Part shown: piece after piece, positions 1 to 64,000 of the stretch
Layout: every line of letters starts with the position of its first letter
Position numbering within the stretch: position 1 is the first letter of the stretch
Source of the DNA: Alphaproteobacteria bacterium
GTDB taxonomy: Bacteria > Pseudomonadota > Alphaproteobacteria > UBA828
DNA length: 64,000 nucleotides
Assembly (NCBI GenBank): GCA_965221125.1
Contig: CBDCRW010000003.1
Location: 128,001 to 192,000, forward strand
Reading direction: 5' to 3'
Notes under the pieces: generated by a model
The model's database searches: none
What the model was told of the DNA's origin: nothing
The model's input: the letters and a program-made list of their open reading frames with translations, nothing else
Program-made: the position numbers and the translations under genes

Positions 1-3670
<3,670 letters not shown>

Positions 3671-3680
3671 CTGCCCCGTG

Positions 3681-4514
3681 TCAGAGCAGGTCGCCGAAGA
3701 CGCGGCTGATCCATGACCCCTCGTCCGCCTCGGGCTTCAGATCCGCGCCGGTGAGCAGGGCGTAGCTCTGCTGATACCACTGGCTGCCCGGATAATTGTG
3801 ACCGAGCACCGCGGCCGCGGTCTGCGCCTCGCCGGGCACCCCCAATGCGAGGTACGCCTCGGTGAGCCGGTGCAGCGCCTCCGGCGTATGGCTCGTGGTC
3901 TGGTAGAGCTCGACCACCCTGCGGAAGCGGCCGATCGCCGCGATGGGGCTGCCGCGACGCAGGTAGTAGCGTCCGACGGTCATCTCCTTGCCGGCGAGAT
4001 GGTCGCGCGTCAGATCGATCTTGAGGCGGGCATCGCGCGCATAGGTGCTGCCGGGGAAGCGGCGCACGACCTCCTGCAGGGCCTGCAGCGCGCGCTCGGT
4101 CGTCTCCTGATCGCGTTCTACGTCGGAGATCTGTTCGTAATGCGACATGGCGATCAGGTAGTAGCCGTACGCGGCGTCGCGATTGCCGGGGTGCAGCTCG
4201 ACGAAGCGGCCCGCCGCGGCGATGGCGTCGTCGTAGCGGTTGCCCTGGTAGTAGACGAACGCCAGCATGAGCTGCGCCCGCGTCGCCCACACCGAATAGG
4301 GATGCTGACGCTCCACCTCGGCGAAGCCCGCCACGGCGGCGTCGAAGTCCTCGCTCAGCAGGCTGTCCATCGCCTCGTTGTAGAGTTCCTCGACCGGGCG
4401 CTCGACGTAGGGCTCCTCGCTCGGCGCGCATCCGACGAGCAGCGCCAATACCAGCCCGACCGTCGCAGCCAGCACTGCCGGCGCTCTGGGAATAGTCGCA
4501 AGCCTACGCGTCAT
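3681..4514 (-). CDS. bamD: Outer membrane protein assembly lipoprotein BamD
   Basis: Lipobox-like LLVGC, EVERQHPYSVWA, HLAGKEMTVGRYY, EALHRLTEAYLALG, AAVLGHNYPGSQWY; upstream of recN. Confidence 0.95.
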   Translation of the reverse strand: MTRRLATIPRAPAVLAATVGLVLALLVGCAPSEEPYVERPVEELYNEAMDSLLSEDFDAAVAGFAEVERQHPYSVWATRAQLMLAFVYYQGNRYDDAIAAAGRFVELHPGNRDAAYGYYLIAMSHYEQISDVERDQETTERALQALQEVVRRFPGSTYARDARLKIDLTRDHLAGKEMTVGRYYLRRGSPIAAIGRFRRVVELYQTTSHTPEALHRLTEAYLALGVPGEAQTAAAVLGHNYPGSQWYQQSYALLTGADLKPEADEGSWISRVFGDLL

Positions 4515-5890
4515 GACCGGTCCTGCCCGTCTGTCTCGATCGCCGGATCGTAGAACTCCCCGGCACGTTCCCTCTCCGCCGCTTCCGCGGCTGCTGCAGC
4601 CGCGACGCGCTCTGCCCGTTCCTCTTCCAGCGCTTCCACCAGGTCCCGCGTGATCTGCGGGGCCAGGCGCAGCCCGTTCTCCCGCAAGAACCGCCGGGCG
4701 GCCTCGATGGTGAGCGCTCCGGCGACTCCGTCCACCGCCGCGTCATAGTAGCCCAGGGACTTGAGAAGCCGCTGCGCGTAAATGGCCGAATCGCGGAAGT
4801 CGTTCGCCGGTCGCGGCAGAGCCACGCCGGCAACGGGTCTCTCGGGCGCCTCTTCGTCAAGGACTCGGGCCGCGAATTCGATGCTCAACACTTGGGCCTC
4901 GACACGTTCCGCCGGCGACAGGAGACGCGAGAGCTGGTCGCGATACTTGATCGCATCCGCGCCGGCCGAGCCCTTGGCGTGGGCAGCCAGGCTGAACCAG
5001 GCCATGGCCTGCACGAGATCGCGCTCCACGCCGAGGCCGTTCGCATAGAGCAGGCCAAGGCCGTTGCGGCCCACCGCGTCGCCCTGCTCGGCGGCCGCCC
5101 TGTACCAGCGATGGGACTGCTCGTAGTCGCGCGCCACGCCGCGGCCGAGATAGTGCAGCGCCGCCAGATTGCTCTGCGCGATGGCGAGACCCCTGCGTGC
5201 CGCGCGGTGGTACCAGACGACCGCCTTGCCGTAGTCCCTCACCCCCGCCAAGCCCTTCTCGTAGATGTATCCGAGATTGTTCATGGCCCGGGCTTCGCCG
5301 GCATCGGCGGCACGCTTGTACCAGTCCCTCGCCCGCTCGAGATCGCGCGGGGTTCCCAGCCCCTCGTCGTAGAGGGTGGCCAGATTGTACTGGGCGTCGG
5401 TCAGGCCCTGCTCGGCCGCGCGGTGATACCAGCCCGCAGCCGTCGCGTGGTTCTGGGTAACGCCGACGCCCTGATCGTAGGCCACGCCGAGCTCGAACTG
5501 CGCTTCCGCCAGGCCGCGGCGGGCGGCGGTCTCGAGCAGTTTGATCTGGTCCTCGTCCGGGCCGGGCTCGAGCGCTCCGGTGCGCTGCAGCCGCGCCAGC
5601 GCGAGCCGGGCGAGGTCGAGGCGGCGCTCCGCCGCGGCTCGGTACCAGCGCGCGGCCGTCTCGGCGTCCTCAGATACGCCCAGCCCGTTCTCGTAGAGCG
5701 TGCCGAGATTGAATTGCGCGTCCACGTCGCCGGCATGGGCCAACGTAGACCAGCCGGCGCGCGCCTCTTCATAATCGCCGCGCTGGAACGCCTCGTAGGC
5801 CTCGAAGAAATCGGCGCCCCGCGCCTGCGGCACAGCAAGCAGCGCCACGCCGAGCGCCGCCGCACCCACGGCGGCAGCGAACGCCTTCAT
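4511..5890 (-). CDS. Exported Sel1-like repeat protein with C-terminal peptidoglycan-binding domain
   Basis: Signal peptide MKAFAAAVGAAALGVALLAVPQARG, about 7 Sel1 repeats (AQFNLGTLYENGLGV, AQYNLATLYDEGLG ...), PG-binding-like AQRLLKSLGYYDAAVDGVAGALTIEAARRF. Start placed at ATG 5890 rather than the ORF-track 5986. Confidence 0.85.
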   Translation of the reverse strand: MKAFAAAVGAAALGVALLAVPQARGADFFEAYEAFQRGDYEEARAGWSTLAHAGDVDAQFNLGTLYENGLGVSEDAETAARWYRAAAERRLDLARLALARLQRTGALEPGPDEDQIKLLETAARRGLAEAQFELGVAYDQGVGVTQNHATAAGWYHRAAEQGLTDAQYNLATLYDEGLGTPRDLERARDWYKRAADAGEARAMNNLGYIYEKGLAGVRDYGKAVVWYHRAARRGLAIAQSNLAALHYLGRGVARDYEQSHRWYRAAAEQGDAVGRNGLGLLYANGLGVERDLVQAMAWFSLAAHAKGSAGADAIKYRDQLSRLLSPAERVEAQVLSIEFAARVLDEEAPERPVAGVALPRPANDFRDSAIYAQRLLKSLGYYDAAVDGVAGALTIEAARRFLRENGLRLAPQITRDLVEALEEERAERVAAAAAAEAAERERAGEFYDPAIETDGQDRS

Positions 5891-6016
5891 CCGGAAACTT
5901 CGCAAGGTGCCGCGGTCCATGCCGTTGGCGGAACCCGATCGTTGCGGCGCGGCGCGCGGCGCCGCAGCCCCTGCCTCACCTTGCATGCCTTCGCGTGATC
6001 GTCAATAAACTGTTGC

Positions 6017-6802
6017 ATGCGACTGAAAATGTTCCAGGTCGATGCCTTCACCGACAGGGTGTTCGGCGGCAACCCTGCCGCCATCTGCCCGCTGGATTCG
6101 TGGCTCGACGACGCCACGATGCAGGCCATCGCGTACGAGAACAACCTGTCGGAGACGGCGTTCTTCGTGCCGGCAGACGGCGCCTACGCGCTGCGCTGGT
6201 TCACGCCGCTGGCGGAGGTCGACCTGTGCGGCCACGCGACGCTGGCCAGCGCGCATGTCGTGTTCCACCACCTGCAGCCGGACGCCGATGCGGTGGCCTT
6301 CGACACCAGGAGCGGCCGTCTCGACGTGACCCGCGGCGACGACGGGCTCACCATGGACTTCCCGGCGCTCGCCGCGCATCCCCTGGATCCACCGCCGGCC
6401 GATCTCGCCGCCGGGCTCGGGCAGGAGCCTGTGGCCGCGTTCGCGGACATGGACTACCTCGCGCTCCTGGAGACCGAAGCGCAGGTTCGGGCCATCGAGC
6501 CCGACCTGACGGTGCTGGCCCGACTCGACGAGCGGCGTGGCATCATCGTGACTGCGCCGGGCGAGAGCGTGGATTTCGTCTCGCGGTTCTTCTCGCCCCG
6601 AATGGGGGTGCCGGAAGACCCGGTCACCGGGTCCGCCCACTGCATGCTTGCGCCCTTCTGGGCGGAGCGGCTCGGCAAGACCACCCTGCGCGCCTATCAG
6701 GCCTCGGCGCGCGGCGGCGCGGTGCACTGCACGGTCGCCGGCGACCGCGTGCACCTGACCGGCCGTGCCGTGCAGTATTTCGAAGGGACGATCACGGTCT
6801 GA
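6017..6802 (+). CDS. PhzF family isomerase/epimerase
   Basis: QVDAFT...FGGNPAA, NNLSETAF, LRWFTPLAEVDLCGHATLASA, EDPVTGSAHC, YQASARGG. Confidence 0.93.
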   Translation: MRLKMFQVDAFTDRVFGGNPAAICPLDSWLDDATMQAIAYENNLSETAFFVPADGAYALRWFTPLAEVDLCGHATLASAHVVFHHLQPDADAVAFDTRSGRLDVTRGDDGLTMDFPALAAHPLDPPPADLAAGLGQEPVAAFADMDYLALLETEAQVRAIEPDLTVLARLDERRGIIVTAPGESVDFVSRFFSPRMGVPEDPVTGSAHCMLAPFWAERLGKTTLRAYQASARGGAVHCTVAGDRVHLTGRAVQYFEGTITV

Positions 6803-6833
6803 GCCCGATGCGCCAGGACCGGCCGTGCCGATC

Positions 6834-7994
6834 ATGAAGCCCAGCGTCCGCCCGAACACCCCCCTCTTCTCCTCCGGCCCCTGCCCCAAGCGCCCCGGAT
6901 GGTCGCCCGACGTGCTGTCAAGCGCGCTGCTCGGCAGATCGCACAGGGCGCGAGAGCCGCTGGCGCGGATCCAGGAGCTGCTGGAGCGCTCGCGCGCGCT
7001 CCTGGGCCTGCCGGAGGAATGGCGCCTCGGCATCGTGCCGGGCTCCGACACCGGCGCCATCGAGATGGCCATGTGGTCGCTGCTCGGCCCACGCGGAGTG
7101 GACTTCCTGAGCTGGGACAATTTCGGCGCGCTCTGGGCGCACGACGGCGCGCGCGAGCTGCGCCCCCTGGATGCGCGCGTGCTCGAAGCGCCCTACGGCC
7201 GCCTGCCGGACCTCAGCGAGGTCGATCCCAACCGCGACACGGTGTTCGTCTGGAACGGCACCACGTCGGGCGTGCGGGTTCCCGACGCGGAATGGATCGC
7301 TGCTGACCGCGCCGGGCTCACGCTCTGCGATGCCACGTCCGCCGTGCTCGCCTACCCGATGGACTGGAGCAGGCTCGATGTGACCACGTATTCCTGGCAG
7401 AAGGTGCTGGGCGGCGAGGCCGGGTTCGGCATGCTGATCCTGGGCCCGCGCGCGGCAGAGAGGCTGGAGAGCGAATCGCCGCCGTGGCCGGTGCCCCGAG
7501 TCTTCCGCCTCACCACCGGCGACGGCAGGCTCAACGAAGGCATCTTCCGCGGCGAGACCATCAACACGGTCTCGATGATGGCGGTCGAGGACACGCTCGA
7601 CGCGCTCCGCTGGATCGAATCGATCGGCGGCCAGACCGGCATGATCGCCCGCTCCTCCGCCAATTTCGACGTGATCGAGTCGTGGGTGGCGGCGCGCGAC
7701 TGGGTGGACTTTCTGGCGGCGGTGCCGGAGACGCGCTCCCGCACGTCGGTGTGCCTCAGCATCGTCGATTCCTGGTTCAACGGGCTGGAGACCGACGATC
7801 AATGGGCCGTGATCAAGCAAATGGTCGCTCTGCTGGAGGCGGAGGGCGCCGCATATGATATCAAGACGCACCGGGCTGCCCCGCCGGGGCTCCGCATCTG
7901 GTGCGGCGGCACGGTTGAGCGCGGCGATCTCGAAGCGCTGACCCCCTGGCTCGACTGGGCCTGGGATGACGTGCGCCGGCACGGGGCCGGCTAG
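6834..7994 (+). CDS. serC: Phosphoserine aminotransferase (alphaproteobacterial type)
   Basis: FSSGPCPKRPGW, GRSHRA, SDTGAIEMAMWSLLG, WNGTTSGVRVP, PLP lysine motif SWQKVLGGE; upstream of serA. Confidence 0.93.
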   Translation: MKPSVRPNTPLFSSGPCPKRPGWSPDVLSSALLGRSHRAREPLARIQELLERSRALLGLPEEWRLGIVPGSDTGAIEMAMWSLLGPRGVDFLSWDNFGALWAHDGARELRPLDARVLEAPYGRLPDLSEVDPNRDTVFVWNGTTSGVRVPDAEWIAADRAGLTLCDATSAVLAYPMDWSRLDVTTYSWQKVLGGEAGFGMLILGPRAAERLESESPPWPVPRVFRLTTGDGRLNEGIFRGETINTVSMMAVEDTLDALRWIESIGGQTGMIARSSANFDVIESWVAARDWVDFLAAVPETRSRTSVCLSIVDSWFNGLETDDQWAVIKQMVALLEAEGAAYDIKTHRAAPPGLRIWCGGTVERGDLEALTPWLDWAWDDVRRHGAG

Positions 7995-8025
7995 AGTGCG
8001 TCCGACTTGGACGGACGCACTCTAG
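7991..8025. repeat. CTAG-bounded palindromic element, 14-bp perfect stem
   Basis: CTAGAGTGCGTCCG-acttgga-CGGACGCACTCTAG; contains the serC TAG stop (7992-7994). Confidence 0.8.
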
Positions 8026-8167
8026 GCCGCGAGAGCGGCCCGCCGCGTATGCGGCGCGCCCGCGCAGGCGCCGGCCAACGGCCGGCTGCCGTGAGCGAAA
8101 AATTCATAGAGCGATTTCGTGTAAGACGGATACGTTCCAGTCAAGCAAGCCGCCGAGGCCGGGTGCA

Positions 8168-9745
8168 ATGCCGAGTGTCCTGATCGCCGACGAGATAAGC
8201 GAGGTGGCCGTGCAGGCGTTCGCCGAGCGCGGCATCGAGGTCGGCAATCATCCGGGCCTCTCGCCGGAGGCGCTGGCCGGGATCGTCGGCGACTACGAAG
8301 GCCTCGTCGTCCGCTCCGCGACCCGGGTGACCCCGGAGCTGCTGGAACGGGCCGGCAAGCTCAAGGTCGTGGGCCGGGCCGGCACCGGCGTCGACAACGT
8401 CGACATGGACGCGGCGACGAAGCGCGGCATCGTCGTCATGAACACGCCCCACGGCAACTCCGTGACCGCAGCCGAGCACACCATCGCCATGATGTGCGCG
8501 CTCGCGCGGCGGATACCGCAGGCCGACCGCTCCACCCGCAAGGGCGGGTGGGAGCGTGGCCGCTTCATGGGCGTCGAGCTCCGCGACAAGACCCTCGGTA
8601 TCGTCGGCTGCGGCACGATCGGCGCCATCGTCGCCACGCTGGCCCAGGGTCTCCGGATGCGGGTCATCACCTACGACCCGTACCTCGCGCCCGAGCGCGC
8701 GTCCTCCCTCGGCGTGACGCTGGTGACGATGGACGAGCTGCTGGCCGAGGCCGACGTCATCACCCTGCACGTGCCGCTCACGGACGAGACGCGGGGGACC
8801 ATCGACGCCGACGCGCTCACCAAGACGAAGGAAGGCGTGCGCATCGTGAACTGCGCGCGCGGCGGCCTGATCGTAGAGGCGGACCTCAAGAGCGCCATCG
8901 AGAGCGGCCATGTCGCCGGGGCCGCGCTCGACGTGTTCGAGGAGGAGCCCGCGCGGGACAACCCTCTCTTCGCGCTGGACGAGGTCATCGCGACGCCCCA
9001 CCTCGGGGCTTCGACGGTGGAGGCGCAGGAAAACGTGGCGCTGCAGATCGCGCAGCAGATGGCGGAATACCTGTTGACCGGCACGGTGCTGAACGCCGTC
9101 AACGCCCCCTCGGTCTCGCCGGAGGACATGGCGAAGCTCGGCCCCTACCTCACCCTCGCCCAGCAGATCGGGAGCTTCGCCGGCCAGATCGCCGAAGGCC
9201 GCATCCGCGGCGTGACCATCGCCTACGAAGGCCAGGCCAGCGCGCTGGATTCACGGCTGCTCACGGCGGCGGCGTTGCAGGGCCTGCTAGGCCCCCGCCT
9301 CGACGACGTCAACATCGTCAACGCCCCCTTCATCGCCCGCGAGCGCGGCATCGCGGTGCGCGAGGTGAAGAACGCGACGTCGGCGGACTACCAGACCCTC
9401 ATGCGCGTCGAGGTGCTGTCGCAGGACAAGGCGCAGGCCGTGGCCGGCACGCTCATCGGCCGCGGCGGGCGGCGAATCGTGGAGGTCGAGGGCATCGAGG
9501 TCGAGGCCGAGCTCGGCCCGCACATGCTCTACTTCACCAACGAGGACAAGCCGGGCCTGATCGGCTCCGTTGCCACGATCCTGGGCGAGGCCGACATCAA
9601 TATCGCCACCTTCAACCTGGGGCGCAGGGAGCCGGGCGGCGACGCGATCGGCCTCATGGGCGTTGACTCGGCGGTGCCCGACGATGTGCTCGCCAGGCTT
9701 CGCACGCGTGCCTCCGTGATCGACGTCAAGCGCCTGAGCTTCTGA
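8168..9745 (+). CDS. serA: D-3-phosphoglycerate dehydrogenase with C-terminal ACT domain
   Basis: VGRAGTGVDNVD, NTPHGNSVTAAEH, GIVGCGTIG, VNCARGGLI, TPHLGASTVEAQENVA, ACT-like DKPGLIGSVATILGEADINIATF. Confidence 0.96.
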   Translation: MPSVLIADEISEVAVQAFAERGIEVGNHPGLSPEALAGIVGDYEGLVVRSATRVTPELLERAGKLKVVGRAGTGVDNVDMDAATKRGIVVMNTPHGNSVTAAEHTIAMMCALARRIPQADRSTRKGGWERGRFMGVELRDKTLGIVGCGTIGAIVATLAQGLRMRVITYDPYLAPERASSLGVTLVTMDELLAEADVITLHVPLTDETRGTIDADALTKTKEGVRIVNCARGGLIVEADLKSAIESGHVAGAALDVFEEEPARDNPLFALDEVIATPHLGASTVEAQENVALQIAQQMAEYLLTGTVLNAVNAPSVSPEDMAKLGPYLTLAQQIGSFAGQIAEGRIRGVTIAYEGQASALDSRLLTAAALQGLLGPRLDDVNIVNAPFIARERGIAVREVKNATSADYQTLMRVEVLSQDKAQAVAGTLIGRGGRRIVEVEGIEVEAELGPHMLYFTNEDKPGLIGSVATILGEADINIATFNLGRREPGGDAIGLMGVDSAVPDDVLARLRTRASVIDVKRLSF

Positions 9746-9759
9746 CGCCGGACCGCGAC

Positions 9760-11142
9760 ATGGGCATCGGGCTCACCATCATCGTCATCGTGCTGGCGGC
9801 GCTCGCGGGCGCGGCCGTCTCGTATGCCGTGCTGGCTCTCCGGGCGGCGCGGAAAGCCGGCGAGAACGCGCGCCTCGCCGCCGATGCCGGCCGCGTGCCT
9901 CAGCTCGAAGAAGAGAACGCCGGCCTGCGCGAGCAGCTTCGGGTGGCCGAGACGAAGACCGCGGCATCCGAAGCCGCGCGAGAGACGGAGCGGAAGAGCC
10001 ACGAGGCTCGCGTCCAGGAGCTCACCCGCATGGGCGCCGAGCTCGAGAAGAAATTCGCCGGCCTCGCATCGGAGGTGCTGGGCAAGAACAGTGAGAGCTT
10101 TCTCAAGCTCGTGAGCGAGCGCTTCGAGAAGCACAGCGAGAGCGCCAAGGAAGACCTGGAGAAGCGACAGACGACCATCGAGACGCTGGTCAAGCCCCTC
10201 GGCGAGAGCCTCAGCAAGTTCGAGACCAAGGTGGACGCGATCGAGAAGGCGCGCGAGGGCGCCTACCGGGCGATCTCGGAGCAAGTGAAACACCTGGAAG
10301 AGGGGCAGACGGGCCTTCGCTCGGAGACGAATCGCCTCGTTCAGGCCCTCCGCCGGCCCCAGACGCGCGGCCGCTGGGGCGAGTATCAACTCCGCAACGT
10401 GCTCGACATGGCCGGCATGACCGAGCACGTGGACTTCGTCGAGCAGACCACCCTGGAGGGCGAAGACGGCCGCCTGCGGCCCGACGTGGTGATCCGCGTC
10501 CCCGGCGGCAAGTCGATCATCGTCGATGCCAAGACGCCGCTCGACGCCTACCTCAATGCCGTGGAGGCGCCCGACGAAGAGACGCGCGAGCGCTTCATCG
10601 CCGACCACGCGCGGCAGGTTCGGGACCACGTGCGGGCGCTCTCCTCGCGGGACTACTGGAAGGCCCTGCCCGAGACGCCCGAGTTCGTCGTGATGTTCGT
10701 GCCGGGCGAGTCGTTCTTCGCCGCCGCCATCGAGAGCGATCCCGAACTGTTCGAGAGCGCGGCGCGCCAGCGGGTGCTCATCAGCACGCCGACCACGCTG
10801 ATCGCCCTGGTCAAGACCATCGCCTACGGCTGGCAGCAGGAGAAGCTGGCCGAGAACGCGCAGGCCGTGGCCTCGCAGGGCCGCGACCTCTACGAGCGCA
10901 TCAAGACCTTCGGCGGGCACATGGGCGACATCGGGCGCTCGCTGCAGCAGACGGTCGAGCGCTACAACAGGGGCGTGGGCTCGCTGGAGCGGCGCGTGCT
11001 GCCGGCGGCCCGAAAATTCGAGGAGCTGGGCGTCACCCCTGCCGCGTCGTCGATCCCGACGCTGGAGCCGGTCGAGCTCGACCCCCGCGAGGCCCAGGCC
11101 GAGGAGCTGATCGAGCGCCGGCCGGAAGAAGCTGCGGAGTAA
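9760..11142 (+). CDS. rmuC: DNA recombination protein RmuC
   Basis: N-terminal TM helix and coiled coil, RGRWGEYQL, RPDVVIRVPGGKSIIVDAKTP, EFVVMFVPGE, TPTTLIALVKTIAYGWQQE. Confidence 0.93.
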   Translation: MGIGLTIIVIVLAALAGAAVSYAVLALRAARKAGENARLAADAGRVPQLEEENAGLREQLRVAETKTAASEAARETERKSHEARVQELTRMGAELEKKFAGLASEVLGKNSESFLKLVSERFEKHSESAKEDLEKRQTTIETLVKPLGESLSKFETKVDAIEKAREGAYRAISEQVKHLEEGQTGLRSETNRLVQALRRPQTRGRWGEYQLRNVLDMAGMTEHVDFVEQTTLEGEDGRLRPDVVIRVPGGKSIIVDAKTPLDAYLNAVEAPDEETRERFIADHARQVRDHVRALSSRDYWKALPETPEFVVMFVPGESFFAAAIESDPELFESAARQRVLISTPTTLIALVKTIAYGWQQEKLAENAQAVASQGRDLYERIKTFGGHMGDIGRSLQQTVERYNRGVGSLERRVLPAARKFEELGVTPAASSIPTLEPVELDPREAQAEELIERRPEEAAE

Positions 11143-11237
11143 CGGCAGAACCGGCATCGATCCCGCGAGGGTTGTCGGGCAGAACCGCCCCTGCTTCCCC
11201 TCCTCCCCGCTTGTCATTGAAGGAGCGCCGCGCGGCC

Positions 11238-13064
11238 ATGGACCTGCGCAACATCGCCATCATCGCCCACGTCGATCACGGCAAGACGACTCTGGTCGAC
11301 GCGCTGCTGCGCCAGAGCGGCACGGTGCGGGCGAACCAGCCGATGCAGGAGCGCGCGCTCGATAGCGGCGAGCTGGAACGCGAGCGCGGCATCACGATCC
11401 TGGCCAAGTGCACCGCCATCGACTGGCGGGGCGTGCGCATCAACATCGTCGACACCCCCGGCCACGCGGATTTCGGCGGCGAGGTCGAGCGTGTGCTCGG
11501 CATGGTCGACGGCGTGCTCGTCCTGGTGGACGCGGCCGAGGGCCCGATGCCGCAGACCAAGTTCGTCGTGGACAAGGCGCTCCGGCTGGGTCTCCGGCCC
11601 ATCGTCGCGATCAGCAAGATGGATCGCGCGGACGCCCGGCCCCAGGCGGTGCACGAAGCGGTCTTCGACCTGTTCGATGCCCTGGGAGCGACCGACGCGC
11701 AGCTCGACTTCCCGCTGGTCTGCACCTCGGCGCGCGACGGCTGGGCCGCGCACGGCACGGATGCTGCCGGGCGCGACATGACCGCGCTCTTCGAGACCGT
11801 CATCGCGCACGTGCCCGCGCCCGCGACGGATCGGGAGGGACCCTTCCGCATGTCGATCAGCCTGCTCGAGGCCGATCCCTTTCTCGGCCGGCTGGTGAGC
11901 GGGCGCGTGCTCTCCGGTCGGGTGGAGGCGAACCAGACCGTGACGGTGCTCGGCGCGGACGGCGCCGTGGTCGAGGTCGCGCGCCTCACCAAGCTGCTGC
12001 GCGCGCGGGGGCTGGAACGGATCGCGGTCAGAAACGCCGGGGCCGGCGAGATCGTGACGCTGGCCGGCCTCAAGACCGCCTCGGTGGCTGACACCGTCGC
12101 CGCCTCCGAGAGCTGCGCCCCGATCGCGGCCGAGCCCATTGATCCGCCGACCATCGCGATGGTGTTCTCGATCAACGACTCGCCGCTCGCGGGCCGCGAG
12201 GGAACGCAGCTCACCTCGCGCGTGATCGGCGCGCGGCTTGCACGCGAGACCGAGGGCAACGTCGCGATCCAGGTGACCGACGGCGCCGAGGAAGGCGCCT
12301 TCGAGGTCGCGGGCCGCGGCGAGCTGCAGCTCGCGGTTCTGATCGAGACGATGCGCCGCGAGGGCTTCGAGCTTTCGATCAGCCGCCCACGAGTGTTGAT
12401 GCGCGACGACCCGGAGGGCGGCCCGCCCCTGGAGCCCGTCGAGGAAGTCCAGATCGACGTGGACGAGGCTTTCGTCGGCGACGTGGTCAATGCGCTGGCC
12501 GAGCGGCGGGCGGAGCTGGTCGAGCTCAGGCCCTCGGGGCGAGACAAGACCCGCGCGCTGTTTCTCGGGCCCTCGCGCGGCCTGATCGGCTTCAACGGCG
12601 AGCTGCTCACCGTGACGCGGGGCACGGCAATCATGCACCGGGTCTTCCACGGCTATGCGCCGTTCAAGGGCGCACTGCCGGGGCGGCGGAACGGCGTGCT
12701 CGTCTCGAGCGCCGAGGGCAGAGCGGTCGCCTACGCGCTCTGGAACCTGGAGCAGCGCGGGGCGCTCTTCGTCGAGCCGGGAATGCCGGTCTACGGCGGC
12801 ATGATCGTCGGCGAGAACACGCGGCCGCAGGATCTCGACGTGAACCCGCTGAAGAGCAAGCAGCTCACCAACATCCGGGCCGCCGGCAAGGACAACGCCG
12901 TGCGCCTCACGCCGCCCCGGCCGATGCCGCTGGAGATCGCGCTGGCCTATATCGCGGACGACGAACTGCTTGAGGTGACGCCGGCCTCGATCCGTCTGCG
13001 CAAGCGGCTGCTCGACCCGCACGACCGCCGCCGCGCCGCGCGGGCGCTGGCAAAGGCGTCCTGA
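11238..13064 (+). CDS. typA: Translational GTPase TypA/BipA
   Basis: [71 protein letters not shown]. Start placed at ATG 11238. Confidence 0.95.
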
Positions 13065-13070
13065 ATTTCC

Positions 13071-13338
13071 TAGCCCGCACTTCTCACCAAGGTCATGGTC
13101 TGCGCGGCGTTGTCCGGCCGACAGAGTAGGAACGGCGCGAAGCGCGATGTGGTGCATCGGTCGAGCGCCGTGACGCACGCTGTCGGCCGGACAGCGTCGC
13201 CCTTCGGGTCGCGCCCAGGCGCCCGCCCGCGGCGTCGCGGGCCTCAACCGTATTCCCTATACGCTTTTCGGCCCGCTCCTTGCGGATCGAACGCCTGGAC
13301 GCGACGCAGGCGGTGACCTTGGTGAGAAGTGCGGGCTA
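13071..13338. mobile_element. Putative MITE (non-autonomous element) with 25-bp perfect inverted ends
   Basis: TAGCCCGCACTTCTCACCAAGGTCA (13071-13095) is the exact reverse complement of TGACCTTGGTGAGAAGTGCGGGCTA (13314-13338). The outer TA may be a target duplication. Nested internal inverted repeat; no credible ORF. Confidence 0.8.
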
Positions 13339-14196
13339 CCCGGCGCCGACGCGATCGGCGATGGCGACGATCCGGTGCATCTCGCGCAGCACCGGCTTCT
13401 CGATGAGCTTGCCGTCGATCACCACCAGCCCCGTATCGGCCGCCTCGAACTCGGCGATGATGCGCCGCGCCTGGGCGATCCGCTCGGCCGACGGCGTGAA
13501 CACCGCGTTGAGGGCCGCGATCTGCTTGGGGTGCACGGCCCCCTTGCCGCAAAAGCCCAGATCCCGCGCCTGAATCGCGGCACGCTCCATGCCCTCCGCG
13601 TCCTGGAGGTCGAGGTAGGGCACGTCGATCACGTCCAGCCCGGCGCTGGCGGCGGCATGGACGACGCGCGAGCGGGCGTAGAGCAGCGGCTCCCAGGCGT
13701 TCCGGCAGCGCAGCTCGGCGGCCATGTCGACGCCGCCAAAGAACATCGCGTCGATGCGCGGGCTGCAGTGGGCGATGTCGTGGGCGGCCTCGAGCCCGGC
13801 ATTGGTCTCGATGATCACGTGCAGGCGGGTGCCGTGGCCGCGCTCGCTCAGCAGGTTGTCGAGCAGCACCACTTCGTCGGGGCTGCGCACCTTGGGCATC
13901 ATCAGCGCGGGCGGCGGCGAGTCGCTGGCCAGGACCGCCTGCACGTCGGCGATGCCGAAGCCCTCGCGCAACGAGTTGATGCGGACGATCCGCTCGACCC
14001 CGTCATCGGCCTGCGGGCTCTCGAAGAGCTTGATCGCGCTGGCGCGTGCAGCCGGCTTGTCCTTGGGCGCGATGCCGTCCTCAAGCTCGACGCAGACGAT
14101 GTCCGCCCCGCTCGCGAGCGCCTTCGGAAACATCTCGGGCCGCAATCCCGGCGTGAAGATGAACGAGCGGCGGGGTCGAATGCGTGTTTCGGGCAT
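13336..14196 (-). CDS. CoA ester lyase, CitE/malyl-CoA lyase-like (HpcH/HpaI aldolase-citrate lyase family)
   Basis: RRSFIFTPG, GADIVCVELEDG, IVRINS, IIETNAGL, FFGGVDMAAEL, GFCGKGAVHPKQI, IDGKLIEKPV. Confidence 0.9.
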   Translation of the reverse strand: MPETRIRPRRSFIFTPGLRPEMFPKALASGADIVCVELEDGIAPKDKPAARASAIKLFESPQADDGVERIVRINSLREGFGIADVQAVLASDSPPPALMMPKVRSPDEVVLLDNLLSERGHGTRLHVIIETNAGLEAAHDIAHCSPRIDAMFFGGVDMAAELRCRNAWEPLLYARSRVVHAAASAGLDVIDVPYLDLQDAEGMERAAIQARDLGFCGKGAVHPKQIAALNAVFTPSAERIAQARRIIAEFEAADTGLVVIDGKLIEKPVLREMHRIVAIADRVGAG

Positions 14197-15279
14197 GAGG
14201 GAGACCTTCGCTGTCCGGCGGTGCGACACTGTGTTCGCCTCACCTCGACCGGATTGTCAATCGATCGGTTCGACGGCCGACCGCGTCAGCACTCGGGCAT
14301 GTTGACCGCGAGGCCGCCCAGGCTTGTCTCCTTGAACTTGACGCTCATCTCCCGCCCGGTCTCGCGCATCGCCTCGATGCAGTTATCGAGCGGCATGAAG
14401 TGTGTGCCGTCGCCCCGCAGCGCGAGCGAGGCGGCGGCCACGGCCTTGGTCGCGCCGATGCCGTTGCGCTCGATGCAGGGCACCTGGACGAGGCCGCCCA
14501 CGGGGTCGCAGGTCATGCCGAGATGGTGCTCCAGCGCGATCTCGGCGGCGTTCTCCACCTGCGCCGGCGTCCCGTCGAGGACCGCGCAGAGCCCCGCGGC
14601 GGCCATCGCGGCAGCGGAGCCCACCTCCGCCTGGCAGCCGGCATCGGCGCCGGAGATCGACGCGTTGGCCTTGATGAGGCCGCCGATCGCTGCGGCGGTG
14701 AGCAGGAACTCCCCGATCCTGTCCGTCTCGGCGCCAAAACAATGATCGAGGTAGTAGCGCAGCACGGCCGGAATCACGCCGGCCGCGCCGTTGGTGGGCG
14801 CCGTCACCACCTTGCCCCCGCCGGCGTTCTCCTCGTTGACCGCCATCGCATAGACGGTCAACCAGTCGGAGTAGACGTGCGGCTGCGCGCTGTTGGAGCC
14901 TTCCTCCTCGCAGAGCTGTTCGAAGAGCTTGCCGGCGCGGCGCTTGACGCGGAGCCCGCCGGGCAGCTCGCCCTGGCACGCAAGCCCGCGATCGATGCAG
15001 GCGTTCATCGCGCCCCAGAGCGCCCCGATACCGGCATCGACTTCGGCCTCCGAGCGGGCGGCGCGCTCGTTCGCCAGCATCATCCGGGCGATGGAGTTGC
15101 CGCTCTCCTCCGCCATTCGCAGCATGGAGGCGGCGTTATCGAACGGGAACGGGACCTGCGTCTCCGCATCGTCGCCGACGCTCGCCCGGTCGCCGGCCAA
15201 CTCCTCGGCCGTCACGATGAAGCCGCCGCCGATCGAATAGTAGATCTGGCTCAGGTAGCCCACCCCTTGGGCGTCGACG

Positions 15280-17369
15280 CAGGGCTCGTTTTTTGTCCGC
15301 CCGGCGAGCGGCGTGAGGTGATCGCGGCGCTGGTCATTTCGTTTTCGCTGTGGCAGTGTAGCGGCCATGGCGACGTTGCCGGGCCTGGATTCGTCCATTG
15401 ATCTGCGTGCGGTCACGGTGCGCCCGACCTGGGGCGCGCGGGAGCACCGGCGCTGGGACCGGCTGGTGGAGGAGCACCACTACCTGCGATTCCACGGCGT
15501 CGTCGGCAAGGGGCTGCGCCATGTCGCGGTGCATGGCGAGACCTGGCTCGCCCTGATCGGCTGGCAGCCGGGCGCGTTCAAGCTGGCCGCGCGCGACCGC
15601 TGGATCGGCTGGTCGGCGGAGCAGCAGTTCCGGCGCCTGCATCTGATCGCGAACAACTCGCGCTTCGTGATCCTGACGCCTGAGCGGGTTCCCAACCTGG
15701 CCTCGCGGGTTCTGGGGCTGAGCCTGCGGCGGCTGTCTGCGGACACCCAGGCGGTGCATGGATACCCGGCGCTCCTGGCCGAGACCTTCGTCGATCCCGC
15801 GCGCTTCGCCGGCACCTGCTACCGCGCGTCGAACTGGCGCTCGCTGGGGATGACGCGCGGCTTTGCCCGTGACCCCGGAGCTGCTCCGCGCTGGCGCCAC
15901 CACGGCCAGCCCAAGGAGGTCTTCGTGTTCGAACTTAGCGATGGCGCCGCCGAAGCGCTGAGCCGGGCCGAGATCCCGGCGAACTGGAACGCCGAGCAAC
16001 ACAGCGAGCCGATGACGGCGCCCCGGCTGCGCAGCCTGTTCGAGTGCCTGGGCGAGGTGCCCGAGTGCCGCCATGCCCGGGGCAAGCGCTATCCCTTGAA
16101 GACCGTGCTGGCGGTTGCCGTCGCCGCCCGCCTTGCCGGCTACCGGGGCTCGACAGCCTTCGCCCAGTTCGCCGCCCTGCTCTCGCAGGAGCAGCTCGAG
16201 GCGGTCGGCGCGTTCTGGAGCCCTTCGAAGAAGCGCTACACCGCGCCCGCGATCACCACCTTCCACAACATCCTCGCCGCCCTGCCGCCGGAGACGCTGG
16301 ACAACGCCATCGGCCGGTGGACCGGCCAGCACGACGGCGCGCACGCCCCGGTCGCCATGGACGGAAAGGACCTGCGCGGCGCCTCGAAGCAGACCGAAGA
16401 CGGGCGGCGCATGATGGTCGCGGCGCTGGTGCACAAGACCGGCATGGTCCTGGGACAGGTCGAGGTCGATAGAAAGAGCAACGAGATCCCCGCCGTGCGC
16501 GAACTCTCCAGCAGTCTCGACCTCGCAGGCCGGACCGTCACCCTCGATGCGATGCACGCCCAGCACGAGACCGCGCGCTGCCTGCTCGGGCGTCGCGCCG
16601 ACTACGTGGTCACCGCGGTGAAGGACAATCAGGAGACCATCCTCGAAGACCTCAAGGCGATCGACTTCTCCGACGCGCCCTGGCACGAAACCGTCGACAA
16701 GGGCCATGGCCGCATCGAGCGCCGCCGCTGCGCCGTCGTCGACCTCTCCGCTGCCGAATGGGACGGCTACGCCAACCTTCACGGACGCCGCCAGGCGATG
16801 CGCATCGAACGCGAGCGCGAGATCCTCAAGACCGGCGAGCGCAGCGTCGAGGTGACCTGGAGCCTGACCTCGCTCGGCGCAGACCGCGCCGGGCCCGAGG
16901 AGCTTCTGGCTCTGGTCCGCAATCACTGGCACATCGAGAACCGGCTGCACTACGTGCGCGACTTCACCTATGACGAAGACCGCTGCCGGGCGTACGTGCG
17001 CCACCTGCCGCGCAATCTCTCCTGCCTGACCAACGCGGCCATCGCCATCGTGCGCTGCGACGGGCGCTTCCGCTTCCTGCCCGAGGCCAACCGGCATTAT
17101 GCCGCCCGCGCCCAGGAGGCTCTCGACGCGATCCTGATCGCGCCCGCTGCATGATCCTGCGGGCGTAACCGCGTCGCAGAGCGCGACGGGACGCGCCGTC
17201 GAACGGCGCGGCGGGATCGCTTTGCCCGGCGAGCCCGAAAACCGAGCCCTACCGGCCCCCGCGGACCCCATGCAGCCGCCCAGCCAAGCTCGGCCAGGAC
17301 CTTCATCGGCCCAAGCCTGCCCGCTCTCGGTCATCCCGCCCTCTCAGCCATGACTAAAAAATGTTCCTG
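15280..17369 (+). mobile_element. ISAs1-family insertion sequence (about 2.09 kb) with 10-bp target site duplication
   Basis: Left end CAGGGCTCGTTTTTTGTC, right end GACTAAAAAATGTTCCTG (imperfect IR, 12/18). GGCGTCGACG is duplicated at 15270-15279 and 17370-17379. Confidence 0.93.
15367..17154 (+). CDS. ISAs1-family DDE transposase fused to an N-terminal DUF4338 (DruA-like) domain
   Basis: N-terminal HHYL, RDRWIGW, IANNSRF, ETFVD, GTCYRASNW. C-terminal ISAs1 motifs RGKRYPL, AMDGKDLRG, KSNEIPA, TLDAMHAQ, VKDNQ, KGHGRIERR, HWHIENRLHYVRD..YDED. Confidence 0.9.
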   Translation: MATLPGLDSSIDLRAVTVRPTWGAREHRRWDRLVEEHHYLRFHGVVGKGLRHVAVHGETWLALIGWQPGAFKLAARDRWIGWSAEQQFRRLHLIANNSRFVILTPERVPNLASRVLGLSLRRLSADTQAVHGYPALLAETFVDPARFAGTCYRASNWRSLGMTRGFARDPGAAPRWRHHGQPKEVFVFELSDGAAEALSRAEIPANWNAEQHSEPMTAPRLRSLFECLGEVPECRHARGKRYPLKTVLAVAVAARLAGYRGSTAFAQFAALLSQEQLEAVGAFWSPSKKRYTAPAITTFHNILAALPPETLDNAIGRWTGQHDGAHAPVAMDGKDLRGASKQTEDGRRMMVAALVHKTGMVLGQVEVDRKSNEIPAVRELSSSLDLAGRTVTLDAMHAQHETARCLLGRRADYVVTAVKDNQETILEDLKAIDFSDAPWHETVDKGHGRIERRRCAVVDLSAAEWDGYANLHGRRQAMRIEREREILKTGERSVEVTWSLTSLGADRAGPEELLALVRNHWHIENRLHYVRDFTYDEDRCRAYVRHLPRNLSCLTNAAIAIVRCDGRFRFLPEANRHYAARAQEALDAILIAPAA

Positions 17370-18001
17370 GGCGTCGACGGCGTGGAATTCCATGCCGTTG
17401 GGATGGCCCGGCAACGGCGGGCCATAGTCGAAGAAGATGTGGTGATGCGGATCGAACACGAGCGTGATGCCGCCGAGCGAAGGCAGGTGTCTGCTTGCCC
17501 TGAGGATCGCCACGTCGGCCTCGGCCTTGTCGATATCAATGTCGCCGGCGCGATGGCCGAGCAGTCCGAACACGATCGCCCGGTCCGTCGCATGGCCCCT
17601 GCCGGTGAAGGCCAGGGAGCCATGGAGCGAGACGTGAATGCGCAGCCACGAGTCGGGCGGTGGATCCTCCGCGATCCGCTCCGCCAGCAGCGCGAGGAAG
17701 GCCTCGGCCGCCGCCATCGGCCCCATGGTGTGGGACGAGGACGGGCCGATGCCGACCTTGAAGATGTCGAAGACGCTCAGGAACATCGCAATGATGCTCG
17801 GCGATTGGCCGGGCCCCGCTGGCTTGAAGGCGACCTTCACCCGTCAGGTAGCGACGACCCGGGCCCCTTGCAAGACACCATTTCGTGACGGCCGCGCATC
17901 GGGCGATCTCTCCTCCCCGGCGGCATCGCGCCGCAAGGCGATTGTCGCGCAGCCGAGCCTCGGCGAAGATGAGACATACCGGCGTGCGAAGGAGAGGAGC
18001 C

Positions 18002-21000
18002 ATGCGGCGCATCGGCGTAGATGTCGGCGGTACCTTCACGGACCTCATTCTGGTCGACGAGGCGGCGGGCGCGATCACGGTCGACAAGGTGCCGTCCACG
18101 CCGGACGATCCGGCGCGCGCCGTAATGACGGGCGTGGACGCCCTCTGCGGCAAGGCCGGTGTGAGCCTGGAGTCGGTGGACCTGCTGCTGCACGGCACCA
18201 CCGTGGCGACGAATATCGCGATCGAGCACAAGGGCGCCGAGGTCGGCCTGATCACGACCGAGGGCTTCCGCGACATCCTGCACATTGCGCGCCACAAGAA
18301 GCCGCACAACTTCTCGCTCCAGCAGGAGCTGCCGTGGCAATCGCGCCCGCTGGTGAGGCGGCGCCATCGGCTCACGGTGCGCGAACGGGTCACCGCGCCC
18401 AAGGGCGAGATCATCGTGCCGCTGGACGAGGCGGAGGTGCGGGAGCGCGCGCGGGCGCTGCGCAAGGCAGGCGTCGATGCCATCGCCGTCTGCCTGCTGC
18501 ATGCCTATCTCAACCCGGCGCATGAGCAGCGCATCAAGGAAATCCTCCGGGAGGAGTGTCCCGACGCCTACCTTTCGATCTCGAGCGAGGTGCTGCCGCT
18601 CTACCGGGAGTTCGAGCGCTTCTCAACCACGTGCCTCAATGCCTACGTCGGCCCGCGGGTCGGGAGCTACGTGGGCCGGCTCGAGTCCGGCCTGAAGGAT
18701 GCCGGGCTCGCGCGCGGCGTGCGGCTGATGCAGTCCTCCGGCGGCATGACGACGGCGGAGAGCGCAACCGGCGGCCCGGTCAACCTGATGATGTCGGGGC
18801 CGGTGGCGGGGCTCATCGGCGGCATCTGGGCCGGCAAGATGGCCGGCTACGACAACGTGTTCACGCTCGATATCGGCGGCACGTCCGCCGACATCGGCGT
18901 GGCCGCCGGTGGCGCGCTCAGGATGCGCCACCTGCTCGACACCAAGGTCGGCGACTACCAGGCCATGATCCCGATGGTCGATATCGACACCATCGGTGCG
19001 GGCGGCGGCTCCATCGCCTACGTCGACGAGGGCGGCATCTACCGCGTCGGCCCGCAATCCGCCGGCGCCGAGCCGGGCCCCGCCTGCTACGGACGCGGCG
19101 GAGCCGAGCCCACCTCGACGGACGCGCAGGTGGTGCTCGGCCGGCTGCGGACCGACCGCGGGCTCGTCGGCGGGCAGATGACGCTCTACGCGGACCGCGC
19201 CCGCGATGCGCTGCAGGGTCTCGCCGGCACGCTCGGCATGCCGCTGGAGGAGACCGCGCTCGGCGCGCTGCAGATCCAGAAGTTCAGCATGGTGCAGGCG
19301 ATCGAGCTCAACAGCGTGCGGCGCGGCTACGACCCGCGCGACTTCACACTCGTCGCTGCCGGCGGTGCGGGCCCGCTCTTCGCCTGCGACATCGCGGTCG
19401 AGCTGGAGATCCCGCGCGTGCTGGTGCCGCCGCATCCCGGCATCCTCTCAGCCACCGGGCTGCTCGCCACCGACATGCAGCACGAGTTCGTCACAACCGA
19501 GCGCCAGCCGCTCGCCACTCTCGACCGCGCCCATCTCGCGGCGCGCTTCGAGGAGCTGACATCGCAAGCGCTGTCGCGGCTGGAGGCGGACGGCGTGCCG
19601 GAGGGCGACCGCCTGATCCGCCGCCTCGCGGACTGCCGCTACGCCGGCCAGGGCTACGAGGTCCGCTTCGACGCGCCGGCAGGCGATATCGACGACGCCT
19701 GGATCGAGGAGCTGGCCGACCGCTTCCACCGCGCGCACGAGGCCGAGTACGGCCACCGCTTCGACGCACCCATCGAGATCATCAACATCCGTGCCGTTGG
19801 CATCGGCCGCATTCCCGACCTCGACTGGCCGGAGATCGAAGGAGGCGGCGGCGGCGAAGCCACGCCGTTGCTACGCCAGCCGGTCGTCTTCGAGGTCGAG
19901 GGCAAGGGCGAGACCCACGAGACCCCGTTCTACGACCGCGTAGCGCTCCGTGCGGGCGACAGCATATCGGGTCCCGCCATCGTCGAGCAGTACGACACGA
20001 CCATCGTGATCCCGCCCCGTTGCGAGGCCGCGATCGATGCGCGCGGCAACATCGTGATCGACTGCGCGGGCGCTGCGGCGCAGCACGGGCACGACCTCGC
20101 GGCGCCGATCATGCAGCGCGTCATCGGCGGCGCGTTCACCGCCATCGCGCAGGAGATGGCGGGCGTGCTCTACCGTATGTCGTACTCGTCGATCATCCGC
20201 GAGTCCGAAGACCTGGGCGCCGGCGTCTTCGACCGCGACGGCCTGATGCTGGCGGAATCGGAATCGACGCCGATGTTCATGGGCGCCATGCCGCGCATCG
20301 TGCAGAACGTCATCAAGCTGCTCGACGGCGACATTCACGAAGGCGACATCATCTTCCACAACGACCCCTATTACGGGGCCACCCACTCGCCCGACTGCGC
20401 CATCGTGATGCCGATCTACCACCAGGAGGAGCTGGTGGGTTTCGCCGGCGCATCCGCTCACCTGCTCGATATCGGGGGCGCGTATCCTGGACTCAACATC
20501 AACGCCGTCGACATCTACGCCGAGGGCAACATCTACCGGGCCGTGAAACTCGCCGTGAAAGGCGTGCGCCAGGACGGGCTCTGGAAGCACATCCTGGAGA
20601 ACATGCGCACGCCCACGCCCAACGAGGGCGACATCCAGGCGATGATCGCGGCCTGCGAGCTTGCCAAGCGGCGCTACCTCGATCTCATCGGGCGCTATGG
20701 GCTCGCCGCCGTCGAGGACGCGGGCCAGCACTGGATGACCTATTCGGAGCAGATGCTGCGCCGCGAGATCGCCAAGATCCCCGACGGCGAGTACGAGACG
20801 GCCGTGGGCTACCTCGACGACGACGGGGTGAACCGCGGCCGCAAGCTGCCGGTCAAGGTCAAGGTGATCATCGAGGGCGACGAGATCACCTACGACCTCA
20901 CCGGCTCCAGCGAGGAAGTGCCGACCGGCTACAACGTCCCCTTCGAGGGCACGACGTGCTCTGCCATGTCCTTCATCACGCGGATGATCTTCCTCGATAC

Positions 21001-21868
21001 CGTGACGCACCCGGTCTACGTGCCGCAGAACGAGGGCATGACGCGGCCGATCAACGTGATCGCGCCCAAGGGCTCGATCTTCAACCCCAACTTCCCGCGC
21101 TCCTGCTTCGCCCGCTTCTGCCAGGTGCAGCGCGCCGTCGACCTGGTGCTCCGCGCGCTCGCGCCTGTGGTGCCGGAGCGGGTGACCGCGGGCAACTCGG
21201 CGCACCTGCACTTCATCTCGTACTCCGGCTTCGACACCGAGCAGGGCGAGTACTGGGTCTATCTCGAAGTGGACGAGGGCTCATACGGCGGCCGGCCGGA
21301 CCGCGACGGGCTCGACGCCGTGGACTGCCTCATCGCCAACACCCGCAACAACCCGATCGAGGAGCTGGAGTGGCGCTTCCCCATCCGCACCGAGCGCTAC
21401 GAGCTCCGCAACGAGCCCTGCGCCGCCGGCAAGTGGCGGGGCGGCATCGGCATGGTGCGGGTCAACAAGATGCTGGTGGACACCATCGTCACCTGCGAGG
21501 GCGAGCGGCACGAATCCGACGAGCCCTGGGGCGTGTTCGGCGGCATGGCGGGGCTGAACGCCTCCGTGGTCCGCAACCGGGGCGGCGCGGACGAGGAGGC
21601 GTGGCCGTCGAAGTTCACCGGCTTCCGCCTCGCCGCCGGCGACAGCATCGAGATCACGGTGCCCAACTCCGGCGGCTACGGCGACCCGCTGGAGCGCGAT
21701 CCGGCGCTCGTGCTGGCTGACGTGTTCGACGGCTTCACCACCGTCGAGCGTGCGCGCGACGACTACGGCGTGGTGATCGAGGCGGACCCGCTGCGGCTCG
21801 ACGAGGACGCGACCCGCAGGGTGCGGGCCGAACGCTCCGGCGCAGCGCGGCAGCCGCAGCCGGCGTGA
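18002..21868 (+). CDS. Fused hydantoinase A/B (5-oxoprolinase / ATP-dependent lactamase family)
   Basis: GVDVGGTFTD, HGTTVATN, SGPVAG, DIGGTSAD, IGAGGGS, GPQSAGAEPGPACYG, then B-domain YSSIIRESEDLG, HNDPYYGATHSPD, NNPIEELE, GGYGDPLERD. GGAG-type RBS before ATG 18002. Confidence 0.92.
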   Translation: MRRIGVDVGGTFTDLILVDEAAGAITVDKVPSTPDDPARAVMTGVDALCGKAGVSLESVDLLLHGTTVATNIAIEHKGAEVGLITTEGFRDILHIARHKKPHNFSLQQELPWQSRPLVRRRHRLTVRERVTAPKGEIIVPLDEAEVRERARALRKAGVDAIAVCLLHAYLNPAHEQRIKEILREECPDAYLSISSEVLPLYREFERFSTTCLNAYVGPRVGSYVGRLESGLKDAGLARGVRLMQSSGGMTTAESATGGPVNLMMSGPVAGLIGGIWAGKMAGYDNVFTLDIGGTSADIGVAAGGALRMRHLLDTKVGDYQAMIPMVDIDTIGAGGGSIAYVDEGGIYRVGPQSAGAEPGPACYGRGGAEPTSTDAQVVLGRLRTDRGLVGGQMTLYADRARDALQGLAGTLGMPLEETALGALQIQKFSMVQAIELNSVRRGYDPRDFTLVAAGGAGPLFACDIAVELEIPRVLVPPHPGILSATGLLATDMQHEFVTTERQPLATLDRAHLAARFEELTSQALSRLEADGVPEGDRLIRRLADCRYAGQGYEVRFDAPAGDIDDAWIEELADRFHRAHEAEYGHRFDAPIEIINIRAVGIGRIPDLDWPEIEGGGGGEATPLLRQPVVFEVEGKGETHETPFYDRVALRAGDSISGPAIVEQYDTTIVIPPRCEAAIDARGNIVIDCAGAAAQHGHDLAAPIMQRVIGGAFTAIAQEMAGVLYRMSYSSIIRESEDLGAGVFDRDGLMLAESESTPMFMGAMPRIVQNVIKLLDGDIHEGDIIFHNDPYYGATHSPDCAIVMPIYHQEELVGFAGASAHLLDIGGAYPGLNINAVDIYAEGNIYRAVKLAVKGVRQDGLWKHILENMRTPTPNEGDIQAMIAACELAKRRYLDLIGRYGLAAVEDAGQHWMTYSEQMLRREIAKIPDGEYETAVGYLDDDGVNRGRKLPVKVKVIIEGDEITYDLTGSSEEVPTGYNVPFEGTTCSAMSFITRMIFLDTVTHPVYVPQNEGMTRPINVIAPKGSIFNPNFPRSCFARFCQVQRAVDLVLRALAPVVPERVTAGNSAHLHFISYSGFDTEQGEYWVYLEVDEGSYGGRPDRDGLDAVDCLIANTRNNPIEELEWRFPIRTERYELRNEPCAAGKWRGGIGMVRVNKMLVDTIVTCEGERHESDEPWGVFGGMAGLNASVVRNRGGADEEAWPSKFTGFRLAAGDSIEITVPNSGGYGDPLERDPALVLADVFDGFTTVERARDDYGVVIEADPLRLDEDATRRVRAERSGAARQPQPA

Positions 21869-21977
21869 GGCGTCGATTGCCGCTCAACTGCGGCGGACAG
21901 AGGCTATCCCGCCTGCGGTGGCCGTGCGATAACGGGTTGAACGATTCACGCCATCCGATGACGCAGGGAGAGGACGC

Positions 21978-23426
21978 ATGACCGGCGGGATTTCCGAGGT
22001 TTACGGCACGCTTGACGGAATGGGGCTCGCCGCCCTCGTCGGGAAGGGAGAGGTCTCGCCGAGCGAGGTAATCGAAGAGGCGATCCGCCGCGCCGAGGCG
22101 GTCAACGGCGAGCTCAACTTCCTCACCTACAAGGCTTACGAGGAAGGCCGCACGATGGCGGCCGACCCCGCGCTCCCCGACGGGCCCTTCAAGGGCGTCC
22201 CCTGGCTCGTGAAGGAGATCGCGACCGACTGGACCGGCCTGCAGAACACCAACGCCTGCCCCTACTTCAAGGACGTGGTCTCGACCAGCGACAACGAGCA
22301 GGTGCGGCGCGTGAAGCAGGCGGGCTTCGTGCTGCTCGGCAAGTCCAACTCGCCGGAGGCCGGCTGGGCGCTCTCCACCGAGCCCAAGATGTACGGGCCC
22401 ACCGTCAATCCCTGGGATACGACGCGCACGCCGGGCGGCTCCTCCGGCGGCTCGGCGGCGGCGGTCGCGTCTCGCGTCCTGCCGCTGGCGGAAGCCAGCG
22501 ACGGCGGCGGCTCCATCCGCACGCCGGCATGCCACTCCGGCCTCGTCGGCCTCAAGCCCGCGCGCGGGCGCATCACCATGGCGCCGGGGGCCGACTTCTG
22601 GTACGGCGGCGTGACCTTCCTCTGCGTCTCGCGCTCGGTCCGCGACACCGCCGCCTTCTTCGATGCCGTGGGCGGCCCCATGCCGGGCGATCCCTACTAC
22701 GCGGTGATGCCGGACACCCCCTACCTCGACGAGGTCGGCACGGATCCCGGCAGCCTCTCGATCGCCATGGTCACCGCCTCCCCCGACGGCTGCACGCCGG
22801 TGGACCCGGAGGTGAGGGAGGGGATCGAGAACACCGGCAAGCTGCTGGAGAGCCTGGGCCACCGCATCACGCCGGAGACCGCGCCCTACGACTTCTGGCC
22901 GCTCTACGACTGCTACATGCGGATCGGCGCCGTGGTCACCGCGGCCTGGTTCGACGGCTCGGCCGCGCTCGTCGGCCACGAGCTCCGGCAGGACGAGACC
23001 GAGAACCTCTACTGGACCACGATCCAGCGCGGCCGCAGCATCTCGGCCGTCGATCACCACAACGACATCGCGCAGCTCCGCGCCATGTGCCGCGAAATCG
23101 TGGGCCGCATGGCCGCTTACGACGCGTGGCTCTGCCCGGTAGTGCCGATGGTGGCGCGCAAGATCGGCTACTACGACATGTCGCGCGAGTGCGACGACTA
23201 CAACGCGAACATCATGGGGCCGGACTGCGCCTTCACCCAGCCCTTCAACGCGATGGGGCTGCCGGGCATCTCGCTGCCGCTGCACTGGACGGCGGGCGGC
23301 GTGCCGGTGGGCTCGCAGCTGGTCGGGCGCGACCTCGACGAGGCGCTGCTCTTCCGCCTCGCCAGCCAGCTGGAGCAGGCGCAGCCCTGGGCCGACCGCG
23401 TCCCGCCGGTCAACGCGGGCGCGTGA
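21978..23426 (+). CDS. Amidase signature family enzyme
   Basis: GPFKGVPWLVKE, GKSNSPE, TPGGSSGGSAAAVA, SDGGGSIRTPA, GLVGLKPARGR. Confidence 0.93.
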   Translation: MTGGISEVYGTLDGMGLAALVGKGEVSPSEVIEEAIRRAEAVNGELNFLTYKAYEEGRTMAADPALPDGPFKGVPWLVKEIATDWTGLQNTNACPYFKDVVSTSDNEQVRRVKQAGFVLLGKSNSPEAGWALSTEPKMYGPTVNPWDTTRTPGGSSGGSAAAVASRVLPLAEASDGGGSIRTPACHSGLVGLKPARGRITMAPGADFWYGGVTFLCVSRSVRDTAAFFDAVGGPMPGDPYYAVMPDTPYLDEVGTDPGSLSIAMVTASPDGCTPVDPEVREGIENTGKLLESLGHRITPETAPYDFWPLYDCYMRIGAVVTAAWFDGSAALVGHELRQDETENLYWTTIQRGRSISAVDHHNDIAQLRAMCREIVGRMAAYDAWLCPVVPMVARKIGYYDMSRECDDYNANIMGPDCAFTQPFNAMGLPGISLPLHWTAGGVPVGSQLVGRDLDEALLFRLASQLEQAQPWADRVPPVNAGA

Positions 23427-23476
23427 TTTCCCCTTTGACGCACAGGACGAAGAGACACCACAGGAGACCGAGACCC

Positions 23477-24616
23477 ATGAGAAAGCCACTCAGCTTGTTG
23501 ACGGCGGCGGTTGCCGCGATGGCGCTGGCCACGGCCGCCCACGCCGAGACCCTCAAGGTCGGCATGATCACGACCCTTTCCGGCGGCGGCGCCGCCCTCG
23601 GAGTCGACGTGCGCGACGGCTTCATGCTCGCCGTCAACCAGGCCGGCGCCGATATCGAAGTGATCGTCGACGACGACCAGCGCAAGCCGGACATCGCCGT
23701 GCAGCTCGCCGACAAGCTGGTGCAGAGCGACAAAGTGGACGTGCTGACCGGCATCATCTGGTCGAACCTCGCCATCGCGGTCGTGCCCGCGGTGGTGCAG
23801 CAGGGCAAGTTCTACCTCTCGCCCAACGCGGGGCCCTCGCTCCTCGCCGGCGAACGCTGCCACGAGAACTACTTCAACGTCGCCTGGCAGAACGACAATC
23901 TGGCGGAGGCAGCGGGCGGCTACGCGAATGACGCGGGCTACAGCAACAGCTTCCTGCTCGCGCCCAACTATCCCGCCGGGCGGGACATGCTCACCGGCTA
24001 CAAGCGCTTCTACACGGGCGCCGTGGCCGACGAGGTCTACACCAAGTTGGGCGCGAGCGACTACGCGGCGGAGATCGCGCAGATCCGGGCGTCGGGCGCG
24101 GACAGCGTGTATTTCTTCCTGCCGGGCGGCATGGGAATCGCCTTCCTCAAGCAGTACGCGCAGGCCGGCGTCGACATCCCGCTCGTGGGCCCGGCCTTCT
24201 CCTTCGACCAAGGGATCCTGCAGGCCGTCGGCGAGGCCGCGCTCGGCGTGAGGAACACCTCGCAGTGGAACAAGGACATCGACAATCCGACCAACAAGGC
24301 CTTCGTCGAGACCTTCCAGGCCGAGTACGGCCGCCTGCCCTCGCTCTACGCGAGCCAGGGCTTCGATACGGCGAACCTGCTGATCTCGGCCATGGGCAAG
24401 GCCAGCGTCTCGGACGCAGACGCCTTCCGCGACGCCCTCAGGGCGGCCGATTTCGCGTCCACCCGGGGCAGCTTCGCGTTCGCGCCCAACCACCATCCGA
24501 TCCAGGACATCTACGTTCGCGAAGTGATCAAGGAAGGCGACGTCTACACCAACAAGATCGTCGGCGTGGCGATGACCGGCCACGGCAACGCCTATATCGA
24601 CGACTGCCAGATGTAG
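23477..24616 (+). CDS. ABC transporter substrate-binding protein (HAAT/LivK-like family)
   Basis: Signal peptide ending AHA-E, KVGMITTLSGGG, TGIIWSN, NAGPS, FFLPGGMG; start ATG 23477 after CAGGAGA. Confidence 0.9.
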   Translation: MRKPLSLLTAAVAAMALATAAHAETLKVGMITTLSGGGAALGVDVRDGFMLAVNQAGADIEVIVDDDQRKPDIAVQLADKLVQSDKVDVLTGIIWSNLAIAVVPAVVQQGKFYLSPNAGPSLLAGERCHENYFNVAWQNDNLAEAAGGYANDAGYSNSFLLAPNYPAGRDMLTGYKRFYTGAVADEVYTKLGASDYAAEIAQIRASGADSVYFFLPGGMGIAFLKQYAQAGVDIPLVGPAFSFDQGILQAVGEAALGVRNTSQWNKDIDNPTNKAFVETFQAEYGRLPSLYASQGFDTANLLISAMGKASVSDADAFRDALRAADFASTRGSFAFAPNHHPIQDIYVREVIKEGDVYTNKIVGVAMTGHGNAYIDDCQM

Positions 24617-24632
24617 CCGACACGCAGACCTG

Positions 24633-24667
24633 GAACGGGCCGCCCGGCGCGGCCCGTTCTTTGCTTT
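24633..24667 (+). terminator. Stem-loop after the substrate-binding gene (terminator or mRNA-stabilising hairpin)
   Basis: GAACGGGCCGC-ccggc-GCGGCCCGTTC, an 11-bp stem followed by TTTGCTTT. Confidence 0.6.
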
Positions 24668-24680
24668 GGGCGACTAGGAC

Positions 24681-25604
24681 TTGACGGCCTCGCTCATCGT
24701 CGAGCAGCTGCTGAACGGCCTGCAGTTCGGCGTCATGCTGTTCCTGATGGCGGCCGGGCTGACGCTGATCTTCGGCGTCATGGGTCTCATCAACCTCGCT
24801 CACGGCTCGTTCTACATGATCGGCGCGTTCGCCTGCGCGGCCGTCGCCGCCGCCACCGGCTCCTACTGGATCGGCCTCGCGGCGAGCCTGGCTGCGGCCG
24901 CCGCAGCGGGAGGTCTCGTGGAGGTCGCCGTCATCAGGCGGCTCTACCGCCGCGACCATCTGGATCAGGTGCTCGCGACCTTCGCCTTGATCCTGGTGTT
25001 CTCGGAGGGCACCCGCTGGGTGTTCGGCTCCTTTCCGCTCTATCTCGCCGTCCCCGAAATCCTCTCCGGGCCGGTGGCGCTGCCGGGCGGCATCGACTAC
25101 CCGCTCTTCCGGCTTGCGATCATCGTGGTCGGGATCGTGATCGCGGGCGGGCTCTTTCTCCTGATCGCGCGGACGCGCCTCGGCATCCGCATCCGGGCCG
25201 GCGAATCCGATCGCGAGATGATCGCAGCCCTCGGCGTCGATATCCGCAAGCTCTACACCACGGTATTCGCGCTCGGCGCGGCACTGGCGGGCTTCGCAGG
25301 CGCCCTGGTGGGCACGATCCAGTCTGTGCAGGTGGGCATGGGCGAACCCGTGCTGATCCTCGCCTTCGTCGTCATCATCATCGGCGGCCTCGGCTCCATC
25401 GGCGGCGCGCTGCTGGGCGCGATTCTGGTGGGGCTCACCGACACGCTCGGGCGCTTCCTGCTGCCGGTGCTGTTCGACACGTTCATGGATTCGTCGAGCG
25501 CCAACAGCGTCGGCTCGGCGATCGCCTCCATGCTCATCTACATCCTGATGGCGCTGGTCCTCTTCCTGCGCCCGACCGGCCTGTTCGGCACCAGGGCGCA
25601 CTGA
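24681..25604 (+). CDS. HAAT ABC transporter permease (LivH-like)
   Basis: QLLNGLQFG, GLTLIFGVMGLINLAHGSFYMIGA, RTRLGIRIRA, IIGGLGSIGGA; TTG start. Confidence 0.92.
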   Translation: MTASLIVEQLLNGLQFGVMLFLMAAGLTLIFGVMGLINLAHGSFYMIGAFACAAVAAATGSYWIGLAASLAAAAAAGGLVEVAVIRRLYRRDHLDQVLATFALILVFSEGTRWVFGSFPLYLAVPEILSGPVALPGGIDYPLFRLAIIVVGIVIAGGLFLLIARTRLGIRIRAGESDREMIAALGVDIRKLYTTVFALGAALAGFAGALVGTIQSVQVGMGEPVLILAFVVIIIGGLGSIGGALLGAILVGLTDTLGRFLLPVLFDTFMDSSSANSVGSAIASMLIYILMALVLFLRPTGLFGTRAH

Positions 25605-26584
25605 TGAGCCGGGAAGCCGCCATCAGTCTCCTGGTCGCGGCGGGGCTGCTCGCCGCGCCGCTCCTCGGCCACGCCTTCGACGAGCCCTTCGTCATCACGC
25701 TGGCGACGAAAGTGGCGATCCTGGGGCTGGCCGGCACCGGCCTCAACATCGCGCTCGGCTACGGCGGCATGGTCTCGCTCGGTCACGCGGCGTTCTTCGG
25801 GCTAGGCGGCTACGCGGCCGGCATCCTCGCGAGCCACGCGCTCAACTACGAGCCGCTCTTCACCGCGCCGCTGCTGGTCGAAGGCACGACGCAGATGCTG
25901 ATCATCTGGCCGGTCGCCCTCGCGGTGAGCGGCCTGGCGGCGCTGGTGATCGGCGCGCTTTCCTTACGCACCACCGGCGTCTTCTTCATCATGATCACGC
26001 TGGCCTTCGCGCAGATGGTCTACTACTTCGCCATCTCGTGGCCGGCCTACGGCGGCGAGGACGGGCTCTCGATCTACATCAGGAACGAGTTTCCGGGCCT
26101 CAACACGCTCGACCCGCTGCACTTCTTCGCCATCTGCTACGTGCTTCTCGGGTTCGCGATCGGCTTCTCCTTCCTGCTCTCGCACTCGCGCTTCGGGCAG
26201 GCGCTCAACGGTGCGCGGCAGAACGCGCAGCGGCTCGCCACGGTCGGCATCAGCCCCTTCCGCGTGAAGCTCACCGCCTTCGTCATCTCGGGCATGATGG
26301 CGGGGCTCGCCGGCGCGCTCTACGCCGACCTCAACCGCTTCGTGAGCCCGTCCATGCTGTCGTGGCACACGTCTGGCGAGATCATGGTGTTCGTGATCCT
26401 GGGCGGCACGCGGCGCCTCCTGGGCCCCGCCGCAGGGGCCGCCCTCTACATCGTGCTCGAGCACACGCTGGGCGACGTGAGCGAGCACTGGCTGCTGCTG
26501 CTGGGCGCGCTCCTGGTCGGGCTGGTGCTGTTCGCGCGCGGCGGCGTGATCGGCATTCTGGCGGGGCAACCCCGTCATGCCTGA
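25604..26584 (+). CDS. HAAT ABC transporter permease (LivM-like)
   Basis: GLNIALGYGGMVSLGHAAFFGLGGY, FIMITLAFAQM, GGEDG, SRFG, VILGG. Confidence 0.92.
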   Translation: MSREAAISLLVAAGLLAAPLLGHAFDEPFVITLATKVAILGLAGTGLNIALGYGGMVSLGHAAFFGLGGYAAGILASHALNYEPLFTAPLLVEGTTQMLIIWPVALAVSGLAALVIGALSLRTTGVFFIMITLAFAQMVYYFAISWPAYGGEDGLSIYIRNEFPGLNTLDPLHFFAICYVLLGFAIGFSFLLSHSRFGQALNGARQNAQRLATVGISPFRVKLTAFVISGMMAGLAGALYADLNRFVSPSMLSWHTSGEIMVFVILGGTRRLLGPAAGAALYIVLEHTLGDVSEHWLLLLGALLVGLVLFARGGVIGILAGQPRHA

Positions 26585-27341
26585 CCCGATCCTAGAGTTA
26601 GAGGGGCTCTCCAAGCGCTTCGGCGCGGTGGTCGCGAGCGACGACGTGACCCTCGACCTCGTGCCGGGCGAGATCCACGCGCTGATCGGGCCGAACGGCG
26701 CCGGCAAGTCCACGGTCATCAAGCAGGTCGCGGGCGAGATCCGGCAGGACAGCGGCTCCATCCGCTTCGCCGGCCGCGACATCGACCGCCTCGACATGGT
26801 GGCGCGCGCCAGGCTCGGACTCGCAAGGACCTTCCAGGTCTCCTCCGTCGCGCCCGAGTTCTCCGCGCTGCAGAACGTCATGCTCGCGGTGCAGTCGGTC
26901 GAACGGAAGACCTTCCGCTTCTTCAAGCCGGCGCTCCGCGAGGCATCGCTGACCGAGCCCGCGATGTCTTATCTCGTCCGCCTGCTGCTGGACGACCGGG
27001 CGGAGGTTCGCGCGGGCGACCTTTCCCACGGCGAGCGGCGGGCGCTGGAGATCGCCATCGCGCTCGCGCTCAAGCCCAAGGCCTTCCTGCTCGACGAGCC
27101 CATGGCCGGCATGGGGCCCGAGAACACGGCGACGCTGATCGGCATTCTCGACGGGCTGCGGGCGGAAGCCCCGATCCTGCTGGTCGAGCACGACATGGAC
27201 GCCGTGTTCGCGCTGGCGGACCGCATCTCCGTGATCGTCTACGGCCGCATCATCGCGAGCGGCACGCCGCAGGAGATACGTGCCAACGAAGAGGTGCGCC
27301 GCGCCTACCTCGGAGACGAGGGACATGACGGCGCTGCTTGA
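26577..27341 (+). CDS. HAAT ABC transporter ATP-binding protein (LivG-like)
   Basis: LIGPNGAGKST, GLARTFQ, LSHGERR, LLDEPMAG, LVEHDMD, VRRAYLG. Confidence 0.93.
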   Translation: MPDPILELEGLSKRFGAVVASDDVTLDLVPGEIHALIGPNGAGKSTVIKQVAGEIRQDSGSIRFAGRDIDRLDMVARARLGLARTFQVSSVAPEFSALQNVMLAVQSVERKTFRFFKPALREASLTEPAMSYLVRLLLDDRAEVRAGDLSHGERRALEIAIALALKPKAFLLDEPMAGMGPENTATLIGILDGLRAEAPILLVEHDMDAVFALADRISVIVYGRIIASGTPQEIRANEEVRRAYLGDEGHDGAA

Positions 27342-28014
27342 GGTCGCCGGCGTCACCGCCTTCTACGGCTCGTCGCAGGCGCTCTTCGGCGTGGACCTCG
27401 CCGTCGGCGAAGGCGAGGTGGTGGCGCTCATGGGGCGGAACGGCATGGGCAAGACGACCACCATCCGGACGATCTGCCGCATGATGCCGCACCGCGAAGG
27501 GCGCATCGCCTTCGCCGGCCACGACCTCGCCCGCCTGCCCTCGCACAAGGCGGCGTGGCTCGGCCTCGGACTGGTGCCGGAGGGCCGGCGCTGCTTCCCG
27601 ACGCTCACGGTGCGCGAGAACCTGACCGCCGCCGCCCGCAGCGGCCACTGGAGCGAGGAGCGGGTGATCGCGCTCTTCCCCCAGCTTGCCGAGCGCCGCC
27701 ATCAGAAGGCCAACACGCTCTCCGGCGGCGAGCAGCAGATGCTCGCCATCGGCCGGGCGCTCATGACCAATCCCCGCCTGCTCATCCTGGACGAAGCGAC
27801 GGAAGGGCTCGGCCCCCTCATCCGCCGGGAAATCTGGTCGGTGATCGCGCGGCTCAAGGAGGCCGGCCTCTCCATCCTCGTCGTCGACAAGTCCTTGAAG
27901 GAGCTCACCGCCACGGCAGAGCGCTGCGTCATCCTGGAGAAGGGAACGACCTGCTGGTCCGGCACGAGCGCCGATCTCACGCCGGAAACCACGGACCGAT
28001 ACCTGGGAGTGTAG
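27325..28014 (+). CDS. HAAT ABC transporter ATP-binding protein (LivF-like)
   Basis: MGRNGMGKTT, VPEGRR, LSGGEQQMLAIGRALM, LDEATEGL, RYLGV. Confidence 0.93.
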   Translation: MTALLEVAGVTAFYGSSQALFGVDLAVGEGEVVALMGRNGMGKTTTIRTICRMMPHREGRIAFAGHDLARLPSHKAAWLGLGLVPEGRRCFPTLTVRENLTAAARSGHWSEERVIALFPQLAERRHQKANTLSGGEQQMLAIGRALMTNPRLLILDEATEGLGPLIRREIWSVIARLKEAGLSILVVDKSLKELTATAERCVILEKGTTCWSGTSADLTPETTDRYLGV

Positions 28015-28018
28015 ACCC

Positions 28019-28840
28019 TCAGAAGCCGATCGCCTTGAACGCCCTGGTCTGCGCAGTCATGGCGACCTCGGTGGGCAGGCGCTCCATGCTGCTGGCGCCG
28101 TAGAAGCCGTGGACGTGCGCCGCGTTCTGCAGCACATACGTGGCGTCCTCGGGCGAGGCGATGGGCCCGCCGTGGCAGAGCACGATCACGTCGTCCCGCA
28201 CGGCCTTGGCCGCGAGCGCCCACGCGTCGATGAGCCCCACGCACTCCTCCAGCGACTTCGCGGTCTGCGCGCCGATGCTGCCGCTGGTGGTGAGCCCCAT
28301 GTGGCAGACGATGATGTCGGCGCCCGCCTGCGTCATGGCGACCGCGTCGTCCTCGGAGAAGACGTAGGGCGTGGTCAGCAGGTCGGCCTCGTGGGCCGCG
28401 CGGATCATGTCGACCTCCAGGCCGTAGCCCATGCCGGTCTCTTCCAGGTTGGCGCGGAAGACGCCGTCGATCAGCCCCACGGTCGGGAAGTTCTGCACGC
28501 CGGCGAAGCCCAGCCCCTTCAGCTCGTCGAGGAAGCGGCCCGGCACCATGAAGGGGTCGGTGCCGTTGACGCCGGCCAGCACCGGCGTGCGGCTCACCAC
28601 GGGGATCACCTCGTGCGCCATCTCCTTCACGATCTCGTTGGCGTTGCCGTAGGCGAGCAGGCCCGCGAGCGAGCCGCGGCCGGCCATGCGGTAGCGGCCG
28701 GAGTTGTAGATCACGATGAGGTCGATGCCGCCGGCCTCCTCGCACTTGGCCGAGAGCCCGGTGCCCGCGCCGCCGCCGATGATCGGCTCGCGGCGGGCGA
28801 CCATGCCGTGGAACTTGTCGAGAAGGCTGCGGCGATCCAT
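28019..28840 (-). CDS. TIM-barrel protein, phosphoenolpyruvate hydrolase-like family (resembles the Tm-1 C-terminal domain)
   Basis: [65 protein letters not shown]. Confidence 0.9.
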
Positions 28841-28871
28841 GCCCGGCACTGGCGGTCTCCCTGGCTCTCGG

Positions 28872-30071
28872 TCAGTCGGCGATCTCGGTCCAGCTCTCGA
28901 CGAGAGCCTGAGCGAAATCGGCGTCGTTGATGTGATGCGGCAGGCGGACCAGGCGCCTCGCGTCGGTCTGCACGACCGTGCGCTCCAGCGCCTCGAACAG
29001 CGCCGCGTCTGCGTCCGGGTCGTGGAACGGCATCCCCGGCGCGTCGATGAGCGAGACCCCCTTCTCTGGGATCAGGAAGCGCACCGGCCCCTCGCAGGCG
29101 TTGAGCCTGGCGCCGATCCACTCGCCCATGGCCCGGTTCTCGTCCGCCGTCGTGCGCATCAGGGTCACGTTGGGATTGTGGATGTGGAAGGTGCGGCCTT
29201 CGTACTGCGCCGGCACGGTCTCGCGCGCGCCGAAGTTCACCATGTCGAGCGCGCCGCAGGAGCCAACGTAGGGCAGGCCGGTCCGCGCGAAGGCGCCGAG
29301 GCGATCCTCGCCAGCGCTGAAGACCCCGCCCATGAGGTGGTCGCAGACTTCCGTCGTGGTGCTGTCGATGCAGCCCAGCACGAGGCCGGAATCGACCAGC
29401 TTCTCCATGGATTGTCCGCCGGTCCCGGTCGCGTGGAACACCAGGCAGTCGTAGCGCGCCTCCAGCGCGGCGCGGACCTGGTCTACGCAGGGCGTGGTCA
29501 CGCCGAACATGGTGAGCCCGATGGCGGGCTTGTCCTCGGCCGCCGGCGCGTCCGCCCGCATCATGCCGGCGAGCGCGTGGGCCGCGTTGGCGAGCACCAC
29601 GCGGGAGATCCGGTTGAGCCCGGCGACATCCACAACCGAGTACATCATCGTGATGTCGTTGGGGCCGACGTAGGGCGCGACGTTGCCCGACGCCACGGTG
29701 GAGACCAGCACCCGCGGCACCCCGATGGGAAGCGCCTGCATGCCGATGGAGACGAGCGCCGTATTGCCCGACCCCCCTGCGCCGATCACGCCGCCCACGT
29801 CCGCGCATGTCGGTAGGAAGCGCGCTAGCGCCGCGCCCATGGCGGCCACCGCCTGCCCGCGATCCTCGAGGCTCAGCACCGCCTCCGCGCCATCCGGATG
29901 GTGGGCGGCGACCTCCGCCGCGCTCACGTCCACATCCGCCGGCCTGGAGCCCGTGCCGGTGCCGACATCCACGACGCAGGCCCGCACGCCGTCCGCCGCC
30001 AGCAGGTCGCGGATATAGAGCAGCTCCGCGCCCTTGGTATCCAGGGTGCCGACGATATAGGCCCGTGCCAT
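28872..30071 (-). CDS. Tm-1-like ATP-binding domain protein (UPF0261)
   Basis: [88 protein letters not shown]. Confidence 0.92.
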
Positions 30072-30102
30072 CCTGCTTCCCCCGGGTGGTCCGCCCGCCC
30101 GC

Positions 30103-31440
<1,338 letters not shown>

Positions 31441-31590
31441 GGGCCGGACACCCGGTATCGTGGTTGCGTCGAGGCGCGCGATCCTAGCTCGGTTTCCCGT
31501 CAGGGACACGGACTGTGTCGCCCGCGCCGCCCGCCGCCGGTCCGCCCGCGCGAGCCCGCGAGGCGAACGGCGCGAAGAAAGGTTTTTTCC

Positions 31591-31731
31591 GGCCTATAGC
31601 GGCCTATAGCGGTCCAAAGTGGCCCAAAGTGGACCAAATGGCGGCCCATAGCGGTCCAGTTGGCGGCCCATAGCGGTCCAGTTGGCGGCCCATAGTGGCC
31701 CATAGCGGCGCATGGTGGCCCAAATTGGTCC
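31591..31731. repeat. Degenerate tandem array of 14 units (10-12 bp), consensus GGYCCAWAGY
   Basis: ggcctatagc ggcctatagc ggtccaaagt ggcccaaagt ggaccaaatggc ggcccatagc ggtccagttggc ggcccatagc ggtccagttggc ggcccatagt ggcccatagc ggcgcatggt ggcccaaatt ggtcc. Confidence 0.9.
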
Positions 31732-31897
31732 GGGCGCCGTCGGCCGTTCAAGCGCTGCCGGCAGCCGCCCGACAGGCCCTCCCCCGAATTCCGGGTCCGC
31801 GCCTGCCGCGGCTCTCTTTGCCTCCCACTGCATGGCGCGATGGTGCCGCGCGCCGCGCGCTACCGGAACCGCACCATGGTCCGGGGAGCGACCCCTG

Positions 31898-32809
31898 CTA
31901 ACGCGCGTCGTCCCGCGCGTGCCAGTGGCGGGCGATGTCGATGCCGCGGCAGAGCCAGACGCGGTCGTGCGCCAGCACGTGGTCGACGAAGCGCCTGAGC
32001 GCCGCAAAACGCCCCGGCCGGCCCACCAGCCGGCTGTGCAGGCCGATGCTCATCATGCCGGGCTGCTGGGCGCCCTCCGCGTAGAGCACGTCGAAGGCAT
32101 CGCGCAGGTAGGCGAAGAAGGGCTCGCCCCAGTCGAAGCCCGGCGCGGTGGCGAAGCGGTGGTCGTTGTGGTCCGCCGTGTACGGGATCATCAGCAGCGG
32201 CCGGCCGGCCTCCTCCACCCAGTACGGCAGCTCGTCGGCATAGGAATCCTGACTGTAGAGGAAGCCTCCTTCCTCCGCCACCAGGCGCACGGTATTCGGG
32301 CTCCTGCGGCCGAGGAAGTAGCCCAGGGGCCGCGTGCCCGTCAGCTCCTGCTGGATCGCGATGGCCTTTTCGATGTGCGCGCGCTCCTCCGCCTCGGGCA
32401 CGGCGTGATAGTCGATCCAGCGGTAGCCGTGGCTCGCGATCTCCCAGTCCGCCTCCGTCATCGCGGCGACCGCCTCGGGGTTGCGGGCGAGCGCCATGGC
32501 GACGCCGAAGATCGTGACCGGCACGTCCCGCTCGGTGAAGAGCCGGTGCAGCCGCCAGAAGCCGACGCGGCTGCCGAACTCGTACATGGACTCGATAGGC
32601 AGCGCGCGCTCGCCGATGCGGGGCTCGGCGAAGCCGAACTCGGTGAGCAGCGTCTCCGAACCCGCATCGCCGTGGAGGATGCTGTTCTCCGCGCCTTCCT
32701 CGTAGTTGATGACGAACTGCACGGCGATGCGCGCATCGCCCGGCCAGCGCGGGTGCGGCCGCCTCCGGCCGTAGCCCACCATGTCGCGGGGATAGGGGGT
32801 GTCGGTCAT
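31898..32809 (-). CDS. Polysaccharide deacetylase family protein, PuuE allantoinase-like
   Basis: YPRDMVGYG, WPGDARIAVQFVINYEEG, ESMYEFGSRVGFWRL, ASHGYRW, SYADELPYW, MSIGLHSRLVGRPGR. Confidence 0.88.
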   Translation of the reverse strand: MTDTPYPRDMVGYGRRRPHPRWPGDARIAVQFVINYEEGAENSILHGDAGSETLLTEFGFAEPRIGERALPIESMYEFGSRVGFWRLHRLFTERDVPVTIFGVAMALARNPEAVAAMTEADWEIASHGYRWIDYHAVPEAEERAHIEKAIAIQQELTGTRPLGYFLGRRSPNTVRLVAEEGGFLYSQDSYADELPYWVEEAGRPLLMIPYTADHNDHRFATAPGFDWGEPFFAYLRDAFDVLYAEGAQQPGMMSIGLHSRLVGRPGRFAALRRFVDHVLAHDRVWLCRGIDIARHWHARDDAR

Positions 32810-32822
32810 GCGCGCCGAGGCC

Positions 32823-33677
32823 CTAGCGGAAGAGCGCCGCGTTCTCGCGGGCGAAGGTGCGGAAGTCGCGGGGCGCGCGCCCGGTCACGCGTTCCACCAC
32901 GTCGGTCACCGGCGCCCCGAACCCCTCGCGGAAGAGCCCGTCGATCTCGACCAGCGCATGCGCGGCCTCCGGCCCGATGCCGGCGGCGCCCAGCGCAGCC
33001 CGCGCGTCGGCGTCGCTGACGGAGACGTAGCGCACCTCCCGGCCCAGCTCTTCCGAGAGGATCGCCGCGCATTCGGCATAGGAGACCGCCTCAGGCCCGG
33101 TGATCTCGTAGGTCTCGCCCTCGTGCCCGTCCTCGGCCAGAGCGGCCACGGTGACCGCCGCCACGTCCTCGATCTCGACCAGCGAGATCCGGGCGTCGCC
33201 CACGGGCGCGTAGAATTCGCTCCGCTCCCTGATGAGAGGGGCGAAGCGGCGGAAATTCTGCATGAAGGCGTTGGGCCAGAGGTGGGTGTAGGGAATGCCG
33301 GACTCGTTGATGCGCCGCTCGATCACCCCGTGCCAGCGGCGGATGGTGGTGGGCGCGTCCGGCGCGGCCTTGATCGCTGACATTTTCACGATACGCCGGA
33401 TGCCGGCCCGCTTGGCGGCCTCGACCGCGCTCAGCTCCAGCTCCACCATCGCTTCGGAGAAGGCGCAGAGCAGCGAGAGGGTCTCGACCCCCTCGAACGC
33501 GGCATCGAGGGTCGAGGGCGCGGCGAAGTCGCCTTCGACGTAGTCCAGGTCGTCGCCGAACTGCCGGCGCGCCCGGCTCACGTCGCGGCTCATGATGCGG
33601 AACGGCTGCGCCTGCGCGCGAAGCTGGGCGACGGTGGCACTCCCCGTCGTGCCCGTCGCTCCGGTCAGCAGGATCAT
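32823..33677 (-). CDS. NmrA-like / atypical SDR NAD(P)-binding oxidoreductase
   Basis: ILLTGATGTTG, AAKRAGIRRIVKMS, PNAFMQN, YEITGPEAVSY, VERVTGRAPRDF. Confidence 0.88.
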   Translation of the reverse strand: MILLTGATGTTGSATVAQLRAQAQPFRIMSRDVSRARRQFGDDLDYVEGDFAAPSTLDAAFEGVETLSLLCAFSEAMVELELSAVEAAKRAGIRRIVKMSAIKAAPDAPTTIRRWHGVIERRINESGIPYTHLWPNAFMQNFRRFAPLIRERSEFYAPVGDARISLVEIEDVAAVTVAALAEDGHEGETYEITGPEAVSYAECAAILSEELGREVRYVSVSDADARAALGAAGIGPEAAHALVEIDGLFREGFGAPVTDVVERVTGRAPRDFRTFARENAALFR

Positions 33678-33751
33678 GACTGGCCCCCGGCGGCTGCTCC
33701 CGCGGGGATGCTAGTCGATGCCCGCCCTCCCCTCCAGGGCCGCCGTGCGCC

Positions 33752-35281
33752 TCAGTGGTCGTGGCCCTCGTGGCCGCCCAGGGTCACCGTGTATTGCAGG
33801 ATGACCTGGTTGTCCTCCTCGCCGGCCGCGAGCTGCTCCCGGTTGTATTGCAGGCGGATCTGGCCGAAGTCGTCACTGGTCCAGTCACCCATGATGGCGA
33901 GGGCGCTCGGATTGTGGCCGGCTTCCGCTCCGCTCGGCGGTGAGAGTTGCGAATAGCGGGTTCCGATCCGCCATTGGGGCGCGAACTTGTAGACCGCCTG
34001 CGCGTACCAGCCGGCGCTCCTGTCATCGACGGCATGTTCGTGCTCGTCCAGGCCGTCATCGACCTGCCAGAGGTACTCGCCCTGGAGGATCAGCTCGCTC
34101 TGGCCCGCATCGCCCGTGGGCGCCCAGGCGAAGCGCATGTCGATGCCGAAGAGGTCGCGGTCGCCGCTGTAGAGGCCAGCGTACTCGTCCTCGCCCTCGT
34201 GACCGTGTTCGTCCTCGTCGTCGTGGTGCTCGTCCTCGTCGTGGTCGTCCTCGTCGTGGTCGTCCTCGTCGTGATGCTCGTCCTCGTCGTGGTCGTGCTC
34301 GTCCTCGTGCATCTCGTCGTCGTGGTGCTCGTCCTCGTGGTCGTCCATCTCGTGGGCGTGGCCGTGACCGCCACCGTCGCTGTCGACCTGGCCGCTGAGC
34401 AGCGACACGCCAATGCCCCACGACGAGTCGCGGCCCATGTCGCCGCCGATCCGCGCGAAGGCCGAGAGCGCCCGGCGCCCGTTGTCGGAGCCGATGAAGG
34501 GCTGGTCGTCGCCCCGGAACAGACCGCCGCCGATCTCCGTCCGTACGTCGCCGGGCAACGCGAGGGAAACCTGCAAGCCGTCGTCGTTGTACGCACCGTC
34601 CAGGAAGGCCCGGTAGGGCAAGGGCCGGTCGGCGAAGTCGTCTTCGTGCGCATGGCGCTCGTTGAGGTAGCCGAACGACCAGAGCTTGCGGCCCGCCGTC
34701 AGGGTCACCTCCTGGGGCAGCCGGGAGCCCGGCAGGGTCTGGATGTACGCCTCCTCAAGCTCGAGTTCCGTTGCTTCGCCAGGATGCGCACCGACGCCCA
34801 GCACGACAGCGGCGCGCAGCGCATCGCTGACATTGCTCGAAAGACTCAGCTCGCTGTGACCGAGCGAGAATCCCTCGGGCGCACGCTCGCTCTCATGCCC
34901 GAATTCGAACCCGCCGGCGATGTGCGAATCTTCGACCGAATGCGAGGCGAACATGCCCCTCAGCACCGCGCCGATCTGGGGAGCGAACGTCTCCCCATGA
35001 TCGTCGTGCGGGGTCATCGCGTCGTCGTGGCCGTGATCGTCGTGGCCGTGATCGTGCGGATCGGCCGCCTCGCCGGCTCTCCCGGATTGCAGCGCTTCGA
35101 GCTGCTCCTCCAGCGCCCTGATGCGGGCCTCGTATTCCTCCCGCAGCGTCGCAATCTCGACGGCGAGAATGGAAGCCATGGGCGTGTCGCCATCCGATTG
35201 TGCCTCCGCCTGCGGCGCGATCAGCGTCGTCGCAATGGCCGCGGTCGCGGCGGTGGCGGCAATGCCCACGGTGCGTCTCAT
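33752..35281 (-). CDS. Outer-membrane beta-barrel protein with His/Asp/Glu-rich tracts (putative zinc-regulated uptake protein)
   Basis: Signal peptide, coiled coil, GFSLGHSELSL, ELEEAYIQT, FGYLNERHAHEDDFADRP, LQGEYL, GWYAQAVYKF, IRLQYN, ILQYTVTLGGHEGHDH; a long H/D/E tract and a shorter one near the N-terminus. Confidence 0.8.
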   Translation of the reverse strand: MRRTVGIAATAATAAIATTLIAPQAEAQSDGDTPMASILAVEIATLREEYEARIRALEEQLEALQSGRAGEAADPHDHGHDDHGHDDAMTPHDDHGETFAPQIGAVLRGMFASHSVEDSHIAGGFEFGHESERAPEGFSLGHSELSLSSNVSDALRAAVVLGVGAHPGEATELELEEAYIQTLPGSRLPQEVTLTAGRKLWSFGYLNERHAHEDDFADRPLPYRAFLDGAYNDDGLQVSLALPGDVRTEIGGGLFRGDDQPFIGSDNGRRALSAFARIGGDMGRDSSWGIGVSLLSGQVDSDGGGHGHAHEMDDHEDEHHDDEMHEDEHDHDEDEHHDEDDHDEDDHDEDEHHDDEDEHGHEGEDEYAGLYSGDRDLFGIDMRFAWAPTGDAGQSELILQGEYLWQVDDGLDEHEHAVDDRSAGWYAQAVYKFAPQWRIGTRYSQLSPPSGAEAGHNPSALAIMGDWTSDDFGQIRLQYNREQLAAGEEDNQVILQYTVTLGGHEGHDH

Positions 35282-35352
35282 ATCTAGTCCCCCCTCGTCT
35301 GAATGAGCAGCGGCCCGACAGAGCGCCAGTGTTCCGCCGCCGTGTAAGCGTA

Positions 35353-35369
35353 ATGTTACAATATCACAT
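35353..35369. promoter_or_regulatory. Putative Zur (Fur-family) operator
   Basis: ATGTTACAATATCACAT, 2 mismatches from the near-palindromic consensus ATGTTATAATATAACAT. Next to a minus-strand TTGACG -35-like hexamer, about 70 bp upstream of the His-rich gene. Confidence 0.7.
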
Positions 35370-35471
35370 AGCGTCAAGTTATCATATATCCGGAATCGTT
35401 CGCTTCGCTCCGCAAGCTAGGTTCTCGGTGGTGTTAGGGGTGATCTCCGGCGGCGACGGCGCCACCCTTGC

Positions 35472-36128
35472 CTAGTAGGGCGCCCCCGAGAGGGACATCA
35501 TGACGGTCTGCTCGATGTCGGTGATCGCCTGGGCAAGCTCGCGGCCGATCAGGTCCATCTTGCGCAGCTGGTCGATGCGCGGGCGGCACTGCTCCATGTC
35601 CCGGTCGGGGAAGATCTCGCGGAGGATGTCGCACGCGTCCACCAGGCCGATCAGGGCGACGTCGCGGGGATGGGGAATGTCGTCGGAGAACAGGACGTCC
35701 CCGATCCGCAGCTTCACCTCCTGCTCGACGTTGCCGTCGATCGTGGGGTAGCGGCGGGCGCGGAACGCCCACATCACGCGGGCTTCGCGCTGCACGACGA
35801 TGCCGCGGGCGACGAGGCTCTGCAGCGCCTGCTCGCGGATGTTGGGCGCGTCTTCGACCGACAGCACCCTGATCCAGGTCCTCGTATCCGTCGGCGATCC
35901 CTGCGCCGCGATTTTCGCGAGCACGGGATCGACGATGGGACTCCCGGTGGGAGCCCGGTCCGTGATCACGAGGGAGTCGGGGTCGGTATCGATCCGGTTG
36001 GCGAACGCCAGATCCATCAGCACGGCGCCGGCGATGGCGCAGCCGAGGGTGGCCTTCGGAATCGGCACGAACGTGCCGTCCTTGTCGTCCAGCAGAAGGA
36101 GCAGAATCTCTTCGGTGAAGGTCAGCAT
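35472..36128 (-). CDS. GPP34/GOLPH3 (Golgi phosphoprotein 3) family protein
   Basis: MLTFTEEILLLLLDD, AGAVLMDLAFANRID, PTGSPIVD, LVARGIV, RRYP, PRDVALIGLVDAC. Start at ATG 36128; the ORF-track extension to 36974 overlaps the DegT gene. Confidence 0.8.
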   Translation of the reverse strand: MLTFTEEILLLLLDDKDGTFVPIPKATLGCAIAGAVLMDLAFANRIDTDPDSLVITDRAPTGSPIVDPVLAKIAAQGSPTDTRTWIRVLSVEDAPNIREQALQSLVARGIVVQREARVMWAFRARRYPTIDGNVEQEVKLRIGDVLFSDDIPHPRDVALIGLVDACDILREIFPDRDMEQCRPRIDQLRKMDLIGRELAQAITDIEQTVMMSLSGAPY

Positions 36129-36167
36129 GGGTCGCGGTCCCCGACTGTTGCCAGGGACAGCGTAGAG

Positions 36168-36190
36168 CGTTTCCGTATCGTACGGAAACG
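36168..36190. promoter_or_regulatory. Perfect 10-3-10 palindrome upstream of the GPP34 gene (candidate operator)
   Basis: CGTTTCCGTA-tcg-TACGGAAACG, 40 bp upstream of ATG 36128. Confidence 0.5.
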
Positions 36191-36316
36191 TTCTGGGCAT
36201 TTGTCGCTCACGGCAGCCGGCCGTCCTGCGATTCCGCGCGCCCCTCAGAGTCGGACGCGCGCCAGCTCGCGCCGATGACGACCGCGTGTCGCCCCTCCGC
36301 TCCCATGGGCGCTCTG

Positions 36317-37471
36317 TCAGCTTCTGGCGGCATCCCGCACGGCGCGGGCGATCCGCGTCGCCGCCGCCTCGTCGAGGTCGGCGTGCATGGGCAGGCACAG
36401 CACCTGGCGGCAGAGGCGCTCGCTCACCGGCAGCGAGCCGGGGCCCTCGCCCCAGCCCCGATAGGCCGGCTGCAGGTGCATCGGCAGCGGATAGTGGATC
36501 GCGGTCGGGATCGCCTGCGCAGAAAGCACCGCCTGCACCGCGTCCCGGTTCTCCAGGCGGATCGTGTACTGCGCCCACGTGGAGCGCCGCGCCGGCAGCC
36601 GCCCCGGCAACGCGACGACGCCCGCGAGGCCCGCGTCGTACCACCCGGCCACCCGCCCGCGCGCGTCGATCTCCGCATCCAGGGCCGCGAGCTTCACCAG
36701 CAGGACCGCCGCCTGCAGCGTGTCGAAGCGGCTGTTGAGGCCGAGTCGGACGATGTCGTACTTGTCCCCGCCCGTGCCGTGCTGACGGATGGAGCGCCAG
36801 CGGTCCGCCCGCGCCGCATCGTCGGTGAAGAGCGCGCCGCCGTCTCCATAGCAGCCGAGTGGCTTGGCCGGGTAGAAGCTGGTCGTCGTGACCGGCGCGA
36901 GCGCGCCGACGGGCCGCCCGCCGCTCGCCCCGCCGAAGCTCTGCGCCGCATCGTCGATCAGCAGCATCTCCCACCGCGCCGCGATGGGGGCGAGCGCGTC
37001 GTAGTCCGCCGCCTGGCCGAAGAGGTCCGCCGCGATGACCGCGCGCGGCACGAGCCGCCCCTCTTCCGCGACGCGAGCGACCTGCACCGCGAGGTCGGCG
37101 GGGTCGATCATGTAGGTCTCCTCCACCACGTCGACGAAGACCGGCGCAGCCCCGATCAGCGCCACGACCTCCGCCGTCGCGGTGAAGGTGAAGCTCGGGA
37201 TGAAGACGGCATCGCCCGGTCCGATCCCCTCGGCCATCAGCGCGATCTGAAGCGCATCGGTCCCGCTCGCGCAGGTGACCGCGTGAGCGGCGCCGGCGCG
37301 CGCGGCAAGCGCTGCCTCGAGCTCGGCCACCGCCGGCCCCATGACGTAGCGGCCATCCTCGAGGACGCGCGCGATCGCGGCGTCGATATCGGGCTTGAGC
37401 CGCCGGTACTGCGCGCGCAGGTCGATGAAGGCGATGGGCCCGGGGCTGGTGTCGCGATCGGTGGATGACAT
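36317..37471 (-). CDS. DegT/DnrJ/EryC1/StrS family PLP aminotransferase
   Basis: [72 protein letters not shown]. Confidence 0.93.
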
Positions 37472-37681
37472 GCTGTTCCAGTTACACGGTTGTCGGGCGC
37501 GCCAAAAAAAGTCGCGGCGGCGGCGCGGTTACGTGGGCGCGGGGCGTTGTCATGCGTGAGGCATCCGGTGGGGAGGGTCCGGCGCACCGCGTTGCATCGG
37601 CACCGGCTTGTCGTTAGCCTTTATATATCACCGCGATACGTCAGGTTCATGGACGAACGGGCAACGAACCGGCGATTTTCC

Positions 37682-39346
37682 ATGGCGACCAGGCTACCCA
37701 TCGGCGACGACGACGCGCAGGCTGCGGCTGCCTCCAAGGCCGCGCGGCTGCGTGCCCTGCTGCGCGCCCCTGCCCTCTCCTTCATCATGGAGGCACACAA
37801 CGGGCTCTCCGCCAAGATCGTGGAGGAGGCCGGGTTCGAGGGCATCTGGGCCTCGGGCCTCTCCATGTCGGCCGCGCTCGGCGTGCGCGACAACAACGAG
37901 GCCTCGTGGACCCAGGTCCTCGAAATGCTGGAGTTCATGGCCGACGCCACCACGGTCCCGATCCTTGTGGACGGCGACACCGGCTACGGCAACTTCAACA
38001 ACGTGCGCCGCCTGGTGCAAAAACTCTGCCAGCGCGGCATCGCCGGGGTCTGCATCGAGGACAAGCTGTTCCCCAAGACCAACTCCTTCATCGGTGAGAA
38101 CCAGCCGCTGGCGGACGTGGAGGAGTTCTGCGGCCGCATCAAGGCCGGCAAGGACAGCCAGAGCGACGACGACTTCCAGATCGTGGCTCGCGTGGAAGCG
38201 CTGATCGCCGGCTGGGGCATGGAGGAAGCGCTGCGCCGGGCCGAGGCCTATCGCGGGGCCGGCGCCGATGCGGTCCTCATCCACTCCAAGAAGGCGACCG
38301 CCGACGAGATCACCGGCTTCTGCGAGGCCTGGGAGGGCCGTGCGCCCGTGGTCATCGTGCCCACCATGTACCACCGCACGCCGACGCAGACATTTCGGGA
38401 CGCCGGCGTCTCCATGGTGATCTGGGCGAACCACAACATGCGGGCCGCGGTCTCCGCCATGCGCCAGGTGAGCAAGGCGATCCGGGAGAGCGAATCGCTC
38501 GTCGAAGTTGAGGACGAGATCACGCCGGTGCGCGAGGTGTTCGCGCTCACGGGCCAGGCGGAGCTTGCGGCGGCCGAGGCGCGCTATCTCGCCGCAGCCG
38601 GCGGTCACAGCGCGATCCTGCTTGCGGCATCGCGCGGCGGCAAGCTCGGCCCGCTCACCGAGCAGCGGCCGAAGTGCATGATCGACGTGCGCGGCGAGCC
38701 GCTGCTGCAGCGCTTGGTGCGGACGCTGAACCGGAGCGGCGTCGGCGCGGTGACCGTGGTGCGCGGCTACCGCAAGGAGGCCATCGACATCCCCGGCATC
38801 GAGGCGGTCGACAACGACCGCTACGACGAGACCGGCGAAGCCGCCTCCCTCGCCTGCGCCAGCGAGCGCCTCCACGGACCCTGCCTGATCTCCTACGGCG
38901 ACATCCTGTTCCGCCGGCACGAGCTGGACGGCCTGCTCGCCGCGGACGGCGACATCGTCACGGTGGTCGATGCGAGGCGCCGGACAGAATCCTCCCGCGC
39001 GCCCGACCGCGCGGTCGACTGGGTGCGCTGCTCCCGCCCCTTCACCGGCGGCTACCTCGACGACGAGCGCGTGACGCTGGAGGCGATCTGGAACGGCACG
39101 GACGGCGCCGAGACCGCCCACGGCGAGTTCATCGGCCTGACGCGGCTGAGCGCCGACGGCGCCGCGCTGGTCCGCTGCGTGCTCGACGCCATGTGCGAGG
39201 ACGGCACCCTCGACCGCGCCGACCTCCCCGACGTCCTCGCCCGCCTCGTCGCCCAGGGCGCTGCCATCGACGTGCTCTACATCAACGGCCACTGGCTCGA
39301 CGTGGACGACGCCTTCGACCTCGCTAGCCTTCGCAACCTGGTGTAG
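37682..39346 (+). CDS. pepM: Phosphoenolpyruvate mutase fused to a nucleotidyltransferase (PntC-like cytidylyltransferase)
   Basis: [24 protein letters not shown], PepM-diagnostic [23 protein letters not shown]-terminal NTP transferase ILLAASRG...RPKCM, VRGY, SYGDILF, GHWLDVD. Confidence 0.93.
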
Positions 39347-39351
39347 CCGCC

Positions 39352-41199
39352 ATGGAAGACCTGCCCCTCTCCGATCCGGATACCATCGTCGTCGGCGGCG
39401 ATCCGATGACGGCCGAAGCGCCGGACTTCGACCCGATGCTGCTCTCGGTGCTCTCCAGCCGCTTCGGCGCCATCCTGCGCGAGATGAGCAACGGCGTGCT
39501 GCGTGCCAGCAAGTCGGGCGTCATCAAGATCGCGCGCGACATGTCCTGCGCCATCCTCACCTACGACCACCGCCTCGTCTGCATCGAGGAGTGCATCCCG
39601 GTGCACGCGGCGGCCATCGACCTCACGACCCGCCCGCTCACCGAGTTCTTCGACGACATCGAGGACGGCGACGCCTTCCTCAACAACTGCCCGTATACGG
39701 GCGTCACGCACCACGCGGACCTCACCATCTGCGTGCCGGTGTTCTTCGGCGGCAAGCCGCTCTTCTGGACCGTCTCGCGCGCCCACCATGCCGATGTCGG
39801 CGCGCCGATCCCGTCGACCTACCTGCCCTACGCCAAGACCATCTACGAGGAGGGGCTGCACTTCCCCGGCGTGCGCGTGGAACGCGGCTACAAGGAGCTC
39901 CGCGACATCATCCGCATGGCGAAGATGAAGGTGCGGGTGCCGGATCTCTGGTACGGCGACTACCTCGCGCAGGTGGGCGCCTGCCGCACCGCCGAGCGGC
40001 GCATCAAGGAGCTGGTGGAGAAGTACGGGCCGGAGACCATCGCCCGGTTCGTCGAGGCCTGGATGGCCTACGGCGAACGCCGCGCCGCCGCCGCCATCCG
40101 GACGCTGCCGGAAGGCTCGTGGTCGTACGAGAACCGCCACGACCCGTTGCCGGGCGTCGCCGACGAGGGCATCCCGGTCCGCGCGCGGGTCACAGTCGAC
40201 CCCGGCGAGGCGACCATCACGGTGGACGTGCGCGACAACATCGACTGCATCCCCGGCGGGCTCAACCTGAGCGAGACCTGCGCCATCGCCGCCTGCCGCG
40301 CCGGCGTCTTCTACAACATCGACCACACCATCCCGCACAACGAGGGCAGCGCGCGGCGCATCCGCGTGCTGCTGCGGGATGGCTGCATCGTCGGCCGGCC
40401 GCGCTATCCCGTCGGCACCTCGGTCGCCACCACCAATGTCACCGACCGGCTGGTGAACGCGGTCTCCTGCTGCTTCGCGCAGATCGGGCCGACGCACGGC
40501 ATGGCGGAAGGCGGCTACCAGCAGGCGCTGGGCCTCGCAGTGATTTCCGGCGAAGACCCGCGCCGCGACGGCCAGACCTACGTCAACCAGATGTTCATCG
40601 GCTTCGGCGGCGGGCCGGGGCTGCCGGGGCACGACGGCTGGGTCACGTATGGCGGGCCGGTGGACGGCGGCATGCAGATCCTCTCGCCCACCGAGGTCGA
40701 CGAGAGCATGTTCCCCATCCACTTCGAGTGCCGGGAGCTTGCCATCGACACGCTCGGCCACGGCGAGTGGGACGGCGCGCCGGGCACGCTCGCCGTCTAC
40801 GGCCCCACCGCCGGCGAGATGACCGCCGTCTACTGCAGCGACGGCGACACCTATCCGTCCAAGGGCGTGCGCGGCGGCGGCGACGGCGCGCCCTCGGTCA
40901 ACCAGAAGCGCAGGCCCGACGGCACGCTCGCCACCCTCCCCTCCTTCCACGAGGAACGCTGCGCCCCCGGCGAGATGTTCCGCTTCGTCACCACGGCCGG
41001 CGGCGGCTACGGCGATCCTGCGCGGCGCGAGCCCGCGGCGGTCGCACGCGCGGTCGACAACGGCTGGCTCAGCCCGGAGAAGGCCGAAGAGGTCTACGCC
41101 GTGGCGCTCCGTCTCGCCGACGACGGCATCCGCCACGAGGTCGACGGCACGGAGACCGCGCGCCTCCGCCAGGCGCAGAACGGCGGGGCCGGCAGCTAG
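39352..41199 (+). CDS. Hydantoinase B/oxoprolinase family subunit
   Basis: SGVIKIARDMSCA, NNCPYTGVTHHAD, AHHADVG, IYEEGL, AGGGYGDP. Start may instead be ATG 39406. Confidence 0.9.
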   Translation: MEDLPLSDPDTIVVGGDPMTAEAPDFDPMLLSVLSSRFGAILREMSNGVLRASKSGVIKIARDMSCAILTYDHRLVCIEECIPVHAAAIDLTTRPLTEFFDDIEDGDAFLNNCPYTGVTHHADLTICVPVFFGGKPLFWTVSRAHHADVGAPIPSTYLPYAKTIYEEGLHFPGVRVERGYKELRDIIRMAKMKVRVPDLWYGDYLAQVGACRTAERRIKELVEKYGPETIARFVEAWMAYGERRAAAAIRTLPEGSWSYENRHDPLPGVADEGIPVRARVTVDPGEATITVDVRDNIDCIPGGLNLSETCAIAACRAGVFYNIDHTIPHNEGSARRIRVLLRDGCIVGRPRYPVGTSVATTNVTDRLVNAVSCCFAQIGPTHGMAEGGYQQALGLAVISGEDPRRDGQTYVNQMFIGFGGGPGLPGHDGWVTYGGPVDGGMQILSPTEVDESMFPIHFECRELAIDTLGHGEWDGAPGTLAVYGPTAGEMTAVYCSDGDTYPSKGVRGGGDGAPSVNQKRRPDGTLATLPSFHEERCAPGEMFRFVTTAGGGYGDPARREPAAVARAVDNGWLSPEKAEEVYAVALRLADDGIRHEVDGTETARLRQAQNGGAGS

Positions 41200-43278
41200 A
41201 TGGCCGAGGCTCCGCCGCCCGGCGACTTCCGGGTCTGTATCGATATCGGCGGCACGTTTACCGACTGCGTCGTCTCGGACGCGGACCAGCGCCTGCGTAT
41301 CTTCAAGACCCCGTCGACGCCCGCCGCGTTCGAGCTCGGCTTCATGAACGCGCTGAAGCTCGCGGCGGACGGCTACGGGCTGCCGCTCCCCGATTTCATG
41401 GCGCGCGTGGCCCGCATCGTCCACGGCACGACGGTCTCCACCAACGCGCTGCTGGAGGAGAAGCACGCGCCGGTCGGCCTGATCTGCACCCACGGCTTCC
41501 GCGACATCCTCACGCTGCGCGAGGCGCCGCGGAAGCCGCCCTTCCACTGGCGCCTCGCCTACCCCGAGCCCTTCGTGCCCCGCATCAGGACGCGCGGCGT
41601 GCGCGGGCGGATCGACGCCACCGGCGCGGAGCACACGCCGCTGGAAGAGGACGACGTGCGCGCGGCGGTCGAGGACTTTCGCAAGCTCGGCGTCGAGGCC
41701 GTCGCCGTCTGCCTGCTCTGGTCGGTGGTGAACGGCAACCACGAGCGGCGCGTCGGCGAGATCGTGCGCGAGGCCTGGCCCGAGGTCCCGGTCACGCTCA
41801 GCCACCGCCTCAATCCCATCGCCCGCGAGTATCGCCGCGCCGTCTCCGCCGCCATCGACGCCGCGCTCAGGCCGGTGGTGAGCGCCTACGTCCACGCGCT
41901 CGACCGGGGCCTGCGCAAGAGCGGCTACGGCAACGAGCTGATGATCGCCAATTGCCTGGGCGGGATGATGCCGCCGGACGAAATCGCCGAGCGGCCGATC
42001 TACAGCGTGATGTCGGGGCCGACGCTTGCGCCGGTCGCGGCAAAGCGGCTCGCGGATGCGCCCGATCTCGTGGTCGTCGACATGGGCGGCACCTCCTTCG
42101 ACGTCTCCGCCGTGCGCGACGGCCAGCTCGTCATCTCGCCCGAGGCGATGCTGACCGAGTTCGACATGCTGGGCATCCCCAAGGTGGACGTGCGCTCCGT
42201 GGGCGCGGGCGGCGGCTCGATCGCGCACGTGGACGCCGGCGGGCTGCTGCGCGTGGGGCCCGAGAGCGCCGGCGCGGACCCCGGCCCAGCCTGCTACGGC
42301 CTCGGCGGCATGCGGCCGACCGTCACCGACGCCGACGTGGTGCTCGGCATCATCGATCCCGACTACTTCCTCGGCGGCCGGATGCACCTCGACAGGGAAG
42401 CGGCGGAGCACGCGGTCGGCACCATCGCCGATGCGCTCGGCATCGGGCTTGCGGCTGCGGCCCGCGCCATCGCGAGTGCGGTCGATCACACCATGATCGC
42501 CGCCATCGAGGACATCACCGTGCAGGAGGGGATCGACCCGCGCGAGAGCTACTTCGTCGCCGGCGGCGGCGCCACCGCCGTGCACATGGGGCAGATGGCG
42601 CGCGTGCTCGGCATCAAGGGCTACATGGTGCCGAAATTCTCGGCGGGGCTCAGCGCTTTCGGCGGCCTCATCTCCGACATCGTGTGGGAGGAGACGGCGA
42701 CGCTGGTGACCGACGCCGCCCGCTTCGACGTGGACGGCGTCAATGGCTTGCTCGGCCAACTGGAGGAGCGCGGCCGCGCTTTCCTCGCGCGCGCAGGCAT
42801 CGCCGAGGCCGACCAGCGCTTCGAGTACGCCTATCTCGGCCGCTACCAGTACCAGTCATGGGAGATCGAAGTGCCGTTCGCTGCGGCGGACGGCGCCCTT
42901 GCGGCGAGCGACGTGGCCGGGCTCGCCGACGGCTTCCACCGGATGCACGAGCGCATCTACACCATCAAGAACGAGAACGACCTCGTCGAGTTCACCACCT
43001 GGAAGGTCCGCGCCATCGGGCCCGCGGCGGCCGACCTCGCGCCTGCGGAAGGCGCGGCGGCCGCGCAGGACGCGAAGCCCCACGGCACGCGCCTGATTCA
43101 CCTGCCCGGCCGGGGCGCGCCCGAGATTGTGCCGGTCTACCGCGGCGACGACCTCGCGCCCGGCGCCCGCATCGCGGGCCCGGCAATCGTCGAGGAAGCG
43201 ACCACCACCGTCCTCGTGCCGGAAGACGCCGAAGCCCTGACTGACCCCCTCGGCAACTACCGCGTGACGCTGGAATAA
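41200..43278 (+). CDS. Hydantoinase A/oxoprolinase family subunit
   Basis: IDIGGTFTD, HGTTVSTNALL, SGPTLA, DMGGTSFD, VGAGGGS, GPESAGADPGPACYG, GPAIVEEATTT; starts 1 bp after the upstream stop. Confidence 0.92.
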   Translation: MAEAPPPGDFRVCIDIGGTFTDCVVSDADQRLRIFKTPSTPAAFELGFMNALKLAADGYGLPLPDFMARVARIVHGTTVSTNALLEEKHAPVGLICTHGFRDILTLREAPRKPPFHWRLAYPEPFVPRIRTRGVRGRIDATGAEHTPLEEDDVRAAVEDFRKLGVEAVAVCLLWSVVNGNHERRVGEIVREAWPEVPVTLSHRLNPIAREYRRAVSAAIDAALRPVVSAYVHALDRGLRKSGYGNELMIANCLGGMMPPDEIAERPIYSVMSGPTLAPVAAKRLADAPDLVVVDMGGTSFDVSAVRDGQLVISPEAMLTEFDMLGIPKVDVRSVGAGGGSIAHVDAGGLLRVGPESAGADPGPACYGLGGMRPTVTDADVVLGIIDPDYFLGGRMHLDREAAEHAVGTIADALGIGLAAAARAIASAVDHTMIAAIEDITVQEGIDPRESYFVAGGGATAVHMGQMARVLGIKGYMVPKFSAGLSAFGGLISDIVWEETATLVTDAARFDVDGVNGLLGQLEERGRAFLARAGIAEADQRFEYAYLGRYQYQSWEIEVPFAAADGALAASDVAGLADGFHRMHERIYTIKNENDLVEFTTWKVRAIGPAAADLAPAEGAAAAQDAKPHGTRLIHLPGRGAPEIVPVYRGDDLAPGARIAGPAIVEEATTTVLVPEDAEALTDPLGNYRVTLE

Positions 43279-43284
43279 CCGAAC

Positions 43285-44127
43285 TCAGGGCTTTCGGCCG
43301 ATTGCGGCGCCCCAAGCGAAGGCGGCGAAGGCGCCGGGCTCCTCCATCCATTCGTCGAGCGAACGGCGCCAGCGCTCGAACTGCTCCTCGCTCGCCAGCC
43401 CGTGCTTGATGGCCGCCGCCATGGTGAGCGGCGAGAAGAACCAGCCGACGATCAGGCCATGGAGAAAGCCCAGGTCGTCGGCCGTGTCGTACGTCTCGAA
43501 GGAGGCGGAGGCGCGAACGTCGACGAACCCGGCCTCGACGAACGCGGCCTTCAGCTCCCTGCCCATCTGCGGGTGGCCGCCGTTGGCCGCGAGCAGCTTG
43601 AGGAAGGTCGCCCACACGGTCTCGCCGATGATGCCGCCGATGTCGCGCGCGGGCTCGACGAAGGACGAATCGCCGAATACCTCGCGCGCGGCGAACAGCC
43701 CGCCCGGCTTCAGCACCCGCTTCACCTCGGCCAGCACCGCCTGCGTAGCCGGCGCATGGTTGAGCAGGGCGTGGCAGTGGACCACGTCGAACGAGGCGTC
43801 GTCGAAGGGAAGGCCGGTCGCGTCGCCGGTCCGGAACGAGGCGTTGTCGTGCCCGCCGGCCTTGGCAGCGGCGTTGGCCATCTCGACCTGCGTCTCCTCC
43901 ATGTCCACGCCGTCCACCGTGCCGGGCGCCACCGCCTCCGCCAGGCCTACGGAAATCGTGCCGGGCCCGCAGCCGAGGTCGAGCAGGCGCATGCCGGGCC
44001 TGAGGTGCGGCAGCAGGTGAGCGGCGCAGTCCGCCGCGTTTCGCCGCTCCAGCATCTTTCGGAATTCCGGGCCGTAGCCCATCGTGTAGGTGGGCGTGGA
44101 CTCGCTCGCCGATTCGTCGCGGCTCAT
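43285..44127 (-). CDS. Class I SAM-dependent methyltransferase
   Basis: LLPHLRPGMRLLDLGCGPGTIS, GVDM, LPFDDASFDVV, RVLKPGG; start placed at ATG 44127. Confidence 0.9.
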   Translation of the reverse strand: MSRDESASESTPTYTMGYGPEFRKMLERRNAADCAAHLLPHLRPGMRLLDLGCGPGTISVGLAEAVAPGTVDGVDMEETQVEMANAAAKAGGHDNASFRTGDATGLPFDDASFDVVHCHALLNHAPATQAVLAEVKRVLKPGGLFAAREVFGDSSFVEPARDIGGIIGETVWATFLKLLAANGGHPQMGRELKAAFVEAGFVDVRASASFETYDTADDLGFLHGLIVGWFFSPLTMAAAIKHGLASEEQFERWRRSLDEWMEEPGAFAAFAWGAAIGRKP

Positions 44128-44230
44128 GAGAGGCTCCTTGGTTCGTCCTGCTTGAATTGACATTTGAGAAACGTTTTGCACCGTATTCAATTAATTGATA
44201 AGCGCCGGCCCGGCAAAAGGAGGCGTTCAG

Positions 44231-44362
44231 GTGACGAAGACTCTCGACGGTGCCTGCCATTGCGGCGCGATCGGCGTCGCGCTCGAAGTGGAGGACGTGC
44301 CGGGACGGCTCGCGCGGCGCAAGCAGCGCTGGATCTCCAACGTCACCATCGTCGAGGGCTGA
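44231..44362 (+). pseudogene. Internally deleted GFA/CENP-V family gene remnant (43 codons)
   Basis: RBS AGGAGG, GTG start, MTKTLDGACHCGAIGVALEVEDVPGRLARRKQRWISNVTIVEG*. The N-terminal GxCHCG motif is joined directly to a C-terminal-like RLARRxxxWI segment. Confidence 0.6.
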
Positions 44363-44379
44363 CCGACAGCCCTTTCGAG

Positions 44380-45201
44380 CTAGAGGCCGGACAGGAACTC
44401 CGCCAGGATTTCGTTGAACCTGTCGGGATACTCCCAGAACATCATGTGCCCGCCGAAGGCGTCGACGCGCGCGTTGGGGCAGTGCTTCGCCAGGAAAGGC
44501 CTTGCCGTCTCGGCCCAGTGGTCGGCGACGAAGAAGACGGAAGGAATCTCCGTGTCCACCTGCTTCGCCTCCTCCAGGTAGTTGGCGAAGCACACGTCGG
44601 CGATGAGGTTGGCGGCGATGAGCGGCGGCGTCGCCAGCGACTGCTCGACCACCCACGCGGTCACTTCCGGCGTCAGCTCGCCTTCGATCATGATGTTGTC
44701 GGCGTACCAGGTGACGACGGCGCGCTGCCCCTGCGCGGTCTGCACTCCCTGGAAGAACCCGGCGAGAGCGTCGATCGCCCCCTCGACCCAGTCGCTCGTC
44801 TCGTAGCTCATCCCGAGCGGCGGCATGTCGACGGAGACCAGGCCCCGGATGCCGCCGGTGCCCCGATTGCGGACGTGGTGCCAGGCGGTGAGCGAACCCG
44901 CCGACCAGCCGACGAGAACCGGGTTCTCCACGGACAGGTGATCGAGGAGCGCGGCCAGATCGGCGGCCTGGGTGGCGTAGTTGTTGCCGTCGCTGGTCAC
45001 GGTCGAGCGCCCGTGACTGCGCGGGTCGAACGAGATGACCCGATGGGTGCCCGCGAACGCTGCGAACTGGTGGTCGAACACCCGGGTGGTGAAGGTCCAG
45101 CCGGGGATCAGGACGAGCGGAGGTCCCTCCCCCTCGTCCTCGTAGTAGATGTCGACGCCGGGCGCGACTTCGACGTAAGAGCCGATGCGTTGAGCGGTCA
45201 T
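44380..45201 (-). CDS. Alpha/beta hydrolase
   Basis: YYEDEGEGPPLVLIPGW, FDPRSHGRS, nucleophile elbow VGWSAG, GHMMFWEYPDRFN. Confidence 0.9.
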   Translation of the reverse strand: MTAQRIGSYVEVAPGVDIYYEDEGEGPPLVLIPGWTFTTRVFDHQFAAFAGTHRVISFDPRSHGRSTVTSDGNNYATQAADLAALLDHLSVENPVLVGWSAGSLTAWHHVRNRGTGGIRGLVSVDMPPLGMSYETSDWVEGAIDALAGFFQGVQTAQGQRAVVTWYADNIMIEGELTPEVTAWVVEQSLATPPLIAANLIADVCFANYLEEAKQVDTEIPSVFFVADHWAETARPFLAKHCPNARVDAFGGHMMFWEYPDRFNEILAEFLSGL

Positions 45202-45240
45202 GCTCCCTCCTGCCAAGGGCCGGTCGGCTGCGCTCTGCCG

Positions 45241-46254
45241 TCAGCCGCTGCGATAGATGTAGCTGTAGGCGTTGATCGCCGGCACGCCGCCGAGATGAGC
45301 GTAGAGCACCCGCGAGCCGGCCGGGAAAAAACCCGTCCGCACGAGGTCGATCATGCCCTGCATGGATTTCCCCTCGTAGACGGGGTCCGTCATCATCCCC
45401 TCAAGGCGCGCCGCGAGACGGATCGCCTCGTTGGTCTCCGCCGACGGCACGCCGTAGTTGGGATAGGCGTAGTTCTCCAGCAGGACCAGATCCTCATCGG
45501 CGATCTCGCGGCCGAGTTCCACGAGGTCCGCCGTGTTGCGCGCGATGTCCATGACCTGCGCACGGGTCTCCGCCGGCGTCGCGGACGCATCGATGCCGAT
45601 GACCCTGTCGGCGCGCCCGTCCCTGGCGAAGCCCACGAGCATGCCGGCATGGGTGGAGCCCGTGACGGTGCAGACGACGACGTAGTCGAACGTGAAGCCG
45701 AGCTCCTGCTCCTGCGCCCTCACCTCTTCGGCGAAGCCGACGTAACCGAGGCCGCCGAACTTGTGGACCGACGCGCCGGCCGGGATGGGATAGGGCTTCC
45801 CTCCCTGCGCCTTCACATCCTCGATCGCCTTCAGCCAGCTCTCGCGAATGCCGATGTCGAAGCCTTCGTTGACCAGCTCGATTTCCGCGCCCATCACGCG
45901 GCTCATCAGGATGTTGCCGACCCGGTCGTAGACGGCGTCCTCGAACGGCACCCAGCTCTCCTGCACGAGGCGGCACTTCATGCCGAGCTTGGCGGCGACG
46001 GCGGCGACCTGGCGCGTGTGGTTGGACTGCACGCCCCCGATGGTGACGAGCGTATCGGCGTTGGACGCGATGGCGTCGGGCACGATGTACTCGAGCTTGC
46101 GGATCTTGTTGCCGCCAAAGGCGAGGCCCGAGTTGCAGTCGTCCCGCTTGGCGTAGAGCTGGACGGCGCCGCCCAGGTGGTCGGACAACCGGCCCAGATG
46201 CTCGATGGGCGTCGGCCCAAAGGTCAGGGGATAGCGCTCGAACTTCTCCAGCAT
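45241..46254 (-). CDS. acdS: 1-aminocyclopropane-1-carboxylate deaminase
   Basis: [62 protein letters not shown]. The Glu and Leu that distinguish ACC deaminase from D-cysteine desulfhydrase are present. Confidence 0.93.
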
Positions 46255-46410
46255 TCCGTCCGCAAGCTCCCTCGAAGGGCGGCGTCCTCCGCACAATCCC
46301 AACACAACCGCCCCCGCCGCGTCCACTGTCGGACGCCCGTGGCGCCGAAGCCGCTCAAGGCGGCACCGTTCCCAGGGAGCAGGAAACGACTATGCTGCCC
46401 GTGCACTTCG

Positions 46411-47790
46411 ATGAGTACACAAGCGGGTGTCGAGGCGCGGACCGTGCCGGATCGGGAGAGCGACAGGCTGAGCGGGCGCGTGCGCCGCTATGCGCGGGTC
46501 GGCACACGGGTCGGCGGCGTGGCGGCGCGCATCGCGGGCCAGCGCTATCTCGGCCTGCCCGCCGACCGGGAGCGCAACGCCGCCGAGCTCAAGCGCGCGT
46601 TGGGCGGCCTCAAGGGGCCGCTGATGAAGGTCGCGCAGCTGCTGGCGACAGTCCCCGGCGGGCTGCCGGACGAGTACGCCGAGGCGCTCGGCGCGCTGCA
46701 GTCGCAGGCGCCCGCGATGGGCTGGAGCTTCGTCAAGCGCCGCATGGCCGCCGAGCTCGGCTCCGACTGGCGCGCGGCCTTCGCCGAATTCGAACCGGAC
46801 GCGGCGGCCGCGGCCTCCCTCGGCCAGGTGCACCGCGCCACGGCTCATGACGGCACGCCGCTCGCCTGCAAGCTGCAGTACCCGGACATGGCGTCGGCGG
46901 TCGCGGCGGACATCCGCCAGCTCAAGCTCATCTTCGCCGTCTACGCCCGCTACGACCGGGCCATCGATACCGGCGAGATCCACGCCGAGATCGCGGCCCG
47001 GCTCCGCGAGGAGCTCGACTACGAGCGCGAGGCCGGGCACATGGCGCTCTACGGCGAGATGCTGAAGGACGATCCGGGCGTCCACGTGCCGGTGGTCGAG
47101 ACCGCGCTTTCCACCGGGCGGCTGCTCACCATGAACTGGCTCGACGGCGCCCGCCTGCTGGACTTCACCGAGGCCCCGCTGGAGCGGCGCAACGATATCG
47201 CGCTGCACATGTTCAGCGCCTGGTACGTGCCGCTCTACCGCTTCGGCGTGCTCCACGGCGACCCGCACCTCGGCAACTACACCGTGCGCGAGGACGGCAC
47301 GATCAACCTCCTCGATTACGGCTGCATCCGCGTGTTCGACAGCCGCTTCGTCCACGGCATCATCGACCTCTACCACGCGGTGCGGGACGACGACCGCGAC
47401 CTCGCGGTGCACGCCTACGAGACCTGGGGCTTCAGCGACCTCACCAACGACATGGTGGACGCGCTCAACATCTGGGCACACTACATCTACGGGCCGCTGA
47501 TCGACGACCGCGTCCGCATGATCGACGAATCCGGCAACGCGCACTACGGCGGCGCGGTCGCGGCCAGGACGCACCGGGAGATCCGCCGTCTCGGCGGCGT
47601 CACCCCACCACGCGAGTTCGTGCTGATCGACCGCTCGGCGATCGGGCTGGGCTCGGTCTTCCTCCACCTCAAGGCCGAGCTCAACTGGCATCGGCTCTAC
47701 GAGGAGCTGATTGCCGATTTCGAGGCCGCCCGGCTCACGCGCCGCCAGACCGCTGCACTGGAGCGCTGCGGCGTGCCCGAGGCCGCCTGA
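46411..47790 (+). CDS. ABC1/UbiB (AarF/COQ8-like) atypical kinase
   Basis: LGGLKGPLMKVAQ, AAASLGQVHRA, CKLQYP, EELDYEREA, HGDPHLGNY, LLDYGC; start at ATG 46411. Confidence 0.9.
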   Translation: MSTQAGVEARTVPDRESDRLSGRVRRYARVGTRVGGVAARIAGQRYLGLPADRERNAAELKRALGGLKGPLMKVAQLLATVPGGLPDEYAEALGALQSQAPAMGWSFVKRRMAAELGSDWRAAFAEFEPDAAAAASLGQVHRATAHDGTPLACKLQYPDMASAVAADIRQLKLIFAVYARYDRAIDTGEIHAEIAARLREELDYEREAGHMALYGEMLKDDPGVHVPVVETALSTGRLLTMNWLDGARLLDFTEAPLERRNDIALHMFSAWYVPLYRFGVLHGDPHLGNYTVREDGTINLLDYGCIRVFDSRFVHGIIDLYHAVRDDDRDLAVHAYETWGFSDLTNDMVDALNIWAHYIYGPLIDDRVRMIDESGNAHYGGAVAARTHREIRRLGGVTPPREFVLIDRSAIGLGSVFLHLKAELNWHRLYEELIADFEAARLTRRQTAALERCGVPEAA

Positions 47791-47920
47791 CGGCCGCCTG
47801 GCGCACGCTTCCGCCCCCCACCCGACCTTCCGTGAAAACGCGCGCACCGGGCCTTGGCAAACGGCATCGGGCGGGGCATTGTGACGCCGCGCCCGGGCAG
47901 GCGGAGTCGTCGGTGCAGGC

Positions 47921-49072
47921 ATGAGGATCGGGGTTCCGAAGGAGATTGTCCCGGGCGAGACCCGCATCGCCGCGTCACCGGATTCCATCAGGAAATTCAC
48001 CACGCTCGGCGTGGACGTGCTGGTGGAATGCGGCGCCGGTGCAGGCGCCCAGATGTCGGACGAAGAGCTGACGGAAGCCGGCGCGCAGATCGCCCCCGAC
48101 GCGAAGACGATTTACGGCGAGGCCGACCTCGTCACCAAGGTCCGCGCGCCGCTCACGGACGGGAACGCGCTGGACGAGCTCGCCCTGGTGAGGCCGGAGG
48201 CGGTGCTGGTCGGGCTGCTTGCGCCCCTGCAGCAGCGCGAGATGGTCGCCCGCTACGCCGAACGCGGCGTCACCTCCTTCGCCATGGAGCTGATCCCGCG
48301 CATCAGCCGCGCGCAGTCCATGGATGCGCTCTCATCCCAGAGCAACATCGCGGGCTACAAGGCCGTGATCGACGCGGCCGAGCATTTCGGCCGCATCCTG
48401 CCCATGATGATGACGGCGGCCGGCACCGTAGCGCCGGCGCGGGTGGTGGTGCTCGGCGCGGGCGTGGCCGGGCTGCAGGCGATCGCGACCGCCAAGCGCC
48501 TCGGCGCGCTGGTCTCGGCCTTCGACGTGCGGCCGGCGGTCAAGGAGCAGGTGGAAAGCCTCGGCGCCAAGTTCGTCTCCGTCGATGCCGACGCCGCGGA
48601 TGCGGAGACCGCAGGCGGCTACGCCAGGGAGATGGACGACGCGTACAAGGAACGGCAATCCGCGCTCATCCACGAGACGCTGGCCAGGCAGGACATCTGC
48701 ATCACGACGGCGCAGATTCCCGGCAGGCCCGCTCCCGAGCTCATCACCGAGGCGATGGTCGAAGACATGAAGCCCGGCTCCGTGATCGTCGACCTCGCCG
48801 TCGAGACCGGCGGCAACTGCGCGCTCAGCGCCTACGACCAGGTGGTCGTGCGCCACGGCGTGACCATCATCGGCCACGCCAACTATCCCGCGCGGGTGCC
48901 GGTCGATACCAGCACGCTCTATGCGCGCAACCTCTTCAACTTCATCGAGCCGATGATCGACCGGGAGAGCGGCGCGCTCGCCATCGACTGGGAGGACGAG
49001 GTGATACGGGGCGCCCTGCTGACGAAGGGCGGCGACGTGGTGAACCCGGCGCTTCAAGGGGGAGAGATGTAA
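47921..49072 (+). CDS. pntAA: NAD(P) transhydrogenase alpha subunit part 1
   Basis: [58 protein letters not shown]. Confidence 0.96.
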
Positions 49073-49074
49073 CC

Positions 49075-49377
49075 GTGGAGGCGGTGCTCGAGCTTCATCC
49101 GCTGGTCATTGCGGTCACGGTCTTCGTGCTCGCGGTGTTCATCGGCTACTACGTGGTGTGGAGCGTCACGCCCGCGCTGCATACGCCGCTCATGTCGGTC
49201 ACCAACGCGATTTCGAGCGTGATCATCGTGGGCGCGCTGCTGGCGGCGACGCCGGCCGAGGGCAGCGTCCTGGCCAAGATATTCGGCGGCGTCGCCGTGG
49301 GACTTGCCGCGGTCAATATATTCGGGGGCTTCACGGTCACCCAGCGCATGCTCGTGATGTTCAAGAAGAAGAAATAG
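49075..49377 (+). CDS. pntAB: NAD(P) transhydrogenase alpha subunit part 2
   Basis: [38 protein letters not shown]; GTG start assumed. Confidence 0.95.
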
Positions 49378-49389
49378 GCGGCGCGTCTG

Positions 49390-50772
49390 ATGACCTCCAA
49401 TCTGGCGGCGATCCTCTACCTGATCGCCGGCGTCTGCTTCATCATGGCGCTGCGGGGCCTGTCCTCGCCCGCGACCGCGCGCAGCGGCAACATCTTCGGC
49501 ATCGCCGGCATGGTGATCGCCATCGGCACGACCCTCGGCCAGCCGGGGGTCGACGACTACCTGTGGATCGGCGTCGGCATCGTCGTCGGCGGGCTGATCG
49601 GCACGGTGATCGCCCTCCGCATCCGCATGACTGCGATGCCGCAGCTCGTGGCCGCCTTCCACAGCCTGGTGGGGCTGGCCGCGGTGCTCGTCGCCGGCGC
49701 CGCGCTCTATGCGCCGGAGACCTTCCACATCGGCACGCCCGGCGACATCAGGCTGGTGAGCCGCATCGAGATGAGCTTCGGCGTGGTGATCGGCGCGCTC
49801 ACCTTCACCGGCTCGGTCGTCGCCTTCGCCAAGCTGCAGGAGCTGATGACCGGCGCGCCGCTGGTCTTTCGCGGCCAGCACATGCTCAACCTCGCGCTCA
49901 TCATCGCCATCATCGCCCTCGGCGCGGTCTTTTCCGTCGAGCAGCAGGAGAGCGTGTTCTGGGCCATGACCGGCCTCGCGCTGATCTTCGGCGTGCTGCT
50001 CATCGTCCCCATTGGCGGCGCCGACATGCCGGTGGTGATCTCGATGCTGAACTCGTACTCGGGATGGGCGGCGGCGGGCATCGGCTTCACCCTCGAGAAC
50101 ACGGTGCTCATCATCGTCGGCGCGCTGGTGGGCTCGGCCGGCGCGATCCTCAGCTACATCATGTGCCGCGCGATGAACCGCTCCTTCATCAGCGTGATCC
50201 TGGGCGGCTTCGGCACCGATTCCGCGCGTGCCGTGACGGCGACCGACCGCACCCACAAGGCCGGCAGCGCCGACGATGCCGCCTTCATCATGCGCAACGC
50301 GGGCACCGTGGTGATCGTGCCGGGCTACGGCCTCGCCGTCGCCCAGGCGCAGCATGCGTTGCGTGAGATGGCTGGCCTCCTCCAGAAGGAAGGGGTCGAC
50401 GTTCGCTACGCGATCCATCCCGTTGCCGGCCGCATGCCGGGCCACATGAACGTGCTGCTGGCCGAGGCCAACGTCCCCTACGACGAGGTCTTCGAGCTGG
50501 AGGACATCAACAGCGACATGCCCAACACCGACGTCGCCCTCGTGATCGGCGCCAACGACGTGGTCAATCCGGTGGCGAAGACGGATCCGCAGAGCCCCAT
50601 CGCAGGCATGCCGATCCTCGACGTGGAGCTCTGCAAGACGGTGCTGTTCGTCAAGCGCTCGCTGGCGCCCGGCTACGCGGGCATCGACAACCCGGTGTTC
50701 TACCGGGACAACACGATGATGCTCTTCGGCGACGCCAAGAAGATGGTCGAGGAAATCGTCAAGTCCCTCTGA
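49390..50772 (+). CDS. pntB: NAD(P) transhydrogenase beta subunit
   Basis: MTAMPQLVAAFHSLVGLAA, IGGADMPVVISMLNSYSG, PGYGLAVAQAQH, HPVAGRMPGHMNVLLAEA. Confidence 0.97.
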   Translation: MTSNLAAILYLIAGVCFIMALRGLSSPATARSGNIFGIAGMVIAIGTTLGQPGVDDYLWIGVGIVVGGLIGTVIALRIRMTAMPQLVAAFHSLVGLAAVLVAGAALYAPETFHIGTPGDIRLVSRIEMSFGVVIGALTFTGSVVAFAKLQELMTGAPLVFRGQHMLNLALIIAIIALGAVFSVEQQESVFWAMTGLALIFGVLLIVPIGGADMPVVISMLNSYSGWAAAGIGFTLENTVLIIVGALVGSAGAILSYIMCRAMNRSFISVILGGFGTDSARAVTATDRTHKAGSADDAAFIMRNAGTVVIVPGYGLAVAQAQHALREMAGLLQKEGVDVRYAIHPVAGRMPGHMNVLLAEANVPYDEVFELEDINSDMPNTDVALVIGANDVVNPVAKTDPQSPIAGMPILDVELCKTVLFVKRSLAPGYAGIDNPVFYRDNTMMLFGDAKKMVEEIVKSL

Positions 50773-50879
50773 CCCTGTAATCTCTCATTTGGAATTGGGT
50801 CAGGCCACGCAGCCCTGCCGCGCGCGGCCAACAAAGCGGGAAATCTCAGGAAACGGCACCGCCCTACGCGGGGCGGCGA

Positions 50880-51083
50880 TTACTCTTCGCGCTGCGCGCG
50901 CTTGCGGGCGAGTTTCCGGGCACGCCGGACCGCCTCTGCCTTCTCCCGCGCCCGCCGCTCCGAGGGTTTCTCGTAGTGGCGGCGCATCTTCATTTCCCGG
51001 AAGATTCCTTCGCGCTGCATCTTTTTCTTGAGTGCTTTCAGCGCCTGATCGACATTGTTTTCGCGTACGACGACGTGAACCAA
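50880..51083 (-). CDS. rpsU: 30S ribosomal protein S21
   Basis: [29 protein letters not shown]...YEKPSE. Confidence 0.97.
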
Positions 51084-51247
51084 AATTCTGCTTCCCTTCG
51101 CAAGATTTCGGGTTTCATTGCGGAGCGCGCGGCTCTATAGCACGCGTCGCCCACGCTGTGAAGGCGGCAGGCGCCCTGCCCGCGGCCGCTCACGAGGGCT
51201 AGAGTAGCACGGCGCGCGCGCCTTGCGGGCGGGAAAGGATGAACGCC

Positions 51248-51739
51248 ATGACCGAGACCACCGCCCAGGTCGGGATCATCATGGGGAGCCAGTCGGACTG
51301 GGAAACCATGCGCCATGCCGCGGACGCGCTGGAGGCGCTGGGCGTGGCGTTCGAAACGCGCATCGTCTCCGCCCACCGCACGCCCCGACGGCTCTATGCC
51401 TACGCCGAGGGCGCACGCGAGCGCGGGCTCAAGGTCGTGATCGCGGGCGCGGGCGGCGCAGCGCACCTGCCCGGCATGACCGCCTCGATGACCCCCCTCC
51501 CCGTGATCGGCGTCCCGGTCGAGAGCAAGAGCCTGAAGGGGATGGACAGCCTGCTCTCCATCGTCCAGATGCCGGCGGGCGTCCCCGTCGGCACTGTCGC
51601 CATCGGGCGCGCGGGCGCGGTCAACGCGGCGCTGCTTGCCGCCGCCATCGTGGCCCTCGGCGATGAGCGGGTGGCCGCCGCGCTCGACGAATGGCGGGCC
51701 AACCAGACCGCAGCGGTCGCCGAGACGCCGCAGTCCTGA
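51248..51739 (+). CDS. purE: N5-CAIR mutase
   Basis: [39 protein letters not shown]. Confidence 0.97.
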
Positions 51740-51743
51740 TCCC

Positions 51744-52859
51744 GTGATCGCGCCCGGCGGGACCATCGGCATACTCGGCGGCGGCCAGCTCGGCCGGATG
51801 CTGGCGCTCGCCGCAGCCCCCCTCGGCTACCGCTGCCACGTCTTCTCGCCGGAGCCGGGCGGCCCCGCCGCGCAGGTCGCGGCCGCCGAGACCGTGGCGG
51901 ACTACGACGACCGCGCGGCGCTGGATGCCTTCAGCGGGGCGGTGGACGCGGTCACGGTCGAGTTCGAGAACGTGCCGGCGGAGGCGCTGGAACGCTTGGC
52001 CCGCCGGGTGCTGGTGCGGCCGGGCGCGCGCTCGCTCCGCGTCGCCCAGAACCGCATTACGGAAAAGGATTTCGTGCGCGGCCTCGGCCTCGAGACGACG
52101 CTCTATGCAGCGGTCGAGGACGACGCGAGCGCCGGGGCCGCCGACCGGATGATCGGCCGGCCCGCCATTCTCAAGACCCAGACCCTCGGCTACGACGGCA
52201 AGGGGCAGGTCGCATTCGCGGCGGGCGACGATCTTCGGGTCGCCTGGCGCGGCACGCTCGGCGGACGACCCGCGATCCTGGAAGCGCTGGCGCCCATCGA
52301 GCGCGAGGTCTCGGTGGTCGTGGCCCGCGCGGCGGACGGGCACGTAGCGAGCTTCGATCCGGTCGAGAACCACCACGTGAACGGCATCCTCGACGTGACT
52401 CTGGCACCGGCGGACGTTTCTCCCGCCCTCGCCGAGGCTGCCCGCGACGCCGCCGCGCGCATCGTCCACGCGCTGGAGCACGTGGGCGTGCTGTGCGTCG
52501 AGCTGTTCGTCACCACGGACGGCCGCCTGCTGGTCAACGAGATCGCGCCCCGCGTCCATAACTCGGGCCACTGGACCATCGAGGGCTGCGAGACCAGCCA
52601 ATTCGCGCAGCACGTCCGCGCCGTCTGCGGCCAGCCCTTAGGTTCCACCGCGCGGCGCGCCAACGCCGCCATGAAGAACCTCGTTGGCGCCGACGTCGAG
52701 CACTGGCGCGCGCTCGCCGCCGACCCGGCTGCACACCTCCACCTCTACGGCAAGGCGGAGACCCGCCCCGACCGCAAGATGGGTCACGTCACCTGGCTCA
52801 GCCCCCTCAACGCCCCGCCGCCTGAGCCCCCCTGGCCGCCCTCGGCGACAAAGAACTAA
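51744..52859 (+). CDS. purK: N5-CAIR synthase (ATP-grasp)
   Basis: GILGGGQLGRM, EFENVP, GYDGKGQ, NEIAPRVHNSGHWT, HLYGK...RKMGHV; GTG start 51744. Confidence 0.96.
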   Translation: MIAPGGTIGILGGGQLGRMLALAAAPLGYRCHVFSPEPGGPAAQVAAAETVADYDDRAALDAFSGAVDAVTVEFENVPAEALERLARRVLVRPGARSLRVAQNRITEKDFVRGLGLETTLYAAVEDDASAGAADRMIGRPAILKTQTLGYDGKGQVAFAAGDDLRVAWRGTLGGRPAILEALAPIEREVSVVVARAADGHVASFDPVENHHVNGILDVTLAPADVSPALAEAARDAAARIVHALEHVGVLCVELFVTTDGRLLVNEIAPRVHNSGHWTIEGCETSQFAQHVRAVCGQPLGSTARRANAAMKNLVGADVEHWRALAADPAAHLHLYGKAETRPDRKMGHVTWLSPLNAPPPEPPWPPSATKN

Positions 52860-53575
52860 CGGTTGCGGACCAGCGCGACGAAGTTGTCGTAGAGGATGCG
52901 CGCGTCGCGGTTGAAGGCCGGCATGTTGCGCGCGGCCTCCGCCTCGAAGGGCGCGAGGCCGTCGGGGCCGAGCGTTCGGTCCAGCGACTCCTGGTAGGCG
53001 GGCACGGCGCCCCAGTCGGCGACCGTCGTCGGCGTGAGTTCCACGTGGTACTGCAGCCCGTAGGCGTGGCGGCCGACGCGGAAGGCCTGGACCGCGCAGA
53101 GCGGCGACGACGCGAGGCTCACGGAATCGTCGGGCAGCCGGGTCACCGCGCAGCCGTGCCACTGCAGGCAGGTCACGGTCGGTTCGAGCCCGGCCAGCAG
53201 CGGATCGGCGCGCCCGGCCTCCGTGAGGTCGACCGTCATGATGCCGACCTCGGGCTCGGGCATCGTCTCCACCCGGCCGCCCAGCGCATCGGCAAGCAGT
53301 TGGTGGCCGAGGCAGACGCCGAGGAAGGGCATGTCGCGCTCCGCCACGGCCTCGCGGATCGCCACCTTCTCGTCGGCGAGCCACGGGTGCGCCTCCTCCT
53401 CGAACACGTCCATCGGCCCGCCCATGGAGATCAGCGCGTCGTAGCCATCGAGGGGCGGAATGGCCTCGCCCTCGTCCAGCTCCACCGTGTCCCAGGCGAT
53501 GCCGTCCGCGCGCATGAAGTCGCGGAAGATGCCGGGATGCTCGATGTCGATGTGCTGGAGCACGAGGAACTTCAT
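52856..53575 (-). CDS. Type 1 glutamine amidotransferase-like protein
   Basis: LVLQH..IEHPG, MGGPMDV, LGVCLGHQLLA, QWHG, GLQYHVE; start ATG 53575 overlaps the upstream stop. Confidence 0.9.
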   Translation of the reverse strand: MKFLVLQHIDIEHPGIFRDFMRADGIAWDTVELDEGEAIPPLDGYDALISMGGPMDVFEEEAHPWLADEKVAIREAVAERDMPFLGVCLGHQLLADALGGRVETMPEPEVGIMTVDLTEAGRADPLLAGLEPTVTCLQWHGCAVTRLPDDSVSLASSPLCAVQAFRVGRHAYGLQYHVELTPTTVADWGAVPAYQESLDRTLGPDGLAPFEAEAARNMPAFNRDARILYDNFVALVRNR

Positions 53576-56043
53576 CGCGGGTTTCTCCGGGGTGCGAGGT
53601 CGCGGGCCTGCGGCGTGACGGCCGCGGCGAGGACGTAGAGCACCAAAGCACAGCCGAGCACGGGCGTGAAGCCGACATGGAGGGCGATGAAGGTCGCGAG
53701 CGACGCGCTCACCACCGAGGCGCAGGCGTTGATCCCCCACGCCCAGGGCACGAGCGCCGGCGCGCGGTCTCCGAGCGCCTTCAGCCCGAGCGGGAACGGC
53801 ATGCCCAAGAGAAAGCCGATGGGCCCGAGCAGCGCGAGCGCCACGGCGATACGCGCATGCGTCGGCAACCCCTGCGCGGCTTCGAAAACGTGGGGCAGCA
53901 ACCCGAGGTAGGCTCCGCCGACGATGACGATGCCGGCCGCGGCAAGCGTAACGGGTTGCCAGCGGCGGGCCAGGCGTGCGAGCCAGTCGGTCGCGCCGGC
54001 GCCGAGGCCCGCAAAGACGAGAAGACCCGCGAGCACCACGGCGATGGCGTAGAGCGGATGGCCGAGAAAGACCGCGAAGCGCTGCATGAACGCGATCTCG
54101 ATGAAGAGGAAGGCCAGGCCCAGGCTCGCGAAGAACAGCACGACACGCCAGCGTGCGGGCGTGGGCGCAGCCGCCGCGCGCGGGCGGCGGAGCGCGAGCA
54201 ACGGCAGCAGGATCAGCACTGCCGCCGCAATCGCGCCCTGCACCAGGGTCGCGACGAGGATGACGAAGCCCCATTCCACCAGCGGCAGGCCGCCTTGCGC
54301 GCGGAGCGCCAGCAGCTCCGGCAGCGTCGCCCACTTCAGGCTGTGGAAGAAGAACGGTCGGTCGTCGGTCGCGGGCCGGAGCGCGAACTTGTATCGCTCT
54401 GCGAAGTCTTCCGGCGCAGGACCGAGAATAGCGGCGGCCGCGCGATGGAATTCGGGCTCCGCAAGGCGGTTATGGCGGTTGGCGTCGGCCTCCGCCATCC
54501 CCGGATGCCAGACCAGGTCGAACGCGTAGTCGTTCGCGAAGGCGCGCAGCCCCGCAATCGCCCTCGCGTCCAACGGTCCCGCGCCCACCACCAGCGTCGT
54601 GGTCTTCCAGCCACGGATCATGGCGAGCTGCGATGCAGGATCGGAGACACCCCGCGCCTCCAGCGCCTGCCGCGCGGTCCAGAGCAGCTTGAGCGAATCG
54701 CGCGGCGGCAGCTTGAGCCAGCGCGTGACGGCGAGCACGCCCTCCGGCGCGAGGCGGCCGAGAAAGGTCTCGAACGCTTCGACCGTGTAGAGCAGCGACT
54801 CGTCCAGCGCGTGCACGCCCGCCGCCGCCGCGCTGAAGGAATCCACCAGGGCGATCTGGATGAGATCCCATTGTTCCGGCGAGCGCGCGGCGAAGCTGCG
54901 TGCATCGGCCACGTGCGTGCGGACCCTCTCGCCCTGCCACGCGGCCTCCTCCGTGCCCGCCAGCACGTCGCGCACGACGGCGAGCACGTCCGGGTTCAGC
55001 TCCACCGCGTCGACCGCGCGGGCGCCGTGGTGCAGCGCGCGCAGCACCTCGGCCCCGCCGCCCGCGCCCAGCACCAGCACGCGCGGGCGGTCGACCATGT
55101 GGTAGGGGAGCGCGGCGGTCTCGGCCTCCAGGTAGCGCAGGTCGGCGTCGGCCGGCGTGATCGCGCTGGGCGCGCCGCCGTCGGTGAAGAGCCCGATCTG
55201 CTCCGGTGGCCCCGCGGGCGCAAGCAGGCTGAGGCCCGGCGCATGGCGGAACGGCACCGTGGGGCTTTCGACCGCCGCGAGCCAGCCGAGCGGCCCGTGG
55301 CGCTCCGCGACGATCCGGGCATCGGGTGCGGTGAGCGCGAGGCTCAACCCCTTGTAGGGCGAGGGATGCGGGCGCAGCCAGTCGTCGGGGAGCGCTGCGG
55401 GGAGCGCGAGCCCGGCGGCGACCGCCAGCCACGCGCCGCCCCGCGCGAGCCGTCCCGCCCTCCCCCACAGCAGGACGATCCCGCCGGAGGCCGCGCCCGC
55501 CACACCCACGACCCTGAGCGCATCGGCAAGCGGCAGGGCGTCGAGCAAAAAAACCATGCCGAGCGCGCCCAGCCCCGCGCCCAGGAGGTCCATGCGGTAG
55601 AGCGCGCCCGCGCGCGCGGCGTGCGCCCGGAAGGCCAGCGCCAACGCCAAAGCCGCCGAGAGGAAGGGCAGCGACAGCACCAGATAGAGCGCGAAGAGCC
55701 AGGCGGGCTGCGCAGGGTCCCAGGCGATCTCCAGCGCGTTGAAGGGGAGCGACTGCACCAGCGCGAAAGCCAGCGGGGCGCCCGCGCCGAAGCCCAATGC
55801 GGCGGCGCCGAAGACCCAGCGAAACCGCGCGAGAAGCGGCCCCTGGAACACCGCCACCAGGCTCCCCGCCGCCCCAAAACCCAGCAGCGCCACCGCGATG
55901 ATCATGTAGGCGAAGTGGTGCCAGTGGACGATCGCCAGCAGGCGCGCCAGCAGGATCTCGTAGCCCAGCACGCCGGCCGAGAGCAGCGCCACGGCGATGA
56001 AGACGCCGGGCCGGGAGAGGCTGTACGCCCCCTCCCCCGTCAC
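53572..56043 (-). CDS. Multi-pass membrane protein with a central spermidine-synthase-like SAM-binding domain
   Basis: N-terminal TMs (YEILLARLLAIVHWHHFAYMII, LYRMDLLGAGLG), VLVLGAGGG, AVELNP, DARSF, LYTVEAF, PATDDRPFF, C-terminal TMs (FIEIAFMQRF, GMPFPLG, WAWGINACASV). Confidence 0.85.
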   Translation of the reverse strand: MTGEGAYSLSRPGVFIAVALLSAGVLGYEILLARLLAIVHWHHFAYMIIAVALLGFGAAGSLVAVFQGPLLARFRWVFGAAALGFGAGAPLAFALVQSLPFNALEIAWDPAQPAWLFALYLVLSLPFLSAALALALAFRAHAARAGALYRMDLLGAGLGALGMVFLLDALPLADALRVVGVAGAASGGIVLLWGRAGRLARGGAWLAVAAGLALPAALPDDWLRPHPSPYKGLSLALTAPDARIVAERHGPLGWLAAVESPTVPFRHAPGLSLLAPAGPPEQIGLFTDGGAPSAITPADADLRYLEAETAALPYHMVDRPRVLVLGAGGGAEVLRALHHGARAVDAVELNPDVLAVVRDVLAGTEEAAWQGERVRTHVADARSFAARSPEQWDLIQIALVDSFSAAAAGVHALDESLLYTVEAFETFLGRLAPEGVLAVTRWLKLPPRDSLKLLWTARQALEARGVSDPASQLAMIRGWKTTTLVVGAGPLDARAIAGLRAFANDYAFDLVWHPGMAEADANRHNRLAEPEFHRAAAAILGPAPEDFAERYKFALRPATDDRPFFFHSLKWATLPELLALRAQGGLPLVEWGFVILVATLVQGAIAAAVLILLPLLALRRPRAAAAPTPARWRVVLFFASLGLAFLFIEIAFMQRFAVFLGHPLYAIAVVLAGLLVFAGLGAGATDWLARLARRWQPVTLAAAGIVIVGGAYLGLLPHVFEAAQGLPTHARIAVALALLGPIGFLLGMPFPLGLKALGDRAPALVPWAWGINACASVVSASLATFIALHVGFTPVLGCALVLYVLAAAVTPQARDLAPRRNPR

Positions 56044-56049
56044 GTGGCG

Positions 56050-56796
56050 CTAGTGCCCGCCGGTCAGCGGAACGAAGATCACCGGCAGGATCTGGCGGCT
56101 GGTCACGCTGCCGTCCTCCCCTTTCTCAACAAGCAGCAGGTGCTGGGTGAGGAAGGCGCTGCCAACCGGGATCACCATGCGCCCGCCCGTCTTGAGCTGG
56201 GCGATGAGCGGCGGCGGCACGTGGCTCGCGGCGGCGGTAACAACGATGATGTCGAAGGGCGCGTGCTCGGGCCAGCCGAAGTAGCCGTCGCCGGCGCGCA
56301 CTGTCACGTTGTCGTAGCCGAGCGCGGCCAGCCTTTCGGCGGCGCTCTCCGCGAGAGGCTGCACGATCTCCACCGTGTAGACCTCGGCCACCAGCTCGGC
56401 GAGGATCGCCGCCTGGTAGCTCGACCCGGTGCCGAGCTCGAAGGCCACGTCGCCCGGCTCAGGCTCCAGCAGGTCGGTCATCAGCGCCACGATGTAGGGC
56501 TGCGAGATGGTCTGGCCGTAGCCGATCGGGAGCGGCCTGTTGAGATAGCCCATGTCCTGCAGCTCCGGCGGCACGAAGAGATGGCGCGGCACCCGGCCCA
56601 CCGCCGCCATCACCTCGGGCGCCAGTTCCGTCTTGCCGATCCACTCGGCGGTCTCTTCCGTGGTCTCGGCGACGGCCCGCACCATCTCGGCTCGCGCCTC
56701 GGCGTACGCATCGTCCGACTCGTCAGCGGCGGCAGGGCCGGCGAGCAGCAGCGCGGCGCAGACAAGCGCGGCGCGGCTGAGTCCAGTGGGTCGCAT
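56050..56796 (-). CDS. pcm: Protein-L-isoaspartate O-methyltransferase with predicted signal peptide
   Basis: VPRHLFVP, PLPIGYGQTISQPYIVALMT, ELGTGSSYQAA, GDGYFGWPEHAPFD, LIAQLKTGGRMVIPVG, FVPL; N-terminus MRPTGLSRAALVCAALLLAGPAAA. Confidence 0.9.
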   Translation of the reverse strand: MRPTGLSRAALVCAALLLAGPAAADESDDAYAEARAEMVRAVAETTEETAEWIGKTELAPEVMAAVGRVPRHLFVPPELQDMGYLNRPLPIGYGQTISQPYIVALMTDLLEPEPGDVAFELGTGSSYQAAILAELVAEVYTVEIVQPLAESAAERLAALGYDNVTVRAGDGYFGWPEHAPFDIIVVTAAASHVPPPLIAQLKTGGRMVIPVGSAFLTQHLLLVEKGEDGSVTSRQILPVIFVPLTGGH

Positions 56797-56822
56797 CGCT
56801 TGCCCCGCCGTCCGGCGCGCCG

Positions 56823-58466
56823 TCAGAGCGCGGCGGCGCGCTCCCTCAGCACGTACTTGCGAATCTTGCCGGTGGACGTCTTGGGCAGCGCGCCGAACAC
56901 CACCGTCTTCGGGCACTTGAAGTGGGCCAGCTCGCCCCGGCAGAACGCGATCAGCCCGGCCTCGTCGGCCTCGGCGCCGTCCTTCAGCGTGACGAAGGCG
57001 CACGGCGTCTCGCCCCAGGTCTCGTCCGGGCGCGCGACCACGGCGGCCTCCATCACTGCCGGGTGGCGGTAGAGCGCGCCCTCGACCTCGATGGTCGAGA
57101 TGTTCTCGCCGCCCGAGATGATGATGTCCTTGGCCCGGTCCTTGAGCTGGATGTAGCCGTCCGCATGCACCACACCCAGGTCGCCGGTGTGGAACCAGCC
57201 GCCGGCGAACGCTTCCTCCGTCGCCTGCGGGTTGTGGAGGTAGCCCTTCATCACCGTGTTGCCGCGCATGAAGACCTCGCCCATGGTCTCGCCGTCCGCC
57301 GGCACCGGCTCGAGCGTGTTCGAGTCGGCAACCATGAGCCCGTCGAGCGTGGCGTAGGGCACGCCCTGGCGCGCCTTGAGCGCCGCCTGCTCGTCGAGCG
57401 GCAGCGCGTTCCACTCGTCGTGCCAGTCGCACACGGTGACCGGGCCGTAGACCTCGGTGAGCCCGTAGACGTGGGTGACGCGGAAGCCGGCCGCCTCCAT
57501 CCGAGCGATGACCGCGGCGGGCGGCGGGGCCGCAGCGGTCATCACCTCGACCTTGTGGTCGAAGGCGACGCGCTCCTCCTCGCTCGCGTTGTTGAGGAGG
57601 TTGAGCACGATCGGCGCGCCGCAGAAGTGCGTGACCTCGTGCGCAGCAATCGCCTGGAAGATGGCCCCGGCTTCCACCTTGCGCAGGCACACGTGCGTGC
57701 CCGAATAGGCGGTGACCGCCCAGGGGAAGCACCAGCCGTTGCAGTGGAATATCGGCAGAGTCCAGAGATAGACCGGCCCCTGCGGCATGGCCCAGGTGAT
57801 GCCGTCGCCCAGCGCATTCAGGTAGGCGCCCCGGTGGTGGTAGAGCACGCCCTTGGGGTTGCCCGTGGTGCCCGAGGTGTAGTTGAGCGAGATCGCGTCC
57901 CACTCGTCCGCCGGCCAGGGCCAGTCGTAATCGGGATCGCCCTCGGCGAGCAGCGCCTCGTACTCGATCTCGCCGATCAGGTCGCCGCCTTCCTCCGGCG
58001 TGTCGTCGATGTCGATGACGGTGGGCCTTACCTTCGCCTGCGAGAGCGCGTCGGCAATGACCGGGGAGAACGCCCGGTCCGTGAGCAGCACCTTGGCCTC
58101 GGCATGGTCGAGGATGAAGGCCAGGGAGGCGGCGTCGAGCCGGTAGTTCAGCGCGTTGAGGATGGCGCCGCTCATGGGCACGCCGTAGTGCGCCTCCAGC
58201 ATCGCCGGCGTGTTGGGGGACATGATCGCCACCGTGTCGCCCTTGCCGATGCCGCGCTTGGCCAGTGCCGAGGCGAGGCGCCGGCAGCGCGCGTAGAACG
58301 CGGCGTAGCTCGCGCTGCGGTCGCCGTGAATCCATCCCGTCCGCTCGGGGAATACCGCAGCGGCGCGGCGCAGGAACGAGAGCGGCGTCAGGGGAACGTA
58401 GTTCGCGTCGTTGCGCGCGAGACCGGCCTCTTCCGGGCTCTTGTCGCTGCGCGTCCCGGCCATCAT
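56823..58466 (-). CDS. Acyl-CoA synthetase (AMP-forming)
   Basis: NYVPLTPLSFL, LNYTSGTTGNPKGV, FHCNGWCFPW, YGLTE, WFHTGDL, DRAKDIIISGGENIS, LPKTSTGKI. Confidence 0.95.
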   Translation of the reverse strand: MMAGTRSDKSPEEAGLARNDANYVPLTPLSFLRRAAAVFPERTGWIHGDRSASYAAFYARCRRLASALAKRGIGKGDTVAIMSPNTPAMLEAHYGVPMSGAILNALNYRLDAASLAFILDHAEAKVLLTDRAFSPVIADALSQAKVRPTVIDIDDTPEEGGDLIGEIEYEALLAEGDPDYDWPWPADEWDAISLNYTSGTTGNPKGVLYHHRGAYLNALGDGITWAMPQGPVYLWTLPIFHCNGWCFPWAVTAYSGTHVCLRKVEAGAIFQAIAAHEVTHFCGAPIVLNLLNNASEEERVAFDHKVEVMTAAAPPPAAVIARMEAAGFRVTHVYGLTEVYGPVTVCDWHDEWNALPLDEQAALKARQGVPYATLDGLMVADSNTLEPVPADGETMGEVFMRGNTVMKGYLHNPQATEEAFAGGWFHTGDLGVVHADGYIQLKDRAKDIIISGGENISTIEVEGALYRHPAVMEAAVVARPDETWGETPCAFVTLKDGAEADEAGLIAFCRGELAHFKCPKTVVFGALPKTSTGKIRKYVLRERAAAL

Positions 58467-58554
58467 GATCTCCCAATCGTCGAAATGGCGCGCGATTCTG
58501 GGCGTGCCCCGCGGCGAATGCAACCGGACGGGCGAGCGCAGCCGGGGAGGCAGG

Positions 58555-59073
58555 GTGCGGCGGCTCTACCTGATGCGTCACGGCAAGGCGGAAGCCGGCA
58601 TGCCGCCCGGCGGCGGCGACCGCGAGCGGGCGCTGGTCGAGCGTGGGCGGCGGGAATGCCGGCGCATGGGCGCCTTCTGCCGCGAACAGTCGCCCGCGCC
58701 GACGCTGATCCTCTGCTCGCCCGCGCGGCGCACGTTGGAAACCAGCGAATCCTTCTGCGAAGGCTTCGGCGAGAGCCTGCCGCAGAAAGACGTGGACGGG
58801 ATCTACATGGGGAGCCCGGGGAGTCTGCTCTACGCCATCGCCGAGGCCGGCGGCGGCGCGGCGGGGGTCCTCGTCATCGGCCACAATCCCGGCCTGCACG
58901 CGCTGGCGCTGGCACTCGGTCGGCGCGGGCCGGGGCCGGCCTACGCGCGGCTGTCCACACGTTTCCCGACGGCGGCGCTCGCGGTCTTCGAGACCGGCAT
59001 CGACGACTGGGCCGCGTTCAGGCCCGAAAGCGCCCGCCTCGTGGACTTCAGGATGGCGAAGGAGTTTCGCTAG
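58555..59073 (+). CDS. SixA-like histidine phosphatase
   Basis: RLYLMRHGKAE, DRERAL..RG, CSPARRT.ET, IGHNPG, FPTAA; GTG start 58555. Confidence 0.88.
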   Translation: MRRLYLMRHGKAEAGMPPGGGDRERALVERGRRECRRMGAFCREQSPAPTLILCSPARRTLETSESFCEGFGESLPQKDVDGIYMGSPGSLLYAIAEAGGGAAGVLVIGHNPGLHALALALGRRGPGPAYARLSTRFPTAALAVFETGIDDWAAFRPESARLVDFRMAKEFR

Positions 59074-59081
59074 CCGGGACT

Positions 59082-60119
59082 TCAGTGCACCCGGTTCGTG
59101 CAGAAGTCGACCACGCCGAGGAAGGCGTCCTTCGCCTCCGACGCGGGGAAGAGACCGAGCGCGTCCCGCGCCATGGCGCTGTAGTGGCGCGCGCGCTCGA
59201 CCGTGTCGTCGATCGCCCCGTGCCGCGCGAGGAGGGCCATCGCGCGGGCGAAGTCGCCCTCCTCCTGCTCCTCCTCTTCCATGACGCGGCGCCAGAAGGC
59301 GCGCTCCTCCTCGTCGCCCCGGCGGAATGCCAGGACCACGGGGAGCGTGATCTTGCCGTCGCGGAAGTCGTCGCCGACCGACTTGCCCAGCACCGACTCG
59401 CGGGCGTCGTAGTCGAGCGCGTCGTCCACCAGCTGATAGGCCGTGCCGAGGTTGAGCCCGAAGCTCCTCAGCGCCTCTTCCTCCGCTGCCGGGCGCTCGG
59501 CCACCACGGCGCCGAGCTGGCAGGCCGCGGCGAAGAGCGCCGCCGTCTTCGCGTTGATCACCTTGAGGTAGGCGTCCTCGCTGGTCTCGGTATCGTTGGA
59601 GGTGGTGAGCTGCATCACCTCGCCCTCGGCCAGCGTGGCGGCGGTATCGGCCAGGATGCCGAGCACGCGAAGCGAGCCGTCGGCGACCGAGATCTGGAAC
59701 GCGCGGCTGAACAGGAAGTCGCCGACCAGAACGCTCGGCTTGTTGCCCCACACCGCGTTCGCCGTCGCCGCGCCCCGCCTGAGCGCGCTGTCGTCGACCA
59801 CGTCGTCGTGGAGCAGCGTCGCGGTATGGATGAACTCGACGCAGGCCGCAAGGTCGATGTGGCGCTTGCCCGTGTAGCCACAGAGCCGGGCGGAGCCCAG
59901 CGTCAGCATCGGCCTCAGCCGCTTGCCGCCGGCGGCGACGATGTGCGCCGCAAGCTCGGAAATGAGCATCACCGAGCTCTGCATGTTGTCGAGAATGACG
60001 CCGTTCACGGCGCGCAGGTCATCCGCGACCAGCCCGTGAAGCTGGTCCAGCGAGGCGCCGGACCCCGCCTTGCGCCGCGCGGCGGCCCGCCCTTCCAGCG
60101 GCACAACCGTGTCTGCCAT
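59082..60119 (-). CDS. ispB: Polyprenyl (octa/decaprenyl) diphosphate synthase
   Basis: GGKRLRP, EFIHTATLLHDDVVD...RRG, VLVGDFL, GEVMQ, KTA, YQLVDDALDY, GKSVGDDFRDGKITLP. Confidence 0.93.
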   Translation of the reverse strand: MADTVVPLEGRAAARRKAGSGASLDQLHGLVADDLRAVNGVILDNMQSSVMLISELAAHIVAAGGKRLRPMLTLGSARLCGYTGKRHIDLAACVEFIHTATLLHDDVVDDSALRRGAATANAVWGNKPSVLVGDFLFSRAFQISVADGSLRVLGILADTAATLAEGEVMQLTTSNDTETSEDAYLKVINAKTAALFAAACQLGAVVAERPAAEEEALRSFGLNLGTAYQLVDDALDYDARESVLGKSVGDDFRDGKITLPVVLAFRRGDEEERAFWRRVMEEEEQEEGDFARAMALLARHGAIDDTVERARHYSAMARDALGLFPASEAKDAFLGVVDFCTNRVH

Positions 60120-60244
60120 CGACCCTCTCGCTTGACGACGCGCCCGCGCAAGGGCATCCATGCGCTTGTACGCCGCCGTTACACTAGCATCTGCCATTCG
60201 GCTCGACACGGATGGTTGGGACTGCCGCTTAAGGTCGGGACGGA

Positions 60245-60457
60245 ATGATCGAGCTCCTGCGCACGAACGACCTGGTCAAGCTCTCGTTCCTCGACGCCGT
60301 GCTGAAGGACGGCGGGATCGAGACCATCGTGCTCGATCAGCACATGAGCGTCCTGGAGGGGAGCGCCGCGGCGATCCCGCGCCGCCTCATGGTGGCCGAC
60401 GAGGACGCGGACGCGGCGCGGCGCATCCTGCGCGAGGTGGGCGAGCTGGATGAGTGA
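60245..60457 (+). CDS. DUF2007 domain protein
   Basis: ELLRTND, LDQHMSVLEGS...IPRRLMV; divergent from ispB and upstream of a methyltransferase, a familiar alphaproteobacterial arrangement. Confidence 0.85.
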   Translation: MIELLRTNDLVKLSFLDAVLKDGGIETIVLDQHMSVLEGSAAAIPRRLMVADEDADAARRILREVGELDE

Positions 60458-61244
60458 GAGCGACTCCGCGCGGGTGACGAGCGACACGCTGCTGGGCGGC
60501 AGGGTCGCGCTGCAGCAGCCGGCGGCGGGCTATCGCGTCGCCATCGATCCGGTGCTGCTGGCCGCTGCGGTGCCGGCGTCGGACGGCGAGCGGGCGCTGG
60601 ACGTGGGCTGCGGCTCCGGCGCGGGCGCTCTCTGCCTCGCCAGCCGCGTGAGCGGCCTGCACGTCACCGGGATCGAGGTGGACCGGGCCTTCGCGCAGCT
60701 CGCCAAGGACAACGCCGCGCTCAACGGCCTGGAGGACCGCATCGACGTCCTGCTCGGCGACTTTGAGCGGCCGCCGCCGAAACTCTCGCCCAAGAGCTTC
60801 GACCACGTCTTCGCGAACCCGCCCTTCTTCGAGAAAGGCGCGCACCAGCCGCCCGCCGCCCGCAACCGCGCGCAGGCGACCGTGGAAGGCGCGGCCGGGC
60901 TGGATGTCTGGCTCGAATTCTGCGCGCGGATGGTCCGCCCCGGCGGCTCGATCACCATCATCCACCGGCCGGAGCGCCTCACCCAGATTCTGGGCGGCCT
61001 GTCCCAGGCGCGCGCGGGCGCCATCGTCGTCTATCCGCTCTGGTCCCATAACCCGTTCTCCGGCGCGCGCGCCAAGAAGACCGCCAACCGCCTCATCGTG
61101 CAGGCAACGACCGAGCACGGCGGGCCGCTGCAGCTCACCCGCGGCATGGTCCTGCACGAGGACGACGGCTCCTACGCCCACGTGGCGGACCGCGTCCTGC
61201 GCGGCGGCGCGGCCCTCGAGCTCCTGGAGGAGCAGGAATGCTGA
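60450..61244 (+). CDS. tRNA1(Val) A37 N6-methyltransferase-like protein (TrmN6/YfiC family)
   Basis: QPAAGYRVAIDPVLLAA, LDVGCGSG, FDHVFANPPF, IHRPERL. Confidence 0.85.
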   Translation: MSESDSARVTSDTLLGGRVALQQPAAGYRVAIDPVLLAAAVPASDGERALDVGCGSGAGALCLASRVSGLHVTGIEVDRAFAQLAKDNAALNGLEDRIDVLLGDFERPPPKLSPKSFDHVFANPPFFEKGAHQPPAARNRAQATVEGAAGLDVWLEFCARMVRPGGSITIIHRPERLTQILGGLSQARAGAIVVYPLWSHNPFSGARAKKTANRLIVQATTEHGGPLQLTRGMVLHEDDGSYAHVADRVLRGGAALELLEEQEC

Positions 61245-62092
61245 GCCGCGTGCTGATGCGCGCGACCTTCCGCCGGCCGCCGCCGGTGGTCTCGGTCGTG
61301 CGCCTTTCCGGCGTGATCGGCCGGGCCGGCATGTTCGGAGGGCGCATCAGCATGGAGAGCGCAGGCCCCGTGCTGCAACGAGCCTTCCGCCAGCCGGGGC
61401 TCAAGGCGGTGGCGCTCGAAATCAACTCGCCGGGAGGCTCGGCCGCGCAGTCGGCGCTCATTCACAACCGCATCCGCGCGCTTGCCGCCGAGCGGGACGT
61501 GCCGGTGATGGCCTTCGTGGAGGACGTCGCCGCGTCCGGCGGCTACTGGCTGGCGGCGGCGGCGGACGAGATCTTCGTGAACGACAACTCCATCGTCGGC
61601 AGCATCGGCGTCATCTATTCCGGCTTCGGCTTCCAGGAGGCGATCGCGAAGCTCGGCGTCGAGCGCAGGCTCTTCACCGCCGGCGAGAAGAAGTCGCTGC
61701 TGGACCCCTTCCTCGCTGTGAACCCTGACGACCTCGGCCGCCTGCGCCGGGTGCAGGACGGGATCCACGACAATTTCAAGGACCTGATCCGCGAGCGGCG
61801 CGGAGCGCGCCTGGCCGACGAGCCCGATCTCTTCAGCGGCGAGTTCTGGCTGGGCAGCAAGGCGATCGGGCTCGGCCTCGCAGACGGGATCGGCGACATC
61901 CGCAGCGTGCTGCGCGAGCGCTACGGGCGGAAGGTCGTCATGCGCCGCATCGGCCGTCGGCGCGGATGGCTCGCGCGCCGCCTCGGCCCCGGCCTCGCCT
62001 TCGGCAGCGACGGCGAGGAGGCCGGCTCGCTGGCGGGCGACCTGCTCGGCGCGATCGAGGCCCGCCTCTGGTGGTCCCGCTACGGGCTCTGA
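61238..62092 (+). CDS. S49 family peptidase (SppA/SohB-like)
   Basis: INSPGGS, EDVAASGGYWLA, SIVGSIGV, TAGEKKS, LFSGEFW. Confidence 0.92.
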   Translation: MLSRVLMRATFRRPPPVVSVVRLSGVIGRAGMFGGRISMESAGPVLQRAFRQPGLKAVALEINSPGGSAAQSALIHNRIRALAAERDVPVMAFVEDVAASGGYWLAAAADEIFVNDNSIVGSIGVIYSGFGFQEAIAKLGVERRLFTAGEKKSLLDPFLAVNPDDLGRLRRVQDGIHDNFKDLIRERRGARLADEPDLFSGEFWLGSKAIGLGLADGIGDIRSVLRERYGRKVVMRRIGRRRGWLARRLGPGLAFGSDGEEAGSLAGDLLGAIEARLWWSRYGL

Positions 62093-62210
62093 ACCGGGCC
62101 GAAAATCTCTCCCCGCCGCCCCGATCGTGCTGGAGGCAGCACCGGCCTTCGACTACGATTTCGGTCAGGCTTCCCTGTGAAGTCGAAACGACGACCAAGG
62201 GGGGAATTCG

Positions 62211-62663
62211 ATGATATCGATGAAGATCAACGGGATCAGCCGGCAGTTCCACGGCGATCCCGACATGCCGCTTCTCTGGTATGTCCGAGACGAGCTCGGG
62301 CTGACAGGAACGAAGTTCGGCTGCGGCGCGGCGCTCTGCGGCGCCTGCACGATTCACCTGGACGGCGAGGCCGTCCGCTCCTGCGTCACCCCGGTCTCGG
62401 AGGCCAACGGCAAGGACGTGACCACCATCGAGGGTCTCGACGCCGAGGGCAACCACCCCGTGCAGCGGGCGTGGCGCGCGAACAACGTGCCGCAGTGCGG
62501 CTACTGCCAGTCCGGCCAGATCATGTCGGCGGCGGCGCTGCTCCACGAGAACCCTGATCCCAGCGACGAAGAGATCGTCGACGGCATGTCCGGCAACATC
62601 TGTCGCTGCGGCACCTACCAGCGGATCTTCTCTGCGGTCCGCACAGCGGCGCAGGAGGTCTGA
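62211..62663 (+). CDS. (2Fe-2S) subunit of an isoquinoline/aldehyde oxidoreductase-type molybdoenzyme
   Basis: [42 protein letters not shown]. Confidence 0.93.
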
Positions 62664-62665
62664 TC

Positions 62666-64000
62666 ATGCTAGGCGTGCAGAACATCAGCCGGCGCACCTT
62701 CCTGAAGTCCGCCGGCGTCACGGGCGCTTTGGTGCTCGGCGCCAACGTCACCACCGGCTCCATGATCGGGACGGCGCGCGGCCAGAGCAACGGCAGCTCG
62801 GTCAAGCCCAACCTCTTCGTCGAGATTGCCGACGACGGGACGGTCACCATCACCTGCAGCCGCTCAGAGATGGGGCAAGGCGTGCGCACGGGCATCCCCA
62901 TGATCCTGGCCGACGAGATGGAGGCCGACTGGCAGCGGGTCAAGATCTGGCAGGCGCCGGGCGACGAGACCAAGTACGACCCGGCCGGCAAGGACCAGCA
63001 GAACACCGACGGCTCGCGCAGCACCCGCCACCACTTCGACGTGATGCGGGAACTGGGCGCCGCCGGCCGCTACGTGCTGGAGCAGGCGGCGGCCAAGAAG
63101 TGGGGCGTCGACGCAAGCGAGGTCTACGCCAAGGATCACCGCCTCTACCACACCGGCACAGGCCAGTGGTTCGACTTCGGCGAAGTGGTGGATGCCGCCG
63201 CCGACATCGCGGTGCCCACCGGCGACGCCGCGCCCAAGCTCAAGGACCAGTCGCAGTGGAAGTACATCGGCCGCGACATGCCGGTGGTCGACAACTACGA
63301 CATGAGCACGGGCGGGGCCACCTACGGCGCCGACATCAGCGTGCCCGGCATGAAGATCGCCGTCGTGGCGCGGCCGCCGGTCTACCGCGGCAAGGCGAAG
63401 TCCTTCGACGCCACCGAGGCGCTCAAGGTGCAGGGCGTCGAGCAGGTCATCGAGATTCCGCCGCTGGCGGACGACAAGCCGGCCGAGTTCCGCGCGCTGG
63501 GCGGCATCGCGGTGATCGGCACCAACACCTGGTCGGTGATGGAGGGCCGAGACAGGCTCGTCATCGAGTGGGAAGGCGGCCCCAACGTCAAGCACGACTC
63601 GAGCACGTACAACGACGCGCTCATGGCCGCGGCGAAGACCGGCGGGCACGTCATCCGCGATCGCGGCAACGTTGACGAAGCCTTCGCCGCAGCGGCGCAG
63701 GTGAAGGAGGCCGACTACTTCGTGCCCTACTTCATCCACACGCCGATGGAGCCGCCGGTGGCGCTGGCCGACGCCACGCAGATGCCGGTGAAGGTCGTGA
63801 CCTCGACCCAGGCGCCCAACTGGGTCCGCCAGTACGTGGCGGACGCACTCGGCATCGAGCAGACCGACGTCGAGTGCGAGGTGACGTTGCTGGGCGGCGG
63901 CTTCGGCCGCAAGTCGAAGCCCGACTTCGCCTGCGAGGCGGCGATCCTCTCGGCCAACATCGGCGCCCCGGTGCGGGTGCAGTGGACCCGCGAGGACGAG
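62666..64000 (+). CDS. Molybdopterin-binding large subunit (IorB-like) with Tat signal, runs off window
   Basis: Manual translation from ATG 62666: ISRRTFLKS twin-arginine motif, RSEMGQGVRT, ADEMEADW, TDGSRS, HTPMEP, LLGGGFGRKS, WTREDE. Confidence 0.9.
   Translation, partial: MLGVQNISRRTFLKSAGVTGALVLGANVTTGSMIGTARGQSNGSSVKPNLFVEIADDGTVTITCSRSEMGQGVRTGIPMILADEMEADWQRVKIWQAPGDETKYDPAGKDQQNTDGSRSTRHHFDVMRELGAAGRYVLEQAAAKKWGVDASEVYAKDHRLYHTGTGQWFDFGEVVDAAADIAVPTGDAAPKLKDQSQWKYIGRDMPVVDNYDMSTGGATYGADISVPGMKIAVVARPPVYRGKAKSFDATEALKVQGVEQVIEIPPLADDKPAEFRALGGIAVIGTNTWSVMEGRDRLVIEWEGGPNVKHDSSTYNDALMAAAKTGGHVIRDRGNVDEAFAAAAQVKEADYFVPYFIHTPMEPPVALADATQMPVKVVTSTQAPNWVRQYVADALGIEQTDVECEVTLLGGGFGRKSKPDFACEAAILSANIGAPVRVQWTREDE

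Follow-up and report, generated by a model that had tools for sequence, protein, structure and literature searches.

Fusion of a PEP mutase (Ppm, here PepM) to a nucleotidyltransferase is common, and the PF12804 domain is carried by 33% of Ppm proteins (Rice et al. 2019, PMC6697681). The closest described systems are the Ppm-PntC (PF12804) fusions of AEP-type phosphonyl-tailoring clusters (PMC6697681; Li & Horsman 2022, PMC8942020), in which a PF13714 domain with the catalytic motif EDKxxxxxNS, as defined in PMC6697681, is followed by PF12804. Fom1 of fosfomycin biosynthesis likewise joins PepM to a phosphonate-activating nucleotidyltransferase (PMC6697681), but there the transferase is an N-terminal PF01467 domain, whereas that of the locus described here is a C-terminal PF12804 domain. 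This locus shares the architecture of the Ppm-PntC fusions, and the likeness extends to a C-terminus resembling LicC and the Tde1415 PntC and to Ppd and AEP transaminase (AEPT) equivalogs encoded in the same genome. It differs from those clusters in that ppd and the AEP transaminase gene are orphans on another contig, and in that a hydantoinase B gene adjoins pepM. The hydantoinase pair has all Pfam domains of both subunits in common with the ATP-dependent hydantoinase/oxoprolinase family (CapAB, N-methylhydantoinase, acetone/acetophenone carboxylases), but falls below every NCBIfam equivalog cut-off.

The window, the whole 64,000-nt stretch analysed (C3:128001-192000), comes from an Alphaproteobacteria bacterium (UBA828; GCA_965221125.1, contig CBDCRW010000003.1, here C3). 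Its relevant features are collected in Table 1. A 210-bp intergenic region separates the DegT gene from pepM. The pepM stop codon (TAG, 39344-39346) and the hydB ATG (39352) leave a 5-bp spacer, which may permit read-through transcription, and the hydB stop (41197-41199) directly abuts the hydA ATG (41200), a spacer of 0 bp. These coordinates, the strands and the Pfam matches bear out the sequence-only reading, which had placed hydantoinase B 5 bp after the pepM stop, a divergent DegT gene upstream and a converging SAM methyltransferase downstream; its order for hydantoinase A also holds, with a trivial correction of the spacing from 1 to 0 bp. All NCBIfam models score the methyltransferase below cut-off. 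The hydrolase and ACC deaminase genes keep their synteny with pepM in related loci L015, L016, L018 and L021 and in the same-genus genome G012.

Table 1. Features of the pepM locus and the unlinked phosphonate genes (positions are those of the window, except on contig C7)
Feature	Coordinates	Strand	Matches and remarks
DegT/DnrJ/EryC1-family PLP aminotransferase	36320..37471	-	PF01041 321.9 bits; divergent from pepM
PEP mutase with C-terminal PntC/LicC-type nucleotidyltransferase (PepM-NT), 554 aa	37682..39346	+	PF13714, PF12804, TIGR02320
PEP_mutase domain of PepM-NT	about 37748-38557		PF13714 221.5 bits
NTP_transf_3 domain of PepM-NT	about 38612-38989		PF12804 49.3 bits (cut-off 27); residues 375-500 of the 618-aa ORF
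Hydantoinase/oxoprolinase B subunit (HydB), 615 aa	39352..41199	+	PF02538 413.7 bits
Hydantoinase/oxoprolinase A subunit (HydA), 692 aa	41200..43278	+	PF05378 166.9, PF01968 245.3, PF19278 40.5 bits
Class I SAM-dependent methyltransferase	43285..44190	-	PF13847, PF13649, PF08241; convergent on hydA, 6 bp gap
Alpha/beta hydrolase	44380-45240	-	PF00561; stays with pepM in the subclade
ACC deaminase	45241-46389	-	PF00291; TIGR01274 574.7 bits (cut-off 392); stays with pepM in the subclade
Ppd	C7:570884-571972		TIGR03297 408.4 bits (cut-off 312.5)
PhnW/AepZ-type AEP transaminase	C7:336019-337071		468 bits (cut-off 360.8); TIGR02326 472.6 bits (cut-off 400.8)

By family membership the pepM product is a genuine PEP mutase, with a predicted activity of converting PEP to phosphonopyruvate. 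It scores 402.9 bits against the PEP mutase equivalog TIGR02320 (cut-off 319.55), and its translation contains the EDKxxxxxNS motif as a ten-residue match. Phosphonopyruvate hydrolase, PrpB and CPEP mutase were also considered as identities, and each scores below its NCBIfam cut-off. The C-terminal part of the protein matches LicC (PDB 1JYK, E 8.3e-11) and the Tde1415 PntC-AEPT protein (6PD1, E 1.2e-5); the fused domain is of PntC/LicC type, for which a preference for AEP and a CMP-AEP product would be expected from family membership. The motif and the fused NTP-transferase had both been recognised from the sequence and are confirmed here, and the PntC assignment agrees with published work, to which it was already known (PMC6697681).

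The missing steps of the pathway are encoded elsewhere in the genome. Whole-genome searches with TIGR03297 (Ppd) and TIGR03301 (AEP transaminase) gave zero matches inside C3:128001-192000. The earlier statement that the 64 kb contain no Ppd, phosphonomethylmalate synthase or AEP transaminase stands on genome-wide profiles for the first and last of these, and for the synthase among the scanned ORFs, from which HMGL-type Pfam domains are absent (the scan covered ORFs outside 11.1-13.3, 23.4-24.7 and 25.6-26.5 kb and outside positions 1-2543, 17331-21868, 58402-59073 and >61052). The window lacks the ppd beside ppm that marks a contiguous ppm-ppd-aepT cluster; Ppd and AEPT are both genome-encoded. 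The sole Ppd above cut-off in the genome and a PhnW/AepZ-type AEP transaminase lie on contig C7, each as an orphan gene, which fits the first of two alternatives raised from the sequence, namely that the coupling enzyme lies elsewhere. No PhnX above cut-off was found genome-wide (best 42 bits against 220). The AEP transaminase equivalogs are likewise present, intact and unlinked in all five related genomes searched. In a Ppd search of five genomes, G006-G009 have Ppd at pepM and no other Ppd above cut-off, and G010 has a single, unlinked Ppd.

The orphan Ppd is closely related to Ppd proteins that accompany pepM. Its identity to the Ppd encoded directly downstream of pepM in the same-genus loci L019 and L020 is 76-78%, and PepM of these loci shares 79% identity with that of the window. 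A quick maximum-likelihood tree with SH-aLRT support, built from 68 Ppd sequences, places the seven orphan Ppd together (SH-aLRT 86). The pepM-linked Ppd of L019 and L020 are sister to this orphan group (SH-aLRT 96), which is nested among pepM-linked Ppd of Alphaproteobacteria. The order of events suggested here is taken from this quick tree. L019 and L020 (PolA, PepM-NT, Ppd, radical-SAM, ABC1, PntAB) compare with the window as follows: ABC1 and PntAB are shared with the window, the Ppd and radical-SAM genes are replaced there by HydB, HydA, methyltransferase, hydrolase and ACC deaminase, and the left flank holds PolA in L019 and L020 but DegT, GPP34 and others in the window. In the window's genome and five relatives whose context was read, the single ppd of one same-genus subclade sits in an ExbB-Ppd-TAXI-TRAP locus. 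The C7 Ppd abuts the TAXI-TRAP transporter with a 0-bp gap, so a catabolic role for this Ppd is conceivable.

Linkage of pepM to the hydantoinase pair is confined to one subclade, whose alphaproteobacterial genus is uncultured. Among 80 related loci, Ppd is present in 61, directly after the fusion in 58, and an AEPT homologue is present in 44; HydBA of at least 89% identity stands at pepM only in L014-L018 and L022, and no orthologous HydBA occurs at any of these loci outside the same-genus subclade. The HydBA of L023 is an unrelated paralogue (25-35% identity). In the same-genus survey, HydBA follows pepM in 14 of 17 genomes, with spacers of about 5, 5, 20 and 296 bp, six of ~1.04-1.09 kb, and 2.3, 2.6, 4.4 and 13.2 kb (exact for six loci, the rest calculated from coordinates). 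The spacer holds an alcohol dehydrogenase and a DDE transposase gene in L017. In the other three genomes (G022, G026 and G027, the last two being the same genomes as G006 and G007), Ppd directly follows PepM-NT and a HydB orthologue (88%) lies far away, at 1.1, 0.1 and 1.95 Mb, respectively; in G008 the HydBA orthologue is on a different contig from pepM. Locus L021, of genome G005, retains DegT, PepM-NT, methyltransferase, hydrolase and ACC deaminase, with the methyltransferase converging directly on pepM, and a HydBA orthologue is absent from both this locus and the whole genome (best HydA match 62%). The link between hydantoinase B/A and pepM-PntC homologues that had been proposed for comparison is not a conserved one: it was not found in independent lineages, its spacing varies, and the orthologues elsewhere are unlinked. 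A full-text literature search for PEP mutase together with hydantoinase gave a single paper, on an unrelated subject.

The hydantoinase genes themselves belong to a large family in this genome. The adjacent genes encode Hydantoinase_B and, in the second, Hydant_A_N, Hydantoinase_A and Hydant_A_C, the full domain set of a hydantoinase A/B pair. Among solved structures, HydA matches 6YRA best (E 2.8e-128), followed by the N-methylhydantoinase 7HK5 (E 1.1e-106). Two specific identities were rejected, caprolactamase CapAB (CapA 571.9/1000, CapB 236.3/1000) and acetophenone carboxylase (ApcC 293.7/1500, ApcD 127.6/1500), all below the equivalog cut-offs; caprolactamase beta is the NCBIfam model nearest to HydB. 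The likeliest activity of HydBA is ATP-dependent hydrolysis of a cyclic amide of lactam or N-methylhydantoin type, with a catabolic rather than a phosphonate-synthetic role predicted. In G006 and G007, its orthologues lie in an operon-like run of a ProX/OpuAC-type (betaine-type) ABC transporter, a CoA-transferase III, HydB and HydA, with a sarcosine-oxidase-like FAD amine oxidase ~1 kb downstream. The best hits to these transporter and CoA-transferase genes in the window's genome reach only 30-55%; the original context of HydBA appears to have been lost there, because these partners have no close orthologue. HydB is one of 38 matches to PF02538 above the Pfam cut-off in the 4.58-Mb genome, and relatives have 15-33 HydA matches per genome. 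With 38 Hydantoinase_B matches, the chance expectation of a pepM-hydB adjacency is not negligible.

We consider it probable, at roughly 80%, that pepM is an ordinary Ppm-PntC fusion in a dispersed but complete AEP/CMP-AEP pathway, and that HydBA is a clade-specific chance neighbour. Going by family membership, the PepM domain would convert PEP to phosphonopyruvate, the unlinked C7 Ppd would convert this to phosphonoacetaldehyde and pull the unfavourable equilibrium, the C7 PhnW/AepZ-type transaminase would form AEP, and the fused PF12804 domain would form CMP-AEP, from which a surface lipid or glycan would be modified. The adjacency of pepM and HydBA most likely arose through recent rearrangement: HydBA would now occupy a variable space downstream of pepM, and rearrangement with compaction would have produced the 5-bp spacing. 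The proposal of a non-canonical phosphonate locus is mostly not supported. Its authors had named, as the pattern of chance adjacency, a ppd/aepZ cluster at another place in the genome combined with a hydantoinase linkage that relatives do not conserve; in substance this pattern is seen, except that the two genes are orphans and not a cluster. Points that weigh on the other side are the absence of a detectable Ppd from G012 and from the 62% complete G020, the persistence of the HydBA linkage, the lost HydBA partners and the TAXI-TRAP neighbour of Ppd.

An alternative is that HydBA, accompanied in some species by a PhyH dioxygenase, joined the phosphonate operon of the subclade and performs ATP-dependent tailoring or coupling, for example by breaking or forming the ring of a cyclic amide on an aminophosphonate, or by consuming phosphonopyruvate. 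Several observations are consistent with this. The genes share a strand and a 5-bp spacer in the window, L015, G012 and G024, and same-strand linkage is kept in 15 genomes besides the window's (14 of the same genus and that of L015). In L016 and L018 a PhyH-family Fe/2OG dioxygenase gene of the same orientation separates pepM from hydB, and four further genomes have a spacer that matches the PhyH-bearing one in size (~1.05 kb). The transporter and CoA-transferase partners are missing from the window's genome, and an RNA-library contig of 245 nt (X15, record 3) covers 39293-39537, across the pepM/hydB junction; this contig, however, comes from a relative and may reflect DNA carry-over. In G012, a same-genus genome of 10 contigs that is 98% complete, about 5 bp separate PepM-NT from HydBA and no Ppd is detectable; the search gave only a split sulfopyruvate-decarboxylase-like match of 118.7 and 59.2 bits, and the TAXI locus lacks Ppd and ExbB. 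HydBA might be suggested to replace Ppd as the pull on phosphonopyruvate because G012 is without a detectable ppd. Against recruitment, the orthologues are unlinked to pepM in G022, G026, G027 and G008, with the transporter/CoA-transferase context in G026 and G027; G005 has the phosphonate genes without HydBA; spacers extend to 13 kb, one with a transposase; related loci outside the subclade lack an orthologous HydBA; nearly all of these genomes still carry Ppd and AEPT; and 38 paralogues make chance adjacency plausible. Recruitment of HydBA in this general sense is unlikely, and its stricter form, capture downstream of Ppm-PntC followed by an ATP-driven cyclic-amide reaction on phosphonate or a phosphonopyruvate pull replacing Ppd, is improbable.

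The DegT aminotransferase has been read in a similar way, as acting not on an NDP-keto-sugar but on a phosphonate, possibly CMP-activated, converting phosphonopyruvate to phosphonoalanine or phosphonoacetaldehyde to AEP, which would provide a PalB-like alternative pull. The divergent arrangement with pepM recurs in L014-L018, L021 and G012, the orthologues of L014-L018 and L021 being 82-93% identical to the window's DegT, and homologues of 61-62% lie inside the pepM loci L024 and L026; aminotransfer to phosphonoalanine is a described early branch point, reported for 9.2% of ppm neighbourhoods (PMC8942020). However, the known phosphonopyruvate aminotransferases are PF00155 PalB-type enzymes, not PF01041 (PMC8942020), and the nearest NCBIfam models for DegT are sugar aminotransferases of the PseC and ArnB types, all below cut-off. 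L024 and L026 also carry Ppd, the window's genome has a dedicated AEPT equivalog, and L019 and L020 lack DegT near pepM, which makes a phosphonate substrate for DegT distinctly improbable. The earlier suggestion of a coupling or tailoring step not described before, provided by HydBA or DegT, is left unsupported, given a linkage limited to one subclade at 5 bp to ~13 kb, a G005 without HydBA, and unlinked orthologues. Pathway decay, with ppd and aepZ dispersed and pepM a relic without phosphonate output, draws on the scattering of the three core genes, on G012 without Ppd and on G011 with Ppd but no PepM found, and is very improbable against a PepM-NT that is intact, with full motif and above cut-off, in 16 of 17 same-genus genomes found to carry it (the 17th, G020, is cut by a contig end, and no Ppd was found in its 62% complete genome), a Ppd intact in 15 of the 17 with PepM, an AEPT intact in five of five searched and, weakly, metatranscriptome contigs that cover pepM.

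The dispersed but complete AEP/CMP-AEP pathway preferred here has consequences for how ppm neighbourhoods are read. Where a ppm neighbourhood lacks every known branch-point enzyme, the pathway can still be canonical and complete, with its ppd and AEP transaminase genes scattered over the genome, and a family of 38 copies in a 4.6-Mb genome can yield a tight, operon-like adjacency by chance. Published inventories leave ~13% of ppm neighbourhoods 'unclassified' (PMC8942020), and these may include dispersed canonical pathways; a whole-genome check is needed before new chemistry is proposed from a ppm neighbourhood. If HydBA did act on phosphonates, C-P metabolism would gain a new reaction type, that of an ATP-dependent hydantoinase-family enzyme.

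The genes and gene order reported for the pepM locus by the sequence-only reading are accurate. Gene definition by third-position-GC ORF calling and Pfam scans places the PEP mutase-nucleotidyltransferase fusion (PepM-NT) 5 bp before hydantoinase B, with 0 bp between hydantoinase B and A (the pair HydBA). The fusion protein scores 402.9 bits against TIGR02320 (cut-off 319.55), all sister families fall below their own cut-offs, and its translation carries the PEP mutase motif (10 protein letters, not shown); judged by its sequence, it is a true PEP mutase. Among solved structures, LicC and the Tde1415 PntC are closest to the fused PF12804 domain.

Features of the pepM locus, its flanks and related genes elsewhere (window positions unless a contig, C, or related locus, L, is named)
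Feature	Position	Strand	Remark
610-aa ORF	15322-17151	+	DruA-like (Druantia) domain and DDE transposase domains
1339-aa open frame	17852-21868	+	second Hydantoinase_B match (C3:148105-149688, open frame 1338 aa)
Amidase and Liv-type ABC transporter	21933-23426, 24678-28014		after the 1339-aa frame
UPF0261 and PF09370 pair	28022-30116	-	8 kb upstream of pepM
AptA-type omega-aminotransferase		-	upstream of pepM
Polysaccharide deacetylase		-	upstream of pepM
NmrA-like gene		-	upstream of pepM
554-aa ORF	33755-35416	-	upstream of pepM; no Pfam or NCBIfam match
GPP34-family (Golgi phosphoprotein 3) gene	35475-36161	-	upstream of pepM
DegT aminotransferase	36320-37471	-	ORF call and Pfam
PepM-nucleotidyltransferase fusion	37682-39346	+	ORF call and Pfam
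Hydantoinase B	39352-41199	+	ORF call and Pfam
Hydantoinase A	41200-43278	+	ORF call and Pfam
SAM methyltransferase	43285-44190	-	ORF call and Pfam
Alpha/beta hydrolase, ACC deaminase, ABC1 kinase-like gene, PntAB			downstream side
Ppd	C7:570884-571972		single copy above cut-off
Ppd-TAXI locus	C7:567279-572137		L013:10279-15137
PhnW/AepZ equivalog	C7:336019-337071		adjoins pyruvate carboxylase
Split alpha/beta sulfopyruvate-decarboxylase-like pair	C6:250466-251439		TIGR03297, 124 and 51 bits
PhyH homologue	C4:372559-373413		67%
PhyH-family Fe/2OG dioxygenase	L016:11695-12603, L018:11695-12603	same as pepM	between pepM-NT and hydB

Several flanking genes recur among relatives. The 554-aa ORF and the GPP34-family gene also adjoin DegT and pepM in three related loci (L014, L018 and L021), and the PF09370 'PEP hydrolase-like' and UPF0261 genes are both present in L021 at 82–91% identity. 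The 554-aa ORF, which matches nothing in Pfam or NCBIfam, was rejected as a candidate phosphonate transferase; its ESM Atlas features are outer-membrane-barrel-like, which is a lead only. The 1339-aa frame, probably a HydA-HydB fusion, counts among the 38 Hydantoinase_B paralogues of the genome.

Whole-genome searches returned no phosphonopyruvate decarboxylase (Ppd) or AEP transaminase match within the window. The assembly (4.58 Mb, 7 contigs, 92% complete, 5.8% contamination), in which the window spans C3:128001-192000, nonetheless contains a single Ppd above the curated cut-off (408.4 bits vs 312.5) and a single PhnW/AepZ equivalog, both on contig C7, bearing out one of the two alternatives offered by the sequence-only reading, namely a coupling enzyme outside the pepM locus. 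No phosphonatase (PhnX) match exceeded the cut-off in the genome. Judged by equivalog membership, the pathway would be the ordinary AEP route: PepM would convert PEP to phosphonopyruvate, Ppd would decarboxylate this to phosphonoacetaldehyde, AepZ/PhnW would yield AEP, and the fused PF12804 domain would produce CMP-AEP. Such fusions are given as 33% of Ppm proteins in PMC6697681, and are called common in AEP-type clusters in PMC8942020.

The C7 Ppd gene directly abuts (0 bp) a TAXI-type TRAP solute-binding gene, after which comes a DctM-DUF3394 fusion; all three are on one strand. A catabolic use of this Ppd on an imported 2-oxo acid, e.g. phosphono- or sulfopyruvate, is conceivable. The split sulfopyruvate-decarboxylase-like pair on contig C6, whose TIGR03297 scores fall below the cut-off, is found in all relatives searched.

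Comparison with 80 related loci, taken from 453 confirmed relatives, indicates where the Ppd gene would have come from. A homologue of the C7 Ppd (45–78% identity) occurs in 61 of the 80, directly after the fusion in 58 and ∼2.8 kb away in three; 44 of the 80 loci also contain an AEP transaminase homologue. The 19 loci lacking Ppd comprise seven from the window's own clade, seven with <1.4 kb of downstream sequence, and five with adequate sequence. Two same-genus loci, L019 and L020, share the right flank of the window and read PolA, PepM-NT, Ppd, radical-SAM (minus strand), ABC1, PntAB; the pepM-linked Ppd is the only copy in each of their genomes. The clade genomes searched (G001–G005 and G010) each have a single Ppd unlinked to pepM, and its context is ExbB-Ppd-TAXI in all five of these close genomes that were read. 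When 68 Ppd sequences were placed in a quick maximum-likelihood tree, the seven orphan Ppd formed one group (SH-aLRT 86) that is sister to the pepM-linked Ppd of L019 and L020 (SH-aLRT 96). Since a search of the L019 and L020 genomes for an ExbB-TAXI locus without ppd returned no TAXI orthologue at E≤1e-60 with the query used, the direction of the move is taken from the tree and from the single-copy counts. In 5/5 related genomes, both canonical ones among them, there is one AEP transaminase gene and it is unlinked; part of the pathway had therefore been scattered before ppd changed place.

The hydantoinase genes belong to a family with many members in this genome and its relatives. There are 38 Hydantoinase_B matches above the cut-off in the window's genome and 15–33 HydA matches per relative. 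HydBA missed every NCBIfam equivalog cut-off, and among solved structures HydA is closest to 6YRA and the N-methylhydantoinase 7HK5. A literature search of full article texts found nothing tying phosphoenolpyruvate mutase to hydantoinase; the one paper returned concerns acetophenone carboxylase and is unrelated. Nor was any report found joining hydantoinase and creatinine in the literature on sponge symbionts; for phosphonate biosynthesis and pepM in such symbionts, a single paper, on chlamydiae, came up.

Orthologous HydBA (89–95% identity) occurs in only six of the 80 loci, L014–L018 and L022, with exact pepM-HydBA spacers of 296, 5, 1085, 4387, 1069 and 2328 bp, respectively. The spacers of L016 and L018 contain a PhyH-family dioxygenase gene, and that of L017 a DDE transposase and an oppositely oriented alcohol dehydrogenase. 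L021 has retained DegT and PepM-NT together with the methyltransferase, hydrolase and ACC deaminase genes; HydBA is absent from the locus, and its genome (G005) yielded no HydBA orthologue, the best HydA match being 62%. Of 18 further genomes drawn from the genus, 17 have PepM. HydBA lies downstream on the same strand in 14 of these (HydB 92–95%), at spacings, computed from match coordinates, of ∼5 bp (G012, G024) to ∼13.2 kb (G019). The other three (G022 and the L020 and L019 counterparts G027 and G026) have Ppd directly after PepM-NT and HydB (88%) at 1.1, 0.1 and 1.95 Mb from pepM in the order G022, G026, G027. In the L019 and L020 genomes, a ProX/OpuAC-type ABC transporter and then a family-III CoA-transferase come before the HydBA orthologues, all in one orientation, and a sarcosine-oxidase-like FAD enzyme lies ∼1 kb downstream; this run looks like a catabolic uptake operon.

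An undescribed coupling step by HydBA, as the sequence-only reading had suggested, is unlikely, given that the linkage is confined to one subclade and that orthologues are 0.1–1.95 Mb distant or absent in other relatives. That HydBA was recruited into some phosphonate role stays alive at perhaps one chance in ten, on several observations. G012 (98% complete, 10 contigs; loci L139–L141) has PepM-NT and HydBA ∼5 bp apart and no Ppd above the cut-off, another gene standing in place of Ppd and ExbB at its TAXI locus. The linkage persists in 15 genomes besides the window's, the PhyH dioxygenase of L016 and L018 is a plausible tailoring enzyme with a same-size spacer in four more genomes, and the transporter and CoA-transferase genes that formerly accompanied HydBA have no close orthologues in the window's genome. 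Finally, one 245-nt RNA-library contig bridges the pepM/hydB junction, to which we give little weight. Logan contigs from four RNA-library runs, derived from relatives and mostly 88–95% identical, cover parts of pepM, hydB and hydA, but such contigs cannot show transcript, strand or level, and may reflect DNA carry-over. In NCBIfam, the L016 PhyH gene matches nothing that is specific to phosphonates; the PhyH-containing spacer size, ∼1.05 kb, is seen in six same-genus genomes, and a PhyH homologue lies on contig C4. An 879-aa open frame that seems to fuse the nucleotidyltransferase domain to HydB in G012 was rejected as an off-frame ORF typical of 69% GC DNA, the GC content of the window; in the window, a stop just before 39328 closes the matching frame.

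The simplest history for the locus is a move of ppd, followed by gain of HydBA and then deletion. An ancestor would have carried PepM-NT followed directly by Ppd, and ppd would have shifted to the ExbB/TAXI locus in one subclade. The region 3′ of pepM may then have become variable, gaining HydBA and, in some lines, also PhyH, a transposase and others, before deletions brought hydB to within 5 bp of pepM in a few genomes, including that of the window. The main lesson of the locus is that classification of ppm loci from their neighbourhood alone can mislead.
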